A stretch of 64,000 nt of DNA. Origin: Candidatus Woesearchaeota archaeon (lineage in GTDB: Archaea; Nanobdellota; Nanobdellia; Pacearchaeales; GW2011-AR1). Position 1 is the stretch's first letter. Each line of letters opens with the position of its first letter. Location: assembly GCA_964437555.1 (NCBI GenBank), contig CAYTHI010000003.1:782-64781 (forward strand). The letters run 5' to 3'. Position numbers and translations under genes: made by a program. Below the pieces are notes generated by a model. The model did no database searches. It saw only the letters and a list, made by a program, of their open reading frames with translations, and was not told where the DNA came from. Of the stretch, positions 1-64,000 are shown one piece after another.

Positions 1-291
1 TAGTTTTTTTCCTGCGATGTGCTGAATTTCTAAAGTATAACTATTAGATAATCCGGCTCTTTGTTTAACTTGAGAAGAAGATTTATTATTAATTGAGGAT
101 ATTAACTTTGGGACAGGAATTAATTGTCCTGCTTTTTCTAATAGTTTTGCTTCGCTTCTTGTTCTTAATTTTCTAAGTTTTTCATCTAGAATTAGAAGGC
201 GATATCCTTTGCTAACGCGGGTTTTTATTATGTTATTGCCTTCCTGAATTATTACTGCTTCTGCGCCTCTGGCGATGATTCTTTCTTTCAT
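1..291 (-). CDS. bud32: KEOPS complex kinase Bud32 (Kae1-associated Ser/Thr kinase), N-terminal part; gene runs off the left window edge
   Basis: Manual translation of minus strand from ATG at 291..289: MKERIIARGAEAVIIQEGNNIIKTRVSKGYRLLILDEKLRKLRTRSEAKLL...LEIQHIAGKKL. GAEA glycine loop and YRxxxLDxxLRxxRTRxEA are the conserved Bud32 N-lobe motifs. No in-frame stop to position 1. Not in ORF track because truncated. Confidence 0.7.
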   Translation of the reverse strand, partial: MKERIIARGAEAVIIQEGNNIIKTRVSKGYRLLILDEKLRKLRTRSEAKLLEKAGQLIPVPKLISSINNKSSSQVKQRAGLSNSYTLEIQHIAGKKL

Positions 292-845
292 TTTAATTTT
301 TTTACTCTTTTTATGATTTCATCAGCTATCTTGGCTGGAGCTTTATCTTTTGTGTAGACTATTAGAGCAGAGTATTTTTTAAATAAATGAGGAAATCTGA
401 AATAATTTTCTCTGGCCTTTTCTAATAACCATTTAGGGCCAGCATCCTTAAAATGAGTTCTATCTCTTTCTCTTTTGAAAAGAATGCGTATTGATTCTTT
501 TGCGTCTTTTGATGGAAGGAGACCAACAATTACTGAATTTTCTTTAGCTGTTTTTCTGACTTCCTCGCTTGATTCAGGAAACTTTTTTGAGCTGAATGAA
601 CCTCCTGATAAATCGAAAACAAAATTGTCTTTTTTGTATTCTTTAAGTATTAACTCGTATGAGCCTGTTTTTATCAGCTCTATTATTTTTCCTGATTTTA
701 TTACTTTATCTAGCCCCCCATGCTTTTTGAAGGCTTCTTCTCCTATTTCATCAGGAGAGATGTATTTTAGTTTTAATTTTTTAGCCACTATCTTTGAAAT
801 CGTGGATTTTCCTATTGAGCGAGGGCCTGTGATAGTTATTTTCAT
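288..845 (-). CDS. P-loop NTPase, putative small nucleoside/nucleotide kinase (cytidylate/adenylate-kinase-like fold)
   Basis: Walker A ITITGPRSIGKST at N-terminus, ~185 aa. TGA stop overlaps the bud32 ATG (ATGA), indicating translational coupling. Confidence 0.5.
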   Translation of the reverse strand: MKITITGPRSIGKSTISKIVAKKLKLKYISPDEIGEEAFKKHGGLDKVIKSGKIIELIKTGSYELILKEYKKDNFVFDLSGGSFSSKKFPESSEEVRKTAKENSVIVGLLPSKDAKESIRILFKRERDRTHFKDAGPKWLLEKARENYFRFPHLFKKYSALIVYTKDKAPAKIADEIIKRVKKLK

Positions 846-917
846 CTTAATAAATGAGGAAAAGAGATTAAAAGGGTTTTGGGGAAGGTTTAAATTAATT
901 CTTTCTTTTTCTTTTAT

Positions 918-1313
918 ATGGAAAGAAGCAAATTGCCTTTCAGGAGAAATTGTGAAGGATATTTTTTTAAGGAAGGAAATATTTTGGCTAAAGATAGAGG
1001 GGAATTTACAGAGTTTCCAGGCGGGGGAGTTGATGATGGAGAAACACCCGAAGAAGCATTAACCAGAGAGACTTTTGAGGAAACAGGCGCAATAGTTGAT
1101 AATTTGCAGAAAGTTGGAGATGCCAATTTTATCTGGGGTAAAGACTGGGCTAAGACAGACAAGCAAAAAGAGAGATATAAAAGATTTAAAGGAGAAGAAA
1201 TGCATTTTTTTGTCGGTAAGATAAAAGAATTAAAGGAAACAAAACATGAAGATAAATGGAGAGGTGAGATTTTCATGCCAATCAAAGAGGTTATAAATAA
1301 GTTAGAAGGTTAA
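918..1313 (+). CDS. NUDIX hydrolase
   Basis: Nudix box GGGVDDGETPEEALTRETFEETG (GX5EX7REUXEEXGU). Confidence 0.8.
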   Translation: MERSKLPFRRNCEGYFFKEGNILAKDRGEFTEFPGGGVDDGETPEEALTRETFEETGAIVDNLQKVGDANFIWGKDWAKTDKQKERYKRFKGEEMHFFVGKIKELKETKHEDKWRGEIFMPIKEVINKLEG

Positions 1314-1406
1314 AAACCATTTGGTAAAGATATTAAAAGCTATAGGGAAATGCAGTTGAGGATTTTAAGAGAGAAGGTTTAAAACTTCCAACGAAGTTCA
1401 TTTTTG

Positions 1407-1862
1407 ATGGAGTTGAGCGAGCTTTTAGTCAAGGCAAAGAAAACCAGTTATGCAAGCGGGAATAAAGCAAAAGTCTTAGCAGATGGTTTTGAAGAGTTTG
1501 TTTATGAGGAGGAGGGATACAAATACAGGGATAGATATTATGCTAAGGGCCCTAATCCTTTTGGCGGAGAGGAATTAGTCTGGTATAATGGCGAGGTTAT
1601 TTGGATTATGAATTTTTATGGTTATTTGATTTCTAATAACATTGAAAGTGAAGTAGTATATGCTTTTCTTAGAAAGGCAATGAGTCTTTTAACAAAAGAA
1701 AGGCCTTTCAGAGGCCCATCTAAATTTAAGGAAGGAAAATTTGAGTATAGAGATGAAAATGAAGGGGACATTGGGTCGTTTAGAGGCACAGAAAAGATTT
1801 ATTTTAAGGGAAAGGAAGTTTACCGACTGCATTATCATGGCGGGCTGCTTGGACAGGTTTAA
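1407..1862 (+). CDS. hypothetical protein
   Basis: ORF of 151 aa from ATG at 1407 (track start 1404 is TTG). No motif recognized. Confidence 0.4.
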   Translation: MELSELLVKAKKTSYASGNKAKVLADGFEEFVYEEEGYKYRDRYYAKGPNPFGGEELVWYNGEVIWIMNFYGYLISNNIESEVVYAFLRKAMSLLTKERPFRGPSKFKEGKFEYRDENEGDIGSFRGTEKIYFKGKEVYRLHYHGGLLGQV

Positions 1863-1871
1863 AAGTATTAA

Positions 1872-2090
1872 TTGCGTGATTTTTTCATGAGAGCAACAGC
1901 AAATTGCCCAAAATGCGGAAAAGTATTGACAACTGATTGCGGGGGTTGTATAATAGCAGGCACAGCATGGCATAAGTGCAAAGGCGATAAAGAAATGGAT
2001 GTTATTGAAGTTAAATGGAAGACTTATCCAGAGAATGAGAAAGAGCTTTTAGATGGGGCGAGAGAAAATAAGGACTTTAATGTTAATTAA
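1872..2090 (+). CDS. small zinc-ribbon protein (CPKCG...CGGC)
   Basis: 72 aa with CxxC...CGGC cysteine pairs, immediately downstream of previous ORF. Confidence 0.35.
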   Translation: MRDFFMRATANCPKCGKVLTTDCGGCIIAGTAWHKCKGDKEMDVIEVKWKTYPENEKELLDGARENKDFNVN

Positions 2091-2091
2091 A

Positions 2092-2280
2092 TCAAGACTT
2101 ATCAGCTTTTTCTTTCCTATTCTGCTGTCTTTCTTTTAATGACTCAATTTCTTTTGTGAAGTACTCATATAACTCTTCCTGCCCTAATTCTTGAGCCAAT
2201 CTTCTTTTTTCTTCATGCAATTCTATCTGCTTTTGTATAGATGCTATTCCCCTCTTGAGCCGATTTTTTCTTTTTGCCAT
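2092..2280 (-). CDS. small coiled-coil protein, translationally coupled to upstream NTase gene
   Basis: 62 aa, K/R/E-rich helical. Its ATG overlaps the NTase stop (TAATG). Confidence 0.35.
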   Translation of the reverse strand: MAKRKNRLKRGIASIQKQIELHEEKRRLAQELGQEELYEYFTKEIESLKERQQNRKEKADKS

Positions 2281-3041
2281 TATATTTTTAGATTATCTTT
2301 TAATAAATTAAGGAGCTTTTCTAAATCTTGCGGATTTAATATGATAGTTAACTTTTGGTCTCTTTTAATTGATTTATATGCCTTATCTATTGCCTTGTAA
2401 TCTATTCCCCCGGCATTTTCTTCAATCCACGATTCAAAAGCATTATTTGAGTATTTCTTTCCTGACAATAAGCATTTAATTATATATAGGCCTTTTAATC
2501 TCAATATCAGAGAGTAGGCAACCCCGTCTAAATTCTCTTTTCTGCTGATAAGTGATTTGTTTATTTTCATAATGCTTTTTGTTTCTTTTATATAGAATTT
2601 AAGATCTGATTTTTTAGGAGGGTATTTTTTTCTTAAATCCTCTAAAAGCTGCGCGTTTATTATGGGCTTTGCGTCAGAAAGAATTGAATAAATTAAAATT
2701 GGAGCAATTTTTATTGAGCCGGTTATGTCCTCTTTTTTTATGGAAATTATTTCATATCCTCTTGATTTTATTTTTATTTTCCTGCCTGAAATAATAAGCA
2801 AGTCTATGTCAGAGCCCGTTTCAGCTTCGTTTCTGGCATGAGAGCCATATAAGTAAAGCCCTTCTATTTCTTCAAGATGACTTCCTAATAATGATAAAAT
2901 CTTTTCTTTTAAGGATTTAGCAGGACGAACTATGATTACTTCCTGCCCGAGCCATTCTTTTGGGGCAAATATATGGGCGCCGTTACCTATTCCTGTGACT
3001 TTTCTTACTATCTGCTCATGATTTTCCAATTGCTTTAACAT
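2280..3041 (-). CDS. nucleotidyltransferase (Pol-beta/MNT superfamily) with N-terminal AbrB/SpoVT-like swapped-hairpin segment
   Basis: GSHARNEAETGSDIDLLII matches the GS-x9-DxD NTase motif. N-terminal VRKVTGIGNGAHIFAPKEWLGQEVIIV resembles the AbrB/MazE DNA-binding fold. Confidence 0.6.
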   Translation of the reverse strand: MLKQLENHEQIVRKVTGIGNGAHIFAPKEWLGQEVIIVRPAKSLKEKILSLLGSHLEEIEGLYLYGSHARNEAETGSDIDLLIISGRKIKIKSRGYEIISIKKEDITGSIKIAPILIYSILSDAKPIINAQLLEDLRKKYPPKKSDLKFYIKETKSIMKINKSLISRKENLDGVAYSLILRLKGLYIIKCLLSGKKYSNNAFESWIEENAGGIDYKAIDKAYKSIKRDQKLTIILNPQDLEKLLNLLKDNLKI

Positions 3042-3075
3042 GTATATACTTAGTATATACTAGTATTTAAGTGTT

Positions 3076-3414
3076 TTGGGGCGGATGGTTTGGAAAGAAG
3101 GCGAAGGACTAAGAATAGAAGAGAAGCTGGACAATATCAAGAAAGAGATAATAGGGCTTGCGCAGGAGAAGAATACGGATGTCCTTTTTTTTTTTTGTAA
3201 AAAGTGCTCAATAAAGGAATATGAAAAAATTATTTATCCTGATGATAAGGAAGGTTTCGCGGAATTAATCAGGAGCAAGGGGCTTTATAACAAATTTTCT
3301 TCCCTTAATTATTTTAAGCTTGCTCCTGCAATAAGAAAAAAAGAGCTGGATGCAGAAATTCTGGGCTTAATCAAAAAGGAAAAGGATTTTAGGCTGTCAT
3401 TAAGGGATATTTGA
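3076..3414 (+). CDS. hypothetical protein
   Basis: 112 aa ORF. Contains a T12 homopolymer (3186-3197) encoding FFFF. 3-prime end overlaps antisense with the RadC fragment. Confidence 0.3.
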   Translation: MGRMVWKEGEGLRIEEKLDNIKKEIIGLAQEKNTDVLFFFCKKCSIKEYEKIIYPDDKEGFAELIRSKGLYNKFSSLNYFKLAPAIRKKELDAEILGLIKKEKDFRLSLRDI

Positions 3415-3582
3415 TAAGGGATATTCTTTTAGCATTCTGTTTGCCATGTCTGTGACATTTTCATTAATCGTTCCTGTCCTTAGAATTATCGCGAAAAGCT
3501 CCGCGTCGCTCAGCGCTTCTGCTCCGTGCTTCAGGAAACGCTCTCTGGGCTTTGATGAATCTGGGAGGTCTTTGATACGCAT
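3400..3582 (-). CDS. truncated RadC-like protein: N-terminal helix-hairpin-helix segment only, no JAB domain
   Basis: MRIKDLPDSSKPRERFLKHGAEALSDAELFAIILRTGT matches the RadC/UPF0758 N-terminus (LPxxxRPRERLxxxGxxxLSDxELLAILLRTG). ORF stops after 60 aa. No JAB (HxHPxG) motif downstream in any frame that I could see. Confidence 0.55.
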   Translation of the reverse strand: MRIKDLPDSSKPRERFLKHGAEALSDAELFAIILRTGTINENVTDMANRMLKEYPLSNIP

Positions 3583-3640
3583 GAATTTAGAACGAAAAGA
3601 AATTATTTAACTCTTATTACTGGGTTTTGGATTAATTCGA

Positions 3641-4018
3641 TTAAACAGGAACCACCATTGTCTGCTGTGGAAGGTTTTGTGTGTTTTCCTGAACAATAAT
3701 CGGATTAACTTCCCTAATCTGATTTCTTATCATTATCTCATAGAATAATCTTAGTTCGATGGTGTTTTCCTCAATTTTAGCTTCAAATTTCCATTTTGGT
3801 ATCTGTCTTAGATAGATTTTGTCTACTCTAAAAAACTTAGAGGCATCAAATATCTGAATTCCAACTATATATCTGTCTTCATCTATGTCAACTATCATAT
3901 TCTGAAATTCCAAGGAGAAGTCATATTCCCTGTTTTTTACCTTGAAAAATAAGATGTCATTTACATAATCATAGTCCATTTCCCCTTTTCCTTCCAGATG
4001 TCTTGTTTTTTGTTCCAT
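3641..4018 (-). CDS. DUF2283-like putative antitoxin
   Basis: N-terminus MDYDYVNDILFFKV resembles the DUF2283 YDxExDxLYI signature. Immediately downstream of, and 2 nt from, the DUF4258-like ORF. Confidence 0.45.
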   Translation of the reverse strand: MEQKTRHLEGKGEMDYDYVNDILFFKVKNREYDFSLEFQNMIVDIDEDRYIVGIQIFDASKFFRVDKIYLRQIPKWKFEAKIEENTIELRLFYEIMIRNQIREVNPIIVQENTQNLPQQTMVVPV

Positions 4019-4019
4019 T

Positions 4020-4337
4020 TTATATTCTTGGTATATTTGTGAAGTAAAATGACACTATTTTAATCTTTTGGTGTTGGATGTCTGCTATTATCCTCATTGT
4101 CTTTTTTTCGTGCTTGTAGAAAATAGCGTAATTTCCATTGTTTTGGATTCCTACCACTATTGGAGTATCGTGGAGGATATATTCCTTAAGCTTTTCACAT
4201 TTAAATATCTTCCTTTGCTTATCACTTAGTCTGAAGAAAGTATGCTCTGTGCATTCAATCTGTTCTGACTTGTAATCTTTGATTATGCTAAGAAACTCCT
4301 CAATTTCTAACTTTTTCGCTATTAAATTGCCATACAT
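4020..4337 (-). CDS. DUF4258-like putative toxin
   Basis: 105 aa. The ECTEHTFFRLSDKQRKIF segment resembles the DUF4258 HAxxRmxeRgI core. DUF4258/DUF2283 is a known two-gene TA arrangement. Confidence 0.45.
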   Translation of the reverse strand: MYGNLIAKKLEIEEFLSIIKDYKSEQIECTEHTFFRLSDKQRKIFKCEKLKEYILHDTPIVVGIQNNGNYAIFYKHEKKTMRIIADIQHQKIKIVSFYFTNIPRI

Positions 4338-4375
4338 TCAATTTTATGGATTTTTGAGATTATAATTTTTTCTTT

Positions 4376-4423
4376 TTAAGGTTCTCCTGGCTTGCTGGAA
4401 TCCGGGAGGTCTTTGATTCTCAT
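4376..4423 (-). pseudogene. second, paralogous RadC-like 5-prime gene fragment (15 codons then stop)
   Basis: Minus strand reads ATGAGAATCAAAGACCTCCCGGATTCCAGCAAGCCAGGAGAACCTTAA = MRIKDLPDSSKPGEP*. It is about 80 percent identical to the start of the 3400..3582 gene, and the differences are mostly synonymous. Confidence 0.5.
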
Positions 4424-4520
4424 TATCTTTCCTTAGTTAGAGGATTATAAAAATCAATTGTTGGGGAACCCAGCATAATTATTTAAAGGCAGAAATGTTT
4501 AAATAGCCAATGGGGAGGGT

Positions 4521-4766
4521 TTGGACATGGAACAGGCACAATTGATAGAAAGATTTGGAAATGATAGCGACTGGTTCTATAGGAATACTGATAAGTTAAG
4601 AGAGGAAGGATATGTAGATAAATTTGTAGCAATAAAAAATTTTCAACCCATTGCTTCTGACGAGAATATAGATGTCCTTATAGGCAAACTTGAGGAGAGA
4701 AAAGAAAACTTGGCCTTTGTGTTTATAGAATTTGTTTATCCAAAAGATTACGTTCTTCTTTTGTAA
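4521..4766 (+). CDS. small hypothetical protein (DUF5678-like?)
   Basis: 81 aa. KFVAIKNFQPIASDENIDVLIGKL resembles a small beta-rich DUF often found beside retropepsin-like genes. Weak call. Confidence 0.35.
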   Translation: MDMEQAQLIERFGNDSDWFYRNTDKLREEGYVDKFVAIKNFQPIASDENIDVLIGKLEERKENLAFVFIEFVYPKDYVLLL

Positions 4767-4767
4767 A

Positions 4768-5196
4768 ATGATTAAAATACCTGCCCAGATTGCTTATTTT
4801 GCTGGAGGTTTCAGGCCCATGCTTAAAGTTATACTCGCTTCTGAGGACCCCAAGATATTTCTTCCGATTAGTGCCATTATTGATACGGGCAGTCCGACGA
4901 CACTTATAGGAGGTGCGGACATGAGGAGAATGAGATTATCAAAGCTCCAGATAAACAAGATAATTGGCAGAAAGGAAGAAGTCGATATAGGCGGTAGCAA
5001 ACTGCAAACTATTAAGTTGAAGAATATGGGTTTTAGAATAGGAAATTATTTGAATACTCAATTAGATGTTCAATTTCCCTTGAGCGGTGAAGGTAAAAAA
5101 CAGCCTAGTCTTTTGGGAGTTGATTTTTTAGAGAAAACAAAAGCAAATTTTTGTTTTAACCCTCATAAGAGAGAGTCTTATCTAGAAATAGATTAA
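4768..5196 (+). CDS. retropepsin-like (clan AA) aspartic peptidase
   Basis: AIIDTGSPTTLIGG contains the hhhDTG(S/A) active-site motif of retroviral-type aspartyl proteases. ATG at 4768 (track start 4732 is a non-ATG start). Confidence 0.5.
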   Translation: MIKIPAQIAYFAGGFRPMLKVILASEDPKIFLPISAIIDTGSPTTLIGGADMRRMRLSKLQINKIIGRKEEVDIGGSKLQTIKLKNMGFRIGNYLNTQLDVQFPLSGEGKKQPSLLGVDFLEKTKANFCFNPHKRESYLEID

Positions 5197-5210
5197 GGAG
5201 TATTGCCTTC

Positions 5211-6575
5211 CTACAACCGCATACCCTTCTTGCCCATCTTTCTTGCCATTTTCATTAATGTTTTTTGGTCTATCTTTCCTTCGGCCATTGAACTTTGGGA
5301 TTTAATTAATTCTTTGAGCATTTTGTATTGCTTTATTAAAGCACGGATGTCTGAAGTGCTTGTTCCTGAACCCTTTGCTATTCTTTGCATTCTGGATGTC
5401 TGTTTTTCCAATATTTCAGGGTTCTCTATTTCTTCTTTTGTCATTGAGTTTATTGCGTTCTTGTAGTTCTTCATTTTCTTTTGCTGCTGCTCTAACTGCT
5501 CTCCTGTGATTTTTTCTTTTGCTTTTCCTAATCCAGGAACCATTGAAAGAATTTTATCCATAGAGCCGAGAGATTCCATGGATTCCAATTGTGCCTGGAC
5601 ATCTCTTAATGTTAGCTTGCCTGCTTCTATATTTTCTTGAGTTTGTTTTAATTTGCTTTTGTCTGTTATAGAATGTATTTTTTCAATTAAGGATTTTAGG
5701 TCGCCCATGCCTAATAATCTGCTTAAGAATGAATCAGGGTCAAATAATTCCAAGTCATGTGGCTTTTCCCCGGTTCCTATAAAGATTACAGGGACTTTAG
5801 CTTCATAGCAGGCTGTTAAAGCGCCTCCTGCTTTTGCTGTTGAATCCATTCTTGTTATTATTACTCCTGTGATTTCTACTGCGGATTTAAATGTCTGGGC
5901 TTGTTTCTTTGCGGCCTGCCCTATATCTGCAGCCATTACTAAGAAAGTCTCTGTTGGCTTTGCTATCTTTGCAATTGTTTTTATTTCTTTTATTAATTCT
6001 TCGTCCAAAGCGTCTCGGCCTGCTGTGTCTACTAAAATTAGGTCGTATTCTTCTAAGTCTTCTTCGTATTTTTTCCAGATTTTTACAGGGTCTTTTTCAT
6101 TTTTGTCTATGAATACTGCGAAATTGTTTTTTTCTCCTAATTGCTTTAGCTGCTCGGATGCTGCTGGTCTGTGGACGTCCAATCCTATGGCTGCAACTTT
6201 ATGGCCCCTTTTGCTGTAATATAATGCTAATTTTGCTATGCTCGTCGTTTTTCCACAGCCATATAGCCCGAGCATCATGAATGTGTTTTTCTTTTTTAGG
6301 AGCAGGGTTTTTGATTCTCCTAAAATTGTTCTTAATTCATCGTGCAAAAGCTTAATGATGTGTTCTTTCTTTTCTATGCCTTTTATCCTTTCATCCAAAG
6401 CTGCCTGCTTTATTTTCTGGGTTATTTCCAATACTAACTGGACGTTTACGTCTGCTTCTATTAAGGCACGTTGAAGGTCTTTTACTATTGAATCTACTAG
6501 ATTTTTGTCAAGAAAGATAGCGTTCGCTATCTTGTCTGTTGTTTTTTTCAGTATTGAGGATAGCTTGTCTAACAC
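5211..6575 (-). CDS. srp54: signal recognition particle protein SRP54
   Basis: N/G domain with LGLYGCGKTTSIAKLA, DTAGR, and C-terminal Met-rich M domain. 454 aa. Confidence 0.95.
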   Translation of the reverse strand: MLDKLSSILKKTTDKIANAIFLDKNLVDSIVKDLQRALIEADVNVQLVLEITQKIKQAALDERIKGIEKKEHIIKLLHDELRTILGESKTLLLKKKNTFMMLGLYGCGKTTSIAKLALYYSKRGHKVAAIGLDVHRPAASEQLKQLGEKNNFAVFIDKNEKDPVKIWKKYEEDLEEYDLILVDTAGRDALDEELIKEIKTIAKIAKPTETFLVMAADIGQAAKKQAQTFKSAVEITGVIITRMDSTAKAGGALTACYEAKVPVIFIGTGEKPHDLELFDPDSFLSRLLGMGDLKSLIEKIHSITDKSKLKQTQENIEAGKLTLRDVQAQLESMESLGSMDKILSMVPGLGKAKEKITGEQLEQQQKKMKNYKNAINSMTKEEIENPEILEKQTSRMQRIAKGSGTSTSDIRALIKQYKMLKELIKSQSSMAEGKIDQKTLMKMARKMGKKGMRL

Positions 6576-6653
6576 GGAAAAGCGAGGAGATTTTGAGTAT
6601 TAAAGTTTTTGGGTTTGGAATAGGTTTAAATATCGCTCTTTTTGAACTGATTT

Positions 6654-7340
6654 ATGACAGACGCTGGAAGAATAGAATGTGCGAGATATGAGCCTTTCAC
6701 GCCAAGACTTGCTCACTTAGATGCTTATGTTAGGGATTTTATGAAAACCCACCTTAGGGAGGATTTGCTTCAGTATCATACAATGGACCATACTTTTGAT
6801 CCTCAGAATGGAGTTATTGCTGTAGCCCATAATCTATATCTTCTTGAGACTCCAAGCGACTTGCATTTTGGGGAAGATCATGAATCGCTTGCAAGTGCAG
6901 CGACTTTGCATGATTTTGGACTTGCTCTTAGCCCTGTATATGAAGGACATGAAGATAGGGGAGCAGCCCATGCTTGTGTTATTCTTCCTGCTCCTGAGTT
7001 CGGATACACTTATGGGCAGGCTTTAAAAGTATCAAGGCTTATAGGCTCCAGTAAAGTTTCGGAAACTCCAAACGATATCCTTGCTAAGATCTTAAGGGAT
7101 GCTGATGTTGCGAATCTTGGGGACCGTGAGCTATTTTGGCTTTCTAACGAAGCCTGGAGGCAGGAGTCAGGAGTGAATGACATGCATCAGTGGCTGAAAG
7201 GAACTGCTGACTTTATGAGATGTTCTGATTTTGGTACAGAATCTGCCAGAAGATTGTATTCTGAAGTCAAACAGGATAATCTTAGAGGCATCGAAGGAAT
7301 ACTTAGGCAATTAGAGGAAAGAAGGAAGTCACAGGCCTAA
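6654..7340 (+). CDS. HD-domain phosphohydrolase family protein
   Basis: HTMDHTF...HNLYLLE...ATLHDFG is the H...HD...D metal-binding pattern. Noticeably more G+C-rich than its neighbours. Confidence 0.65.
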   Translation: MTDAGRIECARYEPFTPRLAHLDAYVRDFMKTHLREDLLQYHTMDHTFDPQNGVIAVAHNLYLLETPSDLHFGEDHESLASAATLHDFGLALSPVYEGHEDRGAAHACVILPAPEFGYTYGQALKVSRLIGSSKVSETPNDILAKILRDADVANLGDRELFWLSNEAWRQESGVNDMHQWLKGTADFMRCSDFGTESARRLYSEVKQDNLRGIEGILRQLEERRKSQA

Positions 7341-8531
7341 ATTCTTAATTATATCTGCTTTTTTGAAATCTTTGAGGTCGTCGTATGACTGACCTGTGCC
7401 GAGATAGAAAATTGGCTTGCCTGTGACTTGTGATACTGACAAGGCGGCTCCGCCTTTTTCATCAACATCTGTTTTTGTAAGAATAATGCCGTCAATTCCA
7501 ACTGCTTCATTGAATGTTTTTGCCTGCTCAACAGCATCATTGCCTGTTATTGATTCTGCGACGAAGATTTTTAGGTCTGGCTTTGTGACGCGGATTATCT
7601 TTTCCATTTCTCTTATTAGGTTTTCTTTTGTGTACATCCTGCCTGCTGTGTCTATTAATACGCAGTTTATTTTATGCTTTTCAGCGTATGCTTTTGCATC
7701 AAATGCAACTGCCGCAGGGTCGCTTCCGTAATTGTGCGCTATAACTGGAGTATTTAATCTTTCTCCATGAATTTTTAATTGCTCAATTGAAGCTGCCCTG
7801 AAAGTATCGCCTGCTGCTAAAACGCAGGATATTCCTTGTTTTTTTAGCTTATGTGCGAGTTTTGCTATTGATGTTGTTTTTCCGCTTCCGTTGATGCCGA
7901 AGAAAATTATTGTGTAAATATCGCCTATGGATTTTTTCTTTTCTATTATTTCTATAAGGTTTGGGGGTTCTATTAATACCGATGAAATAGAATTTTTCAG
8001 GGATTGCAGGATTGTTTGCTCTATTTTGTCTTTTTTTACTTCTATTCCTATTAAATCCTTTTCCAGATTAGCTTTTATTTTATCAACGACTTCAAGGGCG
8101 ATGTTGTTTTCTAACAAGATTAACTCTAATGGCCGGAAGATTTCTTCTACATTTTCCTGCTTTAATGTAGTTGTTCCGAATTTTCCTGCTATTTTTGAGA
8201 AGAAAGATTTTTTTTCTTCTGTTATTTTTTCTTTAGATTCTGCTGCTTTATCTTCTTCTATTTTTTCCTCTGCTTCTTCTTTCTTTCCGAAGAGCTTTGA
8301 GAAAAATGATTGTTTGGCTTCTTCTTTTTCTTCTGCTAATTCTGGCGCTTGCTGTATTACTTGTATTTGCTCTGCCCTTTGCTTTTGAGCTTTAGCCGGC
8401 TCTATTATTTCTTTCTTCTTCAGCTTTTCCTTGGCTTGCTTTTTAGGCTTTTTTTCCTTCTTCTTCTCTTTTATTTTTTCATCAGGCGTGCCAAGCCAGG
8501 ATTTAAGCCTGTTTTTTTTTTTTTTTAACAT
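7329..8531 (-). CDS. ftsY: signal recognition particle receptor FtsY
   Basis: FFGINGSGKTTSIAKLA, DTAGR, GxTKxD in NG domain. K/E-rich N-terminal region. Codons 3-7 (KKKKN) are encoded by an A15 homopolymer. Confidence 0.95.
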   Translation of the reverse strand: MLKKKKNRLKSWLGTPDEKIKEKKKEKKPKKQAKEKLKKKEIIEPAKAQKQRAEQIQVIQQAPELAEEKEEAKQSFFSKLFGKKEEAEEKIEEDKAAESKEKITEEKKSFFSKIAGKFGTTTLKQENVEEIFRPLELILLENNIALEVVDKIKANLEKDLIGIEVKKDKIEQTILQSLKNSISSVLIEPPNLIEIIEKKKSIGDIYTIIFFGINGSGKTTSIAKLAHKLKKQGISCVLAAGDTFRAASIEQLKIHGERLNTPVIAHNYGSDPAAVAFDAKAYAEKHKINCVLIDTAGRMYTKENLIREMEKIIRVTKPDLKIFVAESITGNDAVEQAKTFNEAVGIDGIILTKTDVDEKGGAALSVSQVTGKPIFYLGTGQSYDDLKDFKKADIIKNLGL

Positions 8532-8647
8532 GAAAATTTTAGGAGAAAAGAGGTTTTAAAGCTGAGGGTTTGGGATTTTCGTCATTTTATAGTATTTATG
8601 CTTTGAAGATTGATAATTCTTATAAGCTCTGCTGAATTACTGACGGG

Positions 8648-9898
8648 ATGAAAGGGGTGTTTGTTATTGTTGATGGAGTTTCTGATGAAGCATGCAGTGT
8701 TTTGAATGGTAAGACGCCTTTGGAAGCTGCTGATACTCCCAATTTAGATTATTTTGCAGGCAAAAGCAAAATGGGGCATTGCTATCCTATTGGAGAAGGT
8801 ATTGCTCCTGAATCTTCAAGTGCTGTTGTTTCTTTATTTGGATATGATTACAGATATGCTCCCAGAGGACCTTTAGAGGCTGTTGGAGGAGGAATAAAAA
8901 TGGCAAAAGGAGATTTGGCTTTAAGATGCAATTTTGCAACTGTTGATGATTCTAACTGGAATATTCTAGACCCGAGAGCAGGAAGAACATTAACAACAAA
9001 GGAAGCAAGGAAACTTGCAGAAGCTATTAATGAGAAGGTTAAACTGCCTTTTAAGTTTGAGCTCTATCCAATGTCGCAGCATAGAGCAGTATTGGTGTTT
9101 AGAGGAGGGTTTTCTGATAATATAAGCAATGCAAATCCTTTTTACGGAGAAGGATTTTCTAGAATTCCTAGTAATTATAAAATGATCTGGGCGAAGCCGT
9201 TGGATGACGAGGATGATTCTAAGCTGTCCGCTGATTTAGTCAATCAATTCATAAGAAAAAGCAACGAGATTTTGGACAAACATCCTATCAATGTGTATAG
9301 AGCAAGAAAAGGGCTTTATTCAGCTAATTTTATTCTTTGCAGGGATGCTGGCAATTCTCCTGTTAAACTAAAGAAATTGCCTGGGAATTGGATGGCGCTT
9401 TCTTATATGCCTTTGGAGACAGGAATAGCAATGGCCGCCAAGATGGATTTGTATAAGTTCAGATATCCTAAAATAATGGGAATAGATGTGTATGACAATC
9501 TTTATTCAGGATTGAAGAAAGCAATGAGGAAGGCAATAAGAATGCTAAAAAGGAATTGGAATAAAGAGGATTATTTTTATATTCACATAAAAGAGACTGA
9601 TATTCCAGGGCACGATAATAAGCCGGATGATAAAGTCAAGATGATTGAAATGCTTGACAAGAAGCTGTTTTATTTCTTAAGAAAATTTATTGAGAAGCAT
9701 GATGCAAAGCTTTTAGTTACAGCAGACCATACAACTTCGTGCAGGCTGAAAGCGCACTCGGACAAGCCGGTGCCTGTGTTGTTTTATTCTAAGGATTTTG
9801 AGGCAGAGCCAGGAAAAAGATTTAGCGAGAAGTACGGATTGGAAGGAAGAAAGATTATGGCAAAAAAGCTTTTACAGCAGACACTTTTTCAAAGATAA
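8648..9898 (+). CDS. apgM: archaeal-type 2,3-bisphosphoglycerate-independent phosphoglycerate mutase (ApgM family)
   Basis: 416 aa, N-terminus MKGVFVIVDGVSDE typical of the ApgM/phosphopentomutase-like metalloenzyme family. Confidence 0.8.
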   Translation: MKGVFVIVDGVSDEACSVLNGKTPLEAADTPNLDYFAGKSKMGHCYPIGEGIAPESSSAVVSLFGYDYRYAPRGPLEAVGGGIKMAKGDLALRCNFATVDDSNWNILDPRAGRTLTTKEARKLAEAINEKVKLPFKFELYPMSQHRAVLVFRGGFSDNISNANPFYGEGFSRIPSNYKMIWAKPLDDEDDSKLSADLVNQFIRKSNEILDKHPINVYRARKGLYSANFILCRDAGNSPVKLKKLPGNWMALSYMPLETGIAMAAKMDLYKFRYPKIMGIDVYDNLYSGLKKAMRKAIRMLKRNWNKEDYFYIHIKETDIPGHDNKPDDKVKMIEMLDKKLFYFLRKFIEKHDAKLLVTADHTTSCRLKAHSDKPVPVLFYSKDFEAEPGKRFSEKYGLEGRKIMAKKLLQQTLFQR

Positions 9899-9931
9899 AG
9901 AGAATTCTGAAAAACAGGTGTTCTAATTGAA

Positions 9932-10648
9932 TTATTTGCTTTTAGCAATTCCCCATAATAAATTAAAATAAGTCTTGAAAGTATCAGCAAATTCTTTATC
10001 AATTATTTCAATTACTTGAATATCTTTTTTCTTTGTGAAGAAATAGAGTTTATTGTCAAAAACAATATATGCCACACCAAGGTTAATGTTTTCCGGTATA
10101 TATTTAATTTCTTGAGGAATAAATTCTCTCTTTTTATGAATCTTTCTATAATCATCAGTTTGTATCATTTTCCAATTTAAAGAGTTCAGCTGATGAATAA
10201 ATTGATTTTTCGATTCCCCCATTTGTTCTAATAGATAACCTCCTCTTCCCATAAAGAGTATTTCTGATTTTGAGTTAAGAGCGTTATTTATAAGCAGGCG
10301 TATTGCTCTTATTCCATATAAAATATTGACCTCCTGGTATCCCCGATGTAATTTATTTGTCTCTTTTTTAAAAACTGCGATTCCTTTCCTGAGATTCTCT
10401 ACCTTACCACTAAATTCTTCAACAATTAGTTCAGGGTTTATTGCAGAGAATATTTCTTTTCCTTGTACTTTCTTTCGAGAAATATATCCCTTATGAAATA
10501 GGGAGTTTATTACATCATATACTGTTCTTCTATCTATGTTTAGAAGTAATGCTATTTTCGGCGCTGAAAGTTCTTTTTCTCTTGCCAAAATCATATATAT
10601 TTGTGCTTCTTTTTCTGTAAATCCTAAGTCTTGCATTTCTTTAATCAT
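9932..10648 (-). CDS. TrmB-family transcriptional regulator
   Basis: N-terminal HTH: LGFTEKEAQIYMILAREKELSAPKIALLLNIDRRTVYDVINSLFHKGYI. Confidence 0.7.
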   Translation of the reverse strand: MIKEMQDLGFTEKEAQIYMILAREKELSAPKIALLLNIDRRTVYDVINSLFHKGYISRKKVQGKEIFSAINPELIVEEFSGKVENLRKGIAVFKKETNKLHRGYQEVNILYGIRAIRLLINNALNSKSEILFMGRGGYLLEQMGESKNQFIHQLNSLNWKMIQTDDYRKIHKKREFIPQEIKYIPENINLGVAYIVFDNKLYFFTKKKDIQVIEIIDKEFADTFKTYFNLLWGIAKSK

Positions 10649-10702
10649 GTGGTGATTTATTCACCACTTATATTTAAATCTTGTCCCGCTTGAGGTTTTT
10701 TC

Positions 10703-11368
10703 ATGGAGTTAAGCAGTTATGATATTTATGACAAGGCAGTAGCAGACTTCTACGGCAGGGTAATTAGAGCAGGATATCACACTCAAAATAGATATTTAGA
10801 TCAGCTATTATGCATTATACCAGAAGGGAGTTCGGTGTTAGAGTTGGGTTGCGGAACAGGAGAGCTTCTTAAACCATTAGCAAGGAAAGGAAGAAGGGTA
10901 GAAGGAGTCGATAAGTCACATGATATGCTTGTTAACCTTTATGAAGAATATCCTACGGCAGTTATACATCCTGTCGATATAAGGACATTTGATTCAAGTT
11001 TGATATATGACTATATTTTTTCATGTAACGGAGTTTTTTCTATAAAAGAAGATGAGCTAGAGTCATACTTGCTGGATGAAAATGAATTAGTAGATTGCCT
11101 TAGAAAATTCTCTAGAATGAGCAAGAATGGCCTTATTGTAAACAAAGGAAAAGATAAAGATGGTCTGAGGCTGCCTCTAAACGGAGGAGAATTTGTGCAC
11201 AGAGAATTCAGAGAGAAAGACATAGCAGTGATGATTCATCTTGGATTTTCTCAAGGCAGATTTATTGTAGAAAGAACACATGTAAAAAGAAGATATTCTC
11301 TGGAGAAAATTGTGGGCAAGAGTAACTTAAAGAGGTTAACAGAGGACTTTTCTTCAATAACTTTTTAA
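10703..11368 (+). CDS. class I SAM-dependent methyltransferase
   Basis: Motif I VLELGCGTGELL followed by an acidic residue after beta-2 (VEGVDKS). Confidence 0.75.
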   Translation: MELSSYDIYDKAVADFYGRVIRAGYHTQNRYLDQLLCIIPEGSSVLELGCGTGELLKPLARKGRRVEGVDKSHDMLVNLYEEYPTAVIHPVDIRTFDSSLIYDYIFSCNGVFSIKEDELESYLLDENELVDCLRKFSRMSKNGLIVNKGKDKDGLRLPLNGGEFVHREFREKDIAVMIHLGFSQGRFIVERTHVKRRYSLEKIVGKSNLKRLTEDFSSITF

Positions 11369-11699
11369 CTTTTTCCTTTTAAAGAATCCTAGATGGGGAA
11401 TAGCCGACGTTTATTTTACAGTTCCAATTGTCCATAATTTTATAAACCTTGTAACTTGCCTTAGATAATGGGATATGGATTTAGCAGGATTGGGCAGTAT
11501 ATTTGGGAAGGAATTCAGGCAGGGATGGAGATTGTTTCTTTTCTTGCTTTGGTCAGCTATGATGCTTTGATAAGGCAGTTTAAGCATGATAAAGCAGATA
11601 ATGATTTAAGAGAGCCTTCCAGAAAAAGGCTGACTTCTTTTTTTGACCCATAGCAATAAGCATAATAATTATTATAAAGCTCTGACTTTGATAGTTTTC

Positions 11700-12257
11700 A
11701 TGGTAACGTATGATGAGCTTTATGAGCTTTTAAGAAAGGAAAAATATTCTGAACAGCTCCAACTTCTTCCCAAGGATTTTTTAGAGAGCGTCAAGGAATA
11801 TTTTGACAGCCAGAAAAAGCTTATTTCTTTTGGAGATGATTTATTTTCTGATTCTTCCTTAAAGGAGAAAAAGCAGTATGAAAATTCTAAATCTATATTC
11901 AATGAGCTTATTCTGCGAAGAAAGAAAAAAATTCTTTCTCTTGTCTTTGTTGCTGCTGAAACAGGAGTAATGAAAAGAGACCTGAGCAATATGTTTTCTT
12001 TTGAGCAGGAATTGTTTGAGTATTTAGTAAGGGCTGTTGAAGAAAGCGGGATTAAACTGAAAAATTTAATGAACGGGATTAGTGATAAAAAAGCTTTTAA
12101 GGAAAAAATGATTGTTTTCAATGAGGATGTTGACGAGATGATAGATATGAGGGGAAGTATAATAGGTCCTTTCAGGAAGGGGACGCTTGCGAATATTGAT
12201 TCTGATGTTGCAGATATGCTTGTTTCTGACAGCAAGGCAAGTCTTGTGGATGCTTAA
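11700..12257 (+). CDS. putative GINS complex subunit (Gins51/Gins15-like)
   Basis: N-terminal YDELYELLRKEKYSEQLQLLPKDFLESVKEY resembles the GINS51 A-domain start. TATA-like ATTATAAAG sits about 25 bp upstream of ATG 11700. Weak call. Confidence 0.4.
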   Translation: MVTYDELYELLRKEKYSEQLQLLPKDFLESVKEYFDSQKKLISFGDDLFSDSSLKEKKQYENSKSIFNELILRRKKKILSLVFVAAETGVMKRDLSNMFSFEQELFEYLVRAVEESGIKLKNLMNGISDKKAFKEKMIVFNEDVDEMIDMRGSIIGPFRKGTLANIDSDVADMLVSDSKASLVDA

Positions 12258-12516
12258 TTTCAGGAAGGCTCGCAGTGGTTGAGTGCCTAGAATTAGCAAG
12301 CCCTCCTGAATATGGCTAACATTGACCTGGTGGTTTATCCCGTTTTAGTGGGAGTATGAGCCGCACATTGAATGTGCGGCGCGGTGCTTTTTCTGGCTTC
12401 ATTTTTTCCTCCATTTTTATTAACAGGATAAGACAATTCTTTTATTAATGGGTTGTTAAAGAAAAATCAAGAAAGCTCTTTCATAAGATTTAAAAGGGAA
12501 GCGGCTTACTTTTGGT

Positions 12517-13191
12517 ATGGTTAACTTCTATCTGGTTCCTTCATGGTTCTTCGGTTTTGGCACTATTTTGGAATTGATTTTTGGGATTATAACTTTGGCT
12601 GTTTCTCTTTATTCTTTTAAAGTGTATAAATATTCTCAATTAAGAGAGCCAAAGATTTTCGGATGGTCTTTTTTGGCTTTATCCTTGTCTTATTTTATAT
12701 GGGCTGCGGTAAGCGGATATGCAGGATTTCTTGCTCAGAAATCTGTTGATAATGTCTTTAATATTGCCGGTTTTACGCCAATTATTGTTCTTGGAATTTA
12801 TGCGCATATAATATTCTTTGTTCTCGGGCTTGTTACCCTGGCATATCTTACTTTTGGCATTAGAAGCCAGAGAGTTTATACTCTTTTAGCAAGCCTGAGT
12901 CTGATATCAGTATTGTTCAGCCAGACCAAGAGTATTTCTTTTTACTTCGTCTCATCTTTATTGCTGCTTTATGTTCTGTCTTTTTATGCTATTAATAAAT
13001 GGAAAAACAAGTCTTTCAGCAATTACTTTGTTCTTTTATCTTTTGTATTCTTGTTTGCAGGGACTGTTGACTTTACATTCTCTGCTGTGCGTCATATAAC
13101 TTATGTTGTTGGGCACATCTTTTATTTGATTGGATATGCATTTATTCTTGCTAATTTTATCCTCCTTTTTATGAAGTTGAGGAAAAGATGA
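12517..13191 (+). CDS. polytopic membrane protein (hypothetical)
   Basis: Multiple hydrophobic segments. ATGA overlap with the downstream wHTH gene. Confidence 0.5.
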   Translation: MVNFYLVPSWFFGFGTILELIFGIITLAVSLYSFKVYKYSQLREPKIFGWSFLALSLSYFIWAAVSGYAGFLAQKSVDNVFNIAGFTPIIVLGIYAHIIFFVLGLVTLAYLTFGIRSQRVYTLLASLSLISVLFSQTKSISFYFVSSLLLLYVLSFYAINKWKNKSFSNYFVLLSFVFLFAGTVDFTFSAVRHITYVVGHIFYLIGYAFILANFILLFMKLRKR

Positions 13192-13463
13192 GCAAGAAAA
13201 GAACGAGGCTTGAAGTGATTAAAGATATTCTTAATGTTATAAAAGACAGGAACGGAAGGATAAAGCCCACTCATATTTTGTATAAATCCAATTTGTCTCA
13301 TCATATGATGGAAGAATATCTTAATGAATTGATTTCCAAAGAGTTTATAGTTGAGAAAAAACTTGACAAAAGCAAGACTTATTTTATTACTGAGAAAGGC
13401 ATTAAGTTCTTAGAGAATTACAGAATGATTGCTGATTTTACGGAGAGTTTTGGATTGAATTGA
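13188..13463 (+). CDS. small winged-helix DNA-binding protein
   Basis: 91 aa. LEVIKDILNVIKDRNG...KSKTYFITEKGIKFLENY shows an HTH plus wing pattern. Confidence 0.5.
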   Translation: MSKKRTRLEVIKDILNVIKDRNGRIKPTHILYKSNLSHHMMEEYLNELISKEFIVEKKLDKSKTYFITEKGIKFLENYRMIADFTESFGLN

Positions 13464-13501
13464 TTTGCCTAAGAAGCTAACTGATAATTTGTGGCAAACC
13501 T

Positions 13502-13548
13502 ATCATCCGGATGGGCTTATCATCCTATCATCCGGATGCGGCTTATCA
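13502..13548. repeat. two tandem ~25-bp units atcatccggatg(g/c)ggcttatca, each with a 10-bp palindrome catccggatg
   Basis: Direct reading of 13501-13550. Overlaps the 3-prime end of the minus-strand ORF 13503..13826. Confidence 0.6.
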
Positions 13549-13826
13549 AATACTATCTGCATTCTTCTGCCTGAAAGAGCAGCCCATCTTTCTGCAACTT
13601 CTCTGGCAAATCTTTCTTCTCTTGTATCGTAGCAATGCACTTTGTCATATTTGATATCTATATCAATTATTCTTTTATTGAGTAATTTTGCAGTATAGAA
13701 GGAAATTACTTGGTTTGTTATCTCTAATCTACGAGCAGCTAATCTGTATTCTGCTGCAATTTGTTCTGCAAGCATGTCTTGTTCCTCAATTGTATTTCTC
13801 TCTCTGGTTTTTGCTGTATATGCCAT
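13503..13826 (-). CDS. hypothetical protein
   Basis: 107 aa, R/E-rich, no motif recognized. G+C visibly above local background. Confidence 0.4.
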   Translation of the reverse strand: MAYTAKTRERNTIEEQDMLAEQIAAEYRLAARRLEITNQVISFYTAKLLNKRIIDIDIKYDKVHCYDTREERFAREVAERWAALSGRRMQIVFDKPHPDDRMISPSG

Positions 13827-14092
13827 TGTTGCTTTGTTAAGCCTTAAAAGTTTATTTTATATATCTTTCTCTTTTGATGGCTTTGTTTAACAAGTAGCTT
13901 CTGTTTAAAAAGTCTATTTGACAAAGAGACTAATTATTGATAAGATGATGGTCGCAATAGCAAAAAACAAGTAGCCCATTTTAACGAATTATTGATTAAG
14001 GTTCTATGTCATAACATCTGTGTAGTTATTCAAGAAGTAAACTAATTAGGAGTAAAGGCAGAATTTAAATTAGATGAGACATTAGAAAGATA

Positions 14093-14539
14093 ATGACTGA
14101 CCCTTTCGTTTTACCAAAGGACTTACTACATGAAGTTATTTTAAGAACGATTGAAATAAATAACCTTTCTAACCGAATTATAAGACGTGCTTTTGACTTA
14201 GACTTAAAGTTTGAAGAAGAACCCCCTTATCGTTTTTTGAATGCAAATGAGATAAATAGATTTAATAGTTATTTCTTAGATAACTTGGGTGCAAGTTCAA
14301 GAGCAGAACTTTTGTTGGAAATTGTTGGAGATATTACGAATAAAAAAGAATTAAAGTCTTGCTCAGATTTTAAGAATAAATTAATAGACTTTTATAAGAT
14401 TAGAAACATCTTTGCACATAATTATTACCCAAAAGATTTGAAAGGGGTTACTCGCTTAGAGTCATCAACGCCCCACTGGATAGAACTTAACAAACAACAT
14501 CAAGGGTTATTTGAAGAACTAAAGAAATTCCTTATGTAA
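14093..14539 (+). CDS. putative HEPN/Abi_2 (AbiD/AbiF)-like protein
   Basis: KIRNIFAHNYYP matches the Abi_2 RNxxAHH / HEPN Rx4-6H signature. All-helical composition, 148 aa. Confidence 0.4.
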   Translation: MTDPFVLPKDLLHEVILRTIEINNLSNRIIRRAFDLDLKFEEEPPYRFLNANEINRFNSYFLDNLGASSRAELLLEIVGDITNKKELKSCSDFKNKLIDFYKIRNIFAHNYYPKDLKGVTRLESSTPHWIELNKQHQGLFEELKKFLM

Positions 14540-14605
14540 TTAGTATAAATCTTGTTTAATAAGTCAAGGTAAATTATGACTTTTTAAACAAAGCCTCTTT
14601 TGATT

Positions 14606-14619
14606 AAGCCTCTGGAGGT
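14606..14619 (-). repeat. direct repeat of the tRNA-Thr 3-prime end (CCTCCAGAGGCTT), att-like scar
   Basis: Forward aagcctctggagg at 14606-14618 recurs inside the tRNA 3-prime end (14685-14697). A shorter third copy AGAGGCTTT sits at 14591-14599. Confidence 0.45.
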
Positions 14620-14685
14620 TTATTCGAACTGCGTTCTCATACCTCCATTGGCTAGCAGCTTCGCCTTCGCTCAGTATACTATGAA

Positions 14686-14774
14686 AGCCTCTGGAGGGAA
14701 TTGAACCCCCAACCCTCAGTTTTTTTGCTTTTCTTGGTACAAAACTGATGCTCTAACCATTGAGCTACAGAGGC
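14686..14774 (-). tRNA. tRNA-Thr (anticodon UGU) with ~16-nt anticodon-loop intron
   Basis: Manual fold: acceptor GCCTCTG/CAGAGGC, D arm GCTC-AATGGTTA-GAGC, anticodon stem TCAGT/ACTGA flanking loop TTTGTA plus inserted CCAAGAAAAGCAAAAAA, T arm GGGGG-TTCAATT-CCCTC. Confidence 0.8.
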
Positions 14775-14814
14775 TTGTATTGTGAAAAGAAAATAGTCTT
14801 AAAAATCTATCGGA

Positions 14815-15417
14815 TTATTGCTCTGGAGCGGTTTGCTGTACTTCTTCCTTCAGTTTTTCTTTTAATTCAACTTGTTTTATTACAATAACTCCGCGTATTT
14901 CGCACAAAGCCAAGGGATAAATTTTCTTTAATTTCTGGGACAATGTTTTCTGAAGCTTGTTTGTAGTTATTTCCGCGAATAAGTCTCTTGTGGTTTTCAT
15001 TTTTAAATAGCTTTCAAGGTATTTTCTTGTTGTTTTTCTCAGCTCGTTTCTTACAGCTCTTGAAACTCTTTTTCTTGTTATAAGAAACGGCTTTATTCTC
15101 ACAATTGAGTTTTTGCAGCTTGTTTCAAATGAATCTTCAATATAGTCTATGCCGTTTCTTATAGTCTTTCTTACATATGACTGAAGCAATTGCATGCTTG
15201 CCGGCTCTGCTACCATTTCCTGACCTTGTTTTTCTATTTTCAGCCTTAGCTCAAAGTTTTTTCCTCTCAATACCTTTGTCAAATCTATTTTTACAACTTT
15301 TCCGGGCAGTTCTGATTCGTCCTGAGCGAGAACATGTATTTTTGCTGCGGTAATTGGTGCCTTTATTTCAAAAAATCTTTTTTTTGCTCCTTTCTTTGCT
15401 TTTATTTCTTCTGCCAT
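14815..15417 (-). CDS. rps3ae: 30S ribosomal protein S3Ae (eS1)
   Basis: MAEEIKAKKGAKKRFFEIKAP... 200 aa, typical S3Ae N-terminus and length. Confidence 0.9.
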   Translation of the reverse strand: MAEEIKAKKGAKKRFFEIKAPITAAKIHVLAQDESELPGKVVKIDLTKVLRGKNFELRLKIEKQGQEMVAEPASMQLLQSYVRKTIRNGIDYIEDSFETSCKNSIVRIKPFLITRKRVSRAVRNELRKTTRKYLESYLKMKTTRDLFAEITTNKLQKTLSQKLKKIYPLALCEIRGVIVIKQVELKEKLKEEVQQTAPEQ

Positions 15418-15418
15418 T

Positions 15419-15748
15419 TTACTTTGCTACTTTTTCTCCTATCTCTATTCTTGATGTTCTTATAGATTTTTTAGCATTTTTTGCTTTTTTGCATACTTTG
15501 CATGTGTACATAACTGTCAATCTTTTTGTTGCTTTTGTTTTTCTCTTCCAGTTTTTCACGGCCGGCTTGCTGAATCTTCCCAAGTTACCGAAGCCAGTCC
15601 TGTAATTTCTTTTTTTGGTCCTTAATTGGCCCCATCTTGATAGCGGATGTGCAGAAGAACGTGATTTCTGCTTGGCTACACTTATTAGTTGTGATGTCTG
15701 CTTCTTGCAGTATGGACAATATCTTTTCGTTTCTTTCGGAAGTTTCAT
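15419..15748 (-). CDS. rpl44e: 50S ribosomal protein L44e (eL42)
   Basis: MKLPKETKRYCPYCKKQT...CKVCKK is the zinc-ribbon L44e pattern. Chosen start is the internal Met (track ORF extends to 15802). Confidence 0.85.
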   Translation of the reverse strand: MKLPKETKRYCPYCKKQTSQLISVAKQKSRSSAHPLSRWGQLRTKKRNYRTGFGNLGRFSKPAVKNWKRKTKATKRLTVMYTCKVCKKAKNAKKSIRTSRIEIGEKVAK

Positions 15749-15859
15749 ATTATTTGGGCACAATAAATGTCTGAGACATCTTGTGTTAATTGCGCTCGCC
15801 AAACATCGCCCTAAGGGTGCAAGGGTCTATGCGTTATTTCATTGAGAAAGGTTTGGTTT

Positions 15860-16264
15860 TTAAACGTTTGTTTTCTTTTTTTTTATTAAATTGATATACT
15901 CCTTAACAGTCAATTTTTCTATTTTTTCCGGAATGACAGATTTTAAAGAAACCCATTGATAGCTTTTCTGTGGCCTATTCTCAAAATTTTTTGAAGATAA
16001 AGTATAGAGATAGAAATATTTTTGTTTGGGATATCCCTTATACAAAATTGCTTTTATTTTATTCTTGCCTGTTATATGGGTTGAAGCATGTTTTACACCT
16101 TTACAACCAAAAATCCCCATAATTATTGCCTGCTTTTTCCAGCTGGAAGCATAGATTCCTTTTAGAGAGTTATCTTTGTTTCCTGTCTTATCTGAGGCTT
16201 TTTTTGGAAGCAGACGACCTTTTATTTTTCTTCCACTTCCGTGATATAAGTATTTGGGTTTCAT
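15860..16264 (-). CDS. hypothetical basic protein
   Basis: 134 aa K-rich ORF, no motif recognized. Confidence 0.35.
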   Translation of the reverse strand: MKPKYLYHGSGRKIKGRLLPKKASDKTGNKDNSLKGIYASSWKKQAIIMGIFGCKGVKHASTHITGKNKIKAILYKGYPKQKYFYLYTLSSKNFENRPQKSYQWVSLKSVIPEKIEKLTVKEYINLIKKKKTNV

Positions 16265-16341
16265 TTGTTTTTAAATGAGGACAACCTTAAAAAGCTTTTT
16301 TGCAAAAGAATTAAATAGAGAAATTTTCCTTTGAAGTATAA

Positions 16342-16413
16342 GGCCCTGTAGGCTAATGGTTCAACCGGCTCTTTGACGTGGAGCATTTCGCAGTTCGATT
16401 CTGCGCAGGGCCA
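16342..16413 (+). tRNA. tRNA-Val (anticodon GAC)
   Basis: Manual fold: acceptor GGCCCTG/CAGGGCC, anticodon stem GCTCT/GGAGC with loop TTGACGT, T arm CGCAG-TTCGATT-CTGCG. Confidence 0.85.
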
Positions 16414-16474
16414 TTCGCCATGCTCGTTTTTTGCCTATAGCAAGGGTTAAATACCTAATATTGCAATATATATA

Positions 16475-16957
16475 ATGAAAAAGAGTGTTTTATTAGCTCT
16501 TATCTTTCTTTCTTTTATTCCTGTGAGTTTCGCTGATGAGATAATGAATGTGAATGTTGACATTGTTGTTCCGCAGGATATTGTTGAAATAGAAGTTCCT
16601 GATTATGTTGACCTTGGCGAGATAAACTGGACTTATGAGAGTAGGACTAACCCGACTTCAAATGATAAGATTTATATTAACAATACAGGAACTGTTAATG
16701 TGAGTGTAACTCCTGAACTTAAAAACCCTGATGAAATTTATGAATTTCTTCATTTTACAAAAAGATTAAGCGGCGAGAATTTTAACTGGACTCAAATAGG
16801 AGATTGGAGCATATTTATTCCAAGATCTGATGAATTGGGGGGATATGAGGATGATTACTTTTATATGAGACTGGATTTGACGGATTTTACCGGAAATATT
16901 AATCAGAGCCTTATTGATTATGATACTGACGTGTTATTTGTTGCAGTGGGAGAATGA
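16475..16957 (+). CDS. secreted protein (Sec signal peptide), hypothetical
   Basis: MKKSVLLALIFLSFIPVSFA signal peptide. First gene of a four-gene coupled surface cluster. Confidence 0.5.
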   Translation: MKKSVLLALIFLSFIPVSFADEIMNVNVDIVVPQDIVEIEVPDYVDLGEINWTYESRTNPTSNDKIYINNTGTVNVSVTPELKNPDEIYEFLHFTKRLSGENFNWTQIGDWSIFIPRSDELGGYEDDYFYMRLDLTDFTGNINQSLIDYDTDVLFVAVGE

Positions 16958-17541
16958 AAGTAGCTGTCTTATTTTTTGTTTTAATCTTTTTATTAAATTT
17001 TTTCATCGTTGACGGACTTAAAATAGGAATAAGTCCTTCTCAGGTTGAATTGCATGCTGATGAAAGCATGGATGCATGTGTGAATTTTACTTTATCTTCT
17101 GACAGAGATGTAGAATTTGATATAAGCTCTTTTTGGAGTGATTCAGATTCCAGAAAACTCGGAGATTATATATTATATCCTGCTGAGAAAGGCATAAGCT
17201 TTTCTTATAATTCATTGAATAGGTCAGGAGATAAAAGCAATTATCAAATGTGTTTGATAGGAGTCAAGGCAGGGGAATATTACGGAGTTTTGCTCGCAAA
17301 AGTTCTTGCAAAGAATGCTGCTGTCGGTATGTGGGTAGATTTTGAGGTTAAGGGCGAAAATGTGTTTGAGCGTTTAAGCGACAAGATTACAGGAGATGTT
17401 TTGGTCCTGAACGGAGCTCCTAAAGATGGGAAAAACTTTGCATATCCGGATTTACTTTTGCTCTTTAGCATTTTTCTTTCTTTTGTATTTCTTGTCCTTA
17501 TTCTAATGCTTGTTTTTAAGAGAACTAAAAATAAAATATGA
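16954..17541 (+). CDS. surface protein with N-terminal signal and C-terminal TM anchor, hypothetical
   Basis: N-terminal hydrophobic segment. C-terminal LLLLFSIFLSFVFLVLILMLVFKRTKNK anchor. ATGA overlap with upstream gene. Confidence 0.5.
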   Translation: MKVAVLFFVLIFLLNFFIVDGLKIGISPSQVELHADESMDACVNFTLSSDRDVEFDISSFWSDSDSRKLGDYILYPAEKGISFSYNSLNRSGDKSNYQMCLIGVKAGEYYGVLLAKVLAKNAAVGMWVDFEVKGENVFERLSDKITGDVLVLNGAPKDGKNFAYPDLLLLFSIFLSFVFLVLILMLVFKRTKNKI

Positions 17542-17592
17542 CTGACGAACATATCTGATAAACCTTATATATCCTTATTGGCTGATTAAATA

Positions 17593-19467
17593 ATGCTGAA
17601 TAAAAGAGGGCAGGTCGCTATTTTTATCATAATTGCGATAATTATTGTAGGAGGAATAGTTTTATTTGTTTCATTCAGGGATGTTATTTTCGGAACGAGC
17701 ATTCCTGCTGAATTACAGCCGGTTTTTAATGCGTATCAGGCCTGCATTAATGAAGAAACTGAAAGAGGACTTAATTTATTAGCTAATCAGGGAGGAAGAA
17801 TAAATATTGATGAATCTGACTTAGGGAATGATTATTCGCCCTTTACAAAAAATCTTAATTTTTACGGAGTTTCTGTTCCTTATTGGTATAGACTTGACGA
17901 GAAAGGGTTCATTGAAGAGAACATCCCCGCGAGAGGAGACATGGAAGAAGAGCTTGCGCAGCTTATTGAAGAAAATCTGAATGATTGTGATTTATCTTCT
18001 TATTATGAGCAGGGATTTTATATTGATTTGCCTGATGAAATCTCTTCGTCAGTCAGCATTTCAAATAATAAAGTGGAAGTTTCTGTGGATGCTGGCTTAA
18101 GCGTATCAAAAAAAGATATTTCTGCTGTAAAAGGCAAATATGATTTAGAAACGCAAAGCAGGCTTGGAGAGTTTTATGATGCGGCAAGAAAACTTTATGA
18201 TTATGAAGCTGAGACAAATTTTGCAGAAGAATATTCTATAGATGTCATCAGATTGTATGCTCCTGTTGATGGGGTTGAAGTCCAGTGCAGCCCGAAAATC
18301 TGGAAGACAGGAGAAGAGATTGATGCTGTTAAGGAAGGATTGGAGTCAAATATAGCTGCGATAAAGTTTCAGGGGGACGATTTTACTCTGGGGAGTAAAG
18401 ATAACAAATATTTTGTTGTTGACGCAAATACAAAGGTTCCTGCCAGATTAATTTATTCCAAGGAATGGCCCAGCGTTTTTGAGATAAGCGGCGATAAAGT
18501 AACTAATGAACTGATGATTGCAGAAGCTATTGGAAATCAGCAGGGGCTTGGAGTGATGGGCTTTTGCTATGTTCCCTATCATTTTGTATATGACATGAGG
18601 TTTCCGGTTATGTTTCAAGTAGGGGACGGGGTTGATTTATTCCAGTTTCCTGTTACTGTGATTGTAGATAATAATCTGGCTAAGAAAGCTGAATTGCCGC
18701 AAATAAATTACCAGGAACCTAAATTCAGGATGTGCGATTTCAAGGAAGCAGAAGCCGAGATTCACACTTATGATGAAGAGCTTAATCCTGTTGAAGCAGA
18801 TGTAAGCTTTGAATGCCTTGAAGAATCATGCGATTTAGGAAGAACAGAAATCAAGAATGGAGATGCTGTTTTTGAAGGCAGTATTCCTATCTGTGTAAAT
18901 GGAAAAATAGTTGCCAAAGCAGAAGGATTTTCTGATGCAAGACAAACGTTTTCCTCAAATAGCGAAAGTGTTGCAAATGTAATCATGGAGAAAGAATATG
19001 AAGTTGGAGTTAATGTTATGGTTGCAGGAGGGGGCATGAAGGAAGGCGAGCAAGCAGTTATTTACTTTGAAAATGATGAAGGCGGCAGAAGCGCTGTTAT
19101 TCCAGGAAATGAGAAAGTCAAGCTTAAGGAAGGGCAATACAAAATTAAGGTTTATGTTTACGGGAATTCCGGAATTACAATCCCTGCTTCAAGCAAGAGG
19201 CAGTGCATTGATGCTGCCAGAGGGGGCTTTGCAGGATTTTTCGGAGCGACAAAAGAGGAATGCTTTAATATTGATATTCCTGAGACAAAGATTGATTATG
19301 CTCTTAAAGGCGGAGGGCAAGAGGAAAGTTATATCCTTAAAGATGAATTGATTTCAGAAGAGATAAATTTGGAAGTTCAGGAATTGCCTTCGCCTGATTC
19401 TTTGGAGCAATTGCAGTACAATTATGAGCTTTTCAACAGCATGGGGGTTGGAATATCATTCAGATGA
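17593..19467 (+). CDS. large pilin-like surface protein with class III (type IV pilin-like) signal peptide
   Basis: MLNKRGQVAIFIIIAIIIVGGIVLFV fits a basic-Gly cleavage motif with Gln at +1 followed by a hydrophobic stretch, as in archaeal prepilin-peptidase substrates. 624 aa. Confidence 0.5.
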   Translation: MLNKRGQVAIFIIIAIIIVGGIVLFVSFRDVIFGTSIPAELQPVFNAYQACINEETERGLNLLANQGGRINIDESDLGNDYSPFTKNLNFYGVSVPYWYRLDEKGFIEENIPARGDMEEELAQLIEENLNDCDLSSYYEQGFYIDLPDEISSSVSISNNKVEVSVDAGLSVSKKDISAVKGKYDLETQSRLGEFYDAARKLYDYEAETNFAEEYSIDVIRLYAPVDGVEVQCSPKIWKTGEEIDAVKEGLESNIAAIKFQGDDFTLGSKDNKYFVVDANTKVPARLIYSKEWPSVFEISGDKVTNELMIAEAIGNQQGLGVMGFCYVPYHFVYDMRFPVMFQVGDGVDLFQFPVTVIVDNNLAKKAELPQINYQEPKFRMCDFKEAEAEIHTYDEELNPVEADVSFECLEESCDLGRTEIKNGDAVFEGSIPICVNGKIVAKAEGFSDARQTFSSNSESVANVIMEKEYEVGVNVMVAGGGMKEGEQAVIYFENDEGGRSAVIPGNEKVKLKEGQYKIKVYVYGNSGITIPASSKRQCIDAARGGFAGFFGATKEECFNIDIPETKIDYALKGGGQEESYILKDELISEEINLEVQELPSPDSLEQLQYNYELFNSMGVGISFR

Positions 19468-22400
19468 GAAAAATAATATTATCTTTCTTTTTTGTATCTT
19501 TACTTGGCTTGGTTTTTGTTGGTTTAGCAGGCGCGCAGACAGCTACTTTTGTAAATCATGTTTCTCCTGATTTCAGGCAATATTATTCTGCTGAGGAAAG
19601 GCTTGGGCAGTATTATCCTATTTTCTCCCAGGAAGATGAATTTTGCAGAAACAGGCAGGATATAATATTACAAGTTGCTCCGGCGGGATGCCAGCCGACT
19701 GTTGTAAGAAGTGATTTGCTTGCTGAGCAAAATGTTCCTGTTTTCTGCCAACTGCAGGCAATACAGGCAAATCCGTTGGTTGATATAAAGCAGATAAGAA
19801 ATATAAGATTCAGCGGCAGATATCCTGCTGAAATTTCAGGAACAGGTTTTCATCCTGCTAAAGCTGCATTAAGGACAGGAAATGTTTTGCTGGGAAATCC
19901 TGTTTTAAATGATGTAGGATATGTTGTAGTTGTATTGAAGAAAAATCCGAATGAAAAAGAATTGCCTGATTTTGTCAATGCAACCCTTACTGCTAATTTA
20001 GATTATTATGCCGGCAATGCTTTTGGGATAGGCTCAAGCGAATTACTTTTGCAGGTAGTTGATGATAGTAAATGGAATTCCGTGAGAAACAAGCAGAGCT
20101 TTTTGAACGGCGAATATTTCTTCAGATTAGAAGACGCCGAGCCGGAATTTGCGATTGTTTCTGTTTATCATCAGGACAGAAAAATTAATACAGTAAGAAT
20201 AAGCAGAGCAGAGGCATCAGAAAAGATTTATCTTCCCGGCTTGTACTGCGGAGGAGAGCTTAGATTAAAGTATGACGGATTTGTTTCTCCTGAAAATATT
20301 GCAAGATTAAAAGTTGGAGACGATGAAATTGAGGTTTATGAAGGCAGCAGTTTTCTTAATAATAAATGTGTTGTCAGAGACATTAGATTTACCAGCAATA
20401 GCGAAGGAAGTGTTGATGTTGTCTGCGGAACAGAAAGATTCAGCTTAAGCATAAATCCCGAAAGGCTGAATACGGGAGATTTAGTCAAGTTTGCTGATAA
20501 GGCAGAGAGCGCAGAACTTTGGAGTGTTGTTGGTTTTGAAGAAAATTCTGACGGGAAGAAAATAAGAATTACTAATTTAGCAGGAACAGAAAGCAGAACT
20601 ATTTCTTATTCAGAAATTGTTCCTGCTGATGAAGGCAGGCTTTATGAGGCAGTATATAATGCAGGCATTGAGGATTACATAAAGCAATCTATTGACAGCT
20701 ACGAGAGAACAGCCGTTGATTATTCAGCTGAAAAAGACAACTCCGGATTTTACGGGGAGAGAGCTCTTGAAAAGGGAATTGAATTTGCTGATAATACAAA
20801 CAAAGAAGTTACAGAAGCAAGATTAATCAATCTGCTCTTGGAGCAATACCCTTCTGCAAATAACTTTTCAAAATACAGCGACAAGCTTAACAGGATGTAC
20901 AGCATTAATTCTGACAAGGCAGTTGCGGTTGTGGATATTGATAATGATTATAAGACAATAAAATTAATTGGCTTTAGAGCGCCGGAGAAAAAATCTACGG
21001 CAACCATTGCATGGGGCGGAGAAAGATTCAGCGTTGAGCAGGGAAACAGCACTTCAGTCTCTCTTGGAAATCTGACTCTGAACAGGATTGAAAGAACAGG
21101 AATCAGCATTTCAGTTAAATGCTTGGATAAGGATTTAAGCGGAGGCAATTTCAATGTTAAAGTTGATGAAACTCAAAGAGGTGTTTGCGGAAGGGATTTG
21201 TCAATTGTAAATCTGAATATAGAAGATTTTGCCAGGATAAAAGTTGAGCCTGCAACAAGAACAACAGGACAGACAAACATAAGTATCAATATTGGAATTG
21301 AAAAAAGAGCGATACAGCTTTCTCCTGAGAAGGCGAGAGAGAAAATAGAAAATTTGAATAAAACCATTGAAAAATGGGAATCTGTTTCTAATAGCCTTGG
21401 AAATGTTGTAACAGGATTGAAGGCGGCGTGCTTTGCAACTTCAGGAATTCTGACTGCAAAGAATTTTCTTACAGGATTAAGCGGAGAAGCTTTGGCAAGG
21501 CAAAAAGTTATGAGAGACAGAGGAGGCTGGACAGACAGATGCACTAATGCTGTAAGCAGAGGAGAGTATTCAAGTATGGATGAATGTTTCAGGCAGAATG
21601 CAGGAGCCATTAGCGGCGATGTAAAATCAATGACAGAGGCGTTGAATCAGGTCAATGACAGGATTAAAGGAATACAGGGAGATTATGTCAAGCCCGCAGG
21701 AATTTTTGGAGAGACAATTACAGTTGATACAGACGGATTAAAACAAACCAACTTAGATTATATAAAACAGACTTATGGAAATTCTAATATAGAAAGCACG
21801 ACATCTAGCAATCAGCAGCTTGTTCTTGGTGATGTCATAGGGAGATTGCAAAGTGCTGATTCTCTTTCTCTTGATAAAATGAGTGATATTGAACTTTATG
21901 CAAAGCTGATTGATAATCAGGGAATAAGCAATGAGCAGAAAGAATTGTACAAGCAGAGACTTGGTTTTATTCTTGAGGATGTTGAAAAAAGGAATACAGC
22001 AGATAGCGAAAGAACGAGCTTTGAGACAGATACAGGATTTAAGGCGTATATTCCAAGCTATTCAAAGTCGGGAGAATATTATGGAAATGTTTATTCATCG
22101 GGAAAGATAAATTTAGGAAGCGGAGTTGATATTGAGGCGAATTCTCCTATCCAAGCTGTTCAGGGCAATGATGGAGCACAGTATTTGTTTGTTCTAAATG
22201 AGTTAAAGAATCAGGATGGGCAGACAATCTATTCTTATGACAGAAATAAAATTTATAAACTGACTGATAATAATGGCTGGACAGCCAATGCATTGCCTGC
22301 AACTTTTGATGTTGACAAAAGCATTGGAAGTTTTTCCACTTTCAGGAGCTTGAATGCGGGAAGTTATAATTATGCTTTTGCGCAGGGAGAGGCTGTTGTG

Positions 22401-24833
22401 AAATATTATGAAAGAGAGCCATTTAAGGGAATGCCTGCAATGGTGCCAGTAGATGTTGAGTCCGGGTTTTATGCTGCGACAGAGCAAACATTGCCAGGAT
22501 TTGGAAATATAAAAGCATTTGAATCTTCAGGAAGAATAGTAGGATTTTATGTTTGTAATGTTATGGAAGACAAGAGAGTTGGATTTTTCTCTCCAGGATT
22601 TGGAGATGACAGATGCATTAGATTTGATTTAACAACAGGGCAGCCTTTAGATGTATTCCCGGGGTTAGATAGTAGTAAGGCAAAAAGATTAGTTGAGAAG
22701 GCAATTCAGGCATTAAATGAAGCCGCAAGGCAGTATGGAAAAAGCCAGGTTACTATTCTTGGAAAAGTTTTCCAGACAGGAGCGCCTGCTGCATCTTCTC
22801 CTGCAACGCAATGCCAGGATTTCATGTCCCCTGAAGACTGCCAGTTGCTTTTCAATGTTTGCGATCCTGTGATATGCCCTACTTCAAGATGTGATTTTGG
22901 AGGGCAATACCCTGTTGATAATGTAATACAATCAGGAATTGTTGGAAGTGCTTTATTATGCCTTCCTAATGCTAAAGAAGGAATTGTTGTTCCTGTCTGC
23001 CTGTCGGGAATAAAAGCAGGAGTGGATGGGTATTTATCTATATTGAAATCTCATCAGGCATGTTTGCAGGAAAATATTGATACGGGAAATACTGTTGGTG
23101 TATGTGATTTAATCACTTCTGTTTATGCTTGTGAATTTTTCTGGAGACAGGCAGCTCCTCTTGCTAATGTTTTATTGCCTAAGATAGTTGAGTTTGCTTA
23201 TACAGGAGGACAGGGGCAAGTCAGAGGAGGAGGAGAATATTTGACTGTTCAATCTGCTTGGAAGAATACGCAGGATTCAATAGACTATTTCACTAATTAT
23301 TATGCCAAGAATTCTTTTGATTCTTTCAGAGCAAGAAGTATTGAGGAGGCGGGAACTCCTTTCTGCAAGGCATTTGTTTCTGCTAAGTCACCGACGTCGT
23401 TTGATACGTTATTAGCGCCAGATTCACCGGCGCAATATCATGCATGGTTTAGAGAGACAATTTATAGTGATGCAACTGTTCCTTCCACATCGCAGTATAA
23501 ATTATTTTATCATATCTTTGCAGGAAACGACAGAGGGGCTGTTTTCAGTGTTTATTTGAAGGAGCCCCCGGAAAGCTCTTATTACAGGACAACGCCGCAA
23601 ATAATTGTAGCTTCCGGATTTGTTGCAAGAGGGCAGGCAGTCAGCGAAACAAAAGACTTCACTGCTCCTTCTGGATACAAACAGCTTTGCATAAGAGTGA
23701 ATGACCAGGAAGAATGCGGATTCAAGCAGGTTTCAACGAGCTTTGCAGTTGACTATTTGAAAGACCAGTTTGTAAAAGATGAATTGGGAAGGACAGACAT
23801 TAAGACTGAAGCTGAATGCATTTCAGGAAGTGTTAATCCCGGTGCTTTGCTGAATCCTAATATACAGGAGGCAGCACAGGAAGCAATTGACCCTGCTGTC
23901 TATAAAAGAGGGATTGTAAGGATTTGCTCTACTGAAAATCCCGGGCTTTCAACTGATTCTGCAAGATTCAAGGAAGTTGGATTCTGCGGCGATGAGAAAC
24001 TTGTTTGCTGGCTTGATACCAATAGTGTTGATACAGCATTAAGTGATAGCATTCCTGCGGATATAAAAGCAGGCATAAATAATCAGACGCTTTCTGAATT
24101 AGGGGGAGAAGCAGATAAAATATTGCAGGAAAATGGATTTGTTTTGAATGCAGAAGCTTTGTTAAAGATAGATAAGATTGTAACAGAAATAGATAAGTTA
24201 GTAGGAAAAGGAAGTGAATTAAAGAATCAGCAATCACTTGCATCTGATTATTCACAGAAAGCTGTTTCTATTGAGTCAGATATAGAAGACTTAATGAGAA
24301 ACTTATTTTTTGACAGAGATAAAGCTGCTTTATTGATTGAAAGAGGCAGACTTTATGAAGGGCTTGCAAGAATATTGATCGGGCCTGATTTTAAAGGTGA
24401 TTTTAAAGGATTAGGAAAGGCGAGCCACACAGAATGCAGAGAGCAAATGTGCTATTCTGTGGAAGGGCCTGGAGATGATGAATGCAATGTTGATGAGGAT
24501 TGTGCTAGTATAACAGGAAATAGTAATGGAGGGACAGGTCAAGAAGCAGCAGGAACAGCAGAGCAATCTTTAAGCATTAAGGATGGCATTTTGCACGGAA
24601 AGGAAGGAAGTTTTCTTTATACTGATAATGTGATTAGTCCTATTTATTTTGTTGGCACAAGAGTTTTCGTTGTACTTTCAGACAGAGCTATTTTAATAGG
24701 AGACATTAGTGAAGGAAAAATTGTTATCAATAGCAATCAGGTTAGTGATGCGCAGGAAAGAGGTTTTATTGATGAAAGTGTTTCTGCCCTTACGAGCAAA
24801 ATTGACGGGAAAGATTTTGACGGATTTTTTTAA
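19464..24833 (+). CDS. giant (1789 aa) Cys-rich secreted/cell-surface protein
   Basis: Sec signal MRKIILSFFFVSLLGLVFVGLAGAQT. Many Cys pairs. ATGA overlap with the upstream pilin-like gene. Uninterrupted 5.4-kb ORF. Confidence 0.7.
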   Translation: MRKIILSFFFVSLLGLVFVGLAGAQTATFVNHVSPDFRQYYSAEERLGQYYPIFSQEDEFCRNRQDIILQVAPAGCQPTVVRSDLLAEQNVPVFCQLQAIQANPLVDIKQIRNIRFSGRYPAEISGTGFHPAKAALRTGNVLLGNPVLNDVGYVVVVLKKNPNEKELPDFVNATLTANLDYYAGNAFGIGSSELLLQVVDDSKWNSVRNKQSFLNGEYFFRLEDAEPEFAIVSVYHQDRKINTVRISRAEASEKIYLPGLYCGGELRLKYDGFVSPENIARLKVGDDEIEVYEGSSFLNNKCVVRDIRFTSNSEGSVDVVCGTERFSLSINPERLNTGDLVKFADKAESAELWSVVGFEENSDGKKIRITNLAGTESRTISYSEIVPADEGRLYEAVYNAGIEDYIKQSIDSYERTAVDYSAEKDNSGFYGERALEKGIEFADNTNKEVTEARLINLLLEQYPSANNFSKYSDKLNRMYSINSDKAVAVVDIDNDYKTIKLIGFRAPEKKSTATIAWGGERFSVEQGNSTSVSLGNLTLNRIERTGISISVKCLDKDLSGGNFNVKVDETQRGVCGRDLSIVNLNIEDFARIKVEPATRTTGQTNISINIGIEKRAIQLSPEKAREKIENLNKTIEKWESVSNSLGNVVTGLKAACFATSGILTAKNFLTGLSGEALARQKVMRDRGGWTDRCTNAVSRGEYSSMDECFRQNAGAISGDVKSMTEALNQVNDRIKGIQGDYVKPAGIFGETITVDTDGLKQTNLDYIKQTYGNSNIESTTSSNQQLVLGDVIGRLQSADSLSLDKMSDIELYAKLIDNQGISNEQKELYKQRLGFILEDVEKRNTADSERTSFETDTGFKAYIPSYSKSGEYYGNVYSSGKINLGSGVDIEANSPIQAVQGNDGAQYLFVLNELKNQDGQTIYSYDRNKIYKLTDNNGWTANALPATFDVDKSIGSFSTFRSLNAGSYNYAFAQGEAVVKYYEREPFKGMPAMVPVDVESGFYAATEQTLPGFGNIKAFESSGRIVGFYVCNVMEDKRVGFFSPGFGDDRCIRFDLTTGQPLDVFPGLDSSKAKRLVEKAIQALNEAARQYGKSQVTILGKVFQTGAPAASSPATQCQDFMSPEDCQLLFNVCDPVICPTSRCDFGGQYPVDNVIQSGIVGSALLCLPNAKEGIVVPVCLSGIKAGVDGYLSILKSHQACLQENIDTGNTVGVCDLITSVYACEFFWRQAAPLANVLLPKIVEFAYTGGQGQVRGGGEYLTVQSAWKNTQDSIDYFTNYYAKNSFDSFRARSIEEAGTPFCKAFVSAKSPTSFDTLLAPDSPAQYHAWFRETIYSDATVPSTSQYKLFYHIFAGNDRGAVFSVYLKEPPESSYYRTTPQIIVASGFVARGQAVSETKDFTAPSGYKQLCIRVNDQEECGFKQVSTSFAVDYLKDQFVKDELGRTDIKTEAECISGSVNPGALLNPNIQEAAQEAIDPAVYKRGIVRICSTENPGLSTDSARFKEVGFCGDEKLVCWLDTNSVDTALSDSIPADIKAGINNQTLSELGGEADKILQENGFVLNAEALLKIDKIVTEIDKLVGKGSELKNQQSLASDYSQKAVSIESDIEDLMRNLFFDRDKAALLIERGRLYEGLARILIGPDFKGDFKGLGKASHTECREQMCYSVEGPGDDECNVDEDCASITGNSNGGTGQEAAGTAEQSLSIKDGILHGKEGSFLYTDNVISPIYFVGTRVFVVLSDRAILIGDISEGKIVINSNQVSDAQERGFIDESVSALTSKIDGKDFDGFF

Positions 24834-24838
24834 CAACA

Positions 24839-24922
24839 TGCGGGAAAGAGGATTCGAACCTCTGTAAGCACTAAGCTACTTGGTCCTAAGCCAAGCCCGT
24901 TTGACCACTCCGGCATTCCCGC
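24839..24922 (-). tRNA. tRNA-Leu (anticodon UAG)
   Basis: Manual fold: acceptor GCGGGAA/TTCCCGC, anticodon stem CTTGG/CCAAG with loop CTTAGGA, long variable arm, T arm AGAGG-TTCGAAT-CCTCT. Confidence 0.85.
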
Positions 24923-24962
24923 TCGTCATTAGTAAAAAAGAGCTGTTTATAAGTATGGCGGT

Positions 24963-25565
24963 TTACTGCTTATTTTTTCTTGCAAGAATAACAGCGAGCA
25001 TTCCAAGCAGACTGACTAGTACTGGGAACCATACCTGCGAAATCCAGGGAACAGGAATTAAGAATAAGATGTCCTGGGTTAATAATGAAGATGGCCAACC
25101 CACAGCGAGCCAAAGCCCGACGTAGTAAAATATATCCCATGCTGCAAATGTCCATAAAAATACGGCAAATCTTTCTTTGGTTGCTTTAACAGATAGTAAA
25201 GCTATAGAAACCAGCATTATTATTGTAGCAATTTCCCTGAATATTTCTATTGCAAATAATGTTTGCGGCAGTTCATTTGATAGACTGAGAGCTTGGGTTT
25301 CTGGATTAAGTCCTATCGCTATCCTAAGATAAATCACAACAGCCGCTTCAACAAATCCGAATGCTGCGCTAAAGATTGCAGTTGTTAGAAGTGTTTGCTT
25401 TTGTATATTTAATTTCTTTTCTTTCCAGAAAAAATATGCGATGAATGGAACCAGAATCAGCAGATTTACCCACCATGGGTGTGCTAATAATTGAAATTCT
25501 TCCATGCTATTATAGAGAATTCTGGTAATTATAATCCTTTTTGTCCAGAGTTCTCTTATGGACAA
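24963..25565 (-). CDS. polytopic membrane protein (hypothetical)
   Basis: Multiple TM segments. True start may be the internal Met (MEEFQ...). Confidence 0.45.
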   Translation of the reverse strand: MSIRELWTKRIIITRILYNSMEEFQLLAHPWWVNLLILVPFIAYFFWKEKKLNIQKQTLLTTAIFSAAFGFVEAAVVIYLRIAIGLNPETQALSLSNELPQTLFAIEIFREIATIIMLVSIALLSVKATKERFAVFLWTFAAWDIFYYVGLWLAVGWPSSLLTQDILFLIPVPWISQVWFPVLVSLLGMLAVILARKNKQ

Positions 25566-25669
25566 TTCTTAAGAATATATCCCAAGTAACAGAATTGTCC
25601 ATAATTATTTAGAAACAATTTAAAGTTAATGATTTCTTTTATTGAAATAAATCTGTTTAGGATGGTAGA

Positions 25670-26599
25670 TTACTCTTTCTTCTTTTTTGATTCAGATTCT
25701 TTCTGTTTTAGCTTATCTTCAATGCCAAGGCGGTCTATCAATTCCTTGTACCTGTTCCTGATTGTTACTTCTGTTATTCCTGCAACATCTGCGACTTCTC
25801 TTTGCGTTTTTTTCTCATCATTCATTAAAGCGGCTACATATAATGCTGCTGCAGCGATTCCTGCAGGACCTCTTCCGCTTGTCAATTCAGAAATGTCTGC
25901 TTTTTTTAATACTTTTAGGGCTTCATTTTGTGTTTTTGGAGACAAATGGAGTATTGAAGAGAATCTTGAGATGTAATCTTTAGGCGATGAAGGACGGACT
26001 TTTATTCCTAATTTCCTTATTATAAACCTGTAAGTTCTTCCTATTTCTTTTCTTGCTACATCTGAAGCTGCTGAAATTTCATCTAATGTTCTTGGAATAT
26101 TATAAGACCTGCAGGCGGCATAAATACAGGCAGCAATTACTGATTCCATGCTTCTTCCTCTTACCAAGCCGCGTTGAAGAACGAAATTGTATACTCTCGC
26201 TGATTCATCTCTAACAACTGAAGGCAGATTGAGGAAAGAGGCAACACGCCTTAATTCAGCCATTGCAAGCCTTAAGTTTCTTTCAATGGATGTTGAAACT
26301 CTTTCCTGCCATTTTTTAAGCCTTAAGAATTTTCTTGTCTGGCCTGCTTCTAATCTGTAAATATCAGAAATCTCTCCGACGTTTGTTGTCAGTCCTTTGT
26401 CAAATTTTTGCATTGACATAGGAGCACCGCCCCTGCTCTTTTTCTCATTCTTGTCAAACTGGCCGCCTGAATCCTGACCTGTATCAACCATTTTTTCTTC
26501 AATAAGAAGACCGCAGTCGTTGCAAATTATTTCTCCTTTCTGGTCGTCGTATGTTAAATCAACGCTTCCGCATTCAGGGCATCTTTTTATATTACTCAT
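25670..26599 (-). CDS. tfb: transcription initiation factor IIB (TFB)
   Basis: N-terminal Zn ribbon CPECGS...CNDCG, two cyclin-like repeats, 309 aa. Confidence 0.95.
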   Translation of the reverse strand: MSNIKRCPECGSVDLTYDDQKGEIICNDCGLLIEEKMVDTGQDSGGQFDKNEKKSRGGAPMSMQKFDKGLTTNVGEISDIYRLEAGQTRKFLRLKKWQERVSTSIERNLRLAMAELRRVASFLNLPSVVRDESARVYNFVLQRGLVRGRSMESVIAACIYAACRSYNIPRTLDEISAASDVARKEIGRTYRFIIRKLGIKVRPSSPKDYISRFSSILHLSPKTQNEALKVLKKADISELTSGRGPAGIAAAALYVAALMNDEKKTQREVADVAGITEVTIRNRYKELIDRLGIEDKLKQKESESKKKKE

Positions 26600-26648
26600 T
26601 TAAGCACCACAAGGTTTAAAAAGAATTAGGTTAGGTAGGGTATTTAAG

Positions 26649-26668
26649 GCTTTCGGAGCCGAAAGCCT
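26649..26668 (-). terminator. perfect 9-bp-stem hairpin ggctttcgg-ag-ccgaaagcc downstream of rps8e
   Basis: Palindrome read directly. Lies between the rps8e stop (26692) and the tfb start (26599). Confidence 0.35.
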
Positions 26669-26691
26669 TTGACTTGCTTTATTTCTGAAAG

Positions 26692-27054
26692 TTATTCCTT
26701 AATTAAGACAGCATTAACATTTCCTTCCCTTGAAGGCCTGTTTGTGATTTTTGCTTTGCCTAAAGATGTTTCAATTATAACGCCTTTCATCAATCTGTTC
26801 TGCCTTGCCATAAACCTGTTTTGAGGAGTCTCCAAGACATTTTTTATCTCTGTTTTTTTTGTTTTTCCATCAATTATTATATTTGCAGTGTTTGCCCTAA
26901 GCATTACATGGATTTTATGCCCCCCCCTGATTCTTTTTGCCTTGGTTTTAGTTTCTCCAAGAGAGAGATGACTTTCCTGCGCCTGCCTGTCAGATGTTTT
27001 TTTCTTTCTTTCCCGATGGTATTTTCCACCGGAAATCTTTCTTCCATTATTCAT
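26692..27054 (-). CDS. rps8e: 30S ribosomal protein S8e (eS8)
   Basis: GRKISGGKYHRERKKK...RIRGGHKIHVMLRANTANI...GNVNAVLI matches the S8e pattern. Confidence 0.85.
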   Translation of the reverse strand: MNNGRKISGGKYHRERKKKTSDRQAQESHLSLGETKTKAKRIRGGHKIHVMLRANTANIIIDGKTKKTEIKNVLETPQNRFMARQNRLMKGVIIETSLGKAKITNRPSREGNVNAVLIKE

Positions 27055-27145
27055 TCTATTTTTTGTTTTAAGAGGTTTAAAAACGTTGCTATGCCTTTGG
27101 TTTTTTCTGTAATATTTTATTTTTCAACATCAAAATGTTTATATA

Positions 27146-27415
27146 GTGTCAGTAATGAATGCAGTCATGGTTAACGGAATTGAGAGGCCTCTTGATTTGC
27201 TTAATGTATCTAAGGGCAAAGAGGTTTTAGTGCAGTTGAAGAATGATAAACAGGTTGTCGGAACTTTAATGGCTTTTGATATCCATATAAATATTGTCCT
27301 GGATAATGCAAAGGAAATGCATTCAGGGGAAGTGAAGAAGAATCTTGGCCTTACATTCTTGAGAGGAGATACAATAATCTTAATTTCGCCCGCATCTACA
27401 AGTTTGAATAAATAA
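27146..27415 (+). CDS. archaeal Sm-like protein (LSm/SmAP)
   Basis: RPLDLLNVSKGKEVLVQLKNDKQVVGTLMAFDIHINIVLDNAKE...FLRGDTIILI shows Sm1/Sm2 motifs. Confidence 0.85.
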   Translation: MSVMNAVMVNGIERPLDLLNVSKGKEVLVQLKNDKQVVGTLMAFDIHINIVLDNAKEMHSGEVKKNLGLTFLRGDTIILISPASTSLNK

Positions 27416-27517
27416 TAATCAGCTCTCGTATAATAAAATTGCCAATAATGATAAGCTTAACATGATTGTTGATAATAGGATAATAATTCTGGATTAATCA
27501 GTAAATAGGAACTCTTT

Positions 27518-28411
27518 TTAGATTATAATCTCATCAAAGTCATTGGCAATTTTTGTGTTTTTGAATATCTTTTTTGCTTCTTTTTCTAATTCTGAGATAT
27601 TTTTCTCATATCTCTGGGATATGTGAGTTAAAATCAGCTGTTTTACTTTTGCTTTCCTGGCAATTGCTGCGGCTTGTTTTGCAGTTAAATGCCTGAATTC
27701 TTTTGCCTTTTCTTTTTCACTTTCAGAATATGATGCCTCACAGATAAGGATGTCTGAATTTTTTGCTATATTAATCAGGCTTAAGCTGTATCCCGTATCA
27801 AGTATTATTGCAATCTTTTTTCCTTTTTTTGTGTAGGAAACACTTTTAGCGCTTATCTTTTTGTCATTTACAATTATGTCCTTTCCTTCTTTTAATTTTC
27901 CAATTATTGGAGAATTCGGCAGTTTTAATTTTTTTAACTTTTTTTTATCCAGCCTGATTTTATCTTTTATTGATATTGAATAAGTATTTGTAGGGATTCC
28001 GTGAATGGCAGGAAAGGCATTTATTTCTATATCTTTATTTTCAAACACTTTCCTGCTTACTTCAGTAATTTCATGCTTTATGCTTCTCTTTCCATATATT
28101 TTCTTAATTGAGGAAAATTTTTCTTTTGACCATTTTGGCCCGTATATTTCCAGCTTTTTTGGATATCCTGACATTTCAAGAGTTTGAAGCAATCCAGGAA
28201 TACCTAAGACATGGTCTCCGTGCCAGTGAGTTATCAACATTTTAGTTAATTTGCAAGGATTTTCATCTGCTAATCTGAATTGTCTTTGGGTGCCTTCACC
28301 GCAATCAACTAATATATGCTCATTGCTTACATCTACGAGTATCGCTGTATGATTTCTTTCTTTAGTAGGTATTGAGTTTGATGTTCCAAGAAACTTTATT
28401 CTTAAGTCCAT
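27518..28411 (-). CDS. rnz: ribonuclease Z (MBL-fold tRNA 3-prime processing endonuclease)
   Basis: ITHWHGDH (HxHxDH) metallo-beta-lactamase motif, ~297 aa, short-form RNase Z architecture. Confidence 0.7.
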   Translation of the reverse strand: MDLRIKFLGTSNSIPTKERNHTAILVDVSNEHILVDCGEGTQRQFRLADENPCKLTKMLITHWHGDHVLGIPGLLQTLEMSGYPKKLEIYGPKWSKEKFSSIKKIYGKRSIKHEITEVSRKVFENKDIEINAFPAIHGIPTNTYSISIKDKIRLDKKKLKKLKLPNSPIIGKLKEGKDIIVNDKKISAKSVSYTKKGKKIAIILDTGYSLSLINIAKNSDILICEASYSESEKEKAKEFRHLTAKQAAAIARKAKVKQLILTHISQRYEKNISELEKEAKKIFKNTKIANDFDEIII

Positions 28412-28481
28412 TTTTAACTAAATCTTTTGTATTTTATATACTTATGTCAATGTATTTAAATCAATTTTCACTCTTTTTTCT

Positions 28482-29138
28482 ATGGCAAAGAGAGCTGTGT
28501 CTTTAATCATGTTGGTTTTATTCGTATCTGGTATGTTTTTTATTTTTTATTCTGAATATGGAAATATCACAGGCAGAGTCTCTGATTCGGATTATAGTTT
28601 TGATGTTATTGTAAATATTCCAGAAAAGACTGATATTCTTAAAGGGGAAAGTTTAGAGTTGCCTGCTAGTGTTATAAATTTAAATGCGGGGGTTTTAAAA
28701 GGATGCATGTTTGATTTTGAGAGTGATTTCCCCGGAACTATTTCAACAGAACAGAAGGAAATCATATATTCTTTGGAGAAACAGAATTATAATTTTGATA
28801 TCAATGCAGTATCTACTGCGTTCTTGGGAAGTTATTTAGTTCATTATACTTTTTCGTGTGAAAGCGGGCTTGAAAATGGTATTTTTTATATAAATTTATT
28901 AGATTCTAAGTCTGAATCTGGTCTAATCGGCTCTAATAAGAAGATGGAAAGCAGGATTACCGGATTTTCTGTTTTTGATAAAAGCACAAAGATTACTTCT
29001 TTGTTCGTAGTTTTAATCTCGCTGATAGTAATCTTCATTGCTTTGAAGTCTATTATAAAGAGAGAAAATGCTCATAATTATTTTTCTTCCAGAAAGTTCA
29101 TTAAATTGAATCTGGAAGATAGTCAGGGCAATCTTTAA
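28482..29138 (+). CDS. membrane-anchored extracellular protein, hypothetical
   Basis: N-terminal TM segment and a C-terminal TM near the end. Confidence 0.45.
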   Translation: MAKRAVSLIMLVLFVSGMFFIFYSEYGNITGRVSDSDYSFDVIVNIPEKTDILKGESLELPASVINLNAGVLKGCMFDFESDFPGTISTEQKEIIYSLEKQNYNFDINAVSTAFLGSYLVHYTFSCESGLENGIFYINLLDSKSESGLIGSNKKMESRITGFSVFDKSTKITSLFVVLISLIVIFIALKSIIKRENAHNYFSSRKFIKLNLEDSQGNL

Positions 29139-29165
29139 ATAGGTTTTTTTGACTTTCTTTGTGAT

Positions 29166-29253
29166 GCTCCCGTAGCTCAGCCTGGATAGAGCATCGGACT
29201 TCTAATAAGAAGAAGGAATCCGGGGGTCGCAGGTTCAAATCCTGTCGGGAGCG
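29166..29253 (+). tRNA. tRNA-Arg (anticodon UCU) with ~13-nt intron
   Basis: Manual fold: acceptor GCTCCCG/CGGGAGC, D arm GCTC...GAGC, anticodon stem TCGGA/TCCGG with loop CTTCTAA and inserted TAAGAAGAAGGAA, T arm GCAGG-TTCAAAT-CCTGT. Confidence 0.8.
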
Positions 29254-29297
29254 TTTTATTTAAGTAGATTTATATACCCTTATCAATAGAAATTTTT

Positions 29298-29735
29298 ATG
29301 GAGATATTATTTGTTTGCAGAGCGAATGTAGGGAGAAGCCAGATGGCTGCTGGTTTATTTAATAAGTATTCTAAAACACATCACGCTGATAGTGTGGGGT
29401 TTCAGGTTGATGGTTATTACGGACAGACAGGACAAATTCTTAAAGATTTTGCGGGCTTTAAAAGTCATGCAGATAATGTTATGAAGGTTATGTAAGAGGA
29501 GAACGTTGATGTTAGCATGAGCCAGAGAACGCAGCTAACGGAGCCGATGGTTTCAAGTTATGATAGAGTTGTCGTGTTAGCTCATAGAGCTGAATCTCCT
29601 GTTTATCTAACTAACAATCCTAAAGTTATCTTTTGGGAGATGAACGATCCTGCCGGAACGGGTTATGAAAGTCATGTCAAGACACGCGAGGATGTTAAAG
29701 GTCTTGTTAAAAAATTGATAGATGAATTAGAGTAG
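29298..29735 (+). pseudogene. ArsC/LMW protein-tyrosine-phosphatase family gene interrupted by an in-frame TAA (29493-29495)
   Basis: The ORFs 29298..29495 and 29517..29735 are in the same frame. N-part has the P-loop LFVCRANVGRSQMAAG (CX5R, SQMA as in ArsC). C-part has DPAG...REDVKGLV. The single in-frame stop lies mid-domain. Confidence 0.6.
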
Positions 29736-29804
29736 TAATCTATTTTTTCTAAGGCATTTTATTCATATAAACGTTTAAAAGGTCTTTTTATCTTTGTAAA
29801 TTAC

Positions 29805-29877
29805 GCGCACGTGGCACAGCGGCTACTGCAGTTGCCTGCAGAGCAACCTTTCCCAGGTTCGAGTCCTGGCGTGCGCT
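29805..29877 (+). tRNA. tRNA-Cys (anticodon GCA)
   Basis: Manual fold: acceptor GCGCACG/CGTGCGC, anticodon stem GTTGC/GCAAC with loop CTGCAGA, T arm CCAGG-TTCGAGT-CCTGG, discriminator U. Confidence 0.85.
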
Positions 29878-29886
29878 TTTTTTATT

Positions 29887-29948
29887 ATGTCAAGAAATCG
29901 AGGAGACTTCTTGAACATCCAAAAAACTAAACTTAAAGTTTTTTTGAT
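29887..29948 (+). repeat. 62-bp repeat element, copy A (hairpin tcaagaa-loop-ttcttga, then acatccaaaaaactaaacttaaagtttttttgat)
   Basis: Near-identical to 41445..41506. The stem is conserved, but the 11-nt loop is reverse-complemented between copies. Confidence 0.6.
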
Positions 29949-30078
29949 GCTTGCTATCCTGCTTAGCAGGATGTTCAGGAGCAGGATGCCTTTTTAAATT
30001 GCGGAAAAAAATTAGGTTAAGTGAATAAAATTAGCAAAATAGGCAATTCTTTAAATATCTGAATTTCTACTTATCTGA

Positions 30079-31569
30079 ATGGCTGAAGAAAAAAAGACAG
30101 AAGGAATTACTATTGATGAACTTGCTGCGTTTTGCAGGCGCAAAGGGTTTGCTTATCCTTCAGGAGAAATTTATGGCGGACTCTCCGGCTTTTGGGATTT
30201 TGGCCCTCTCGGAACAGAGCTTGCAAGGAATCTAAAAAATGAATGGTGGAAGTTTCACGTCAGGAACAGGGAGGATGTTGAAGGCATTGACGGAAGCATA
30301 ATCACAAATCCTAAAGTATGGGCAGCATCAGGCCATATTGAAAATTTTGTAGATATTGTTGTAATATGCAGGAAATGCAAGTCTAAAAGCAAGATAGACA
30401 AGCACGAGCTTGGAAAAGCAAGGTGTGATAAATGCGGAGGAGAATACGAATCAAAAGGAGAATTTAATCCGATGTTTGTTACTAAAGTAGGAGCGATTAA
30501 AGATGAAGCGGTAAATGCTTATTTAAGGCCAGAGACAGCGCAGTCTATTTTTGTTAATTTCAAAAATGTTTTTGAAAGCACAAGGGCAAAACTGCCTTTT
30601 GGGATTGCGCAGATAGGAAAAGCATTCAGGAATGAGATAGCACCGAGAGAATTTCTTTTTAGAGCAAGAGAGTTTGAGCAGATGGAGATTGAATATTTTA
30701 TCAAGAAAGGCACGAGATGCCCATATATTGATGAAATAGGAAAACTGGAAATTTCTTTTTATTCGGCTGAAATGCAGAAAAAAACTAAAGAGGGAAAGAA
30801 GATGAAGATAATTGATGCATGGAAAAAGAAAATAATAGGAGATTGGCAGGCTTATTGGCTTGCCCAGGAATATTTCTGGTTTTTGATGCTCGGAGCTAAT
30901 CCCGGTAATTTTAGGGCAAGACAGCACACAAAAGATGAAAAAAGCCATTATGCTTTAGATACATGGGATTTGGAATATAATTTTCCTATGGGCTGGAGGG
31001 AATTGCAGGGGTTTTCTAACAGAGGCAATTATGATTTGATGCAACATCAGAAAGCATCTGGAAAGAGCTTTGAAGTTTTTGATGAGGATACTAAGGAAAG
31101 ATTCATTCCTGAAGTTGCATGCGAGCCTTCTTTGGGGGTAGGAAGAGCTTTTTTAGTTTTCCTGCTCGATGCATATGAGCATGATAGGAAAAGGGAGAAT
31201 GTTGTTCTGCACCTGCATCCTAAGCTATCTCCGTACAAGGCAGCTATACTTCCTATTGTTTCTAAAGGAGAGATTGCTGAAGTTGCATATGAAGTATTTA
31301 GAGACCTGAAAGAAGATTTTAATGTCTTATTTGACAAGTCAGGAAGCATCGGCAGGAGATATTCAAGGAATGATGAGATAGGGACGCCGTATTGCATTAC
31401 AATTGATGAAGAGTCTTTGAAGAAAAAGACTGCAACTATTCGTGATAGGGATTCTACAAAGCAGATAAGAGTTAAAATAAATGACTTGAAGAAAGTTATT
31501 GACGAGCTTGTCAGAGATAAAATAGTGTTTGAGGATGCGGGCAAGATAGTCGAGACAAGGGTTAAATAG
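30079..31569 (+). CDS. glyS: glycyl-tRNA synthetase (archaeal/eukaryotic alpha2 type)
   Basis: 496 aa class II aaRS. N-terminus FAYPSGEIYGGLSGFWDFGPLG is typical of alpha2 GlyRS. TATA-like CTTTAAATAT ~27 bp upstream of the ATG. Confidence 0.9.
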   Translation: MAEEKKTEGITIDELAAFCRRKGFAYPSGEIYGGLSGFWDFGPLGTELARNLKNEWWKFHVRNREDVEGIDGSIITNPKVWAASGHIENFVDIVVICRKCKSKSKIDKHELGKARCDKCGGEYESKGEFNPMFVTKVGAIKDEAVNAYLRPETAQSIFVNFKNVFESTRAKLPFGIAQIGKAFRNEIAPREFLFRAREFEQMEIEYFIKKGTRCPYIDEIGKLEISFYSAEMQKKTKEGKKMKIIDAWKKKIIGDWQAYWLAQEYFWFLMLGANPGNFRARQHTKDEKSHYALDTWDLEYNFPMGWRELQGFSNRGNYDLMQHQKASGKSFEVFDEDTKERFIPEVACEPSLGVGRAFLVFLLDAYEHDRKRENVVLHLHPKLSPYKAAILPIVSKGEIAEVAYEVFRDLKEDFNVLFDKSGSIGRRYSRNDEIGTPYCITIDEESLKKKTATIRDRDSTKQIRVKINDLKKVIDELVRDKIVFEDAGKIVETRVK

Positions 31570-31594
31570 ACAGATTTAAAAAATCCTTTCGTTT

Positions 31595-31846
31595 TTGCTT
31601 TACCTGATGAATAGCATATTGTTTTTTCCTTTTTTTGCCATGGCCGGAATTCTTGCGGTTTTAGTGGGAATCCTTATTTTCGCTTTCTGGCTTTGGATGC
31701 TGATTGACTGCATTAAGAGGGGTTTCAGAAAAGATATTGAAAAAGTTATCTGGGTTTTGGTAATAATCTTTGCTACATGGATTGGAGCGCTGGTTTATTT
31801 CTTTGTGATAAGAAACGGCAATACTAAAGGGCTTATGAAAAAATAA
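31595..31846 (+). CDS. small two-TM membrane protein (PLDc_N-like)
   Basis: 83 aa, two hydrophobic helices. WLWMLIDC motif. Confidence 0.4.
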   Translation: MLYLMNSILFFPFFAMAGILAVLVGILIFAFWLWMLIDCIKRGFRKDIEKVIWVLVIIFATWIGALVYFFVIRNGNTKGLMKK

Positions 31847-31906
31847 TCGCATTTTTCACAGAAGATTCAATCTAAAAGTTTAAAAGTTATTAATCTATGA
31901 TTTATC

Positions 31907-32653
31907 GTGATTACTATATGGTTTTATACTCTTACCAGTGTATTTATTGTAAGCCTGATTTCTTTTGTAGGAGTTTTTACTCTGGGAATTTCTTCTGTCC
32001 GCCTTAAAAAGATTTTGATTTATCTGCTGGCATTTTCCGCAGGAGCCTTATTCGGAGACGCTTTTCTTCATATTATTCCTGAATTAGGGAAGGAAGGATT
32101 TACTATTTCCTCTTCTGCATGGATTCTTTCGGGGTTTTTATTATTTTTTGTGATAGAAAAGTTCGTTCACTGGCAGCACTGCCATATGCCTATCACTGAG
32201 AAGCATGTTCATCCATTTGCTTATATTAATTTGGTTGGAGATGGATTCCATAATTTTCTTGATGGACTGATAATTGCAGGAAGCTATATTGTTTCTGTTC
32301 CAATCGGAGTTGCCACAACACTTGCGGTTATTTTTCATGAGATACCGCAGGAAATAGGAGATTTTGGCGTTCTTTTGCATGGGGGATTTTCAAAAGGAAA
32401 AGTACTATTTTTGAATTTTGTATCTGCTCTATTTGCTGTTGTCGGAGCTTTAATTGGATTAATTCTTAGCAGTCGTGTTGAATCTATTTCAGGTATTTTG
32501 CTTCCTATTGCTGCCGGAGGATTTATTTATATTGCCGGAGCTGATTTAATACCGGAATTACATAAGGAAACAGGAGTAAGAAAGGCATTTCTTCAGCTTC
32601 TTTGCCTGCTGATTGGTGTTGGCGTGATGGCCCTGTTGCTATTGCTTGAATAA
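31907..32653 (+). CDS. ZIP-family divalent metal transporter
   Basis: HEIPQEIGDFGVL is the ZIP signature. Multiple TM segments. GTG start. Confidence 0.75.
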   Translation: MITIWFYTLTSVFIVSLISFVGVFTLGISSVRLKKILIYLLAFSAGALFGDAFLHIIPELGKEGFTISSSAWILSGFLLFFVIEKFVHWQHCHMPITEKHVHPFAYINLVGDGFHNFLDGLIIAGSYIVSVPIGVATTLAVIFHEIPQEIGDFGVLLHGGFSKGKVLFLNFVSALFAVVGALIGLILSSRVESISGILLPIAAGGFIYIAGADLIPELHKETGVRKAFLQLLCLLIGVGVMALLLLLE

Positions 32654-32691
32654 GGAAACGCTTATAAGGAATGTTTGTTTTTAGTTAGCTT

Positions 32692-33498
32692 ATGGGAAAG
32701 ATTGTAAGCTTTATTTCATTAAAGGGAGGAGTTGGAAAAACTACTTTGTCTGCTGCACTTGCTGCAGAACTTGCTAATTTTTATGGCAAGAAAGTATTGC
32801 TGATAGACGGGAATTATTCCGCGCCGAATCTTGGAATCCACATGGATATTATCACTCCGGGAAAAACTATTCATGATATTTTGAATGGAACTAAAATTTC
32901 TGCTTCTTTGCATCGCAAGTATAATGTTGATGTTATTCCCGGGAATTTTCTTTTTAACAGGGAGTATAATCCCATGAAATTGAGGGCTAAAATTGGATAT
33001 GCAAGAAAAAATTATGATTTTATTATAATTGATTCTTCTCCTTCGTTAAATGAGGAATTATTATCTGTTGTTTTGGCATCTGATTCCTTGTTTTTAGTAT
33101 CAACTCCGGATTACCCTACTCTTAGCTGTTCTATGAAAGCAGCAAGGCTTGCAAGGCAGAGAGGAGGGAATGTTTCAGGAATGATTGTGAACAGGTTTGT
33201 TGATGGGAATTATCAGATAAGCCTGCAGGAGATTCAGGAATCAACAGGAATTCCTGTTGTTGCGTGGATAAAGGAAGATGCCAATGTGGGAAGAAGCCTT
33301 TTTGAGAGAATTCCAATCAGTCTCTATTCAAGAAGGTCTCATTTTTCCAAGGAAATAAACAAGCTTGCCGCAGCTCTTGCAGGCATTAAAAGAAAGCCAG
33401 GGTTTTTCACAACATTTTTTGACATACCTCTGAAAAAAGAAGAAGTTAACAGGGAAGTTTTAAGGGAGAATTTTTATACCAGTATCTTCAAGGATTAG
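32692..33498 (+). CDS. ParA/MinD-family P-loop ATPase
   Basis: Deviant Walker A SLKGGVGKTT. 268 aa. Confidence 0.75.
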   Translation: MGKIVSFISLKGGVGKTTLSAALAAELANFYGKKVLLIDGNYSAPNLGIHMDIITPGKTIHDILNGTKISASLHRKYNVDVIPGNFLFNREYNPMKLRAKIGYARKNYDFIIIDSSPSLNEELLSVVLASDSLFLVSTPDYPTLSCSMKAARLARQRGGNVSGMIVNRFVDGNYQISLQEIQESTGIPVVAWIKEDANVGRSLFERIPISLYSRRSHFSKEINKLAAALAGIKRKPGFFTTFFDIPLKKEEVNREVLRENFYTSIFKD

Positions 33499-33499
33499 C

Positions 33500-33850
33500 A
33501 TGAAAAATGATTGTGTTTTTTGCAAAATCATTAAGGGCAAGATAAAAAGTGAGAGAATTGATGAAAGCAATAATTTTATTGCAATAAAGGATACAAGACC
33601 CAGAGCAGAAGGGCATACTTTAGTTATCTCGAAAAAGCATTTTGCCACTTTGCTTGATATCCCAAACAATATGGGAAATGAAATGCTTGAATTTACTAAG
33701 AAGGTTGCCGGAAAGCTTTTAGATGAAAAATATGGCGATGGCTTTAATGTTTTAATGAATAATCTTTCAGTTGCAGGGCAGATAGTTATGCATGCTCATC
33801 TGCATATAATTCCGAGAAAAGAAGGCGACGGGCTAAGAGTGCTGGCTTGA
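33500..33850 (+). CDS. HIT-family (histidine triad) hydrolase
   Basis: HAHLHIIPR histidine triad at C-terminus. CVFCKI zinc-binding motif at N-terminus. Confidence 0.85.
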   Translation: MKNDCVFCKIIKGKIKSERIDESNNFIAIKDTRPRAEGHTLVISKKHFATLLDIPNNMGNEMLEFTKKVAGKLLDEKYGDGFNVLMNNLSVAGQIVMHAHLHIIPRKEGDGLRVLA

Positions 33851-33851
33851 A

Positions 33852-33978
33852 TGGCGCTGGGGAGACTCGAACTCCCGACCTCGGCCTTTCTCAAATCTCA
33901 CGATTTGTGAGAAAATCCAATTTCTTACGAAATTGTCTTTCATGAGAGCCGCATTCTAACCAGCTGAACTACAGCGCC
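33852..33978 (-). tRNA. tRNA-Met/Ile2 (anticodon CAU; elongator-type, G1-C72) with ~52-nt intron
   Basis: Manual fold: acceptor GGCGCTG/CAGCGCC, anticodon stem CGGCT/GGCCG with loop CTCATGA, then the intron AAGACAATTTCGTAAGAAATTGGATTTTCTCACAAATCGTGAGATTTGAGAA containing two internal hairpins. T arm GGGAG-TTCGAGT-CTCCC. Confidence 0.8.
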
Positions 33979-34025
33979 CTATACTAATTTAATAAAGAAA
34001 AAGATGGTTTTAAAGGTTTATGGGC

Positions 34026-34250
34026 TTATCTTGAACGCTCTTCTGACTTGACTTCTTTGGGTTTTAGCCCCATTTTTTCGATTCTTCTTATCCTAACCAT
34101 ATAGCCTGCAATCCTGTTTCTTGTCTTTTTGCTGGGCATTGTGTGTTTAAGTATTCTTTTATTGTTTTCAAAATTCTCTGTAAAGGAATTCATATCCTTT
34201 GCGAGCTGTCTTCCTGTTTTCTTGATTAATAAGGATTTTATTCTTCCCAT
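34026..34250 (-). CDS. rps17e: 30S ribosomal protein S17e (eS17)
   Basis: MGRIKSLLIKKTGRQL...NKRI...PSKKTRNRIAGYMVRIRR matches S17e. Confidence 0.85.
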   Translation of the reverse strand: MGRIKSLLIKKTGRQLAKDMNSFTENFENNKRILKHTMPSKKTRNRIAGYMVRIRRIEKMGLKPKEVKSEERSR

Positions 34251-34280
34251 GCGAGAGTTTGCTTTCAGAGGTTTTTAAAT

Positions 34281-35213
34281 TTATGGATTTAACTTTTCAA
34301 ACTTTATCATATTTTTCCATTCTGACAGATATTCAGCTGCCTTTTTGTCCAACTCTCCTGTTGATATTAAAATGGCAGGCATTTTCGCTGTCTGCGCTTT
34401 CTGTACTGCTATTGTCAAATCGTTCTGGCTTATCTTTTTCTTATCCTTGAAAATAAGATAGAATTCCTGCTCTCCGAATTTTAATGCTGTTTTTACCTTT
34501 GCCGTATATTCTTTCTTTTTTGACAGCATTTCTTCTATAACTTGGATATCTTTTGATTTTAGGTATTCCTTTATAGAGTCTGACAAGTCTGGCTGTATTA
34601 GCTTCATTATCTTTTCTTTCTTGCTTTCTTTCTGTTTTTGAGGAGAGTTTAAGATAGGTTCTATTTCTTTTGTCTTTTTAATTTCCAGTTTAATTTCTTT
34701 CAATACCTCTTTCTTACTTTCTCTCCTTTCTTCTGTTTTCTTTTTTATTTCAGGAGAAATAATATCTCTAACGAGCTCTTTTGCCTGCTCTTCTTTTGTC
34801 TGAAAATATCTCCAGAATATTTTTGGAGCATCGTTCACTCTTACTGTTACCGGAATGGCAAAATCTTTTATTTTCCTTAAGGCAACTCTTAGGGAAGGGT
34901 CTAATTCTTCATCATTTAACACAAAGGAATCTTTTAATTTGAAAAAAGCTTCCTTTTCCTTTCCGTTTAGGTAATTTGTGAAATTCTCAAGCATTTTTTC
35001 CTGTCCTATCATATAATATATAGGCGAGCTGCCAACTTTCATATCGCTTAGTTTTAATCTTCTTTCACTTACTAATTCTGAAAGGAAAGCTGAAGTAAAA
35101 AGTGGAGAGATTCCAGCTTCTCTCGCTATTTTTGACGGAAAGCTTGGGCCATTTAACTTTATTATTGAAATTATTTTTTCTTTTGTCTCAAGAACTTTTT
35201 GTAAATCAGGCAT
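34281..35213 (-). CDS. winged-helix protein with long Lys/Glu-rich C-terminal region (TFIIE-beta/RPC34-like?)
   Basis: N-terminal NGPSFPSKIAREAGISPLFTSAFLSELVSERRLKL shows a wH pattern. No Zn ribbon. Function uncertain. Confidence 0.3.
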   Translation of the reverse strand: MPDLQKVLETKEKIISIIKLNGPSFPSKIAREAGISPLFTSAFLSELVSERRLKLSDMKVGSSPIYYMIGQEKMLENFTNYLNGKEKEAFFKLKDSFVLNDEELDPSLRVALRKIKDFAIPVTVRVNDAPKIFWRYFQTKEEQAKELVRDIISPEIKKKTEERRESKKEVLKEIKLEIKKTKEIEPILNSPQKQKESKKEKIMKLIQPDLSDSIKEYLKSKDIQVIEEMLSKKKEYTAKVKTALKFGEQEFYLIFKDKKKISQNDLTIAVQKAQTAKMPAILISTGELDKKAAEYLSEWKNMIKFEKLNP

Positions 35214-35253
35214 AATCCAAAAAGAGTGATGAGTATTATAAATATTGTTATGT

Positions 35254-35766
35254 CTAAGGCCTTATCCAGTCAACTTCAAAATAAGTGACATCGGATTCTT
35301 CGTCAACTATGGCTATCAAGAGCTTTTTCTTTGCAGCATGGGAAACTCTGTTCTTTGCTGCCAAATCATGCCATGAATGAGATTCTGTCTCTTTTACAGG
35401 GAAGACAATCCATTTTGCGTGGTCTTGCCCCGGCTTTATCCCTTTTTCATACACTCTGAATTCAGCTCCAAACTTAAGGGCTGTTTTGACAATGTATCCT
35501 TTTTTTCTTAAATCTAAAAATACAGGAAACTTTATCATCAGCTTTTTATCATGTTTTTTCAGTCTTTTTACCAGTTGATCTTCTGTAATCTTCTTGTTAT
35601 TTGAGAAAATCTCTATTTTATTTTCAAAAAGAAGAAATAGTGCTTCTAATGAAGAATATTCTATCTTATCTCTTCTTCTTTCTCCGAATCTTGATTTTTC
35701 ATATAAAGAAAATGCTTCTCTTGAGTTTGATGCAATTGAGTCTCCTATAAGGCGGGCGATTATCAT
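35254..35766 (-). CDS. endA: tRNA-splicing endonuclease catalytic subunit EndA
   Basis: KKGYIVKTALKFGAEFRVYEKG...HAKWIV...SHAAKKKLLIAIVD is the conserved EndA C-terminal catalytic fold (Y/H/K triad region). Confidence 0.8.
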   Translation of the reverse strand: MIIARLIGDSIASNSREAFSLYEKSRFGERRRDKIEYSSLEALFLLFENKIEIFSNNKKITEDQLVKRLKKHDKKLMIKFPVFLDLRKKGYIVKTALKFGAEFRVYEKGIKPGQDHAKWIVFPVKETESHSWHDLAAKNRVSHAAKKKLLIAIVDEESDVTYFEVDWIRP

Positions 35767-35833
35767 GGCTCTAATAGTGATTATGCATATTTAAGATTGA
35801 CGGGCATAATGCCTTCAGGAGCTTCCCAGAAAT

Positions 35834-36163
35834 TCAGCATTCCATTGAACTGATTCTTTTTGGGTTTTTTATTATGAATCCGTATTTGCCGTAAGAAGAA
35901 TCTGCCAGATGCAGAGATTTGTCCTTCATGAAATCCCGGTCGCTTGCGTATTTTTTTACTTCTGTTATTTCAGCTATCCCTATAATTGCTCCATATGTTA
36001 GATTTTTGATATTAAGCTTGTTTAATGCTTTTTCATCAGGAGATTTTGATGCGTGAATAAGGAATTTTCCCCTGAAATTAGTGTTCCATTTCCTGATTTC
36101 TATCTTCTTTTTTCCCTGAACCAGCAGTTCTGCCCATGGCTGTTTCAATGATAGGGCTTTCAT
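35834..36163 (-). CDS. ASCH-domain protein
   Basis: LSLKQPWAELLVQGKKKIEIRKWNTNFRGKFLIHA is the ASCH N-terminal signature. Confidence 0.75.
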   Translation of the reverse strand: MKALSLKQPWAELLVQGKKKIEIRKWNTNFRGKFLIHASKSPDEKALNKLNIKNLTYGAIIGIAEITEVKKYASDRDFMKDKSLHLADSSYGKYGFIIKNPKRISSMEC

Positions 36164-36245
36164 GGGCTAATAATGCTCATAGAATATTTAAGAATATTGA
36201 ATTGGAAACAGATAATTTTATATAGCTTTTAATTATACTATTTTC

Positions 36246-36389
36246 ATGGAAACCATAACTCTGCCAAGAAAAGAATACGCCGATTTGAAAAGAAAAGCAG
36301 AGCTTGACGAATCTCTGCTGATTAAGCTAATTAGAGGATTAGAAGATATAAAAGAAGGAAGAATAAAACGTTGGAAAGCTAAAAATTAA
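36246..36389 (+). CDS. small (47 aa) antitoxin-like ORF, convergent with relE
   Basis: METITLPRKEYADLKRKAELDESLLIKLIRGLEDIKEGRIKRWKAKN translated manually. Below the ORF-track size cutoff. Confidence 0.3.
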   Translation: METITLPRKEYADLKRKAELDESLLIKLIRGLEDIKEGRIKRWKAKN

Positions 36390-36693
36390 GTTTTTTCCTT
36401 ATCTCATTTCTATAATGAGGGATTAGGCTCTTTATTGTATTGATTGTTTCTTGTTGCCCTTTCTTGTCGCTTATAGCTATAACAAACACTACTAAGTACT
36501 CTTCGTATATAAGATAATAAAATCTATGGTTTCCGATTTTCTTTTCCCTAAAGAATTTATATCCTAATGGCTTGCCAACGAAAGGGTTAATTTCCAGTTG
36601 TTTTATCTCTTTGTCTATTCTTTTTCTTATTGAGTTATCAAGTGCTTTATAATCTCCATCAAACTCTTCCGTTGTAAAAATTTTATATTTCAT
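36379..36693 (-). CDS. RelE/ParE-family type II toxin
   Basis: 104 aa. F-T-x-x-F-x-x-D-Y-K-x-L-D, EINPFVGKPLGYK and GNHRFYYLIYEEYLVVFVIAISDKK match the RelE/StbE fold pattern. Confidence 0.65.
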   Translation of the reverse strand: MKYKIFTTEEFDGDYKALDNSIRKRIDKEIKQLEINPFVGKPLGYKFFREKKIGNHRFYYLIYEEYLVVFVIAISDKKGQQETINTIKSLIPHYRNEIRKKLNF

Positions 36694-36803
36694 CTCTTTT
36701 TTATTCTTAATGTTGCTACTTAAATATTATTATTAATTTATTTTAATGTTTATCTTATGCCACCAAACCAAAACTTTAAATCTCCAATTCTTTTGAATTA
36801 AAT

Positions 36804-39281
36804 ATGGCTGAAGAGAAAATAGTCAAATTTTCTAAGATAGAGAAAAAGTGGCAGAAGAAGTGGGAAGATAAGAAAGTATTTGAAGTAAAAGAGAGAAAAG
36901 GCACAAAGAAGTGTTATGTTTTAGAAATGTATCCTTATCCTTCTGGAAGCGGGTTGCATATGGGGCATGCTCTTAATTATACAATAGGAGACATTTATGC
37001 GCGGTTCAAAAGAATGCAGGGATTCAATGTATTGCATCCTATGGGATTTGATTCATTCGGGCTTCCTGCTGAAAATGCAGCCATAGCTGCTAAATCCCAT
37101 CCTAAGAAATTTACAGAAGATGCAGTTAAAAATTACATAAAACAGATGAAAAATCTTGGATTAAGCTATGATTGGAGCAGAGAGATAGAAAGCCATAAGC
37201 CGGAATATTATAAATGGGACCAATGGATTTTCCTGAAAATGTTTGAAAAAGGGCTTGCTTACAGGAAAAAAGCTCCTGTTAATTTTTGTCCTAAATGTAA
37301 TAGTGTTTTGGCAAATGAGCAGGTTGTTAATGGAAAGTGCTGGAGGCATGAAGATTGTGATGTTCAAGTTAAGCAATTGGAGCAGTGGTTTTTCAAGACA
37401 ACTGCTTATGCGAATGAGCTTTACGAAGGATTGGACAAATTGGAAGGATGGCCTGAAACAATAAAGACATTGCAGAGGAATTGGATTGGTAAAAGCGAAG
37501 GAGCTGAAATAGATTTTGAAATTAATGACAGGATGTGGAAAGTTTTTACTACGAGGGCTGATACTTTGTTTGGAGTTACATTTCTTGTTGTTTCTTCACA
37601 GCATCCTGATTTGCTTGAATTAGTAGCAGACAACCAGATGAAAGAAGCCCTTGCATTTTTGAAAAAAATAAAATCAGTAAAAGAAGAAGATTTAGAGAAG
37701 ATGGATAAGCAGGGAGTTTTTACAGGCAGTTATGCTATTCATCCTTTAACAAAGGAGAAAATTCCTATCTGGACAGGGAATTTTGTTGTTGCTGATTACG
37801 GAAGCGGGATTGTAATGGGAGTTCCTGCGCATGACCAGAGGGATTTTGAGTTTGCTAAGAAATATGGATTAAAAATAAAGGAAGTCATACAGCCCGAGCA
37901 GAAAAAATTATCTAATAGCATGAAAGATGTATTTACTGATTATGGAATATTAGTAAACTCAGAGGCTTTCAACGGCCTTTTTTCTGATGAAGGTAAGGAG
38001 CACATCATAAAAGCTCTTGGATTCAAGGGAAAAGGAAGAAAGGCTGTAAAGTTCAGGCTTAAGGACTGGCTCATTTCAAGGCAGAGGTTTTGGGGAACAC
38101 CTATTCCAATTATTTATTGTGATTCGTGCGGAATTGTTCCTGTTCCTGAAAAAGATTTGCCTGTAATATTGCCGGACGATGTTAGATTTTCAGGAGTAGA
38201 AAATCCTCTTGCTGATTACAGGAAATTTGTTGAAGTTGATTGCCCAAAATGTAAATCACTAGGAAGAAGAGAGACAGACACAATGGATACTTTTGTCAAT
38301 TCTTCTTGGTATTTCTTAAGATACTTAGATAGCAGAAATAAAAAAGAAATTTTCGATAAGGAAAAGGCAAAATACTGGATGCCTGTTGATGTTTATATAG
38401 GAGGCAGGGAGCATGCCTGCCTTCATTTGATTTATTTTAGGTTTTATACAAAATTTCTAAGGGATTCAGGATTATTGAAAGTAGATGAGCCGGCTTTAAG
38501 ATTGTTTAATCAGGGAACTCTGCATGCGTCTGACGGAAGGAAGATGAGCAAATCTTACGGAAATATTATTGTGCCTGAAGCTGTTAGTGAGAAATATGGA
38601 ATAGATACTGCGAGGATGTTTTTGGTTTCAGTGGCTTCGCCTGATAAAGATATAAATTGGAGTGATGAAGGGGCTGAAGGAAGCCTGCGCTTTTTATCCA
38701 AAGTTGTGAATTTTGTTAAAAATTTTAAAAATAGGAAAATAACTGCTTTGCAGGAAAGCAGATTAAATAGGGCAATAAGGGATTATAGCCGCGACTTGGA
38801 AAATTTCAGGTATAATTTTGCTGTAATAAAATTAAGGGAATTATTTGGATATTTGGAAGAGGGATGCGATAAGAAGAGTATTGAGATTTTTATTAAATTA
38901 TTAAGCCCGATATGCCCGCATATTGCTGAGGAGCTATGGGAAATATTGGGAGGAAAGGGATTTGTTAGTTTGGAAAAATGGCCTGAATTTAATGAGAAGA
39001 AAATAGATGACAAATTGGAAGAAACTGAAAAACAAAAGGAGAAAGTTATAGAAGACATAAAGAATATTATCAGAATTATCAGCGAGAAGAGAAAAAAAGA
39101 GCCGAAGAAAGCTTACATCTATGCTTTGCCCAATGAAGTTAAGAATTATGATGCTGAACTAATAGGAATGAAAACTAATCTGAAAGCACAGATTTTTGCT
39201 GTGAATGACAAGAAAAAATATGATCCTGAAGGCAAGGCAGGAAAGGCAAAGCCGGGCAAGCCGGGAATTTATGTTGAATAA
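36804..39281 (+). CDS. leuS: leucyl-tRNA synthetase, bacterial-type
   Basis: YPYPSGSGLHMGHALNYTIGDIYARFKRMQGFNVLHPMGFDSFGLPAENAA and KMSKS (RKMSKSYGN). 825 aa. PMGFDSFGLPAEN matches the bacterial lineage rather than the archaeal one. Confidence 0.9.
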   Translation: MAEEKIVKFSKIEKKWQKKWEDKKVFEVKERKGTKKCYVLEMYPYPSGSGLHMGHALNYTIGDIYARFKRMQGFNVLHPMGFDSFGLPAENAAIAAKSHPKKFTEDAVKNYIKQMKNLGLSYDWSREIESHKPEYYKWDQWIFLKMFEKGLAYRKKAPVNFCPKCNSVLANEQVVNGKCWRHEDCDVQVKQLEQWFFKTTAYANELYEGLDKLEGWPETIKTLQRNWIGKSEGAEIDFEINDRMWKVFTTRADTLFGVTFLVVSSQHPDLLELVADNQMKEALAFLKKIKSVKEEDLEKMDKQGVFTGSYAIHPLTKEKIPIWTGNFVVADYGSGIVMGVPAHDQRDFEFAKKYGLKIKEVIQPEQKKLSNSMKDVFTDYGILVNSEAFNGLFSDEGKEHIIKALGFKGKGRKAVKFRLKDWLISRQRFWGTPIPIIYCDSCGIVPVPEKDLPVILPDDVRFSGVENPLADYRKFVEVDCPKCKSLGRRETDTMDTFVNSSWYFLRYLDSRNKKEIFDKEKAKYWMPVDVYIGGREHACLHLIYFRFYTKFLRDSGLLKVDEPALRLFNQGTLHASDGRKMSKSYGNIIVPEAVSEKYGIDTARMFLVSVASPDKDINWSDEGAEGSLRFLSKVVNFVKNFKNRKITALQESRLNRAIRDYSRDLENFRYNFAVIKLRELFGYLEEGCDKKSIEIFIKLLSPICPHIAEELWEILGGKGFVSLEKWPEFNEKKIDDKLEETEKQKEKVIEDIKNIIRIISEKRKKEPKKAYIYALPNEVKNYDAELIGMKTNLKAQIFAVNDKKKYDPEGKAGKAKPGKPGIYVE

Positions 39282-39639
39282 TATTTAAATGGCGGATAAA
39301 ATTATTTTTTTAATGAGAAAAATCTCTGAAAAAATAAATGTTGAAAGCATTTTGCGTTATGAATTATTTATTGCCATAGGCTTTTTGCTTGTTTTTGGAA
39401 CATTAGCCAGGCTTTCAGGGTTTTATAATTTTTCCTCTGATTGATTCTGGTTTTTGGCAGGAGCCGGCCTGATTGTTGAAGGATTTATTTCTTTAAATAA
39501 GCAGAGAAAATTTGACAAAAAATATAAGATTCTGGAAAAGAAAGGATAGATTAGCCTTGCTCAAACGATATAATTTTGACCTATTTTGTGTATTCTCCAT
39601 CTCAATTAATTTTATTAATCACACATTCAGGATTGTTGT

Positions 39640-40419
39640 ATGACTTCAGATGTTTTATCTGCCTTGATTTTGGCAGTTATTCAGGGATTTACAGAATGGC
39701 TTCCTATTTCAAGTTCGGGGCATCTTATTTTATTTGAAAAGATTTTAGGATTTAATACGAGTTTGCCTTTTGATGTTGCGCTTCATTTTGGCACTTTAAT
39801 GGCTGTTTTTGTTTATTTTGGAAAGGAAATTGTGGATATTTTAGAAGATCTTTTCAGATTGAAATTTGACAGCACTAATGGAAAAATGGGAATTTTTCTT
39901 ATTTTTGCTTCTATTCCTGCCGCAATTCTTGGGTATTTTACTTTGGGATTCTTTGAAGCAGTTTTTTCAAATCTGACGGTTATTGCATGGGGGTTTGCTC
40001 TTACAGGCATGTTCCTTCTGATATCAAGTGTTCCCAGGAAACTTGAAGAAAACAGGCTTAATTTTAAGAAATCCTTTTTGATTGGAGTTGCGCAAGCCTT
40101 GGCAATTATTCCAGGGATATCAAGATCAGGGGCAACTATTTCAGCCGGAATAATGCAGGGATTGAATGAAAAAGATGCAATGAAGTTTTCTTTTCTTTTG
40201 TCGATACCGATAGTTTTTGGAGCCAATTTAGTAACAGTGGAAAAGGCTGTTCTTTCTCCTACTTTTATATGGGCAACTCTTGTCAGTTTTCTTGTTGGAT
40301 TATTATCAATATATTTGATGTTTAACTATGTTTTAACAAAGAGAAAAAACTTGTTTTGGTTCGGACTTTACTGTCTAATCCTCGCTTTCGGAATAGGATT
40401 TTATTTAACTTTATTTTAA
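39640..40419 (+). CDS. uppP: undecaprenyl-diphosphatase (UppP/BacA family)
   Basis: EWLPISSSGHL and SRSGATISAG motifs. 8 TM segments. Confidence 0.85.
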   Translation: MTSDVLSALILAVIQGFTEWLPISSSGHLILFEKILGFNTSLPFDVALHFGTLMAVFVYFGKEIVDILEDLFRLKFDSTNGKMGIFLIFASIPAAILGYFTLGFFEAVFSNLTVIAWGFALTGMFLLISSVPRKLEENRLNFKKSFLIGVAQALAIIPGISRSGATISAGIMQGLNEKDAMKFSFLLSIPIVFGANLVTVEKAVLSPTFIWATLVSFLVGLLSIYLMFNYVLTKRKNLFWFGLYCLILAFGIGFYLTLF

Positions 40420-40490
40420 AGTATATCTTTGATGATAGAATTGTTTTGTATGCAACAATCTTTATAAGCACTTAACTATTAAGAATTTAG

Positions 40491-41213
40491 ATGGTAAAAG
40501 AGGGGATGGATAGCCTGGTTTCTTCTATACGTCCACAGCATTCTGAAATACTAAGGCCCAGAACTTATTCTTTTGAAATTTTGGATCATCCATCTCTTTT
40601 TGAACCTTCTCTTAAAACAAGAAGTTTATTTGAAAGCGTTGGAGATACAGCTAATAATGTTGTGAGTAATTATTATGAGTCTTTAGTCGGAGCAATTGTT
40701 GGCTGTACTCATAGAAGAGCTCTTGTTGAATCTCAAGATGGCAGAAGCGGCTATCCTGATTTTATAGATGTGCGTAATCATACCGGAACCGAGGTCAAAG
40801 CAGTTGTACAAGGAAGAACTCTTGATTTAAGAGATAATCAAATAGCTTATTTAGCAGATTTCCAATCTACTCATCGTAGATATAGATTGCATTTTGCAGT
40901 TGCACGCTATAGAACTCCAAATATTCCTCTGCAAGGTATGAATTCTGCTGAATTATTAGATTTTCTTACTAAACACGCAACTGCGTATATGATTCTTTTG
41001 CCATTTAGTCTTGCACATCATTTCTTTGAGGCGGGAGAAGAAAAAAGGGTTGCGCATAGGTATAAGGGAAGTAAAACGTGGCTTCCCAGAATAAGATTAA
41101 GGTCCAGAGTATTAGATAATCTTGCATTTGATTCAGCGCAAGTTATAGAACAAGTTGGCTTGAATCCTGATAGCTACAGAACGTCAAGGAAAAAGGTCTT
41201 CTCCCAGACTTAG
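40491..41213 (+). CDS. hypothetical protein, possible PD-(D/E)xK nuclease fold
   Basis: GYPDFIDV...12 aa...EVK resembles PD-x(n)-ExK. G+C visibly higher than background. TATA-like CTTTATAAGC ~25 bp upstream. Confidence 0.3.
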   Translation: MVKEGMDSLVSSIRPQHSEILRPRTYSFEILDHPSLFEPSLKTRSLFESVGDTANNVVSNYYESLVGAIVGCTHRRALVESQDGRSGYPDFIDVRNHTGTEVKAVVQGRTLDLRDNQIAYLADFQSTHRRYRLHFAVARYRTPNIPLQGMNSAELLDFLTKHATAYMILLPFSLAHHFFEAGEEKRVAHRYKGSKTWLPRIRLRSRVLDNLAFDSAQVIEQVGLNPDSYRTSRKKVFSQT

Positions 41214-41247
41214 GTGCCATGATTCTGAAATCAGATCATTTCCAATT

Positions 41248-41442
41248 TTGAAAATTGACGATAGAATGCATAGAACCTGGATAAGAGAATTTGTGAAAGA
41301 TTACAGGCCAGAATCTTTGCCTTCTTATAAGCCCGATAGCGGGAGAGATAGTGATAAAGATGTGGTTTTGAGTGCTGAAAGAGATGATGACCTTCTGCCT
41401 GTTACTCCTGAATTTGTTGCTGATGAAGCAGCGCCATTTTAA
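41248..41442 (+). CDS. hypothetical small acidic protein
   Basis: 64 aa, TTG start in the track (internal ATG at 41266). Same G+C-rich island. Confidence 0.25.
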   Translation: MKIDDRMHRTWIREFVKDYRPESLPSYKPDSGRDSDKDVVLSAERDDDLLPVTPEFVADEAAPF

Positions 41443-41444
41443 TT

Positions 41445-41506
41445 ATGTCAAGAAGTCTCCTCAACTTCTTGAACATCCAAAAAACTAAACTTAAAGTTTT
41501 TTTGAT
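41445..41506 (+). repeat. 62-bp repeat element, copy B
   Basis: Matches 29887..29948 with an inverted loop. Overlaps the last 5 codons and the stop of alaS. Confidence 0.6.
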
Positions 41507-43713
41507 TTAACAATTGCCTTTATTCTTCTTACTCCGGCTGCGACTGATTCTTCCTTGATAATTTTAAAGTAGCCAATTTCTTTTGTGTTCTTTACATGAG
41601 GGCCTGTGCAGATTTCTTTGCTGAACCATCCGCCTTTTTCTTTTTTATCTATAATTGTGTATACGGAAACTTTCTCTGGATATTTGTGTCCGAATTCTGC
41701 CTGTGCTCCTGATTTTAAGGCATCCTGTAATTTTTCCTCTGTTCTTATGACTTCTAACCCTTCAGAGATTTTTCCATTTACTAAATCCTGAACTTTCTTT
41801 ATTTCTTCATCTGTAATTTTTCTTGGAAAATTGAAATCAAATCTTAAGCGTTCTGGAGTTATATTGGAACCGCGCTGTTTCACTTCTTGGCCTAGGATTC
41901 TTCTCAAGGCTTCGTTTAGCAAATGAGTTGCAGTATGAAGATGAGTTGTTGCTTCTGATGAATCTGCAAGACCTGATTTGAAGACACCTGCTGACTGAGT
42001 TCTTGATAATTCCTGGTGTTTTCTCATTTCAGATTCAAATCCTTTTCTGTCAAATTTTAGATTTCTAAATTTTTTGCATTCCTCTTCAATTAATTCTAAA
42101 GGGAAACCATAGGATTGATATAAGAGGAACGCTTCTTTTCCTGTAAGAGTTCCCATGCTTCTTGACTTTGAAGTTTTTCCTTTATTTTCTATAGCTTCAA
42201 TTATTTTTTTATTAAATATCATCAATCCCCTTTCAATGGTATTATTAAATTTATTTTCTTCTTCATCTAATTGTGTAAGAATGAAATTCCTATTTTTTTC
42301 TAACTCTGCATAATCAGAATAAATTTTAAAGACAGGTTCAGCAACTTTATGCATAAAGTTTTTTAAGGCATATCTTTGTCCTAACCTTACACTTCTTCTT
42401 ATTAATCTTCTTAAAACATAACCTCTTCCCCTATTGCTTGGTGTAACTCCCTCTGCAAGTATAAACACTGAGGCCTTTACATGGTCAGCTATTATCCTCA
42501 TTTTTTCTTGATCTTTATATTTATTGTTAGCTAATTTCTCGATCCCGACTATTATCGGTTTCCAAATTTCTGTTAAGTAATTATCGTCTAAATTGTTTAA
42601 AATTGCAAGGGTTCTTTCAACTCCCATGCCGGTGTCTACATTTTTCTGCTTTAATGGAATAAAATAGTATCGGTTGCCTTCAATAAACTTTTCAATTTGA
42701 TTTGGATTTTTGTATAGTTCCGCTTTATTTATCCCTGCTTTTTTTGCAGATTCTAAATTGTCTTTTTTATGGTCAAAATAAATGACTTCTTCTGGCTTTA
42801 AATTGTAATTATTTAATAATTTTTTAAAAAATTCTGGATTATCTTTTGAGGGATTTTTATCAAACCCTATTATGTCATAGGGCTTTCCAAGTCTATCTTC
42901 AATGTTTTTAAGGGTTTCTTCAGTATTAAAATTCTGTAAGACCTCTTCTACTCTTTTCTTATCATTCGTCACAATAATTTTTTTTATTCTATATCTTTGT
43001 AGTAATTCATGCAATTTTTGATTTAATTTATCTTTGTCATTTATCAGACATTTTATGGCATCCACTAATATGTATTTTATTTCTGTCTTGTTGTACTGCA
43101 TAAAAACATCATTCCAGATTTCAACCCAGTTCTTATCTTTTGGATTGAATTTCTTTGGAGCCGGCTTTTTTCCTGCCCAATAAAACATCTCTGTATCAGG
43201 ACCGCATGGGCCTGTTTTTCCTGCAGGCCCCCACCAATTGTCTTCTTTTGGAAGGAAGGCAATACGTTCTTTTGGTATTCCTAAAGAAAGCCAGACATTT
43301 GCGGATTCTTCATCTTTTTTCGCATCTTTATCTCCTTTAAAACAGGAAATTGCTAATTTATTAATCGGAATTTTAAGTTCTTTTGTAAGGAATTCGTATG
43401 AGAAAGAAATAGCTTCTTCTTTCCAATAATCACCTAAAGACCAGTTTCCGAGCATTTCAAAGAAAGTATGATGGGCTGTATCTCCGACTTCATTTATGTC
43501 TCCTGTTCTTATGCACTTCTGAACGCTTGTGAGCCTTCTTCCAAGAGGATGAGGATTCCCTATTATGTATGGAACAAGGGGGTGCATACCGGCTGTTGTG
43601 AATAATACAGTAGGATCATTTTCCGGTATTAGGGATGATGAAGGGATTATTTCATGCCTTTTTCTCTTGAAGAAATTAAGGTATTTATCTATCAGGTTTT
43701 TTCTGGTTATCAT
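41491..43713 (-). CDS. alaS: alanyl-tRNA synthetase (bacterial-like catalytic core, editing domain present, no C-Ala) with ~150-aa HAD-like insertion
   Basis: LFTTAGM, HHTFFEMLGNWSLGDYWK, DTGMGVER, editing HTATHLL and CTGPHV. ~150 extra residues between IWNDVFMQYNKTE and GNRYYFIPL carry HAD-like motifs (IIVTND, GKPYDIIGFD, EEVIYFDHKKDN...AKKAGI). Confidence 0.85.
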   Translation of the reverse strand: MITRKNLIDKYLNFFKRKRHEIIPSSSLIPENDPTVLFTTAGMHPLVPYIIGNPHPLGRRLTSVQKCIRTGDINEVGDTAHHTFFEMLGNWSLGDYWKEEAISFSYEFLTKELKIPINKLAISCFKGDKDAKKDEESANVWLSLGIPKERIAFLPKEDNWWGPAGKTGPCGPDTEMFYWAGKKPAPKKFNPKDKNWVEIWNDVFMQYNKTEIKYILVDAIKCLINDKDKLNQKLHELLQRYRIKKIIVTNDKKRVEEVLQNFNTEETLKNIEDRLGKPYDIIGFDKNPSKDNPEFFKKLLNNYNLKPEEVIYFDHKKDNLESAKKAGINKAELYKNPNQIEKFIEGNRYYFIPLKQKNVDTGMGVERTLAILNNLDDNYLTEIWKPIIVGIEKLANNKYKDQEKMRIIADHVKASVFILAEGVTPSNRGRGYVLRRLIRRSVRLGQRYALKNFMHKVAEPVFKIYSDYAELEKNRNFILTQLDEEENKFNNTIERGLMIFNKKIIEAIENKGKTSKSRSMGTLTGKEAFLLYQSYGFPLELIEEECKKFRNLKFDRKGFESEMRKHQELSRTQSAGVFKSGLADSSEATTHLHTATHLLNEALRRILGQEVKQRGSNITPERLRFDFNFPRKITDEEIKKVQDLVNGKISEGLEVIRTEEKLQDALKSGAQAEFGHKYPEKVSVYTIIDKKEKGGWFSKEICTGPHVKNTKEIGYFKIIKEESVAAGVRRIKAIVKSKKL

Positions 43714-43749
43714 GGAGAGATATCTTGAAGATTATATATAAAATTAGTG

Positions 43750-44100
43750 TTATTGCAATTTTTCTATCTGCCTTTTAATTTCTTCTATTTCCAGCTCCAA
43801 ATCCTCTCTTTTTTTATGCTCGTGCTTTATTTCTTCCAACTCTTCTTTTGCTTTTTCGTTTATTGAAGGGAGCTGCTTATAGAGTGCTTTCAATTCTTCA
43901 ATTGCTTCATTCGCCTTTTTCTTTATCAATAATTTTATAGCGAGCTTTTCTTCCCTTACTTTCTGATATTCCCTAATTTTTTTTATTATCTCTAAGATTT
44001 CCATTTGAGAATGGAGAAGATTTCTTTTTGCAAAAATTCTTTCTGATTTATCAAGACCTATATATTCCATTTTATTCTGTTTTCTCAAAGACTTCTTCAA
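43750..44100 (-). CDS. coiled-coil protein (hypothetical)
   Basis: 116 aa, K/E-rich heptad-like sequence. Confidence 0.35.
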   Translation of the reverse strand: MKKSLRKQNKMEYIGLDKSERIFAKRNLLHSQMEILEIIKKIREYQKVREEKLAIKLLIKKKANEAIEELKALYKQLPSINEKAKEELEEIKHEHKKREDLELEIEEIKRQIEKLQ

Positions 44101-44650
44101 TGACTGTTCTTATCTTTCCTTTTAATGACTGAAGCTCTTTTTCTAAGTAATTTATTTCGACATCTTCTTTTACCTTTGTATCTTTCAGCTTTTTGAATAA
44201 GTCGTCTATTTCTCCGAGCTTTTCCTGGACATTAGTTAAAGAGCCTCTGGCCGTCTTGAATTTGTCTATTTTTACAAAGATGGCATGCTTGTCTTTAGCA
44301 GGCATGCTGCCTGATTCAATTTGCTGAGGAAATCTCGTTTGTCTTATTTCCTGAAAATCTTGTTCTGGGAAGGCGGATTCAGATTCATTAACTTCCATTA
44401 GTTGTGGCATTTTGCTTTTAAGTTGAGGAAGAGGCAATGGAGCAGATTCTTGGATTTCGTCAAGCCTCATCATTGGCTGATTTTCTATCGGAGGCAGTTT
44501 TGGAAGGTTTCCTATCCGCACATCCTTGATTTCTTCTCCCTCAGGAGTTTCTTCAGTTATGGGGATTATCGGAGGCAGCTCAATCCTTGAGTTTGGCGCT
44601 GGCGGAAGCTCCGGCAGACCTTCGTTTTTCCCCTTTTTTTGCCAGAACAT
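44072..44650 (-). CDS. hypothetical protein with Pro-rich N-terminus and helical C-terminus
   Basis: 192 aa. LPELPPAPN...PKLPPIENQ then coiled-coil. Overlaps the downstream ORF by 29 nt. Confidence 0.35.
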   Translation of the reverse strand: MFWQKKGKNEGLPELPPAPNSRIELPPIIPITEETPEGEEIKDVRIGNLPKLPPIENQPMMRLDEIQESAPLPLPQLKSKMPQLMEVNESESAFPEQDFQEIRQTRFPQQIESGSMPAKDKHAIFVKIDKFKTARGSLTNVQEKLGEIDDLFKKLKDTKVKEDVEINYLEKELQSLKGKIRTVIEEVFEKTE

Positions 44651-44742
44651 TTTACTACTCTAATTGGGATATTTGGTTTAAATATGTTGCGAAATTCATA
44701 GTGAGTAGAAAGGTTTTTATTTGCTCTTCTTTAACTTACTTG

Positions 44743-45516
44743 ATGCCACGCCATAAAACCAGGAAAAGAGTCAATAGGATAAAAAAGAAATCAGCAAAAC
44801 CCGCTTTAATTGATAAATTTTCAATTGATTTGGTTAAGAGCGCTGTTGTCTCTGTTACAGGACCGGGAAGTGAGAAGATTGTTGACCTTTTAGCCGGAAA
44901 GAAAAATGTTAATGAATTTGATATTTCCCAGAAACTCGGCTCTACTATAAATCAAACGAGAAATGTCCTGTACAAATTATCTGACGAGGGCCTAGTCAGC
45001 TTTATCAGGAAGAAGGACAAAAAGAACGGCGGATGGTACACTTATTTCTGGACTCTTGATATATCGCGGGCTCTTGACCATCTTAAGGATATAATACAGA
45101 GAAAAATACAGGAGTTAAATAAAGAGCTTGCAAACAGACAGAGCGGGAGAATATATCATTGCGAGGTCTGCAATATTGAATATAGCGAAGAAGATGCATT
45201 GCTGAATTCTTTTTCCTGCCCGGAATGCGGAAGTGTGATGATGTTGAGAGACAATCAGCCGGTAATATCCAGGCTGAATGCCGAGATAGAGAAGGCAAAG
45301 CAGAATTTAGGCAGCCTTTTTGTAGAAATTGATAAATTGCAGAAAAAAGAAGGAGTTGTTATGGTTAGAAAACAAAAGGCAGAGGAGAGAAAGAAGAAGG
45401 CCGAGAGAAAGAAGAAGAGAGAGGAAAATCAAAAAAACAAGCCTAAAAAGAAAGTAAAAAATATTAAAAAAGCTGCTAAGCGTTCATCTAAAAAGAAGAA
45501 GAAAAAGAAGAGATAA
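44743..45516 (+). CDS. tfe: transcription factor E (TFE, TFIIE-alpha homolog)
   Basis: Winged helix GSEKIVDLLAGKKNVNEFDISQKLGSTINQTRNVLYKLSDEGLVSFIRKKDKKNGGWYTYFW, then Zn ribbon CEVC...CPECG, then a K-rich tail. ATG at 44743 chosen over the longer track ORF. Confidence 0.8.
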   Translation: MPRHKTRKRVNRIKKKSAKPALIDKFSIDLVKSAVVSVTGPGSEKIVDLLAGKKNVNEFDISQKLGSTINQTRNVLYKLSDEGLVSFIRKKDKKNGGWYTYFWTLDISRALDHLKDIIQRKIQELNKELANRQSGRIYHCEVCNIEYSEEDALLNSFSCPECGSVMMLRDNQPVISRLNAEIEKAKQNLGSLFVEIDKLQKKEGVVMVRKQKAEERKKKAERKKKREENQKNKPKKKVKNIKKAAKRSSKKKKKKKR

Positions 45517-45528
45517 ATTTTGATTATC

Positions 45529-46377
45529 ATGGCTTACAAAAGAATAAGTATGCATAGTTCAGCAGGGAATGTTTTTCAGAGAAGGTCTTTGACTACGATT
45601 TTGATATTTGCCAATGTGCTGCTTTTTGCCTTTTTTTATATTTTATATCTTTTTTATCTTTCAACCGCCGATTATATTGCCCTTAAGCCTTCAGATATTG
45701 TTCTTGGAAAACATTTATGGACAATACTGACGAGCATGTTCATGCATGCAGGAATCTTTCATCTTTTTGTTAATATGTTCTCTCTTTTTTTCATTGGAAA
45801 TTTTACTGAACAGATTATTGGCAGGAAGAGATTCATATGGCTTTATTTTGTTTCAGGAATTGCAGGAGCATTATTTTTTGTTGGATTTGCGTGGCTTGGA
45901 CAATACATTCCGAGAGGAAGCATTGCTTTTGGGAGCATGGACAGCCTTGCAGTTGGAGCCAGCGGAGCTTTATTCGGGCTTCTTGGGTTGCTGGCTGTTT
46001 TAGTTCCAAACAAAAGAGTTTATCTTATAATTGGGCCTCTTATAGCTATTGTAATTCAGGTAATACTTGCGCGCTTTCTAAGCGGCATGTATCTTAACAT
46101 TCTTAATATTTTCTTTTCAATACTAATATTTGTCATGCTTTTTTCAATGTTCTCTCCCAATCCAAGATTAAGGAGAATTTCACTTCCTTTAGGCCTTCCT
46201 TTCTGGCTGACTCCTATAATAGCTATAGTTCCCCTTGTCATAATCGGGTTTATTGTTGAGTTGCCAATTGGAAACACCGCTCATTTTGGGGGCCTTGTTG
46301 CAGGGCTTATTTATGGATATTATCTGAGGCTGAAGTATTCAAGAAAAATAAGGCTTTTGAACAGGATTATAAAATGA
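45529..46377 (+). CDS. rhomboid-family intramembrane serine protease
   Basis: GASGALFG (GxSG) and a downstream TM His (AHFGGLVAG). Polytopic. Confidence 0.75.
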   Translation: MAYKRISMHSSAGNVFQRRSLTTILIFANVLLFAFFYILYLFYLSTADYIALKPSDIVLGKHLWTILTSMFMHAGIFHLFVNMFSLFFIGNFTEQIIGRKRFIWLYFVSGIAGALFFVGFAWLGQYIPRGSIAFGSMDSLAVGASGALFGLLGLLAVLVPNKRVYLIIGPLIAIVIQVILARFLSGMYLNILNIFFSILIFVMLFSMFSPNPRLRRISLPLGLPFWLTPIIAIVPLVIIGFIVELPIGNTAHFGGLVAGLIYGYYLRLKYSRKIRLLNRIIK

Positions 46378-46967
46378 GAAGAAGGAGAAAAAATATCTTT
46401 GCAAAATCATATCACAATTCTTTTGCTTACCTTGCTGAATCAAGAAATTATATTTATCTTGCTATTGTCCTTTTTGTGCTTTCCTCTTTTATTGGATATT
46501 ATTTTCATGATTCATTCTCTGTTTATTTAAATCCGCTAATAAAAGATTTAATTGATCGGACTGCCGGATTGAATGCTTCAGAGCTTATAGTATTTATTTT
46601 TACAAATAATTTCTTTGCTTCTTTTATAGGACTGATTTCCGGTGTTTTATTTGGGATTTTTCCTATATTTAATATCCTTCTTAATGGTGTATTGCTGGGT
46701 TATGTTCTTGCTCTTGCGGTCTCTTTGGAAGGATGGTTTAGCATTTTCAGGCTGCTTCCGCATGGTGTTTTTGAACTCCCTGCAATCTTTATCTCAATAG
46801 GGCTTGGAATTAAAATCGGAGGATTTATTTTCGCCAGAGGAGGCAGAAAGATATTTGAATTGAAGAGAAGGCTGATTAATTCTATTTTTGTATTCATTGA
46901 ATTTGTCCTGCCCTTGCTCGTGATTGCGGCTATCATTGAAGGGCTTTTAATATCCTTTTTTGGATAG
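46374..46967 (+). CDS. SpoIIM/DUF95-family membrane protein
   Basis: LLPHGVFELPAIFIS is the DUF95 signature. ATGA overlap with the rhomboid gene. Confidence 0.6.
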   Translation: MRRRRKNIFAKSYHNSFAYLAESRNYIYLAIVLFVLSSFIGYYFHDSFSVYLNPLIKDLIDRTAGLNASELIVFIFTNNFFASFIGLISGVLFGIFPIFNILLNGVLLGYVLALAVSLEGWFSIFRLLPHGVFELPAIFISIGLGIKIGGFIFARGGRKIFELKRRLINSIFVFIEFVLPLLVIAAIIEGLLISFFG

Positions 46968-47002
46968 GTTAAGTTTTAAAAGATGCTAAACTTCTAAAAA
47001 AT

Positions 47003-47509
47003 ATGGACTTTTCAAGCAAAAGCGTTGATGAAATTGATGAAGGAAGGGATATTCAGAATCTTCGCAAATTGGAGGCCGTGCTATTTATAGCTGGCAGATT
47101 TTTAAGCATTCAGGAACTTGTTTCTTTTACTGAAATAAATCCTATTATTTTAAGAAAATTGCTTTCGGATTTAGAAGATAAATATGAAGATTCTGCTATT
47201 GAAGTTATTGAGAAAGACGGGAAATGGAAAATGGATGTTTCTTCTGAGTTTTCATGGCTTGTAAACAGGTTAGCAGGAGGAAGCGCCGAATTCAGCAAGG
47301 CAGAGCAGGAAACTCTGGCAATTATTGCTTACAAGCAGCCGATAAAGCAGAGTGTTTTGATTAAGATAAGAGGCAATAAAGCATATGATCATGTGAAAAA
47401 TTTTGTTTCAACAGGATTGGTTAATAGAAAGAGAGCCGGAAGAACAGCTGATTTAACTTTAAGCGAGGACTTCTACGATTATTTTCAAGTGAGCAAGGAA
47501 GGTAAGTGA
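47003..47509 (+). CDS. scpB: segregation and condensation protein B (ScpB)
   Basis: LEAVLFIAGRFLSIQEL...AIIAYKQPIKQSVLIKIRG shows the tandem wH pattern of ScpB. Confidence 0.75.
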   Translation: MDFSSKSVDEIDEGRDIQNLRKLEAVLFIAGRFLSIQELVSFTEINPIILRKLLSDLEDKYEDSAIEVIEKDGKWKMDVSSEFSWLVNRLAGGSAEFSKAEQETLAIIAYKQPIKQSVLIKIRGNKAYDHVKNFVSTGLVNRKRAGRTADLTLSEDFYDYFQVSKEGK

Positions 47510-47510
47510 T

Positions 47511-48767
47511 ATGGACTTCTATTTTGTTTTAATGTATACTCTTTCTTACATAGGGCTTATAGCAACTTCTTTTTATGTCATTAATCTTTTTTTGTATTAC
47601 AGGAAGGTTAGAGAGCCTGAGCCAAAGGCAGATAAAACAGTGAGCATTATAATTCCTGCTTATAATGAAAGCAAGGGAATTGCGAGGACGATTAAATCTG
47701 TTTTATCTCTTGATTATCCTGAAGGGAAATTGGAAGTAATAATAGTAGACGATGGGAGCAGGGATAATACTTATGAATTAGCAAAAAGATTTGCGTCTGA
47801 TAAAAATCCTAAAGTAAGAGTTTTCAGGAAAAAGAACGGGGGAAAAGGGTCTGCCCTGAATCTTGGAATTTCTAAAGCAGACGGAGAAATAATTATTACG
47901 ATGGATGCTGATACTTTTGTGAGAAAAGACGCTTTGAAGGTGATGATTGGGTATTTTTACGATGAAGACGTAATGGCTGTTTCACCTTCAATGGGAGTTT
48001 ACAAGCCTAAGGGCATTTGGGGCAGGATTCTGCAAATTGAATATTATATGGGTGTTTTCTTGAGGAAGAGCTTTGCTACTGTAAATGCAATTCATATCAC
48101 GCCGGGAGCTTTTTCAGCTTACAGGAAAAACTTTTTCTTGGAGCACGGAGGATTTGACGAACACAATTTAACTGAAGATTTAGAAGTTGCTTTAAGAATT
48201 CAGAGCAAATACGGAATAATAGAAAATGCAGAGAAAGCGGTCGCATATACCTACTCTCCCGAATCGTTTAAAGCGTTACTTTATCAGAGGAGGAGATGGT
48301 ATTCCGGCCTTATTCAAAATCTTTGGAATTATAAAAGGCTTTTTGGATTTAAGCACGGAGCTTTAGGATATATTGTTCTGCCTACTGCAGTTGTTACGGT
48401 TCTTCTTTCAGTAATCCTGACAATTTATACTGTCCTTAGAGTTTCTTTGCAACTCACAGACGACATGAGATTTCTAAGGTCTATTAATTTTGAATTTGGA
48501 GGATGGTTTGATTTCAACTCTTATTTATTTGAGAGATTCTTTTATACATTATTCAGCAGGCCGGTTTTCATACTCGTTATTTTGTTTTTAATAATGCTTG
48601 GGCTATACATTCATTTTTCCAGAAAGAAAATGGGATATAAAGAGGGTATTAAAATCAATTTTGTGCTATTTAGCATGTTTTATTCGCTTTTATTCGCTTT
48701 TTGGTGGATAGTGTCTGCTTTTTATGTGTCTTTTAACAGGAAAGTTGCATGGAGGGAAGGATTATGA
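47511..48767 (+). CDS. family 2 glycosyltransferase (processive, QxxRW type)
   Basis: IIIPAYNE, VIIVDDGSRDNT, TMDADT (DXD) and QRRRW motifs. N- and C-terminal TM segments. Confidence 0.8.
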   Translation: MDFYFVLMYTLSYIGLIATSFYVINLFLYYRKVREPEPKADKTVSIIIPAYNESKGIARTIKSVLSLDYPEGKLEVIIVDDGSRDNTYELAKRFASDKNPKVRVFRKKNGGKGSALNLGISKADGEIIITMDADTFVRKDALKVMIGYFYDEDVMAVSPSMGVYKPKGIWGRILQIEYYMGVFLRKSFATVNAIHITPGAFSAYRKNFFLEHGGFDEHNLTEDLEVALRIQSKYGIIENAEKAVAYTYSPESFKALLYQRRRWYSGLIQNLWNYKRLFGFKHGALGYIVLPTAVVTVLLSVILTIYTVLRVSLQLTDDMRFLRSINFEFGGWFDFNSYLFERFFYTLFSRPVFILVILFLIMLGLYIHFSRKKMGYKEGIKINFVLFSMFYSLLFAFWWIVSAFYVSFNRKVAWREGL

Positions 48768-49396
48768 AAGTTCAGGAAAAATACTTTTTTAGAATGATAA
48801 TATCTTTTTTTGTAGCAACTATTCTTTTTATTTTGATATTTATTTCAGCTTATTCTGTCTCTTACCTAAATTATCAAAACATAAGGTCAGAAAATAAGCT
48901 TATTCAGGTGTCTTTAGTAAGGCTTGATGAGATTATGGCAAGCGAGAGCTGTGATGATGCGCTTTTATTTGAATCTTCTGAAAATCTGGATGCTGTCGGT
49001 TCGCAGCTCAACATTCTGGAGAAAAGATTTGGGAATAAGGATATAAGAGTTTTAGAGCAGAAGAAAGTTTATTCAGACTTGGAGTATAAGCATCTGCAGA
49101 TTATTAGGAATTTTAATGAAAATTGCAACAAAAATTTTGAGCCAATTATATTTTTTTATTCCAATATTAGGGATAAGCAGGATAAAAGCGAGAATATGGG
49201 TTCTATTTTAAGTGTCTTCAAAAGGAGAAACAGCGGTTTTGTAATGATTTATTCTTTTGACTTTAATTTGGATTATGGATTGATTGAGAAGCTTGAGAAA
49301 GACTATAATGTGTCAGAGGTCCCGATAGTTGTTGTGAAAGAGAAAGAAAAGATTTATCTGCGCAACATAGATGAACTTGAAGAAATTTTCGGCTGA
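48749..49396 (+). CDS. membrane-anchored hypothetical protein
   Basis: 215 aa with a single N-terminal TM. Overlaps the GT2 gene end. Confidence 0.4.
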   Translation: MEGRIMKVQEKYFFRMIISFFVATILFILIFISAYSVSYLNYQNIRSENKLIQVSLVRLDEIMASESCDDALLFESSENLDAVGSQLNILEKRFGNKDIRVLEQKKVYSDLEYKHLQIIRNFNENCNKNFEPIIFFYSNIRDKQDKSENMGSILSVFKRRNSGFVMIYSFDFNLDYGLIEKLEKDYNVSEVPIVVVKEKEKIYLRNIDELEEIFG

Positions 49397-49451
49397 GAAA
49401 CATGCTGATTCGCAACCATAATTAATTTAAACACATAAAATATCTCCTTTC

Positions 49452-50072
49452 ATGCAAGAAAGAGTTGTAGAGGCGATAAGAGACGGGGAGGTTGTTCGCA
49501 TGAGCGAGGTCCAGGCAAGAATGGAGGATTTGTTTATTATCAGAAGGGCAGAAGTGATTGAGGCAAGAAATAATGCAGAAGTTGCGAGGTCTATCGGCCA
49601 AGAAAATGTTCCCTCTCATAGGGTATTGGATTTAACTAACAGAGAGCAAAGAGTAAGAGTTTCCCTGCTTGATAAATGGAAGAGAGACGGAGCAGAGTAC
49701 AAGAAAAACAATGTTCTTAAGGAATTAGTTGATAATTTTCACTGGTATGTTATCAAGGTCAGGAAATCAAGAAATCTTTCAAGAAAACAGCTTGCAGATG
49801 CAATCGGCTGTCAGGAAGAGCAGATAAAGATTATTGAAAACGGGCAATTGCCCCAGGATAACTTTTTCTTAATTAACAAGCTGGAAAATTTTCTGAAGAT
49901 AAATTTGAGAAAGAACAGGCCTGTTGAGCAAAGCGTCAGTGTTAGTGATTTGCAGAGGGCAAGAGATGTCAGGACAATCACACAGAACTCTGCAGATTCT
50001 TTCAGAACACACCAGAAAGACCAAAGCTCTATAAAGAACCTTCTTGGCGATGATATTGAGATAATTGATTAA
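49452..50072 (+). CDS. HTH_XRE-domain protein (MBF1-like without Zn ribbon)
   Basis: RKSRNLSRKQLADAIGCQEEQIKIIENGQ is a Cro/C1-type HTH. Confidence 0.55.
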   Translation: MQERVVEAIRDGEVVRMSEVQARMEDLFIIRRAEVIEARNNAEVARSIGQENVPSHRVLDLTNREQRVRVSLLDKWKRDGAEYKKNNVLKELVDNFHWYVIKVRKSRNLSRKQLADAIGCQEEQIKIIENGQLPQDNFFLINKLENFLKINLRKNRPVEQSVSVSDLQRARDVRTITQNSADSFRTHQKDQSSIKNLLGDDIEIID

Positions 50073-50360
50073 TCAATTATCCGTGGGGAAGAAATTTTGG
50101 GGATGAGGAATATGAACACTCTTTCAGACAGAAGTATAAAGATAGTACAATCTTACCAAGTAGTGCTTTCGAATGACATAAAGATGCTTATTTTACCTAC
50201 AAAGTCATAGAATCTAACAAAGGTCTTGTTTGGACTACGTGGGTTTTAGCAATTGTCACCATTATCTTAAGTATACCAGCACTTTTTTTCAACTAGCCTT
50301 TTTGCACAACGCTTACTTTATACTAATCTAAGCAGAAACCTTTAAAAATACTCTTTTTAA

Positions 50361-50624
50361 TTGATTGTCATGAATGTTGAAGTTTTAAATTCGGGCAAGG
50401 ATTTTATTGATATTAAAACGGATAATCTAACTGTCGCTGAAATACTAAGGGTTTATCTGAACAATGAAGGCGTTAAATTCGCTACATGGAGAAGAGAGCA
50501 TCCTGATAAACCATTGACTATGAGAATAGAGGTATCAAGCGGAACTGTAAAGAAGGCGATTGGGGATGCGATATCGCTAATTAATAAAGACCTTAATAGT
50601 ATTGTAAAACTTCTGAAAAAGTAA
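50361..50624 (+). CDS. rpoL: DNA-directed RNA polymerase subunit L (Rpo11)
   Basis: NLTVAEILRVYLNNEGVKFATWRREHPDKPLTMRIEV matches the RpoL/Rpb11 pattern. TATA-like CTTTAAAAATAC upstream. Confidence 0.75.
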   Translation: MIVMNVEVLNSGKDFIDIKTDNLTVAEILRVYLNNEGVKFATWRREHPDKPLTMRIEVSSGTVKKAIGDAISLINKDLNSIVKLLKK

Positions 50625-50685
50625 TTTTTCTTTGAACGTTAGCTTTATTAAAGGCTTTTACCTGACAATTATATGGAGGTGCATT

Positions 50686-50856
50686 ATGTGCAAGAGCTGG
50701 TGTGAGTTGATAATCGCTATTGTAGTTATAGTGTTTGCCTTGTGGCAGACTACCTATTCGCAGTGGATAGTGGTTATCGCGGGCATTGTGTTGGCTATAC
50801 ACTCTTTTACGTGCAAGAAGTGTTTTGCTGGCATGGGCCACACGAAGAAAAGATAA
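50686..50856 (+). CDS. small Cys-rich membrane protein, paralog 1
   Basis: MCKSWCEL...WQTTYSQWI...CKKC. GGAGGT about 8 nt upstream of the ATG. Confidence 0.4.
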   Translation: MCKSWCELIIAIVVIVFALWQTTYSQWIVVIAGIVLAIHSFTCKKCFAGMGHTKKR

Positions 50857-50934
50857 CTAAATAACTAAATTATTTGTTTTTTATTATTAGAAACGCTTAA
50901 AAATCGCCTTATCTTTTTCAGATAGGAGGTAAAA

Positions 50935-51150
50935 GTGAATTGTAACTGCGCTTGGATTGAAGGAATACTTTCTGTCCTGATAGTATTGTTCGTGTTCTGG
51001 CAGACTACCTATTCGCAGTGGATTCTTGCAATAGCCGCTGTTTTGCTTTTGCTGCATGCTCTTGTTTGCAAGAACTGCAGAATATGTAAAGAATGCGGAA
51101 TGAACATGAAAGGAAGGCGTTTAGGATTAAGGCGCTCAAGGAGAAGATAA
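50935..51150 (+). CDS. small Cys-rich membrane protein, paralog 2
   Basis: MNCNCAWIE...WQTTYSQWI...CKNCRICKEC. Shares a 26-nt identical stretch (tggcagactacctattcgcagtggat) with paralog 1. GTG start with GGAGGT upstream. Confidence 0.4.
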   Translation: MNCNCAWIEGILSVLIVLFVFWQTTYSQWILAIAAVLLLLHALVCKNCRICKECGMNMKGRRLGLRRSRRR

Positions 51151-51173
51151 TTTTTCAATAGGTTTATAAGTTT

Positions 51174-51407
51174 TTGTTGATTTATTTTTTTATGGAAAAG
51201 AGAGCTCTTGCCGTGCTTTTAGTTTTTATTGTAGGGTTTTCAGTCGTTTTAAACTCTTTTTTAAATATAGTTTTTTTTGGCTCTGAAGTATTCTTGAGTC
51301 CGCCTAAGGCAAGTTCTGTTGCGGATGGAAGCTCTTTGATTTTTATGATGAGCTTTATGTTTATCTTTATTGTTCTTATTGCATGGGCAGTCAGCCTTGA
51401 TAACTGA
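51174..51407 (+). CDS. small membrane protein
   Basis: 77 aa with two hydrophobic segments. Confidence 0.3.
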   Translation: MLIYFFMEKRALAVLLVFIVGFSVVLNSFLNIVFFGSEVFLSPPKASSVADGSSLIFMMSFMFIFIVLIAWAVSLDN

Positions 51408-51443
51408 CATTATTTTTATATAGTTCGTTAGGAAGTATTTTTC

Positions 51444-52148
51444 ATGGAGAAAATTTCTGCAGGAAGCTATGATTTAAACAAATGGCTTCACGGAGGTTAT
51501 GAAAGCGAGGTTATAACTGCTATTTATGGGGATGCCGGCACAGGCAAAACTAATTTTTGCCTTTTGGCTGCTGTTTCGCAGGCAAAAAAAGGAAACAAGG
51601 TTATTTACATTGATACTGAAGGAGGATTTTCTTCAGAAAGATTTAAGCAGCTTATTGAGAATGGAAACAATAAAGAAGTTAATTTTAATGATGTTCTTAA
51701 AAATATTTTTATCATTAAGCCTACTTCTTTTGAGGAGCAGAAAAAAGCTTTCAGTGAACTTTTAAAACATTTGAAAAACCAAGTCTCGCTAATTGTTGTT
51801 GACGGGATGACAATGCTTTATCGCCTTGATTTAGCTTCTGCGCGGGAGCAGGAAAATGGAGAGCTGCAAAAAGTTAATTCTGAATTAGCCAAGCAGATGA
51901 GATTGCTTGCAGAGATAGCAAGGAAAAACAGCATTCCTGTAATTGTGACTAATCAGGTTTATAGGAAAGATAATGAAGTTCACATGGTTGGAGGGGACAT
52001 TTTAAGGTATTGGAGTAAATGCCTCATTGAGCTTTCTAATGAGAAAGGAAGAAGAAGTGCTGACCTAGTCAAGCACAGAAGCTTAAAAGAATCAAGTTTG
52101 AGTTTCCAAATCTGGAATGGCGGGATAAGAAAGAGGGGATGGCTATAA
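51444..52148 (+). CDS. radB: RadB (archaeal RadA/Rad51 paralog, RecA-superfamily ATPase)
   Basis: Walker A GDAGTGKTNFCL, KVIYIDTEGGFSSER, ~234 aa without an N-terminal HhH domain. Confidence 0.7.
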   Translation: MEKISAGSYDLNKWLHGGYESEVITAIYGDAGTGKTNFCLLAAVSQAKKGNKVIYIDTEGGFSSERFKQLIENGNNKEVNFNDVLKNIFIIKPTSFEEQKKAFSELLKHLKNQVSLIVVDGMTMLYRLDLASAREQENGELQKVNSELAKQMRLLAEIARKNSIPVIVTNQVYRKDNEVHMVGGDILRYWSKCLIELSNEKGRRSADLVKHRSLKESSLSFQIWNGGIRKRGWL

Positions 52149-52187
52149 AATAGTAATACTTAAATACTAGTATTACTGTTATACTTT

Positions 52188-52442
52188 ATGGAAATAAGAA
52201 CGATAAAAGGAATTGACAGAGAAAGATGGCTTAAATTTAGAGAAATCGCCGCAAGAAAAGGATTGAAGCTTGGAGAACTATTTTCAGATATGATTGAAGA
52301 ATATAATAAAAAATCTGACGAGTTTTGGGACAAAATTTTGAGCGGAGAGAAAAGAATTTCAGATAAGGAGGCGGAAGAAATGCATAAAACAGTAAGAAAA
52401 TTAAGAAAAGAAAAATGGTTTAAAAATGAACTTAATTTTTGA
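52188..52442 (+). CDS. VapB-like antitoxin
   Basis: 84 aa, basic and helical. 17-nt overlap with the downstream PIN gene. Confidence 0.5.
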   Translation: MEIRTIKGIDRERWLKFREIAARKGLKLGELFSDMIEEYNKKSDEFWDKILSGEKRISDKEAEEMHKTVRKLRKEKWFKNELNF

Positions 52443-52803
52443 TACTTCTGTCTTAATAGAGCTGGACAGAGGGAATAAAGAGATTATAGAAAAAATATCC
52501 AATATAAGAAAATTTTATCCTGCACCAGCTAAGATAAGCTTTATTTCTTATTTTGAATTTCTCTATGGATTAGAAGGCAAATCTGAGAAGAATAAAAACA
52601 AATCCAAGGAATTTATTGAGGAGTTTAATATTATTAATACTTCAAAAGAAACTGCTAATTTATTAATAAAGCTCAAGCATAATTACGAATTTCCCTTGGC
52701 TGATTTACTTATAGCTTCTCATGCATGGGAAACTAATGGCATTTTAGTTACAAAAGACAAGGATTTTGAGAAAATAAAGGAAATTGATTGCATTTTAATT
52801 TAG
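52426..52803 (+). CDS. VapC PIN-domain toxin
   Basis: LIFDTSVLIE (Asp1), DLLIASHA, and TKDKDF acidic residues of the PIN fold. Confidence 0.8.
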   Translation: MNLIFDTSVLIELDRGNKEIIEKISNIRKFYPAPAKISFISYFEFLYGLEGKSEKNKNKSKEFIEEFNIINTSKETANLLIKLKHNYEFPLADLLIASHAWETNGILVTKDKDFEKIKEIDCILI

Positions 52804-52880
52804 AGTGCATAACAATTAAATATTTTTATTCTTATAAATGTGACGAGAAGTATTAAATATCTTCATTTCTTTTCGTCCTT

Positions 52881-54569
52881 ATGAAATACATTGAGCTTGT
52901 GAAGGTTTATGATGCATTGTCCAAGACAGCGAGCAGATTGGAGAAAACACAAATCATTGCTGAATTCTTGCCGAGGCTGAAAGGGCATGAGGAATGGGCT
53001 TATCTTTTGCGAGGAAGAGTTTATCCGGAATATGATGTAAGGGAATTTGGAATTTCATCCCAGCTGACAATAAAGGCAATAGCGAAAGCTTCAGGCAGTG
53101 ACAGCAAGGGGATTGTTCAAAAGTTTAATAAAATCGGGGATTTGGGGGATGTTGCTTTTGAAATTTTGCATAAAAAAAAGCAAAAGGCATTATTTTTCAA
53201 AGAGCTCGATGTTAATCATGTCTTATTGAATTTGAGAAAGCTGTGCGAAATTGAAGGCGCAGGAACTGTAGATAAGAAAATGGATATTATTGCTGAATTA
53301 TTGCAAAACGCTTCACATGATGAAACTCGATATTTGATAAGAACTTTATTATCTGACTTAAGAGTCGGAGTTGCTGATGCAACTGTATTAGATGCAATTA
53401 TCTCTGCGTTTTTTAAAGAAGACAAAGAAGAAATGACTAAAAAAGTAAAGAACGCTTATGATTTATTGACTGATTTCGCAGTTGTTTTAAAAATGGCTTT
53501 TAAGGGAGAAAGTGCATTTGAGCATGTTGAATTAATTCCAGGAAGGCCTTTAAATGTGATGCTTGCTATTAAGGCAGAGAATTTTTCAGAAGCCTTTGAG
53601 GCCTGCGGAAAACCAGCAGCTATTGAACACAAGTATGATGGCTTTAGGGTTGTTATCAGCTGCGACGGAAAAGAAATAAAATTATTTACAAGGAGATTAG
53701 AAGATGTAACAAATCAATTTCCAGATATAGTCAAGTTTGTCAAGGAGCATGTGAAGGCAGAAAGTTTTATTCTTGATTCTGAAGCAGTCGGTTTTAATTA
53801 TGAGAAGAAAAAATATTTGCCTTTTGAAGCAGTCAGCCAGAGAATAAAGAGAAAATATCATATTGACAAACTTGTCAAGGAATTGCCTGTTGAGGTTAAT
53901 GTTTTTGATGTTCTTTATTTGAATGGAAAAAATACTGTTGAATTGCCTTTTAAAGAGCGCAGAAAAATAATTGAGAAGATAATTCATGAGGAAAAATGGA
54001 AATTTAAGATTGCAACCCAAATCGTTACTGATAATATGGAAGAGGCAGAAAGGTTTTACAAGGAGGCATTAAAGTTAGGAGAGGAAGGAGTCATGATTAA
54101 GAATATAAATGCTCAATATAAGCCGGGAAGGCTTGTTGGCTATATGGTTAAGATGAAGCCAGATGTTGCTGATTTGGACTTGGTTGTTGTCGGAGCTGAA
54201 TACGGAAAAGGCAAAAGAGCAGGGGGATTAACAAGCTTTATAGTTGCCTGCAGGCAAGGAGATGATTTTCTTGAAGTTGGAAAAGTTTCCTCTGGATTAA
54301 AGGAAAAATCATCAGAGGGCACAACTTATATGGAATTGAATAACCTTCTCAAGCCTTTGATTATTAGCGAGAGAGGAAACTCTGTGAAGGTCAAGCCAAA
54401 AGTTGTTGTTGCTGTTACTTACCAAAATATTCAGGGAAGCCCCAGCTATAATTCCGGCTTTGCTTTAAGATTTCCAAGAATAACTGCTTACAGGCCTGAG
54501 AAAAGTATTAAAGACATTGCAGCCTTGGATGAAATAATTAAAGAGGTAAAAAGACAGAAAAGAAGATGA
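52881..54569 (+). CDS. lig: ATP-dependent DNA ligase
   Basis: Adenylation motif I EHKYDGFR (KxDG). 562 aa, archaeal Lig1-like length. Confidence 0.9.
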   Translation: MKYIELVKVYDALSKTASRLEKTQIIAEFLPRLKGHEEWAYLLRGRVYPEYDVREFGISSQLTIKAIAKASGSDSKGIVQKFNKIGDLGDVAFEILHKKKQKALFFKELDVNHVLLNLRKLCEIEGAGTVDKKMDIIAELLQNASHDETRYLIRTLLSDLRVGVADATVLDAIISAFFKEDKEEMTKKVKNAYDLLTDFAVVLKMAFKGESAFEHVELIPGRPLNVMLAIKAENFSEAFEACGKPAAIEHKYDGFRVVISCDGKEIKLFTRRLEDVTNQFPDIVKFVKEHVKAESFILDSEAVGFNYEKKKYLPFEAVSQRIKRKYHIDKLVKELPVEVNVFDVLYLNGKNTVELPFKERRKIIEKIIHEEKWKFKIATQIVTDNMEEAERFYKEALKLGEEGVMIKNINAQYKPGRLVGYMVKMKPDVADLDLVVVGAEYGKGKRAGGLTSFIVACRQGDDFLEVGKVSSGLKEKSSEGTTYMELNNLLKPLIISERGNSVKVKPKVVVAVTYQNIQGSPSYNSGFALRFPRITAYRPEKSIKDIAALDEIIKEVKRQKRR

Positions 54570-54832
54570 AAAAGAGAAATTTTGATGATTATTTATTGAT
54601 GATTATTTTATTATTTTTATTGGTAATTATAGTGCTTATGGTGAAGGATTTTAAATCAGGCGTTAATTTTTCTCCCGGCATAATGGAAGATTCGGGCGGC
54701 GTTTATTTTTGGATTATACTTGGGATTTTAGCATTCTTTGCTTTGCTGATTGTAGTGCTTATTTTCTTGTCTGAAGTACAAAATCATCAGACAGATTATC
54801 AAAGAGCATACGATAAGCATAGAGAAGTTTAA
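54566..54832 (+). CDS. small two-TM membrane protein
   Basis: 88 aa. ATGA overlap with lig. Confidence 0.4.
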   Translation: MKKRNFDDYLLMIILLFLLVIIVLMVKDFKSGVNFSPGIMEDSGGVYFWIILGILAFFALLIVVLIFLSEVQNHQTDYQRAYDKHREV

Positions 54833-54856
54833 ATAAGAAATGTACTTTTAATTTCT

Positions 54857-56797
54857 ATGGAAAGGAGGTTTAGCATTTATTTAGCAATGAGCCTGATTGT
54901 ACTTTTCGGATTGTACTCTTTTGTCTTTTATTTCATTGCGCAGAATGCTGGTGTGTTCTTTTCTCCTCCTGTTAATGAGCCTGGAACATGCACTGATAAT
55001 GACGGAGGGATTTCCCCTTCCACTAAAGGAACTCTTGTGTCAGAGAATTATAATTATGGGCAGGCGATAACCTTAGCTGACTTCTGCCTTAATAGCAGCA
55101 ATGTTGTTGACTATTCCTGTTTTTCTAACGGTACTTTCGGGGCAAATGTTTTTGCATGCAGGTATGGATGCAATGATGGAGCATGCATTAATGATAGGTA
55201 TAGTTATTTACTCTCTCCGGAAAATTTCTTAAGGCTTAATGGTATACCTGCTGTTTCTATAAGAGACAGCGTGGCTGACAGCATTCTATGCGCAGATAAG
55301 AAAGCAGGCGATTTATGCCAGATAGGAATTACATATGTTAATATAACTAATGTTTATGTTTCTAATGATAATGTTCATAAGGCAGTCCAGCTTGACAGCG
55401 ATTTCTCAGGAAGGCCTTTCGGGGCGGTTTTTGATAATTTAAAAAACAGGATATATCTTCCGTTGAAAAGCGAGTTGCCTGCTTCTTCTGTAAATATAAA
55501 TGTTATTGACAGTGACGGTGATTTAGTCCAGCCCTACACTTTCTCATGGGGCTCTAATTCTATAAGCATAAATGCGGGTTCTTTGTCCCAATACAAAAGC
55601 CATAATTTTGCTTTTGAAGTTGTTGATGGCGACAAGTTGAAAGTTAGTTTTCCTTCAACGAATGGCAATGTAGAGCTTTATTTGCTTTATGGAGACGGAA
55701 CTTCTTTTACAGGCATTGGGCAAAATTCCAGCAATAAACTTGCCGCAACTTATGCTGACGGATTTTTATTCAACAAGACAGATGGAGACCAGTGGTTTAG
55801 CCTTTACTGGAGCAAGGCAGGCACTAACTTAACTTGTTATTCTAATTTTACCGCAAAAATAGGACAATGCCTACCTGGAGAGCGCAATGAAAAATACTTT
55901 ACAAGCAGCAATACTTGCGGAATCAGCCTTCCTGAAAATCAAACATTTGAGAGATGCGATTATGATAATAACAGAGTCATAGGGTTTGTCAGTGATATTG
56001 ACAGCAACTTCAATGCTTCGCTTTACGATAATGGCTTTGCAGCGAATTTGTCCAGAAATTTTTCCGGAGAGCATGAAATATCAATCAATGAGGGGGGAGA
56101 TAAAAGAGTAGAATTTACTTTTGATTTTGATGAAGATGTATTGGATTTAACTGAAATATTTTTGAGGAGGCAGAATAATTCAGAAGGTTTTGGCTATGTC
56201 ATTGTAAATGGTCTGGATAATCTGAACAAGAGCGCTTATGTAGATAAGCTGGCTAATCAAAGCAATTCTGTATGCATTAAAAACAGGGATATTCAGGATA
56301 TAGATGAATTTTCTAACAGATGCACTTCAAACAGCGAGGAAGTTGTTTTATGCAATGGAATTGGGGATGAGGAATATGTATGCACTGATTTTGGCTCTTA
56401 TTATTTAGTGAGCGGATTGTCGGACTCTGCTGTAAAAGAATTTTTCTATCAGGGATATACGGGAAATGGCTCATCTAATTGTATTCCTTCATGGAGCTGC
56501 GGGGAATGGGAAGAATGTGCTGGCGGCCAGCAGATTAGGATTTGTGAGGATGTTAATAGCTGCGGTAGCTCATCTGGAAAGCCTTCGGAAGTAAAAGAGT
56601 GCGGAGAGTCTTCTGTACAGCAATCCAGCCAGAACGGGCAGGAATTAAATCCTGCAGGTTCAGCTTCTATTGGCGCACAGATTTATTTCTGGATGATTAT
56701 TATGATTATTCTTGTCTGCATAGCAATAGTAATCATACTCATAGCCCTCAATATAAAGAATAAGAGAAAGCTTGCCGAGCAATTTTTCTTAGGATGA
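54857..56797 (+). CDS. Cys-rich extracellular protein with N-terminal TM/signal and C-terminal TM anchor
   Basis: 646 aa with many Cys. C-terminal IYFWMIIMIILVCIAIVIILIAL anchor followed by KNKRK. Confidence 0.55.
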   Translation: MERRFSIYLAMSLIVLFGLYSFVFYFIAQNAGVFFSPPVNEPGTCTDNDGGISPSTKGTLVSENYNYGQAITLADFCLNSSNVVDYSCFSNGTFGANVFACRYGCNDGACINDRYSYLLSPENFLRLNGIPAVSIRDSVADSILCADKKAGDLCQIGITYVNITNVYVSNDNVHKAVQLDSDFSGRPFGAVFDNLKNRIYLPLKSELPASSVNINVIDSDGDLVQPYTFSWGSNSISINAGSLSQYKSHNFAFEVVDGDKLKVSFPSTNGNVELYLLYGDGTSFTGIGQNSSNKLAATYADGFLFNKTDGDQWFSLYWSKAGTNLTCYSNFTAKIGQCLPGERNEKYFTSSNTCGISLPENQTFERCDYDNNRVIGFVSDIDSNFNASLYDNGFAANLSRNFSGEHEISINEGGDKRVEFTFDFDEDVLDLTEIFLRRQNNSEGFGYVIVNGLDNLNKSAYVDKLANQSNSVCIKNRDIQDIDEFSNRCTSNSEEVVLCNGIGDEEYVCTDFGSYYLVSGLSDSAVKEFFYQGYTGNGSSNCIPSWSCGEWEECAGGQQIRICEDVNSCGSSSGKPSEVKECGESSVQQSSQNGQELNPAGSASIGAQIYFWMIIMIILVCIAIVIILIALNIKNKRKLAEQFFLG

Positions 56798-56808
56798 TTT
56801 TATAATAT

Positions 56809-56951
56809 AAAGCTTTCGTAAAGCTGTTCAAACAAAGTTCTCCATCTTTAATAAAGTAAAGAGCATAAAGCTTTATTGAAGTTCTGCAAACTTACGTTCT
56901 TGAACTTTCCGAAAGCAATCTGTTTAAAGCTTTCGTAAAGCTTTACGAAAG
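56809..56951. promoter_or_regulatory. cluster of related palindromic sites (agctttcgtaaagct; ctttccgaaag; 22-bp perfect palindrome ctttcgtaaagctttacgaaag at 56930-56951) upstream of ORF 56985
   Basis: Read directly from sequence. All lie in the 187-bp intergenic region. Confidence 0.4.
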
Positions 56952-56984
56952 TATCTTTAAAAGGCGCGGATATTCCAGGTTATT

Positions 56985-57842
56985 ATGAAAAAAACAGAAA
57001 TGAAAGGAGGTAAAGACGAAATGGAAAATAAAATGGTAAAGGCAGGAGCTATGTTTGCTATGGCTTTACTTTTGTTAGGGGCTATTGCACCTTTAATCAG
57101 TGCTGTTCCTCTTTCGGAGGAAAACAGGATTGCTGAGCAGAGATATGCTGAATCAAGGCAAAGCTTTTTGCAGGCGGAAAATATCTATAAGCAGGCAAGA
57201 GCTGATTTCTTTACTGCAAAACAAAGATTTGGAATAAGGGATGAGGCATCAATAACTGCTGCAAGAAATTTCTTAGATAAGGCAATTACAGCAACTGTGA
57301 GATATCTTGAAAATATCAAGGATTTTGTAGCAGCTGACTGGGCATTATCTGAAGCGCAGAAAAGCGCAATAGCCGCAGGGATTGATACGGATATTCAGTG
57401 GCTTGAAGGCAAGCAGGCAGAGATTGCGACTGCTGACAGAGCGGCTCTTGTAGCGATTGGCAAGGAAGTCAGGGATTATTGGGCGCAAGTCCGAGTGGAT
57501 TTAAAGAAGAATGTTATTGCTCCAATCTTAAGCGCGAGAGCTGACTGGCTTTTAATGAAAGCTGACGAAGCAAGCGACAGAGTTCTGAATGCCATATCGG
57601 AAGCGGAAGCGAGGGGAGAAGATGTAACGCGTGCTAGAGAAATACTTGCTGACTTTGATAGCAAGATGGACCTGGCTCAATCTGAATATGATAAGGCAAA
57701 AGCCAAGTTCGCTGAAATAAACAGCCTTGCAGATGCTGATGAATTTTTCAGAGCAGCGCAGGAATTTATGAGGCAGGGTAATACATATCTTAGACAGGCT
57801 TATGCTTCGCTAAGAGATGCTTATGCAGAAATAAGAGCATAA
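56985..57842 (+). CDS. secreted/anchored Ala-rich alpha-helical protein (hypothetical)
   Basis: N-terminal hydrophobic MVKAGAMFAMALLLLGAIAPLISAV. The remainder is predicted helical. Confidence 0.45.
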   Translation: MKKTEMKGGKDEMENKMVKAGAMFAMALLLLGAIAPLISAVPLSEENRIAEQRYAESRQSFLQAENIYKQARADFFTAKQRFGIRDEASITAARNFLDKAITATVRYLENIKDFVAADWALSEAQKSAIAAGIDTDIQWLEGKQAEIATADRAALVAIGKEVRDYWAQVRVDLKKNVIAPILSARADWLLMKADEASDRVLNAISEAEARGEDVTRAREILADFDSKMDLAQSEYDKAKAKFAEINSLADADEFFRAAQEFMRQGNTYLRQAYASLRDAYAEIRA

Positions 57843-57855
57843 ATTTATTTTTTCC

Positions 57856-57897
57856 GTCGGGATTTAAAATCCCGACAATCTTTTTTATTTTTTTAGA
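57856..57897 (+). terminator. hairpin gtcgggattt-aaaatcccgac followed by T-runs
   Basis: Perfect 10-bp stem immediately after the stop of 56985..57842, followed by TTTTTTATTTTTTT. Confidence 0.5.
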
Positions 57898-57900
57898 AAC

Positions 57901-57927
57901 CTTTATAAATGAACTCCCTTTATAAAT
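57901..57927 (+). promoter_or_regulatory. tandem duplicated TATA boxes (cctttataaat x2) upstream of tbp
   Basis: Second TATA is centred ~25 bp before the ATG at 57948. An 11-bp unit is repeated 18 bp apart. Confidence 0.45.
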
Positions 57928-57947
57928 ACTAAATTTATCTTACTATC

Positions 57948-58508
57948 ATGGCAAAATCAGACCTTAAAGTTCAGAATATTGTTGCTACGAGTTCTTTGGG
58001 AAAGCCAGTTTCTTTGACAAAGCTTGCAAGGTCACAGAGCAATACTGAATACAATCCTGAACAATTTCCTGGTCTCGTTTTAAGAGTACAAAAACCGAAG
58101 TCAGCGGTTTTAGTGTTCTCTTCTGGGAATCTGGTGTGCACAGGAACAAAGAGTGTCGCACAGGTTAAAGAGGTGATAGCCCAGGTCATAAAACAACTTG
58201 CGAAAATTGGGGTTAAGATAACTGACAAGCCGAAAATAACTGTGCAAAACATAGTTGCTTCGGGAAGTATTGATGTGGATCTTAACCTCAATATTCTTGC
58301 TCTTGAACTGGAAAATACTGAATATGAGCCGGAGCAATTTCCAGGGCTTGTGTACAAATTGGACGATCCAACAACCACTTTCTTGTTGTTTTCAAATGGA
58401 AAGCTTGTTTGCACAGGAACAAAAAGCAGGCAGCAGCTTGAAGAGGCAATGACAAAGCTTAATAAGAATATCAAGGCTGTTCTTGCGAGATTGAAGAGAG
58501 AGGGTTAA
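57948..58508 (+). CDS. tbp: TATA-box binding protein
   Basis: Two direct repeats, each with NIVATSSLG / NIVASGSID and FPGLV...LVCTGTKS. Confidence 0.95.
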   Translation: MAKSDLKVQNIVATSSLGKPVSLTKLARSQSNTEYNPEQFPGLVLRVQKPKSAVLVFSSGNLVCTGTKSVAQVKEVIAQVIKQLAKIGVKITDKPKITVQNIVASGSIDVDLNLNILALELENTEYEPEQFPGLVYKLDDPTTTFLLFSNGKLVCTGTKSRQQLEEAMTKLNKNIKAVLARLKREG

Positions 58509-58510
58509 TT

Positions 58511-58786
58511 TTGGTAAATAATTTAGTTATTCGTGATGCGGTAGTGGATGGATTAAAAGATGATAGTCGTTTTGCTGATTCTCAACTTGCTGCGGAACTC
58601 AATAGGACTCTTGGATTCGCTGTTAATCATGGAATAGTTGGCCCCGATTTAGATTCTGATCAGAGAGTATATTGTAAACTTCTTGCTGCCGGAGGTTTGC
58701 TTGAGGAAAGAGGAGATAAAAATAGACCAATTCATTATTTAATTACAAACAAAGGTAGAAATGTGTACGAACGAGTTTGGGTCTAG
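58511..58786 (+). CDS. hypothetical protein
   Basis: 91 aa, TTG start in the track, relatively G+C-rich. Confidence 0.3.
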   Translation: MVNNLVIRDAVVDGLKDDSRFADSQLAAELNRTLGFAVNHGIVGPDLDSDQRVYCKLLAAGGLLEERGDKNRPIHYLITNKGRNVYERVWV

Positions 58787-59134
58787 ATTTTTGTTTTTTA
58801 TTTAGGCTTGCAGGTTCATCTTCTACATCTTCGTTAATACTCATTGCTGCTTCGTTTCTTAAATTTAAAACGTAGACGGATATCTGTTTGTCTTTTTTTT
58901 CTATATAACTCCTTAATACTTTTTCAAGAGGGTTGTAATTAAATATTAATTTGCTTTTTGGCTCAAGAATGCCTGAATAGATTCTGGATGAAAGCAATTA
59001 CTTGTCTTTATTTGGAGTGTAAATATATAGCAAGCAATACTGAAACGCATACTCCTTCTATTATTGCCGGGCTTTTCCATTTATTCCTATTTTCCACAAT
59101 TTTTTAAACAAATAGGATTACCTTAACTTATTGC

Positions 59135-60298
59135 TTATAAAAACTCATTCAATTTTCTTTGTTTGCCAAAATTTTTCAGCAGGAAGGATTTATTTGTATA
59201 ATTTTGTATTGGTTGTTTTAACCTTGCTTGGATAGCTGATAATGCTTCTCTTAATGTTGAGAAAGTTTCATGAGCTTTTTTGAAAGCTTCTCTTGACGTT
59301 TCTCTTAGAATGCCGACGCCGCAAGGCGCGTAATATTCAGGGCGTATTTCCCTGATTACTAAACATTGCGCCTGTTTTCTTATTTTTTCTAAATATTCTG
59401 TTAAGGAAAGACGATTTGCATAATAAGCTCCTGTTACAGAATCTGCATATTTCTTTCTTGGAAGGAATGTTTCGTAATCTGACCAAACGTCTGGGGATTT
59501 TAATGAGATTTCTATGACTTCAAATGAGTATTTATCTGGCAGAAGTAGAAATTCATAATGATTCCCTAAATATTCTGCATTGAAAACTTGAAATTCTGAT
59601 ATTTCCTGATAATAGCGGATTTTTTCCAGTTTTTTCTTGGATATTGTGTCATCTGTTGCTGTTATTGCCCATCTTGTCGGCACTAATCTTCTATTCTTTT
59701 TCAATCCCAGCAAGCCGGCTGAAAGAAGTTTTATTATATTTGATACAGAAATATCAGATTTATGAAGCTCTAAAATAGCCGGAGCAGATTTAATTTCCTC
59801 ATCGTTAACAAGATAATCTACTTTTGGCTTTATTCTTGTGTTCTCCTGAAGCTTTGCTGATTTTAAAGATGCTGCTCTGCTTATTAACGGGACTCTTGAG
59901 TCAGGATGCCTTGTAAAATTAATCGGCTTTTTTAATTTGAATTCTGTTGCAACAGACTTGGAAGTCATTGCTATTTCATGGAAAACCTGCAGGAATTTTG
60001 TGTCATGCTTTTTTACATGATTTTGAGTTCTTGAATAAATTAATTTCTGCCTCTGGCTCATTATATCTGATATGGAAAGCTTATTTTCATGCCATAATTC
60101 CGGAGAGGACATTATTTCTGTGTTGCCGTATTCTTCCGGAGAAAGAATGCCGGTGTAGACATTCGGATAGTTCCACTTTCCTACAAATATTTCAGGGGGC
60201 GATGAGCCGGAGAATTCTGTCTTAAGATTTTTAGAAGGCAAAAGAAAAGAATGCCTTTTGCAGTTTTCTTCTCCGCATATTTTGCATTTATATGACAT
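59135..60298 (-). CDS. putative archaeal Nre-family DNA-repair protein with C-terminal PIP box
   Basis: 387 aa. N-terminal Cys cluster CKICGEENC. C-terminal QRKLNEFL fits the PCNA-interaction motif Qxx[LIM]xx[FY][FYL]. Confidence 0.4.
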   Translation of the reverse strand: MSYKCKICGEENCKRHSFLLPSKNLKTEFSGSSPPEIFVGKWNYPNVYTGILSPEEYGNTEIMSSPELWHENKLSISDIMSQRQKLIYSRTQNHVKKHDTKFLQVFHEIAMTSKSVATEFKLKKPINFTRHPDSRVPLISRAASLKSAKLQENTRIKPKVDYLVNDEEIKSAPAILELHKSDISVSNIIKLLSAGLLGLKKNRRLVPTRWAITATDDTISKKKLEKIRYYQEISEFQVFNAEYLGNHYEFLLLPDKYSFEVIEISLKSPDVWSDYETFLPRKKYADSVTGAYYANRLSLTEYLEKIRKQAQCLVIREIRPEYYAPCGVGILRETSREAFKKAHETFSTLREALSAIQARLKQPIQNYTNKSFLLKNFGKQRKLNEFL

Positions 60299-60322
60299 TA
60301 ATAAAGATAGGAAATCAGGTAT

Positions 60323-60565
60323 TTAGGAATATTTGTGATTCACAACTGCTTTCTTTCTTGAGCCGTAAGTTTTCATGCCTGCAATTATGAATGCTATTCC
60401 TATTATAACTGCTATAAAACCTAAAGAATATATTGTGTTATTTGTAGCAAACCTTAAGATACCGAAACCGAGAATTAATGATGCGAACGCAGTTCTGATG
60501 TAAGCAAGCATGGTTCTTTCATTAGCCCATAGAGTTCTTTCAATATCAAGCTTAATTTTATCCAT
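60323..60565 (-). CDS. DUF202/YidH-family small membrane protein
   Basis: ERTLWANERTMLAYIRT matches the DUF202 signature. Confidence 0.7.
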   Translation of the reverse strand: MDKIKLDIERTLWANERTMLAYIRTAFASLILGFGILRFATNNTIYSLGFIAVIIGIAFIIAGMKTYGSRKKAVVNHKYS

Positions 60566-60814
60566 ACTTATTACAAAGAAAGGCGGTTTTTAAATTTAGG
60601 GAGAGTGCTTAGTGATTTATTGACTATATAATCTCTATATAAATGAAGGTATTTAATCAAAAATGAAATCAACATTAATGAAACACTACAAATATTAATG
60701 ATAACCTAGTTTTTCTATTTTTTAATATTTTGATAAATAAAGACGGTTATTTAGAAGAATATTCAGTTTATTACTCCATTATCATTGAAGAGAATAACTT
60801 ATAACTTTAGCTCT

Positions 60815-61012
60815 TTAACCTTTCAAATCAGAAATACCGAGAAGGATGAACAATACGCCCATCATTACAACAATCCAGAATAATCCGCCTTTAAAGAATT
60901 GCCAGGCCGCACCCCAAAAGTTCCATAGCCCCCATGATTGAGAATACCAAGCAATTATTACAGGGACGATTACAAGTACAAGCCCGAGCAAGAGTTCAGA
61001 CCATTTATTCAT
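60815..61012 (-). CDS. small Trp-rich membrane protein
   Basis: 65 aa, two TM segments. Confidence 0.3.
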   Translation of the reverse strand: MNKWSELLLGLVLVIVPVIIAWYSQSWGLWNFWGAAWQFFKGGLFWIVVMMGVLFILLGISDLKG

Positions 61013-61094
61013 GTTATCTGTATTTTATCACACTTTATAAACATTTTTGTTGTGAAATCCACTAATTTATAAATCTTATTTTACATACTCTGGA

Positions 61095-61349
61095 ATGTTC
61101 GGATATGATTATGCTCAATTGCTTGGGCTTCCTGCCTGGCTGTTAGTTATTGTTTTAGCGTGGAGCTTAGCTTGGAAAGGATTTGCCTTATGGAAGTCTG
61201 CGAGGAGGAATCAGGCTGTTTGGTTTGTGGTTTTATTAGTTGTCAATACTATAGGTATTTTAGAGATTCTTTACTTATTCTTGTTTTCAAAAATAAATTT
61301 AAGTGATACATCTTCAAAGCGAAAGAAAGCACGAAAGAAAAAGAATTAA
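61095..61349 (+). CDS. small membrane protein with basic tail
   Basis: 84 aa, two TM segments plus KRKKARKKKN. Confidence 0.3.
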   Translation: MFGYDYAQLLGLPAWLLVIVLAWSLAWKGFALWKSARRNQAVWFVVLLVVNTIGILEILYLFLFSKINLSDTSSKRKKARKKKN

Positions 61350-61432
61350 TTTTTTTGAACCAAATAACTCTCGCTTACGTTACAATACATTAGAAAGGGA
61401 ATTCTTAAATAACCCCTTAGTTTAGGTTTTTG

Positions 61433-62476
61433 ATGTTATCAGAAGAGCAGATTATTGAAATAAGGGAGCATCTTGAAAGAGCGCAGAACCCTGTGTTTTT
61501 TTATGACAATGATGCAGACGGATTGTGCAGTTATGTCCTTCTTAGAAGATTCTTAGGCAGAGGGAAAGGAGTTGCTATAAGGACAAAGCCAGAGATAGAC
61601 AAGGGATATGCAAGAAAAATTCAGGAATTTAATGCAGATTGTGTGTTTATTCTGGACAAGCCGATTATTGGAAAGGCATTTGTTGATGAAATTAAAGGCT
61701 TAGGAATTCCAATGGTCTGGATAGACCATCATGATTTAGATGAAAGCTATGATGGAATCTTTAGCTATAATTCTGCAAAAAATAAAAGCAAGAGCGCGGA
61801 GCCTGTAACTTGCGTGTGCTATAAAGTTGTTGGCGAGAGAAAGGAAGATATCTGGATTGCACTGATGGGATGTGTTTCTGATAATTTTATGCCGGACTTC
61901 CTGGCTGAGTTTTCAGAAAGATATCCTGATTTTTCAAAACCAATCAAGGAAATAAAAATTCCTTTTGATATTTATTATAAAACAGAAATTGGATTTTTGA
62001 TAAAGGCGCTTTCTTTTGGGCTTAAGGATTCTGTAACACATGTTGTTCAATTGCAGAATTTTTTTATTTCCTGTAAGTCGCCGCAGGAATTGGTTTCATT
62101 TCTTGACAGCGGAAGCTCGTTCGGCAAAAAGTACAGGGAAGTGAGAAGCAAATATGATTCTCTTCTTAAAAAAGCAAGGATGATAAAGTATGGAAAGGTT
62201 ATTTTTTTCAAGTACGGGGGAGATTTAAGCATAAGCGCTGAGCTTTCTAATGAATTAATGTATACTTTTCCTAAGAAGATTGTAGCGGTTGCTTATGATA
62301 ACGGGGGCATGGCAAATATTTCTTTGAGAGGAGATAATGTTAAAGATATTTTGGAAAAAGTAATTGGTAAATTTGAGGGGGCTTCGGGCGGAGGGCATAG
62401 AGACGCTGTCGGAGCGAGGATAAAAAGCGCTGATTTAGATAAATTTAAGAATGAACTAAATGAATTATTCAAATGA
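61433..62476 (+). CDS. DHH-family phosphoesterase (RecJ/NrnA-like)
   Basis: DNDADGLCS (DHH motif I/II) and IDHHD (motif III). Confidence 0.75.
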   Translation: MLSEEQIIEIREHLERAQNPVFFYDNDADGLCSYVLLRRFLGRGKGVAIRTKPEIDKGYARKIQEFNADCVFILDKPIIGKAFVDEIKGLGIPMVWIDHHDLDESYDGIFSYNSAKNKSKSAEPVTCVCYKVVGERKEDIWIALMGCVSDNFMPDFLAEFSERYPDFSKPIKEIKIPFDIYYKTEIGFLIKALSFGLKDSVTHVVQLQNFFISCKSPQELVSFLDSGSSFGKKYREVRSKYDSLLKKARMIKYGKVIFFKYGGDLSISAELSNELMYTFPKKIVAVAYDNGGMANISLRGDNVKDILEKVIGKFEGASGGGHRDAVGARIKSADLDKFKNELNELFK

Positions 62477-63507
62477 ATTTCAAGGAAATAAGAGCCGAAA
62501 TATACGGGAGAGTTCAGGGAGTCGGTTTCAGGGATTTTATTAAATCCAATGCAGAGAAACTTGGCTTAAAGGGCTTTGTGAAGAACAATAGCGATGGCTC
62601 TTTATTATTGGTCGCGCAGGGAGACGAGAAGGCAGTAGGAGAACTCATTAATTTGGCACATAAAGGATCTTTTTTCTCCTCAATAAGCGGAATGTCTTAT
62701 GTTTTTGCTGAGCCAAAGGAAAAATTTGAAGATTTCAGAATTGCAAGAGAGGGCGGATTTATCAGTGACCAAAAGAAAAGCTTCTCACAATTAGGAAAAA
62801 CTCTTCTTGGGCTTGCTTCTCCTGAAGAAAAGCCAAAGCATATAGCTATTATTCCTGATGGAAACAGGAGATGGGCGCAGGAAAAAGGATTTGAAAGCAT
62901 AAAAGGAATTCAAAGAAGCGGAAGCTATACGCATTTAAAAGAACTATTTGAAGTTGCAAAAAAAGAAAATGTGAAGTATTTCAGCTTATGGGGATTCTCA
63001 ACTGAAAACTGGAAAAGGCCGCAAAAGGAGATTGATGCTGTTTTTGAGTTAATATCAAGAGACATTGAAAAATTCAGGCAGGATGCTTTTAAAGACAATA
63101 TAAGGTTCAGGCATATAGGCAGGAAGGACAGGATTCCTAACAAATTTATTGATGCGTTGAATAAGCTTGAAGATGAAACAAAAAATTTTGATAATTTTAA
63201 TGTTCAATTATGCCTTGATTATGGGGGAAAAGATGAAATTGTCAGGGCTGTTAATAAAATAATAAAAGAAGGCAAGACAAAGATTGATGAAAAGATGTTT
63301 TCACAATATCTTGATTCTTCAGGGATTCCAGAGCCCGATTTGATAATAAGAACTTCAGGGGAAAAAAGATTGAGCGGCTTTATGCCTTTCCAGTCAGATT
63401 ATGCAGAGCTTTATTTCTGCGACAAGTATTTTCCTGATTTTAATGCAGAGGATTTGACGAAGGCCGTAAAGATTTACGGGATGAGAAAGAGAAGGTTTGG
63501 AAAGTAG
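62473..63507 (+). CDS. uppS: acylphosphatase fused to undecaprenyl-diphosphate synthase (cis-prenyltransferase)
   Basis: N-terminal ~95 aa IYGRVQGVGFRDF...GFVKNNSDGSLLLVAQG is an acylphosphatase. The rest, HIAIIPDGNRRWA...IRTSGEKRLSGF, is UppS. There is no internal Met between the two domains. Confidence 0.8.
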   Translation: MNFKEIRAEIYGRVQGVGFRDFIKSNAEKLGLKGFVKNNSDGSLLLVAQGDEKAVGELINLAHKGSFFSSISGMSYVFAEPKEKFEDFRIAREGGFISDQKKSFSQLGKTLLGLASPEEKPKHIAIIPDGNRRWAQEKGFESIKGIQRSGSYTHLKELFEVAKKENVKYFSLWGFSTENWKRPQKEIDAVFELISRDIEKFRQDAFKDNIRFRHIGRKDRIPNKFIDALNKLEDETKNFDNFNVQLCLDYGGKDEIVRAVNKIIKEGKTKIDEKMFSQYLDSSGIPEPDLIIRTSGEKRLSGFMPFQSDYAELYFCDKYFPDFNAEDLTKAVKIYGMRKRRFGK

Positions 63508-63509
63508 AA

Positions 63510-63890
63510 CTAAATTATAATTGCTTCTTTAAATTGTTTAAAATGATTATCTGTTGTTAAAATTGTGGCTTTTATATTTTGCGCAGATTTTATTATTAGG
63601 GCATCTGCCAGGGAGAAGCCGAGAATCTTATTTTTCATTGAGGCATGGAGCAAACCCGCTTCGTGTGCTATTTTTGGAGTAATATTTGTTATTTCAGAAT
63701 TCTTTATTATAGCTTCATAAGCAAGCTCTGAATTGCCTCTTTTTCTCTTTACTTTGCTAACTACTTCAGCTATATTAAGAGAGGTTGTATATATTTCATT
63801 TTGCTCTTTCAAAATTTTATTTACCATCTCTCCGGATAGGCTTCCCTCAAGGTATTCTATCCATGCTGAAGAATCTATTAGATATTTCAT
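63510..63890 (-). CDS. VapC PIN-domain toxin
   Basis: YLIDSSAWIEYL, DALIIKSA and TTDNHF acidic residues of the PIN fold. Confidence 0.8.
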   Translation of the reverse strand: MKYLIDSSAWIEYLEGSLSGEMVNKILKEQNEIYTTSLNIAEVVSKVKRKRGNSELAYEAIIKNSEITNITPKIAHEAGLLHASMKNKILGFSLADALIIKSAQNIKATILTTDNHFKQFKEAIII

Positions 63891-64000
63891 TGGAATCTGT
63901 CATTCATTCTATCTTTTTTTGTAAATTTGCCTATGCCCTTAAGAGCCCCGTAAAAATCTTTTCTTGGCTTTTTTACTTCTATCTCAACTAACTCGTTCTC
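63887..64000 (-). CDS. VapB-like antitoxin, C-terminal part (gene runs off the right window edge)
   Basis: Manual minus-strand translation ...ENELVEIEVKKPRKDFYGALKGIGKFTKKDRMNDRFQ* with its TGA overlapping the vapC ATG (ATGA). Confidence 0.4.
   Translation of the reverse strand, partial: ENELVEIEVKKPRKDFYGALKGIGKFTKKDRMNDRFQ

Follow-up and report, generated by a model that had tools for sequence, protein, structure and literature searches.

The alanyl-tRNA synthetase (AlaRS) encoded in a 64,000-nucleotide stretch of archaeal DNA (the window) contains a complete capless mini-HAD domain, inserted in-frame where its relatives have a two-residue hairpin turn. The gene (41491-43713; this and all following coordinates refer to the minus strand) is an intact, insert-bearing open reading frame of 740 amino acids and belongs to the small-AlaRS type without C-Ala. 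The same module is widespread as a free-standing protein and occurs inside several other housekeeping proteins. We consider it somewhat probable that the mini-HAD is autonomous, either an enzyme or a ligand-binding domain, and rides on a functional AlaRS that does not require it for alanylation.

The host protein had been recognized as an AlaRS in a first-pass annotation of the window, and four profiles agree with this. It scores 726.6 bits against NF002436, the NCBIfam short AlaRS model of 595 aa (cutoff 529), and 550.2 bits against TIGR00344 (cutoff 457), Pfam tRNA-synt_2c matches it in two separate stretches, and tRNA_SAD is found at aa 682-731. The N-terminal part of the class II catalytic domain (aa 1-211; 43081-43713) was delimited by the tRNA-synt_2c stretch 9-211 and the translation, and the remainder of the synthetase (aa 350-740; 41494-42666) by the NF002436 stretch 346-737 and the translation. 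This remainder comprises the return strand of the hairpin, motif 3, the tRNA-recognition helices and the editing domain, directly after which the chain stops at aa 740. The bacterial-type core lacking C-Ala, also part of the initial annotation, is borne out by the NF002436 match and by the AF2 model of the full-length protein (pLDDT 89.5), the AlaRS core of which superposes on the catalytic fragments 1riq/3hxu with a TMt of 0.82-0.86.

Residues expected of a functional synthetase are in place. The pocket residues N201 and V203, within 'EIWNDVFMQYNKTE', and D360, G362, G364 and R367 of motif 3 are invariant among 102 aligned sequences including the window protein; we take N201, V203, D360 and G362 to be the equivalents of N212, V214, D235 and G237 of Escherichia coli AlaRS. 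The class II motif 3/alanine pocket sequence 'DTGMGVER' (aa 360-367; 42613-42636), located by conservation and translation, starts 11 residues past the end of the insert, and the zinc/editing motifs HTATH (aa 593-597; 41923-41937) and CTGPH (aa 702-706; 41596-41610) are invariant in the alignment. Pocket, motif 3 and editing residues are all invariant in insert-bearing and insert-less AlaRS alike. The insert aside, the window protein is a full-length member of the small-AlaRS type (NF002436/PRK01584), sharing its catalytic, tRNA-recognition and editing domains, its lack of C-Ala, its bacterial signature features and its occurrence in CPR bacteria and DPANN archaea. Described members are ~585-600 aa long and have just two residues in the hairpin turn that precedes motif 3, whereas the window protein has a folded domain of 138 aa there. 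The preprint in which the type was named (bioRxiv 10.1101/2023.05.29.542759) mentions no such insert.

The insert spans aa 212-349 (42667-43080), with borders set by an alignment of 120 homologs, a codon alignment with a syntenic insert-less ortholog and the translation. The net gain is ~136 aa, since the insert takes the place of the 2-residue turn in proteins that read 'QYNKKE-DG-TYIALKQKNVDTGMG' at this site; the block of ~150 aa reported initially is thus present in the catalytic domain but somewhat shorter than stated. Its junctions are ..KTE/IKY.. and ..GNRY/YF.. (slashes mark the borders), flanked by NF002436 model positions ~210 and ~213. Topologically the insert lies between class II motifs 2 and 3, in the beta-hairpin directly preceding motif 3. 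In the AF2 model, strands 196-211 and 349-364 pair into a long beta-ribbon with the insert at its tip, 8 residues past the pocket residue V203, and from the strand register the site is probably 25 Å or more from the alanine pocket. The earlier description of a domain embedded in the adenylation/aminoacylation site therefore appears overstated, given the modeled position at the distal end of the ribbon. The slot between motifs 2 and 3 is known to accommodate folded domains, as in the INS editing domain of bacterial ProRS and the insertion domain of HisRS. These domains (YbaK-like in the case of INS) have folds unrelated to the mini-HAD and are lineage-fixed and active in editing or tRNA handling, whereas the presence of the AlaRS insert varies and its family also has free-standing members.

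Taken alone, the insert exceeds the cutoffs of PF00702 (31.5 bits; cutoff 26.4) and TIGR01509 (38.8 bits; cutoff 29.4), matching only the post-cap part of the profiles (the match begins at position 93/191). Structure prediction and fold search identify a Rossmannoid alpha/beta core of the HAD superfamily, and the insert and the AlaRS parts are both predicted confidently, the insert as an independently folding domain of HAD type. The initial suggestion of a HAD-like insert was therefore sound, although its motif assignments need revision. Motif I had been regarded as degenerate at best. Its nucleophile position D218 ('ILVDAIKCL'; 43060-43062) is in fact invariant, being conserved in 71/71 AlaRS inserts and 117/117 free-standing relatives, but the Asp+2 position is indeed always hydrophobic, with Ile in the window insert, Ile/Met/Val across inserts and a hydrophobic residue in the free-standing relatives inspected. 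Position +4 is Cys/Thr. The canonical DxDx[TV] is thus reduced to its nucleophile Asp, and the HAD fold is kept without the phosphatase signature because the Asp+2 general acid/base is absent. From D218 to strand 2, and hence between motifs I and II, the insert has only ~25 residues, which form a short hairpin and a single helix; it therefore has no cap, whereas members of HAD subfamily IA carry the defining C1 helical cap at this point.

The remaining motifs were located by conservation, complemented by profile alignment for motif III and alignment for motif IV. The motif II position, where HADs carry Ser/Thr at the end of strand 2, is occupied by T249-N250 ('IIVTND'; 42964-42969); N250 is kept in 68/71 inserts, whereas residue 249 varies among them (Thr 29, Val 35, Ile 3 of 71) and is Thr in 117/117 members of the free-standing family. 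The motif III lysine is K290 ('NPSKDNPEFF'; 42844-42846), which is invariant in inserts and free-standing relatives and aligned to the motif III Lys of YihX and TM_1254. The first-pass annotation had placed this motif at 'GKPYD', which starts at G276, the final residue of an extra segment specific to the window protein (aa 262-276, 'FNTEETLKNIEDRLG'; 42886-42930). This segment is gapped in about 47-70 of the 71 inserts and in every free-standing relative, and its pLDDT of 60-75 is the lowest of the insert. The motif IV position, where HADs have an acidic pair for binding Mg2+, is occupied by D314-H315 ('VIYFDHKKDN..SA'; 42769-42774), aligned with 'FFDD' of YihX. Position 314 is always Asp or Glu (Glu in the free-standing proteins), His replaces the second acidic residue in 71/71 inserts and 116/117 free-standing proteins, and Y312 and A323 are invariant in the 71 inserts and 117 free-standing proteins. 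Mean identity among the 71 inserts is only ~45%, and the retention of these pocket residues despite such divergence indicates that the module's own function is under selection.

Among known proteins, HAD subfamily IA phosphatases such as E. coli YihX (8pno/2b0c), the N-terminal phosphatase of sEH (5aki) and a DR hydrolase (3cnh) match the insert in sequence over motifs III-IV and the following helix. They possess the C1 cap, DxDx[TV] and a D-D pair in motif IV, whereas the insert has no cap, Ile/Met/Val at Asp+2 and D-H. The capless C0 HADs, including MDP-1 (1u7p), the KDN9P/KDO8P phosphatases (3e81/1k1e), HisB-N and GmhB, share the cap-free minimal core at a similar size and appear among the structural matches with a TMq of up to 0.65. 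Unlike the insert, they retain a full DxDxT and DD/GDxxxD, and no close sequence relationship between them and the insert was detected. These C0 enzymes act on large substrates; capless HADs in general typically have macromolecular substrates or use a neighboring protein as a cap.

The insert belongs to a family of small proteins with genes of their own. Searches with phmmer and profiles recovered a free-standing family of at least 1325 clusters of ~127-aa proteins in CPR phyla and Nanoarchaeota, with 34-50% identity between the insert and its matches. The insert conforms to the family pattern hhhVD[AG]h.[TC]h ... K..P.YF ... Yh[DE]H...h.SA..GI over a capless core of ~125 aa, and shares with the free-standing proteins (database name 'HAD-IA family hydrolase') their length, capless Rossmannoid core, Asp, Lys, Tyr-x-[D/E]-His and Ala. 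The free-standing proteins start with 'MKTILVDA..', whereas the AlaRS insert is without termini of its own, and the motif II Thr that is invariant in the former gives way to Val in roughly every second AlaRS insert. In an unbootstrapped NJ tree of the module, the AlaRS inserts are placed among free-standing genes. The module also lies inside LeuRS, Ile/Val-type class I and Asp/Lys/Asn-type class II synthetases, and inside GyrA, uL22 and a flavin reductase, indicating that it has no host specificity. Rather than a feature unique to one essential enzyme, as first thought, it is a common CPR/DPANN protein that recurs within housekeeping proteins. A six-frame profile search of the window returned the AlaRS insert alone (E 7e-40; next best E 0.037) and hence no second copy.

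A search of AlaRS orthologs for the same architecture found it in 71 of the best 120 protein clusters drawn from NCBI, ENA, JGI and Logan assemblies (55-63% identity over 99% of the query). Where named, these are mostly Pacearchaeota. In a search of genome contigs with a profile of the full-length alignment, the matches listed were all small-AlaRS without the insert, from CPR, Firmicutes, Spirochaetes and DPANN. Syntenic AlaRS orthologs may have the insert, lack it or carry a different module lineage. The syntenic orthologs L081 (with insert) and L082 (without) are 86% identical in the core, with a clean in-frame indel of ~130 codons between them, the closest core relatives of the window AlaRS (76% identity) have no insert, and 12/40 pairs with >80% core identity are unlike in insert state. 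Such variation among syntenic orthologs argues against a role required for alanylation.

Evolutionary decoupling of insert and core was assessed using pairwise identities, unbootstrapped NJ trees, syntenic pairs and nearest-neighbor permutation tests. The same AlaRS site is taken by two module lineages, A and G, and free-standing genes nest within or beside each of them in the NJ tree; the A or G type of an AlaRS is unrelated to that of its nearest core neighbor (permutation test, p = 0.37). Insert and core distances are barely correlated (rho about 0.06), a value that is not decisive for mobility because even the two halves of the core, N- and C-terminal, show little correlation in their distances (rho 0.10-0.14). 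Given this weak correlation, and third-codon positions near saturation in the pair examined (L083/L084), part of the decoupling pattern could be due to rate heterogeneity.

A chimeric assembly, a frameshifted gene fusion or a degenerate intein is an extremely improbable source of the insert, the only points in favor being how odd it is, a priori, for 138 aa to interrupt a conserved core, and the lower GC content of the insert. An assembly chimera is ruled out by exact junctions common to at least 70 independent clusters from different projects, all with the same architecture, and the uninterrupted reading frame and confident structure predictions of both parts also speak against an artifact. 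An intein is likewise ruled out: the insert neither begins with Cys/Ser nor ends in HN with a Cys/Ser/Thr after it, and the fold is Rossmannoid and of HAD rather than Hint type, in keeping with the original view that the insert is not intein-like. The resemblance to inteins is nevertheless real at the level of distribution, as both are in-frame blocks at a conserved site of essential proteins (including a synthetase and GyrA) and patchy among relatives. Inteins have a Hint fold, splicing residues and a homing endonuclease, whereas the insert has none of these and must remain in the mature protein. A distinctly unlikely interpretation sees the module as an in-frame domain cassette of nomadic or selfish nature, or as a neutral passenger, with little or no benefit to its host. 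It would spread by recombination between permissive sites of essential genes and between alleles, and persist because precise loss is rare. The patchy occurrence, with insert-less and A- or G-type alleles in close syntenic orthologs, would fit such mobility, as would the two lineages at one identical site, the free-standing genes nested among them, hosts that are conserved essential genes (as is usual for inteins), the inserts of P0025 and P0085, which are 88% identical in host cores only 62% identical, and the GC content of the insert (0.26, below the 0.33-0.38 of the rest of the gene). The insert borders, however, contain no nuclease, splicing motif or terminal repeat, and a search there for DNA-level mobile-element signatures returned only short AT-rich chance repeats; the decoupling signal is diluted by generally weak phylogenetic signal, and the strongly kept pocket residues point to selection on the module itself. 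A bolder version, which we hold to be unlikely, treats the mini-HAD as a nomadic cassette of CPR/DPANN, a free-standing gene that repeatedly inserts in-frame at permissive loops on the surface of conserved essential proteins (AlaRS, LeuRS, Ile/Val-type and Asp/Lys-type synthetases, GyrA and uL22) and is then swapped, replaced or removed by recombination, both between alleles and with free-standing copies, intein-like without splicing or nuclease. It would be part of a wider, undescribed habit, in these reduced genomes, of lodging small 'house-cleaning' enzymes such as HAD, NUDIX, Ham1 and GNAT in aminoacyl-tRNA synthetases, possibly with a cis function on synthetase products.

A functional role in cis, with the module acting as a synthetase accessory, seems to us rather unlikely. 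It might hydrolyze PPi, AMP, mis-activated aminoacyl-adenylate or Ap4A-type compounds from aminoacylation, dephosphorylate or hold the tRNA 3' end, or offer an extra tRNA-binding surface to a small-AlaRS lacking C-Ala. Its appeal lies in the hosts: the module is found in at least four kinds of synthetase from both classes (AlaRS, LeuRS, Ile/Val-type and Asp/Lys/Asn-type), and its neighbors within LeuRS and class I hosts include further inserts that handle nucleotides or acyl groups (NUDIX, Ham1, GNAT and a serine hydrolase). MDP-1 and KDN9P phosphatase are among its structural matches, and one free-standing copy adjoins HIT-family genes and another a NUDIX gene. Against this stand the polymorphic presence of the module in syntenic AlaRS orthologs, its occurrence in GyrA, uL22 and a flavin reductase, the lack of the Asp+2 general acid/base, and a predicted location at the distal tip of a 16-residue beta-ribbon and not at the active-site rim. 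The gene neighborhoods of the free-standing copies are also variable, with no consistent partner, translation-related or otherwise, for a family of more than 1300 clusters. Synthetases of both classes are nonetheless over-represented among the hosts, and this excess could reflect a translation-linked cis role rather than mere piggy-backing.

Our preferred reading remains that of an autonomous domain riding on a working synthetase. We predict that the gene encodes an active small bacterial-type AlaRS of a Pacearchaeota-like DPANN archaeon, which would have captured a complete, independently folding mini-HAD from the large CPR/DPANN free-standing family at the hairpin tip before motif 3. The captured domain retains the family pocket (Asp218, motif II Thr/Asn, Lys290 and Asp314-His315, without Asp+2) and most likely performs the family's own ligand-binding or hydrolytic function, perhaps acting on a small compound, phosphorylated or activated, through non-canonical phosphoryl or Mg-dependent chemistry. 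The missing Asp+2, together with the change of the motif II Thr to Val in half of the inserts, means that the module could also have lost catalysis and act solely in binding or as a structural element. On the preferred reading, it would ride on an essential, constitutively expressed protein and take no part in alanine activation or transfer, and its attachment to a surface hairpin far out on the protein may be what allows AlaRS to tolerate it. Related archaea would exchange or regenerate alleles that carry the insert, lack it or have another lineage, with homologous recombination as the probable mechanism.

No account of a HAD domain inserted in AlaRS came up in full-text literature searches, and a survey of archaeal gene fusion and fission (PMC11237513) contains no mention of 'alanyl', 'tRNA synthetase', 'tRNA ligase' or 'haloacid'. 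The first-pass annotation had called the architecture undescribed, which holds for the literature found but not for public databases, where such proteins already exist under NCBI pipeline names, some as 'HAD-IA family hydrolase' and one as 'alanine--tRNA ligase-related protein'. What is new, judging from our comparisons, is the module's membership in a free-standing family, its multiple hosts and its variable presence and lineage in syntenic AlaRS. Mislabeling of this kind has a practical consequence, as genomes with insert-bearing AlaRS can appear to lack AlaRS altogether.

A folded, enzyme-like domain within the catalytic domain is an unexpected architectural variant because the 'prototype' architecture of AlaRS is regarded as one that varies unusually little across life (PMC8887476; PMC10036535). 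Insert-bearing AlaRS is found in many uncultivated archaea and yet varies among close relatives, providing a natural experiment in the foreign structure that a class II active-site sheet can tolerate. It also offers a handle on an abundant mini-HAD family of CPR and DPANN organisms and, together with the NUDIX, GNAT and Ham1 inserts in neighboring synthetases, hints that ultra-small genomes may generally fuse genes by inserting one within another.

The alanyl-tRNA synthetase (AlaRS) of the window is a single unbroken 740-aa entry in the ORF list (41491–43713, minus strand). Pfam recovers the class II AlaRS core (tRNA-synt_2c, E 1e-126) in two pieces with a HAD match between them, together with the tRNA_SAD editing module. 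The protein scores 726.6 bits against the NCBIfam short-AlaRS equivalog NF002436 (595 aa; cutoff 529), and the insert is flanked by neighbouring positions of this model. Scores of 550 bits against the bacterial alaS model versus 199 against the archaeal model indicate a bacterial-type core, and because the chain stops a few residues past the editing domain it has no C-Ala domain, both as proposed in the first-pass annotation. Such small-AlaRS are known from CPR bacteria and DPANN archaea and have been ascribed to horizontal transfer from bacteria (bioRxiv 10.1101/2023.05.29.542759); among the matches listed in our genome scan, they occur in CPR, Firmicutes, Spirochaetes, and several DPANN groups. 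Genes for TFIIE-alpha and an ATP-dependent DNA ligase mark the window itself as archaeal, and those of the best matches to its AlaRS that bear a name are mainly from Pacearchaeota. All residues of the pocket, motif 3, and the editing site are invariant among aligned homologues with or without the insert. The alanine-pocket flanks (I199-W200, 43111–43116; T361-M363, 42625–42633) covary almost perfectly in the 120-homologue alignment, with 96 sequences reading 'EIWN...DTGMG', 23 reading 'EIGN...DFGGG', and a single exception, in insert-bearing and insert-less AlaRS alike, which looks like compensatory repacking beside N201, D360, and G362.

Alignment of the 120 best homologues, together with codon-level alignment to a syntenic orthologue that lacks the extra segment, delimits the insert to aa 212–349 (nt 42667–43080, minus strand; coordinates checked). 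It takes over a two-residue turn, which in insert-less proteins reads QYNKKE-DG-TYIALKQKNVDTGMG. In the full-length AlphaFold model (pLDDT 89.5, pTM 0.72), the AlaRS core of which fits the solved catalytic fragments 1riq and 3hxu (TMt 0.82–0.86), the insert is attached at the tip of a beta-hairpin (strands 196–211 and 349–364) whose first strand bears the pocket residues N201 and V203 and whose return strand runs into motif 3 (D360-T-G362-M-G-V-E-R). As the tip is eight residues past V203, we infer from strand register that a distance of ∼25 Å or more would separate the inserted domain from the alanine pocket. The GC content of the insert (0.26) is below that of the remaining gene (0.33–0.38), and no repeats or nuclease genes mark its borders.

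Searched alone, the insert exceeds the curated cutoffs of PF00702 (31.5; cutoff 26.4) and TIGR01509 (38.8; cutoff 29.4), both matches covering only the post-cap part of the profiles. A model built from 53 insert sequences (pLDDT 90.3, pTM 0.84) is a five-stranded beta-alpha Rossmannoid core that retrieves only HAD enzymes from the PDB with Foldseek, bearing out the HAD-like character first suggested by its motifs. The stretch from motif I to strand 2 is only ∼25 residues long, so the domain lacks the subfamily IA C1 cap. In a comparison of 71 inserts with 117 free-standing relatives, the motif I nucleophile position (D218), the motif III lysine (K290), Y312 before motif IV, and A323 after it are invariant, and the first acidic residue of motif IV (D/E314) is always Asp or Glu. 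The second is replaced by histidine (H315) in 71/71 inserts and 116/117 free-standing proteins, and D218+2, the general acid/base in canonical HADs, is always hydrophobic. Motif II (T249) is Thr in 29 and Val in 35 of the 71 inserts and Thr in all free-standing relatives, followed by N250 in 68/71 inserts. The insert is a capless HAD-fold domain (hereafter mini-HAD) whose pocket is conserved but noncanonical, without Asp+2 and with Asp-His for Asp-Asp. Profile alignment with YihX places K290 on the YihX motif III lysine, so the earlier assignment of GKPYD to this motif was wrong, and 'YFDH' on 'FFDD'. GKPYD starts at the last residue of a private ∼15-aa extension ('FNTEETLKNIEDRLG'; aa 262–276, 42886–42930, minus strand), which hardly any other insert and none of the free-standing relatives has and in which model confidence is lowest within the insert.

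Among the top 120 clusters (90% identity; NCBI, ENA, JGI, and Logan assemblies), 71 comprise proteins of 690–770 aa with an identical insert position and junction, 55–63% identical to the window AlaRS across 99% of query length; the other 49 (583–616 aa) lack the insert. This recurrence across assemblies excludes an artefact. An intein is also excluded because, as noted at first pass, no intein junction residues occur at the insert borders. NCBI pipeline names for insert-bearing AlaRS include 'HAD-IA family hydrolase' and, in one case, 'alanine--tRNA ligase-related protein'.

The AlaRS cores nearest to that of the window (clusters P0009–P0011; 76% identity) are without insert, and the nearest insert-bearing core is 71.5% identical. 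Two Pacearchaeota contigs, L081 (insert-bearing; GCA_002763075.1) and L082 (insert-less), have a common gene order (glycosyltransferase-ScpB-SpoIIM-rhomboid-TFE-two small genes-AlaRS, followed further on by BacA and LeuRS), and their AlaRS cores are 86% identical, differing by a clean in-frame indel of ∼130 codons. The window has the TFE to AlaRS portion of this order (43750–45516), comprising a TFIIE-alpha-like gene (44587–45516, plus strand) and, on the minus strand, a 192-aa ORF (44072–44650) and a ∼110-aa coiled-coil ORF (43750–44100), neither of which has a Pfam family. The window LeuRS (36804–39281, plus strand; 825 aa) has no extra domain; in its syntenic counterpart in L081 (9716–12604, minus strand; 962 aa; 69% identical), ∼136 additional residues (blocks of 106 and 30 aa), which contain a NUDIX domain, follow the site equivalent to window residue 363. 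An enzyme-domain insertion that varies between relatives is seen here for the second time, in a synthetase neighbouring AlaRS.

Two insert types, A ('VDA[IV]..VTNA') and G ('VDGM..VVN.FREKG'), are 55% identical within and 39% between types. The syntenic contigs L083 and L084, with a type A and a type G insert, respectively, are 85–95% identical in the flanks but only 10–55% in the inserts, and clusters P0025 and P0085 have inserts 88% and cores 62% identical. In a neighbour-joining tree of the modules, built without support values, A and G inserts form separate lineages, with free-standing genes within G and beside A and modules from other hosts between the two. The nearest core neighbour predicts insert type no better than random (0.536 vs. 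0.506 permuted, p = 0.37), and insert state differs in 12 of 40 pairs with >80% core identity. That the insert cassette was repeatedly gained, lost, or replaced, most probably by allelic recombination, is well indicated but not proven, given the unsupported trees, the weak correlation between N- and C-terminal core halves, and near-saturation of third-codon positions in L083/L084, the pair examined.

With only the insert as query, a search of 1.8 billion representative proteins returned 192 matches, many of them free-standing proteins of 120–135 aa that start 'MKTILVDA..TFV' and have motifs in common with the insert. A profile of free-standing members identified at least 1325 clusters of ∼127-aa proteins from CPR (Jorgensen-, Ames-, Woese-, and Berkelbacteria, Paceibacterota) and Nanoarchaeota. 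The mini-HAD is also found in LeuRS, accompanied by GNAT, NUDIX, Ham1, or serine-hydrolase inserts, embedded in Ile/Val-type class I synthetases and in a flavin reductase, at the C-terminus of Asp/Lys/Asn-type class II synthetases, mid-protein in GyrA, and at the N-terminus of ribosomal protein uL22. Metagenomic LeuRS and Ile/Val-type synthetases of 1250–1350 aa (P0185, P0197, P0236, P0262) have tandem GNAT acetyltransferase, NUDIX, Ham1/ITPase, and serine hydrolase domains beside it, and Der/EngA GTPases have up to three HAD inserts each. No conserved gene neighbourhood was found among the free-standing copies examined; one directly follows a NUDIX gene (contig L087), and a G-type copy is flanked on one side by the gene of a 473-aa protein that weakly matches LAGLIDADG and on the other by two HIT-family fragments (contig L089, 941–3185). 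The 64-kb window has no second copy. Elsewhere in it, three large plus-strand ORFs lack Pfam matches at E ≤ 1e-4 (17593–19467, 624 aa; 19464–24833, 1789 aa; 54857–56797, 646 aa), and tRNA-Gly(ACC) (14685–14775, minus strand; 91 nt) and tRNA-Arg(TCT) (29165–29254, plus strand; 90 nt) are called above standard tRNA length, which may reflect archaeal-type introns or miscalls.

The evidence fits best with an autonomous mini-HAD taken up in-frame by a functional small-AlaRS at a permissive surface hairpin. Because orthologues without it exist, it is probably dispensable for alanylation; its occurrence in many unrelated hosts argues for a lack of host specificity, and conservation of its own pocket suggests that its own function is under selection. 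A role in cis, tied to aaRS chemistry or tRNA, would be consistent with the over-representation of aaRS hosts and the missing cap, but we consider it rather unlikely, as we do the reading of the module as a nomadic cassette that is essentially selfish or neutral. For the captured autonomous domain, absence of Asp+2 argues against a canonical phosphatase, and it may hydrolyse activated phosphoryl compounds needing no general acid, or may act solely by binding a ligand or a metal.

Domains inserted between motifs 2 and 3 have precedents among class II synthetases, as in ProRS (INS) and HisRS. In the literature searched, we found no description of a HAD-fold domain in AlaRS, in agreement with the initial impression of novelty, nor of the insert polymorphism or the multi-host module. 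The small-AlaRS host type is known, and the main value of the insert is the broader pattern that it exposes.
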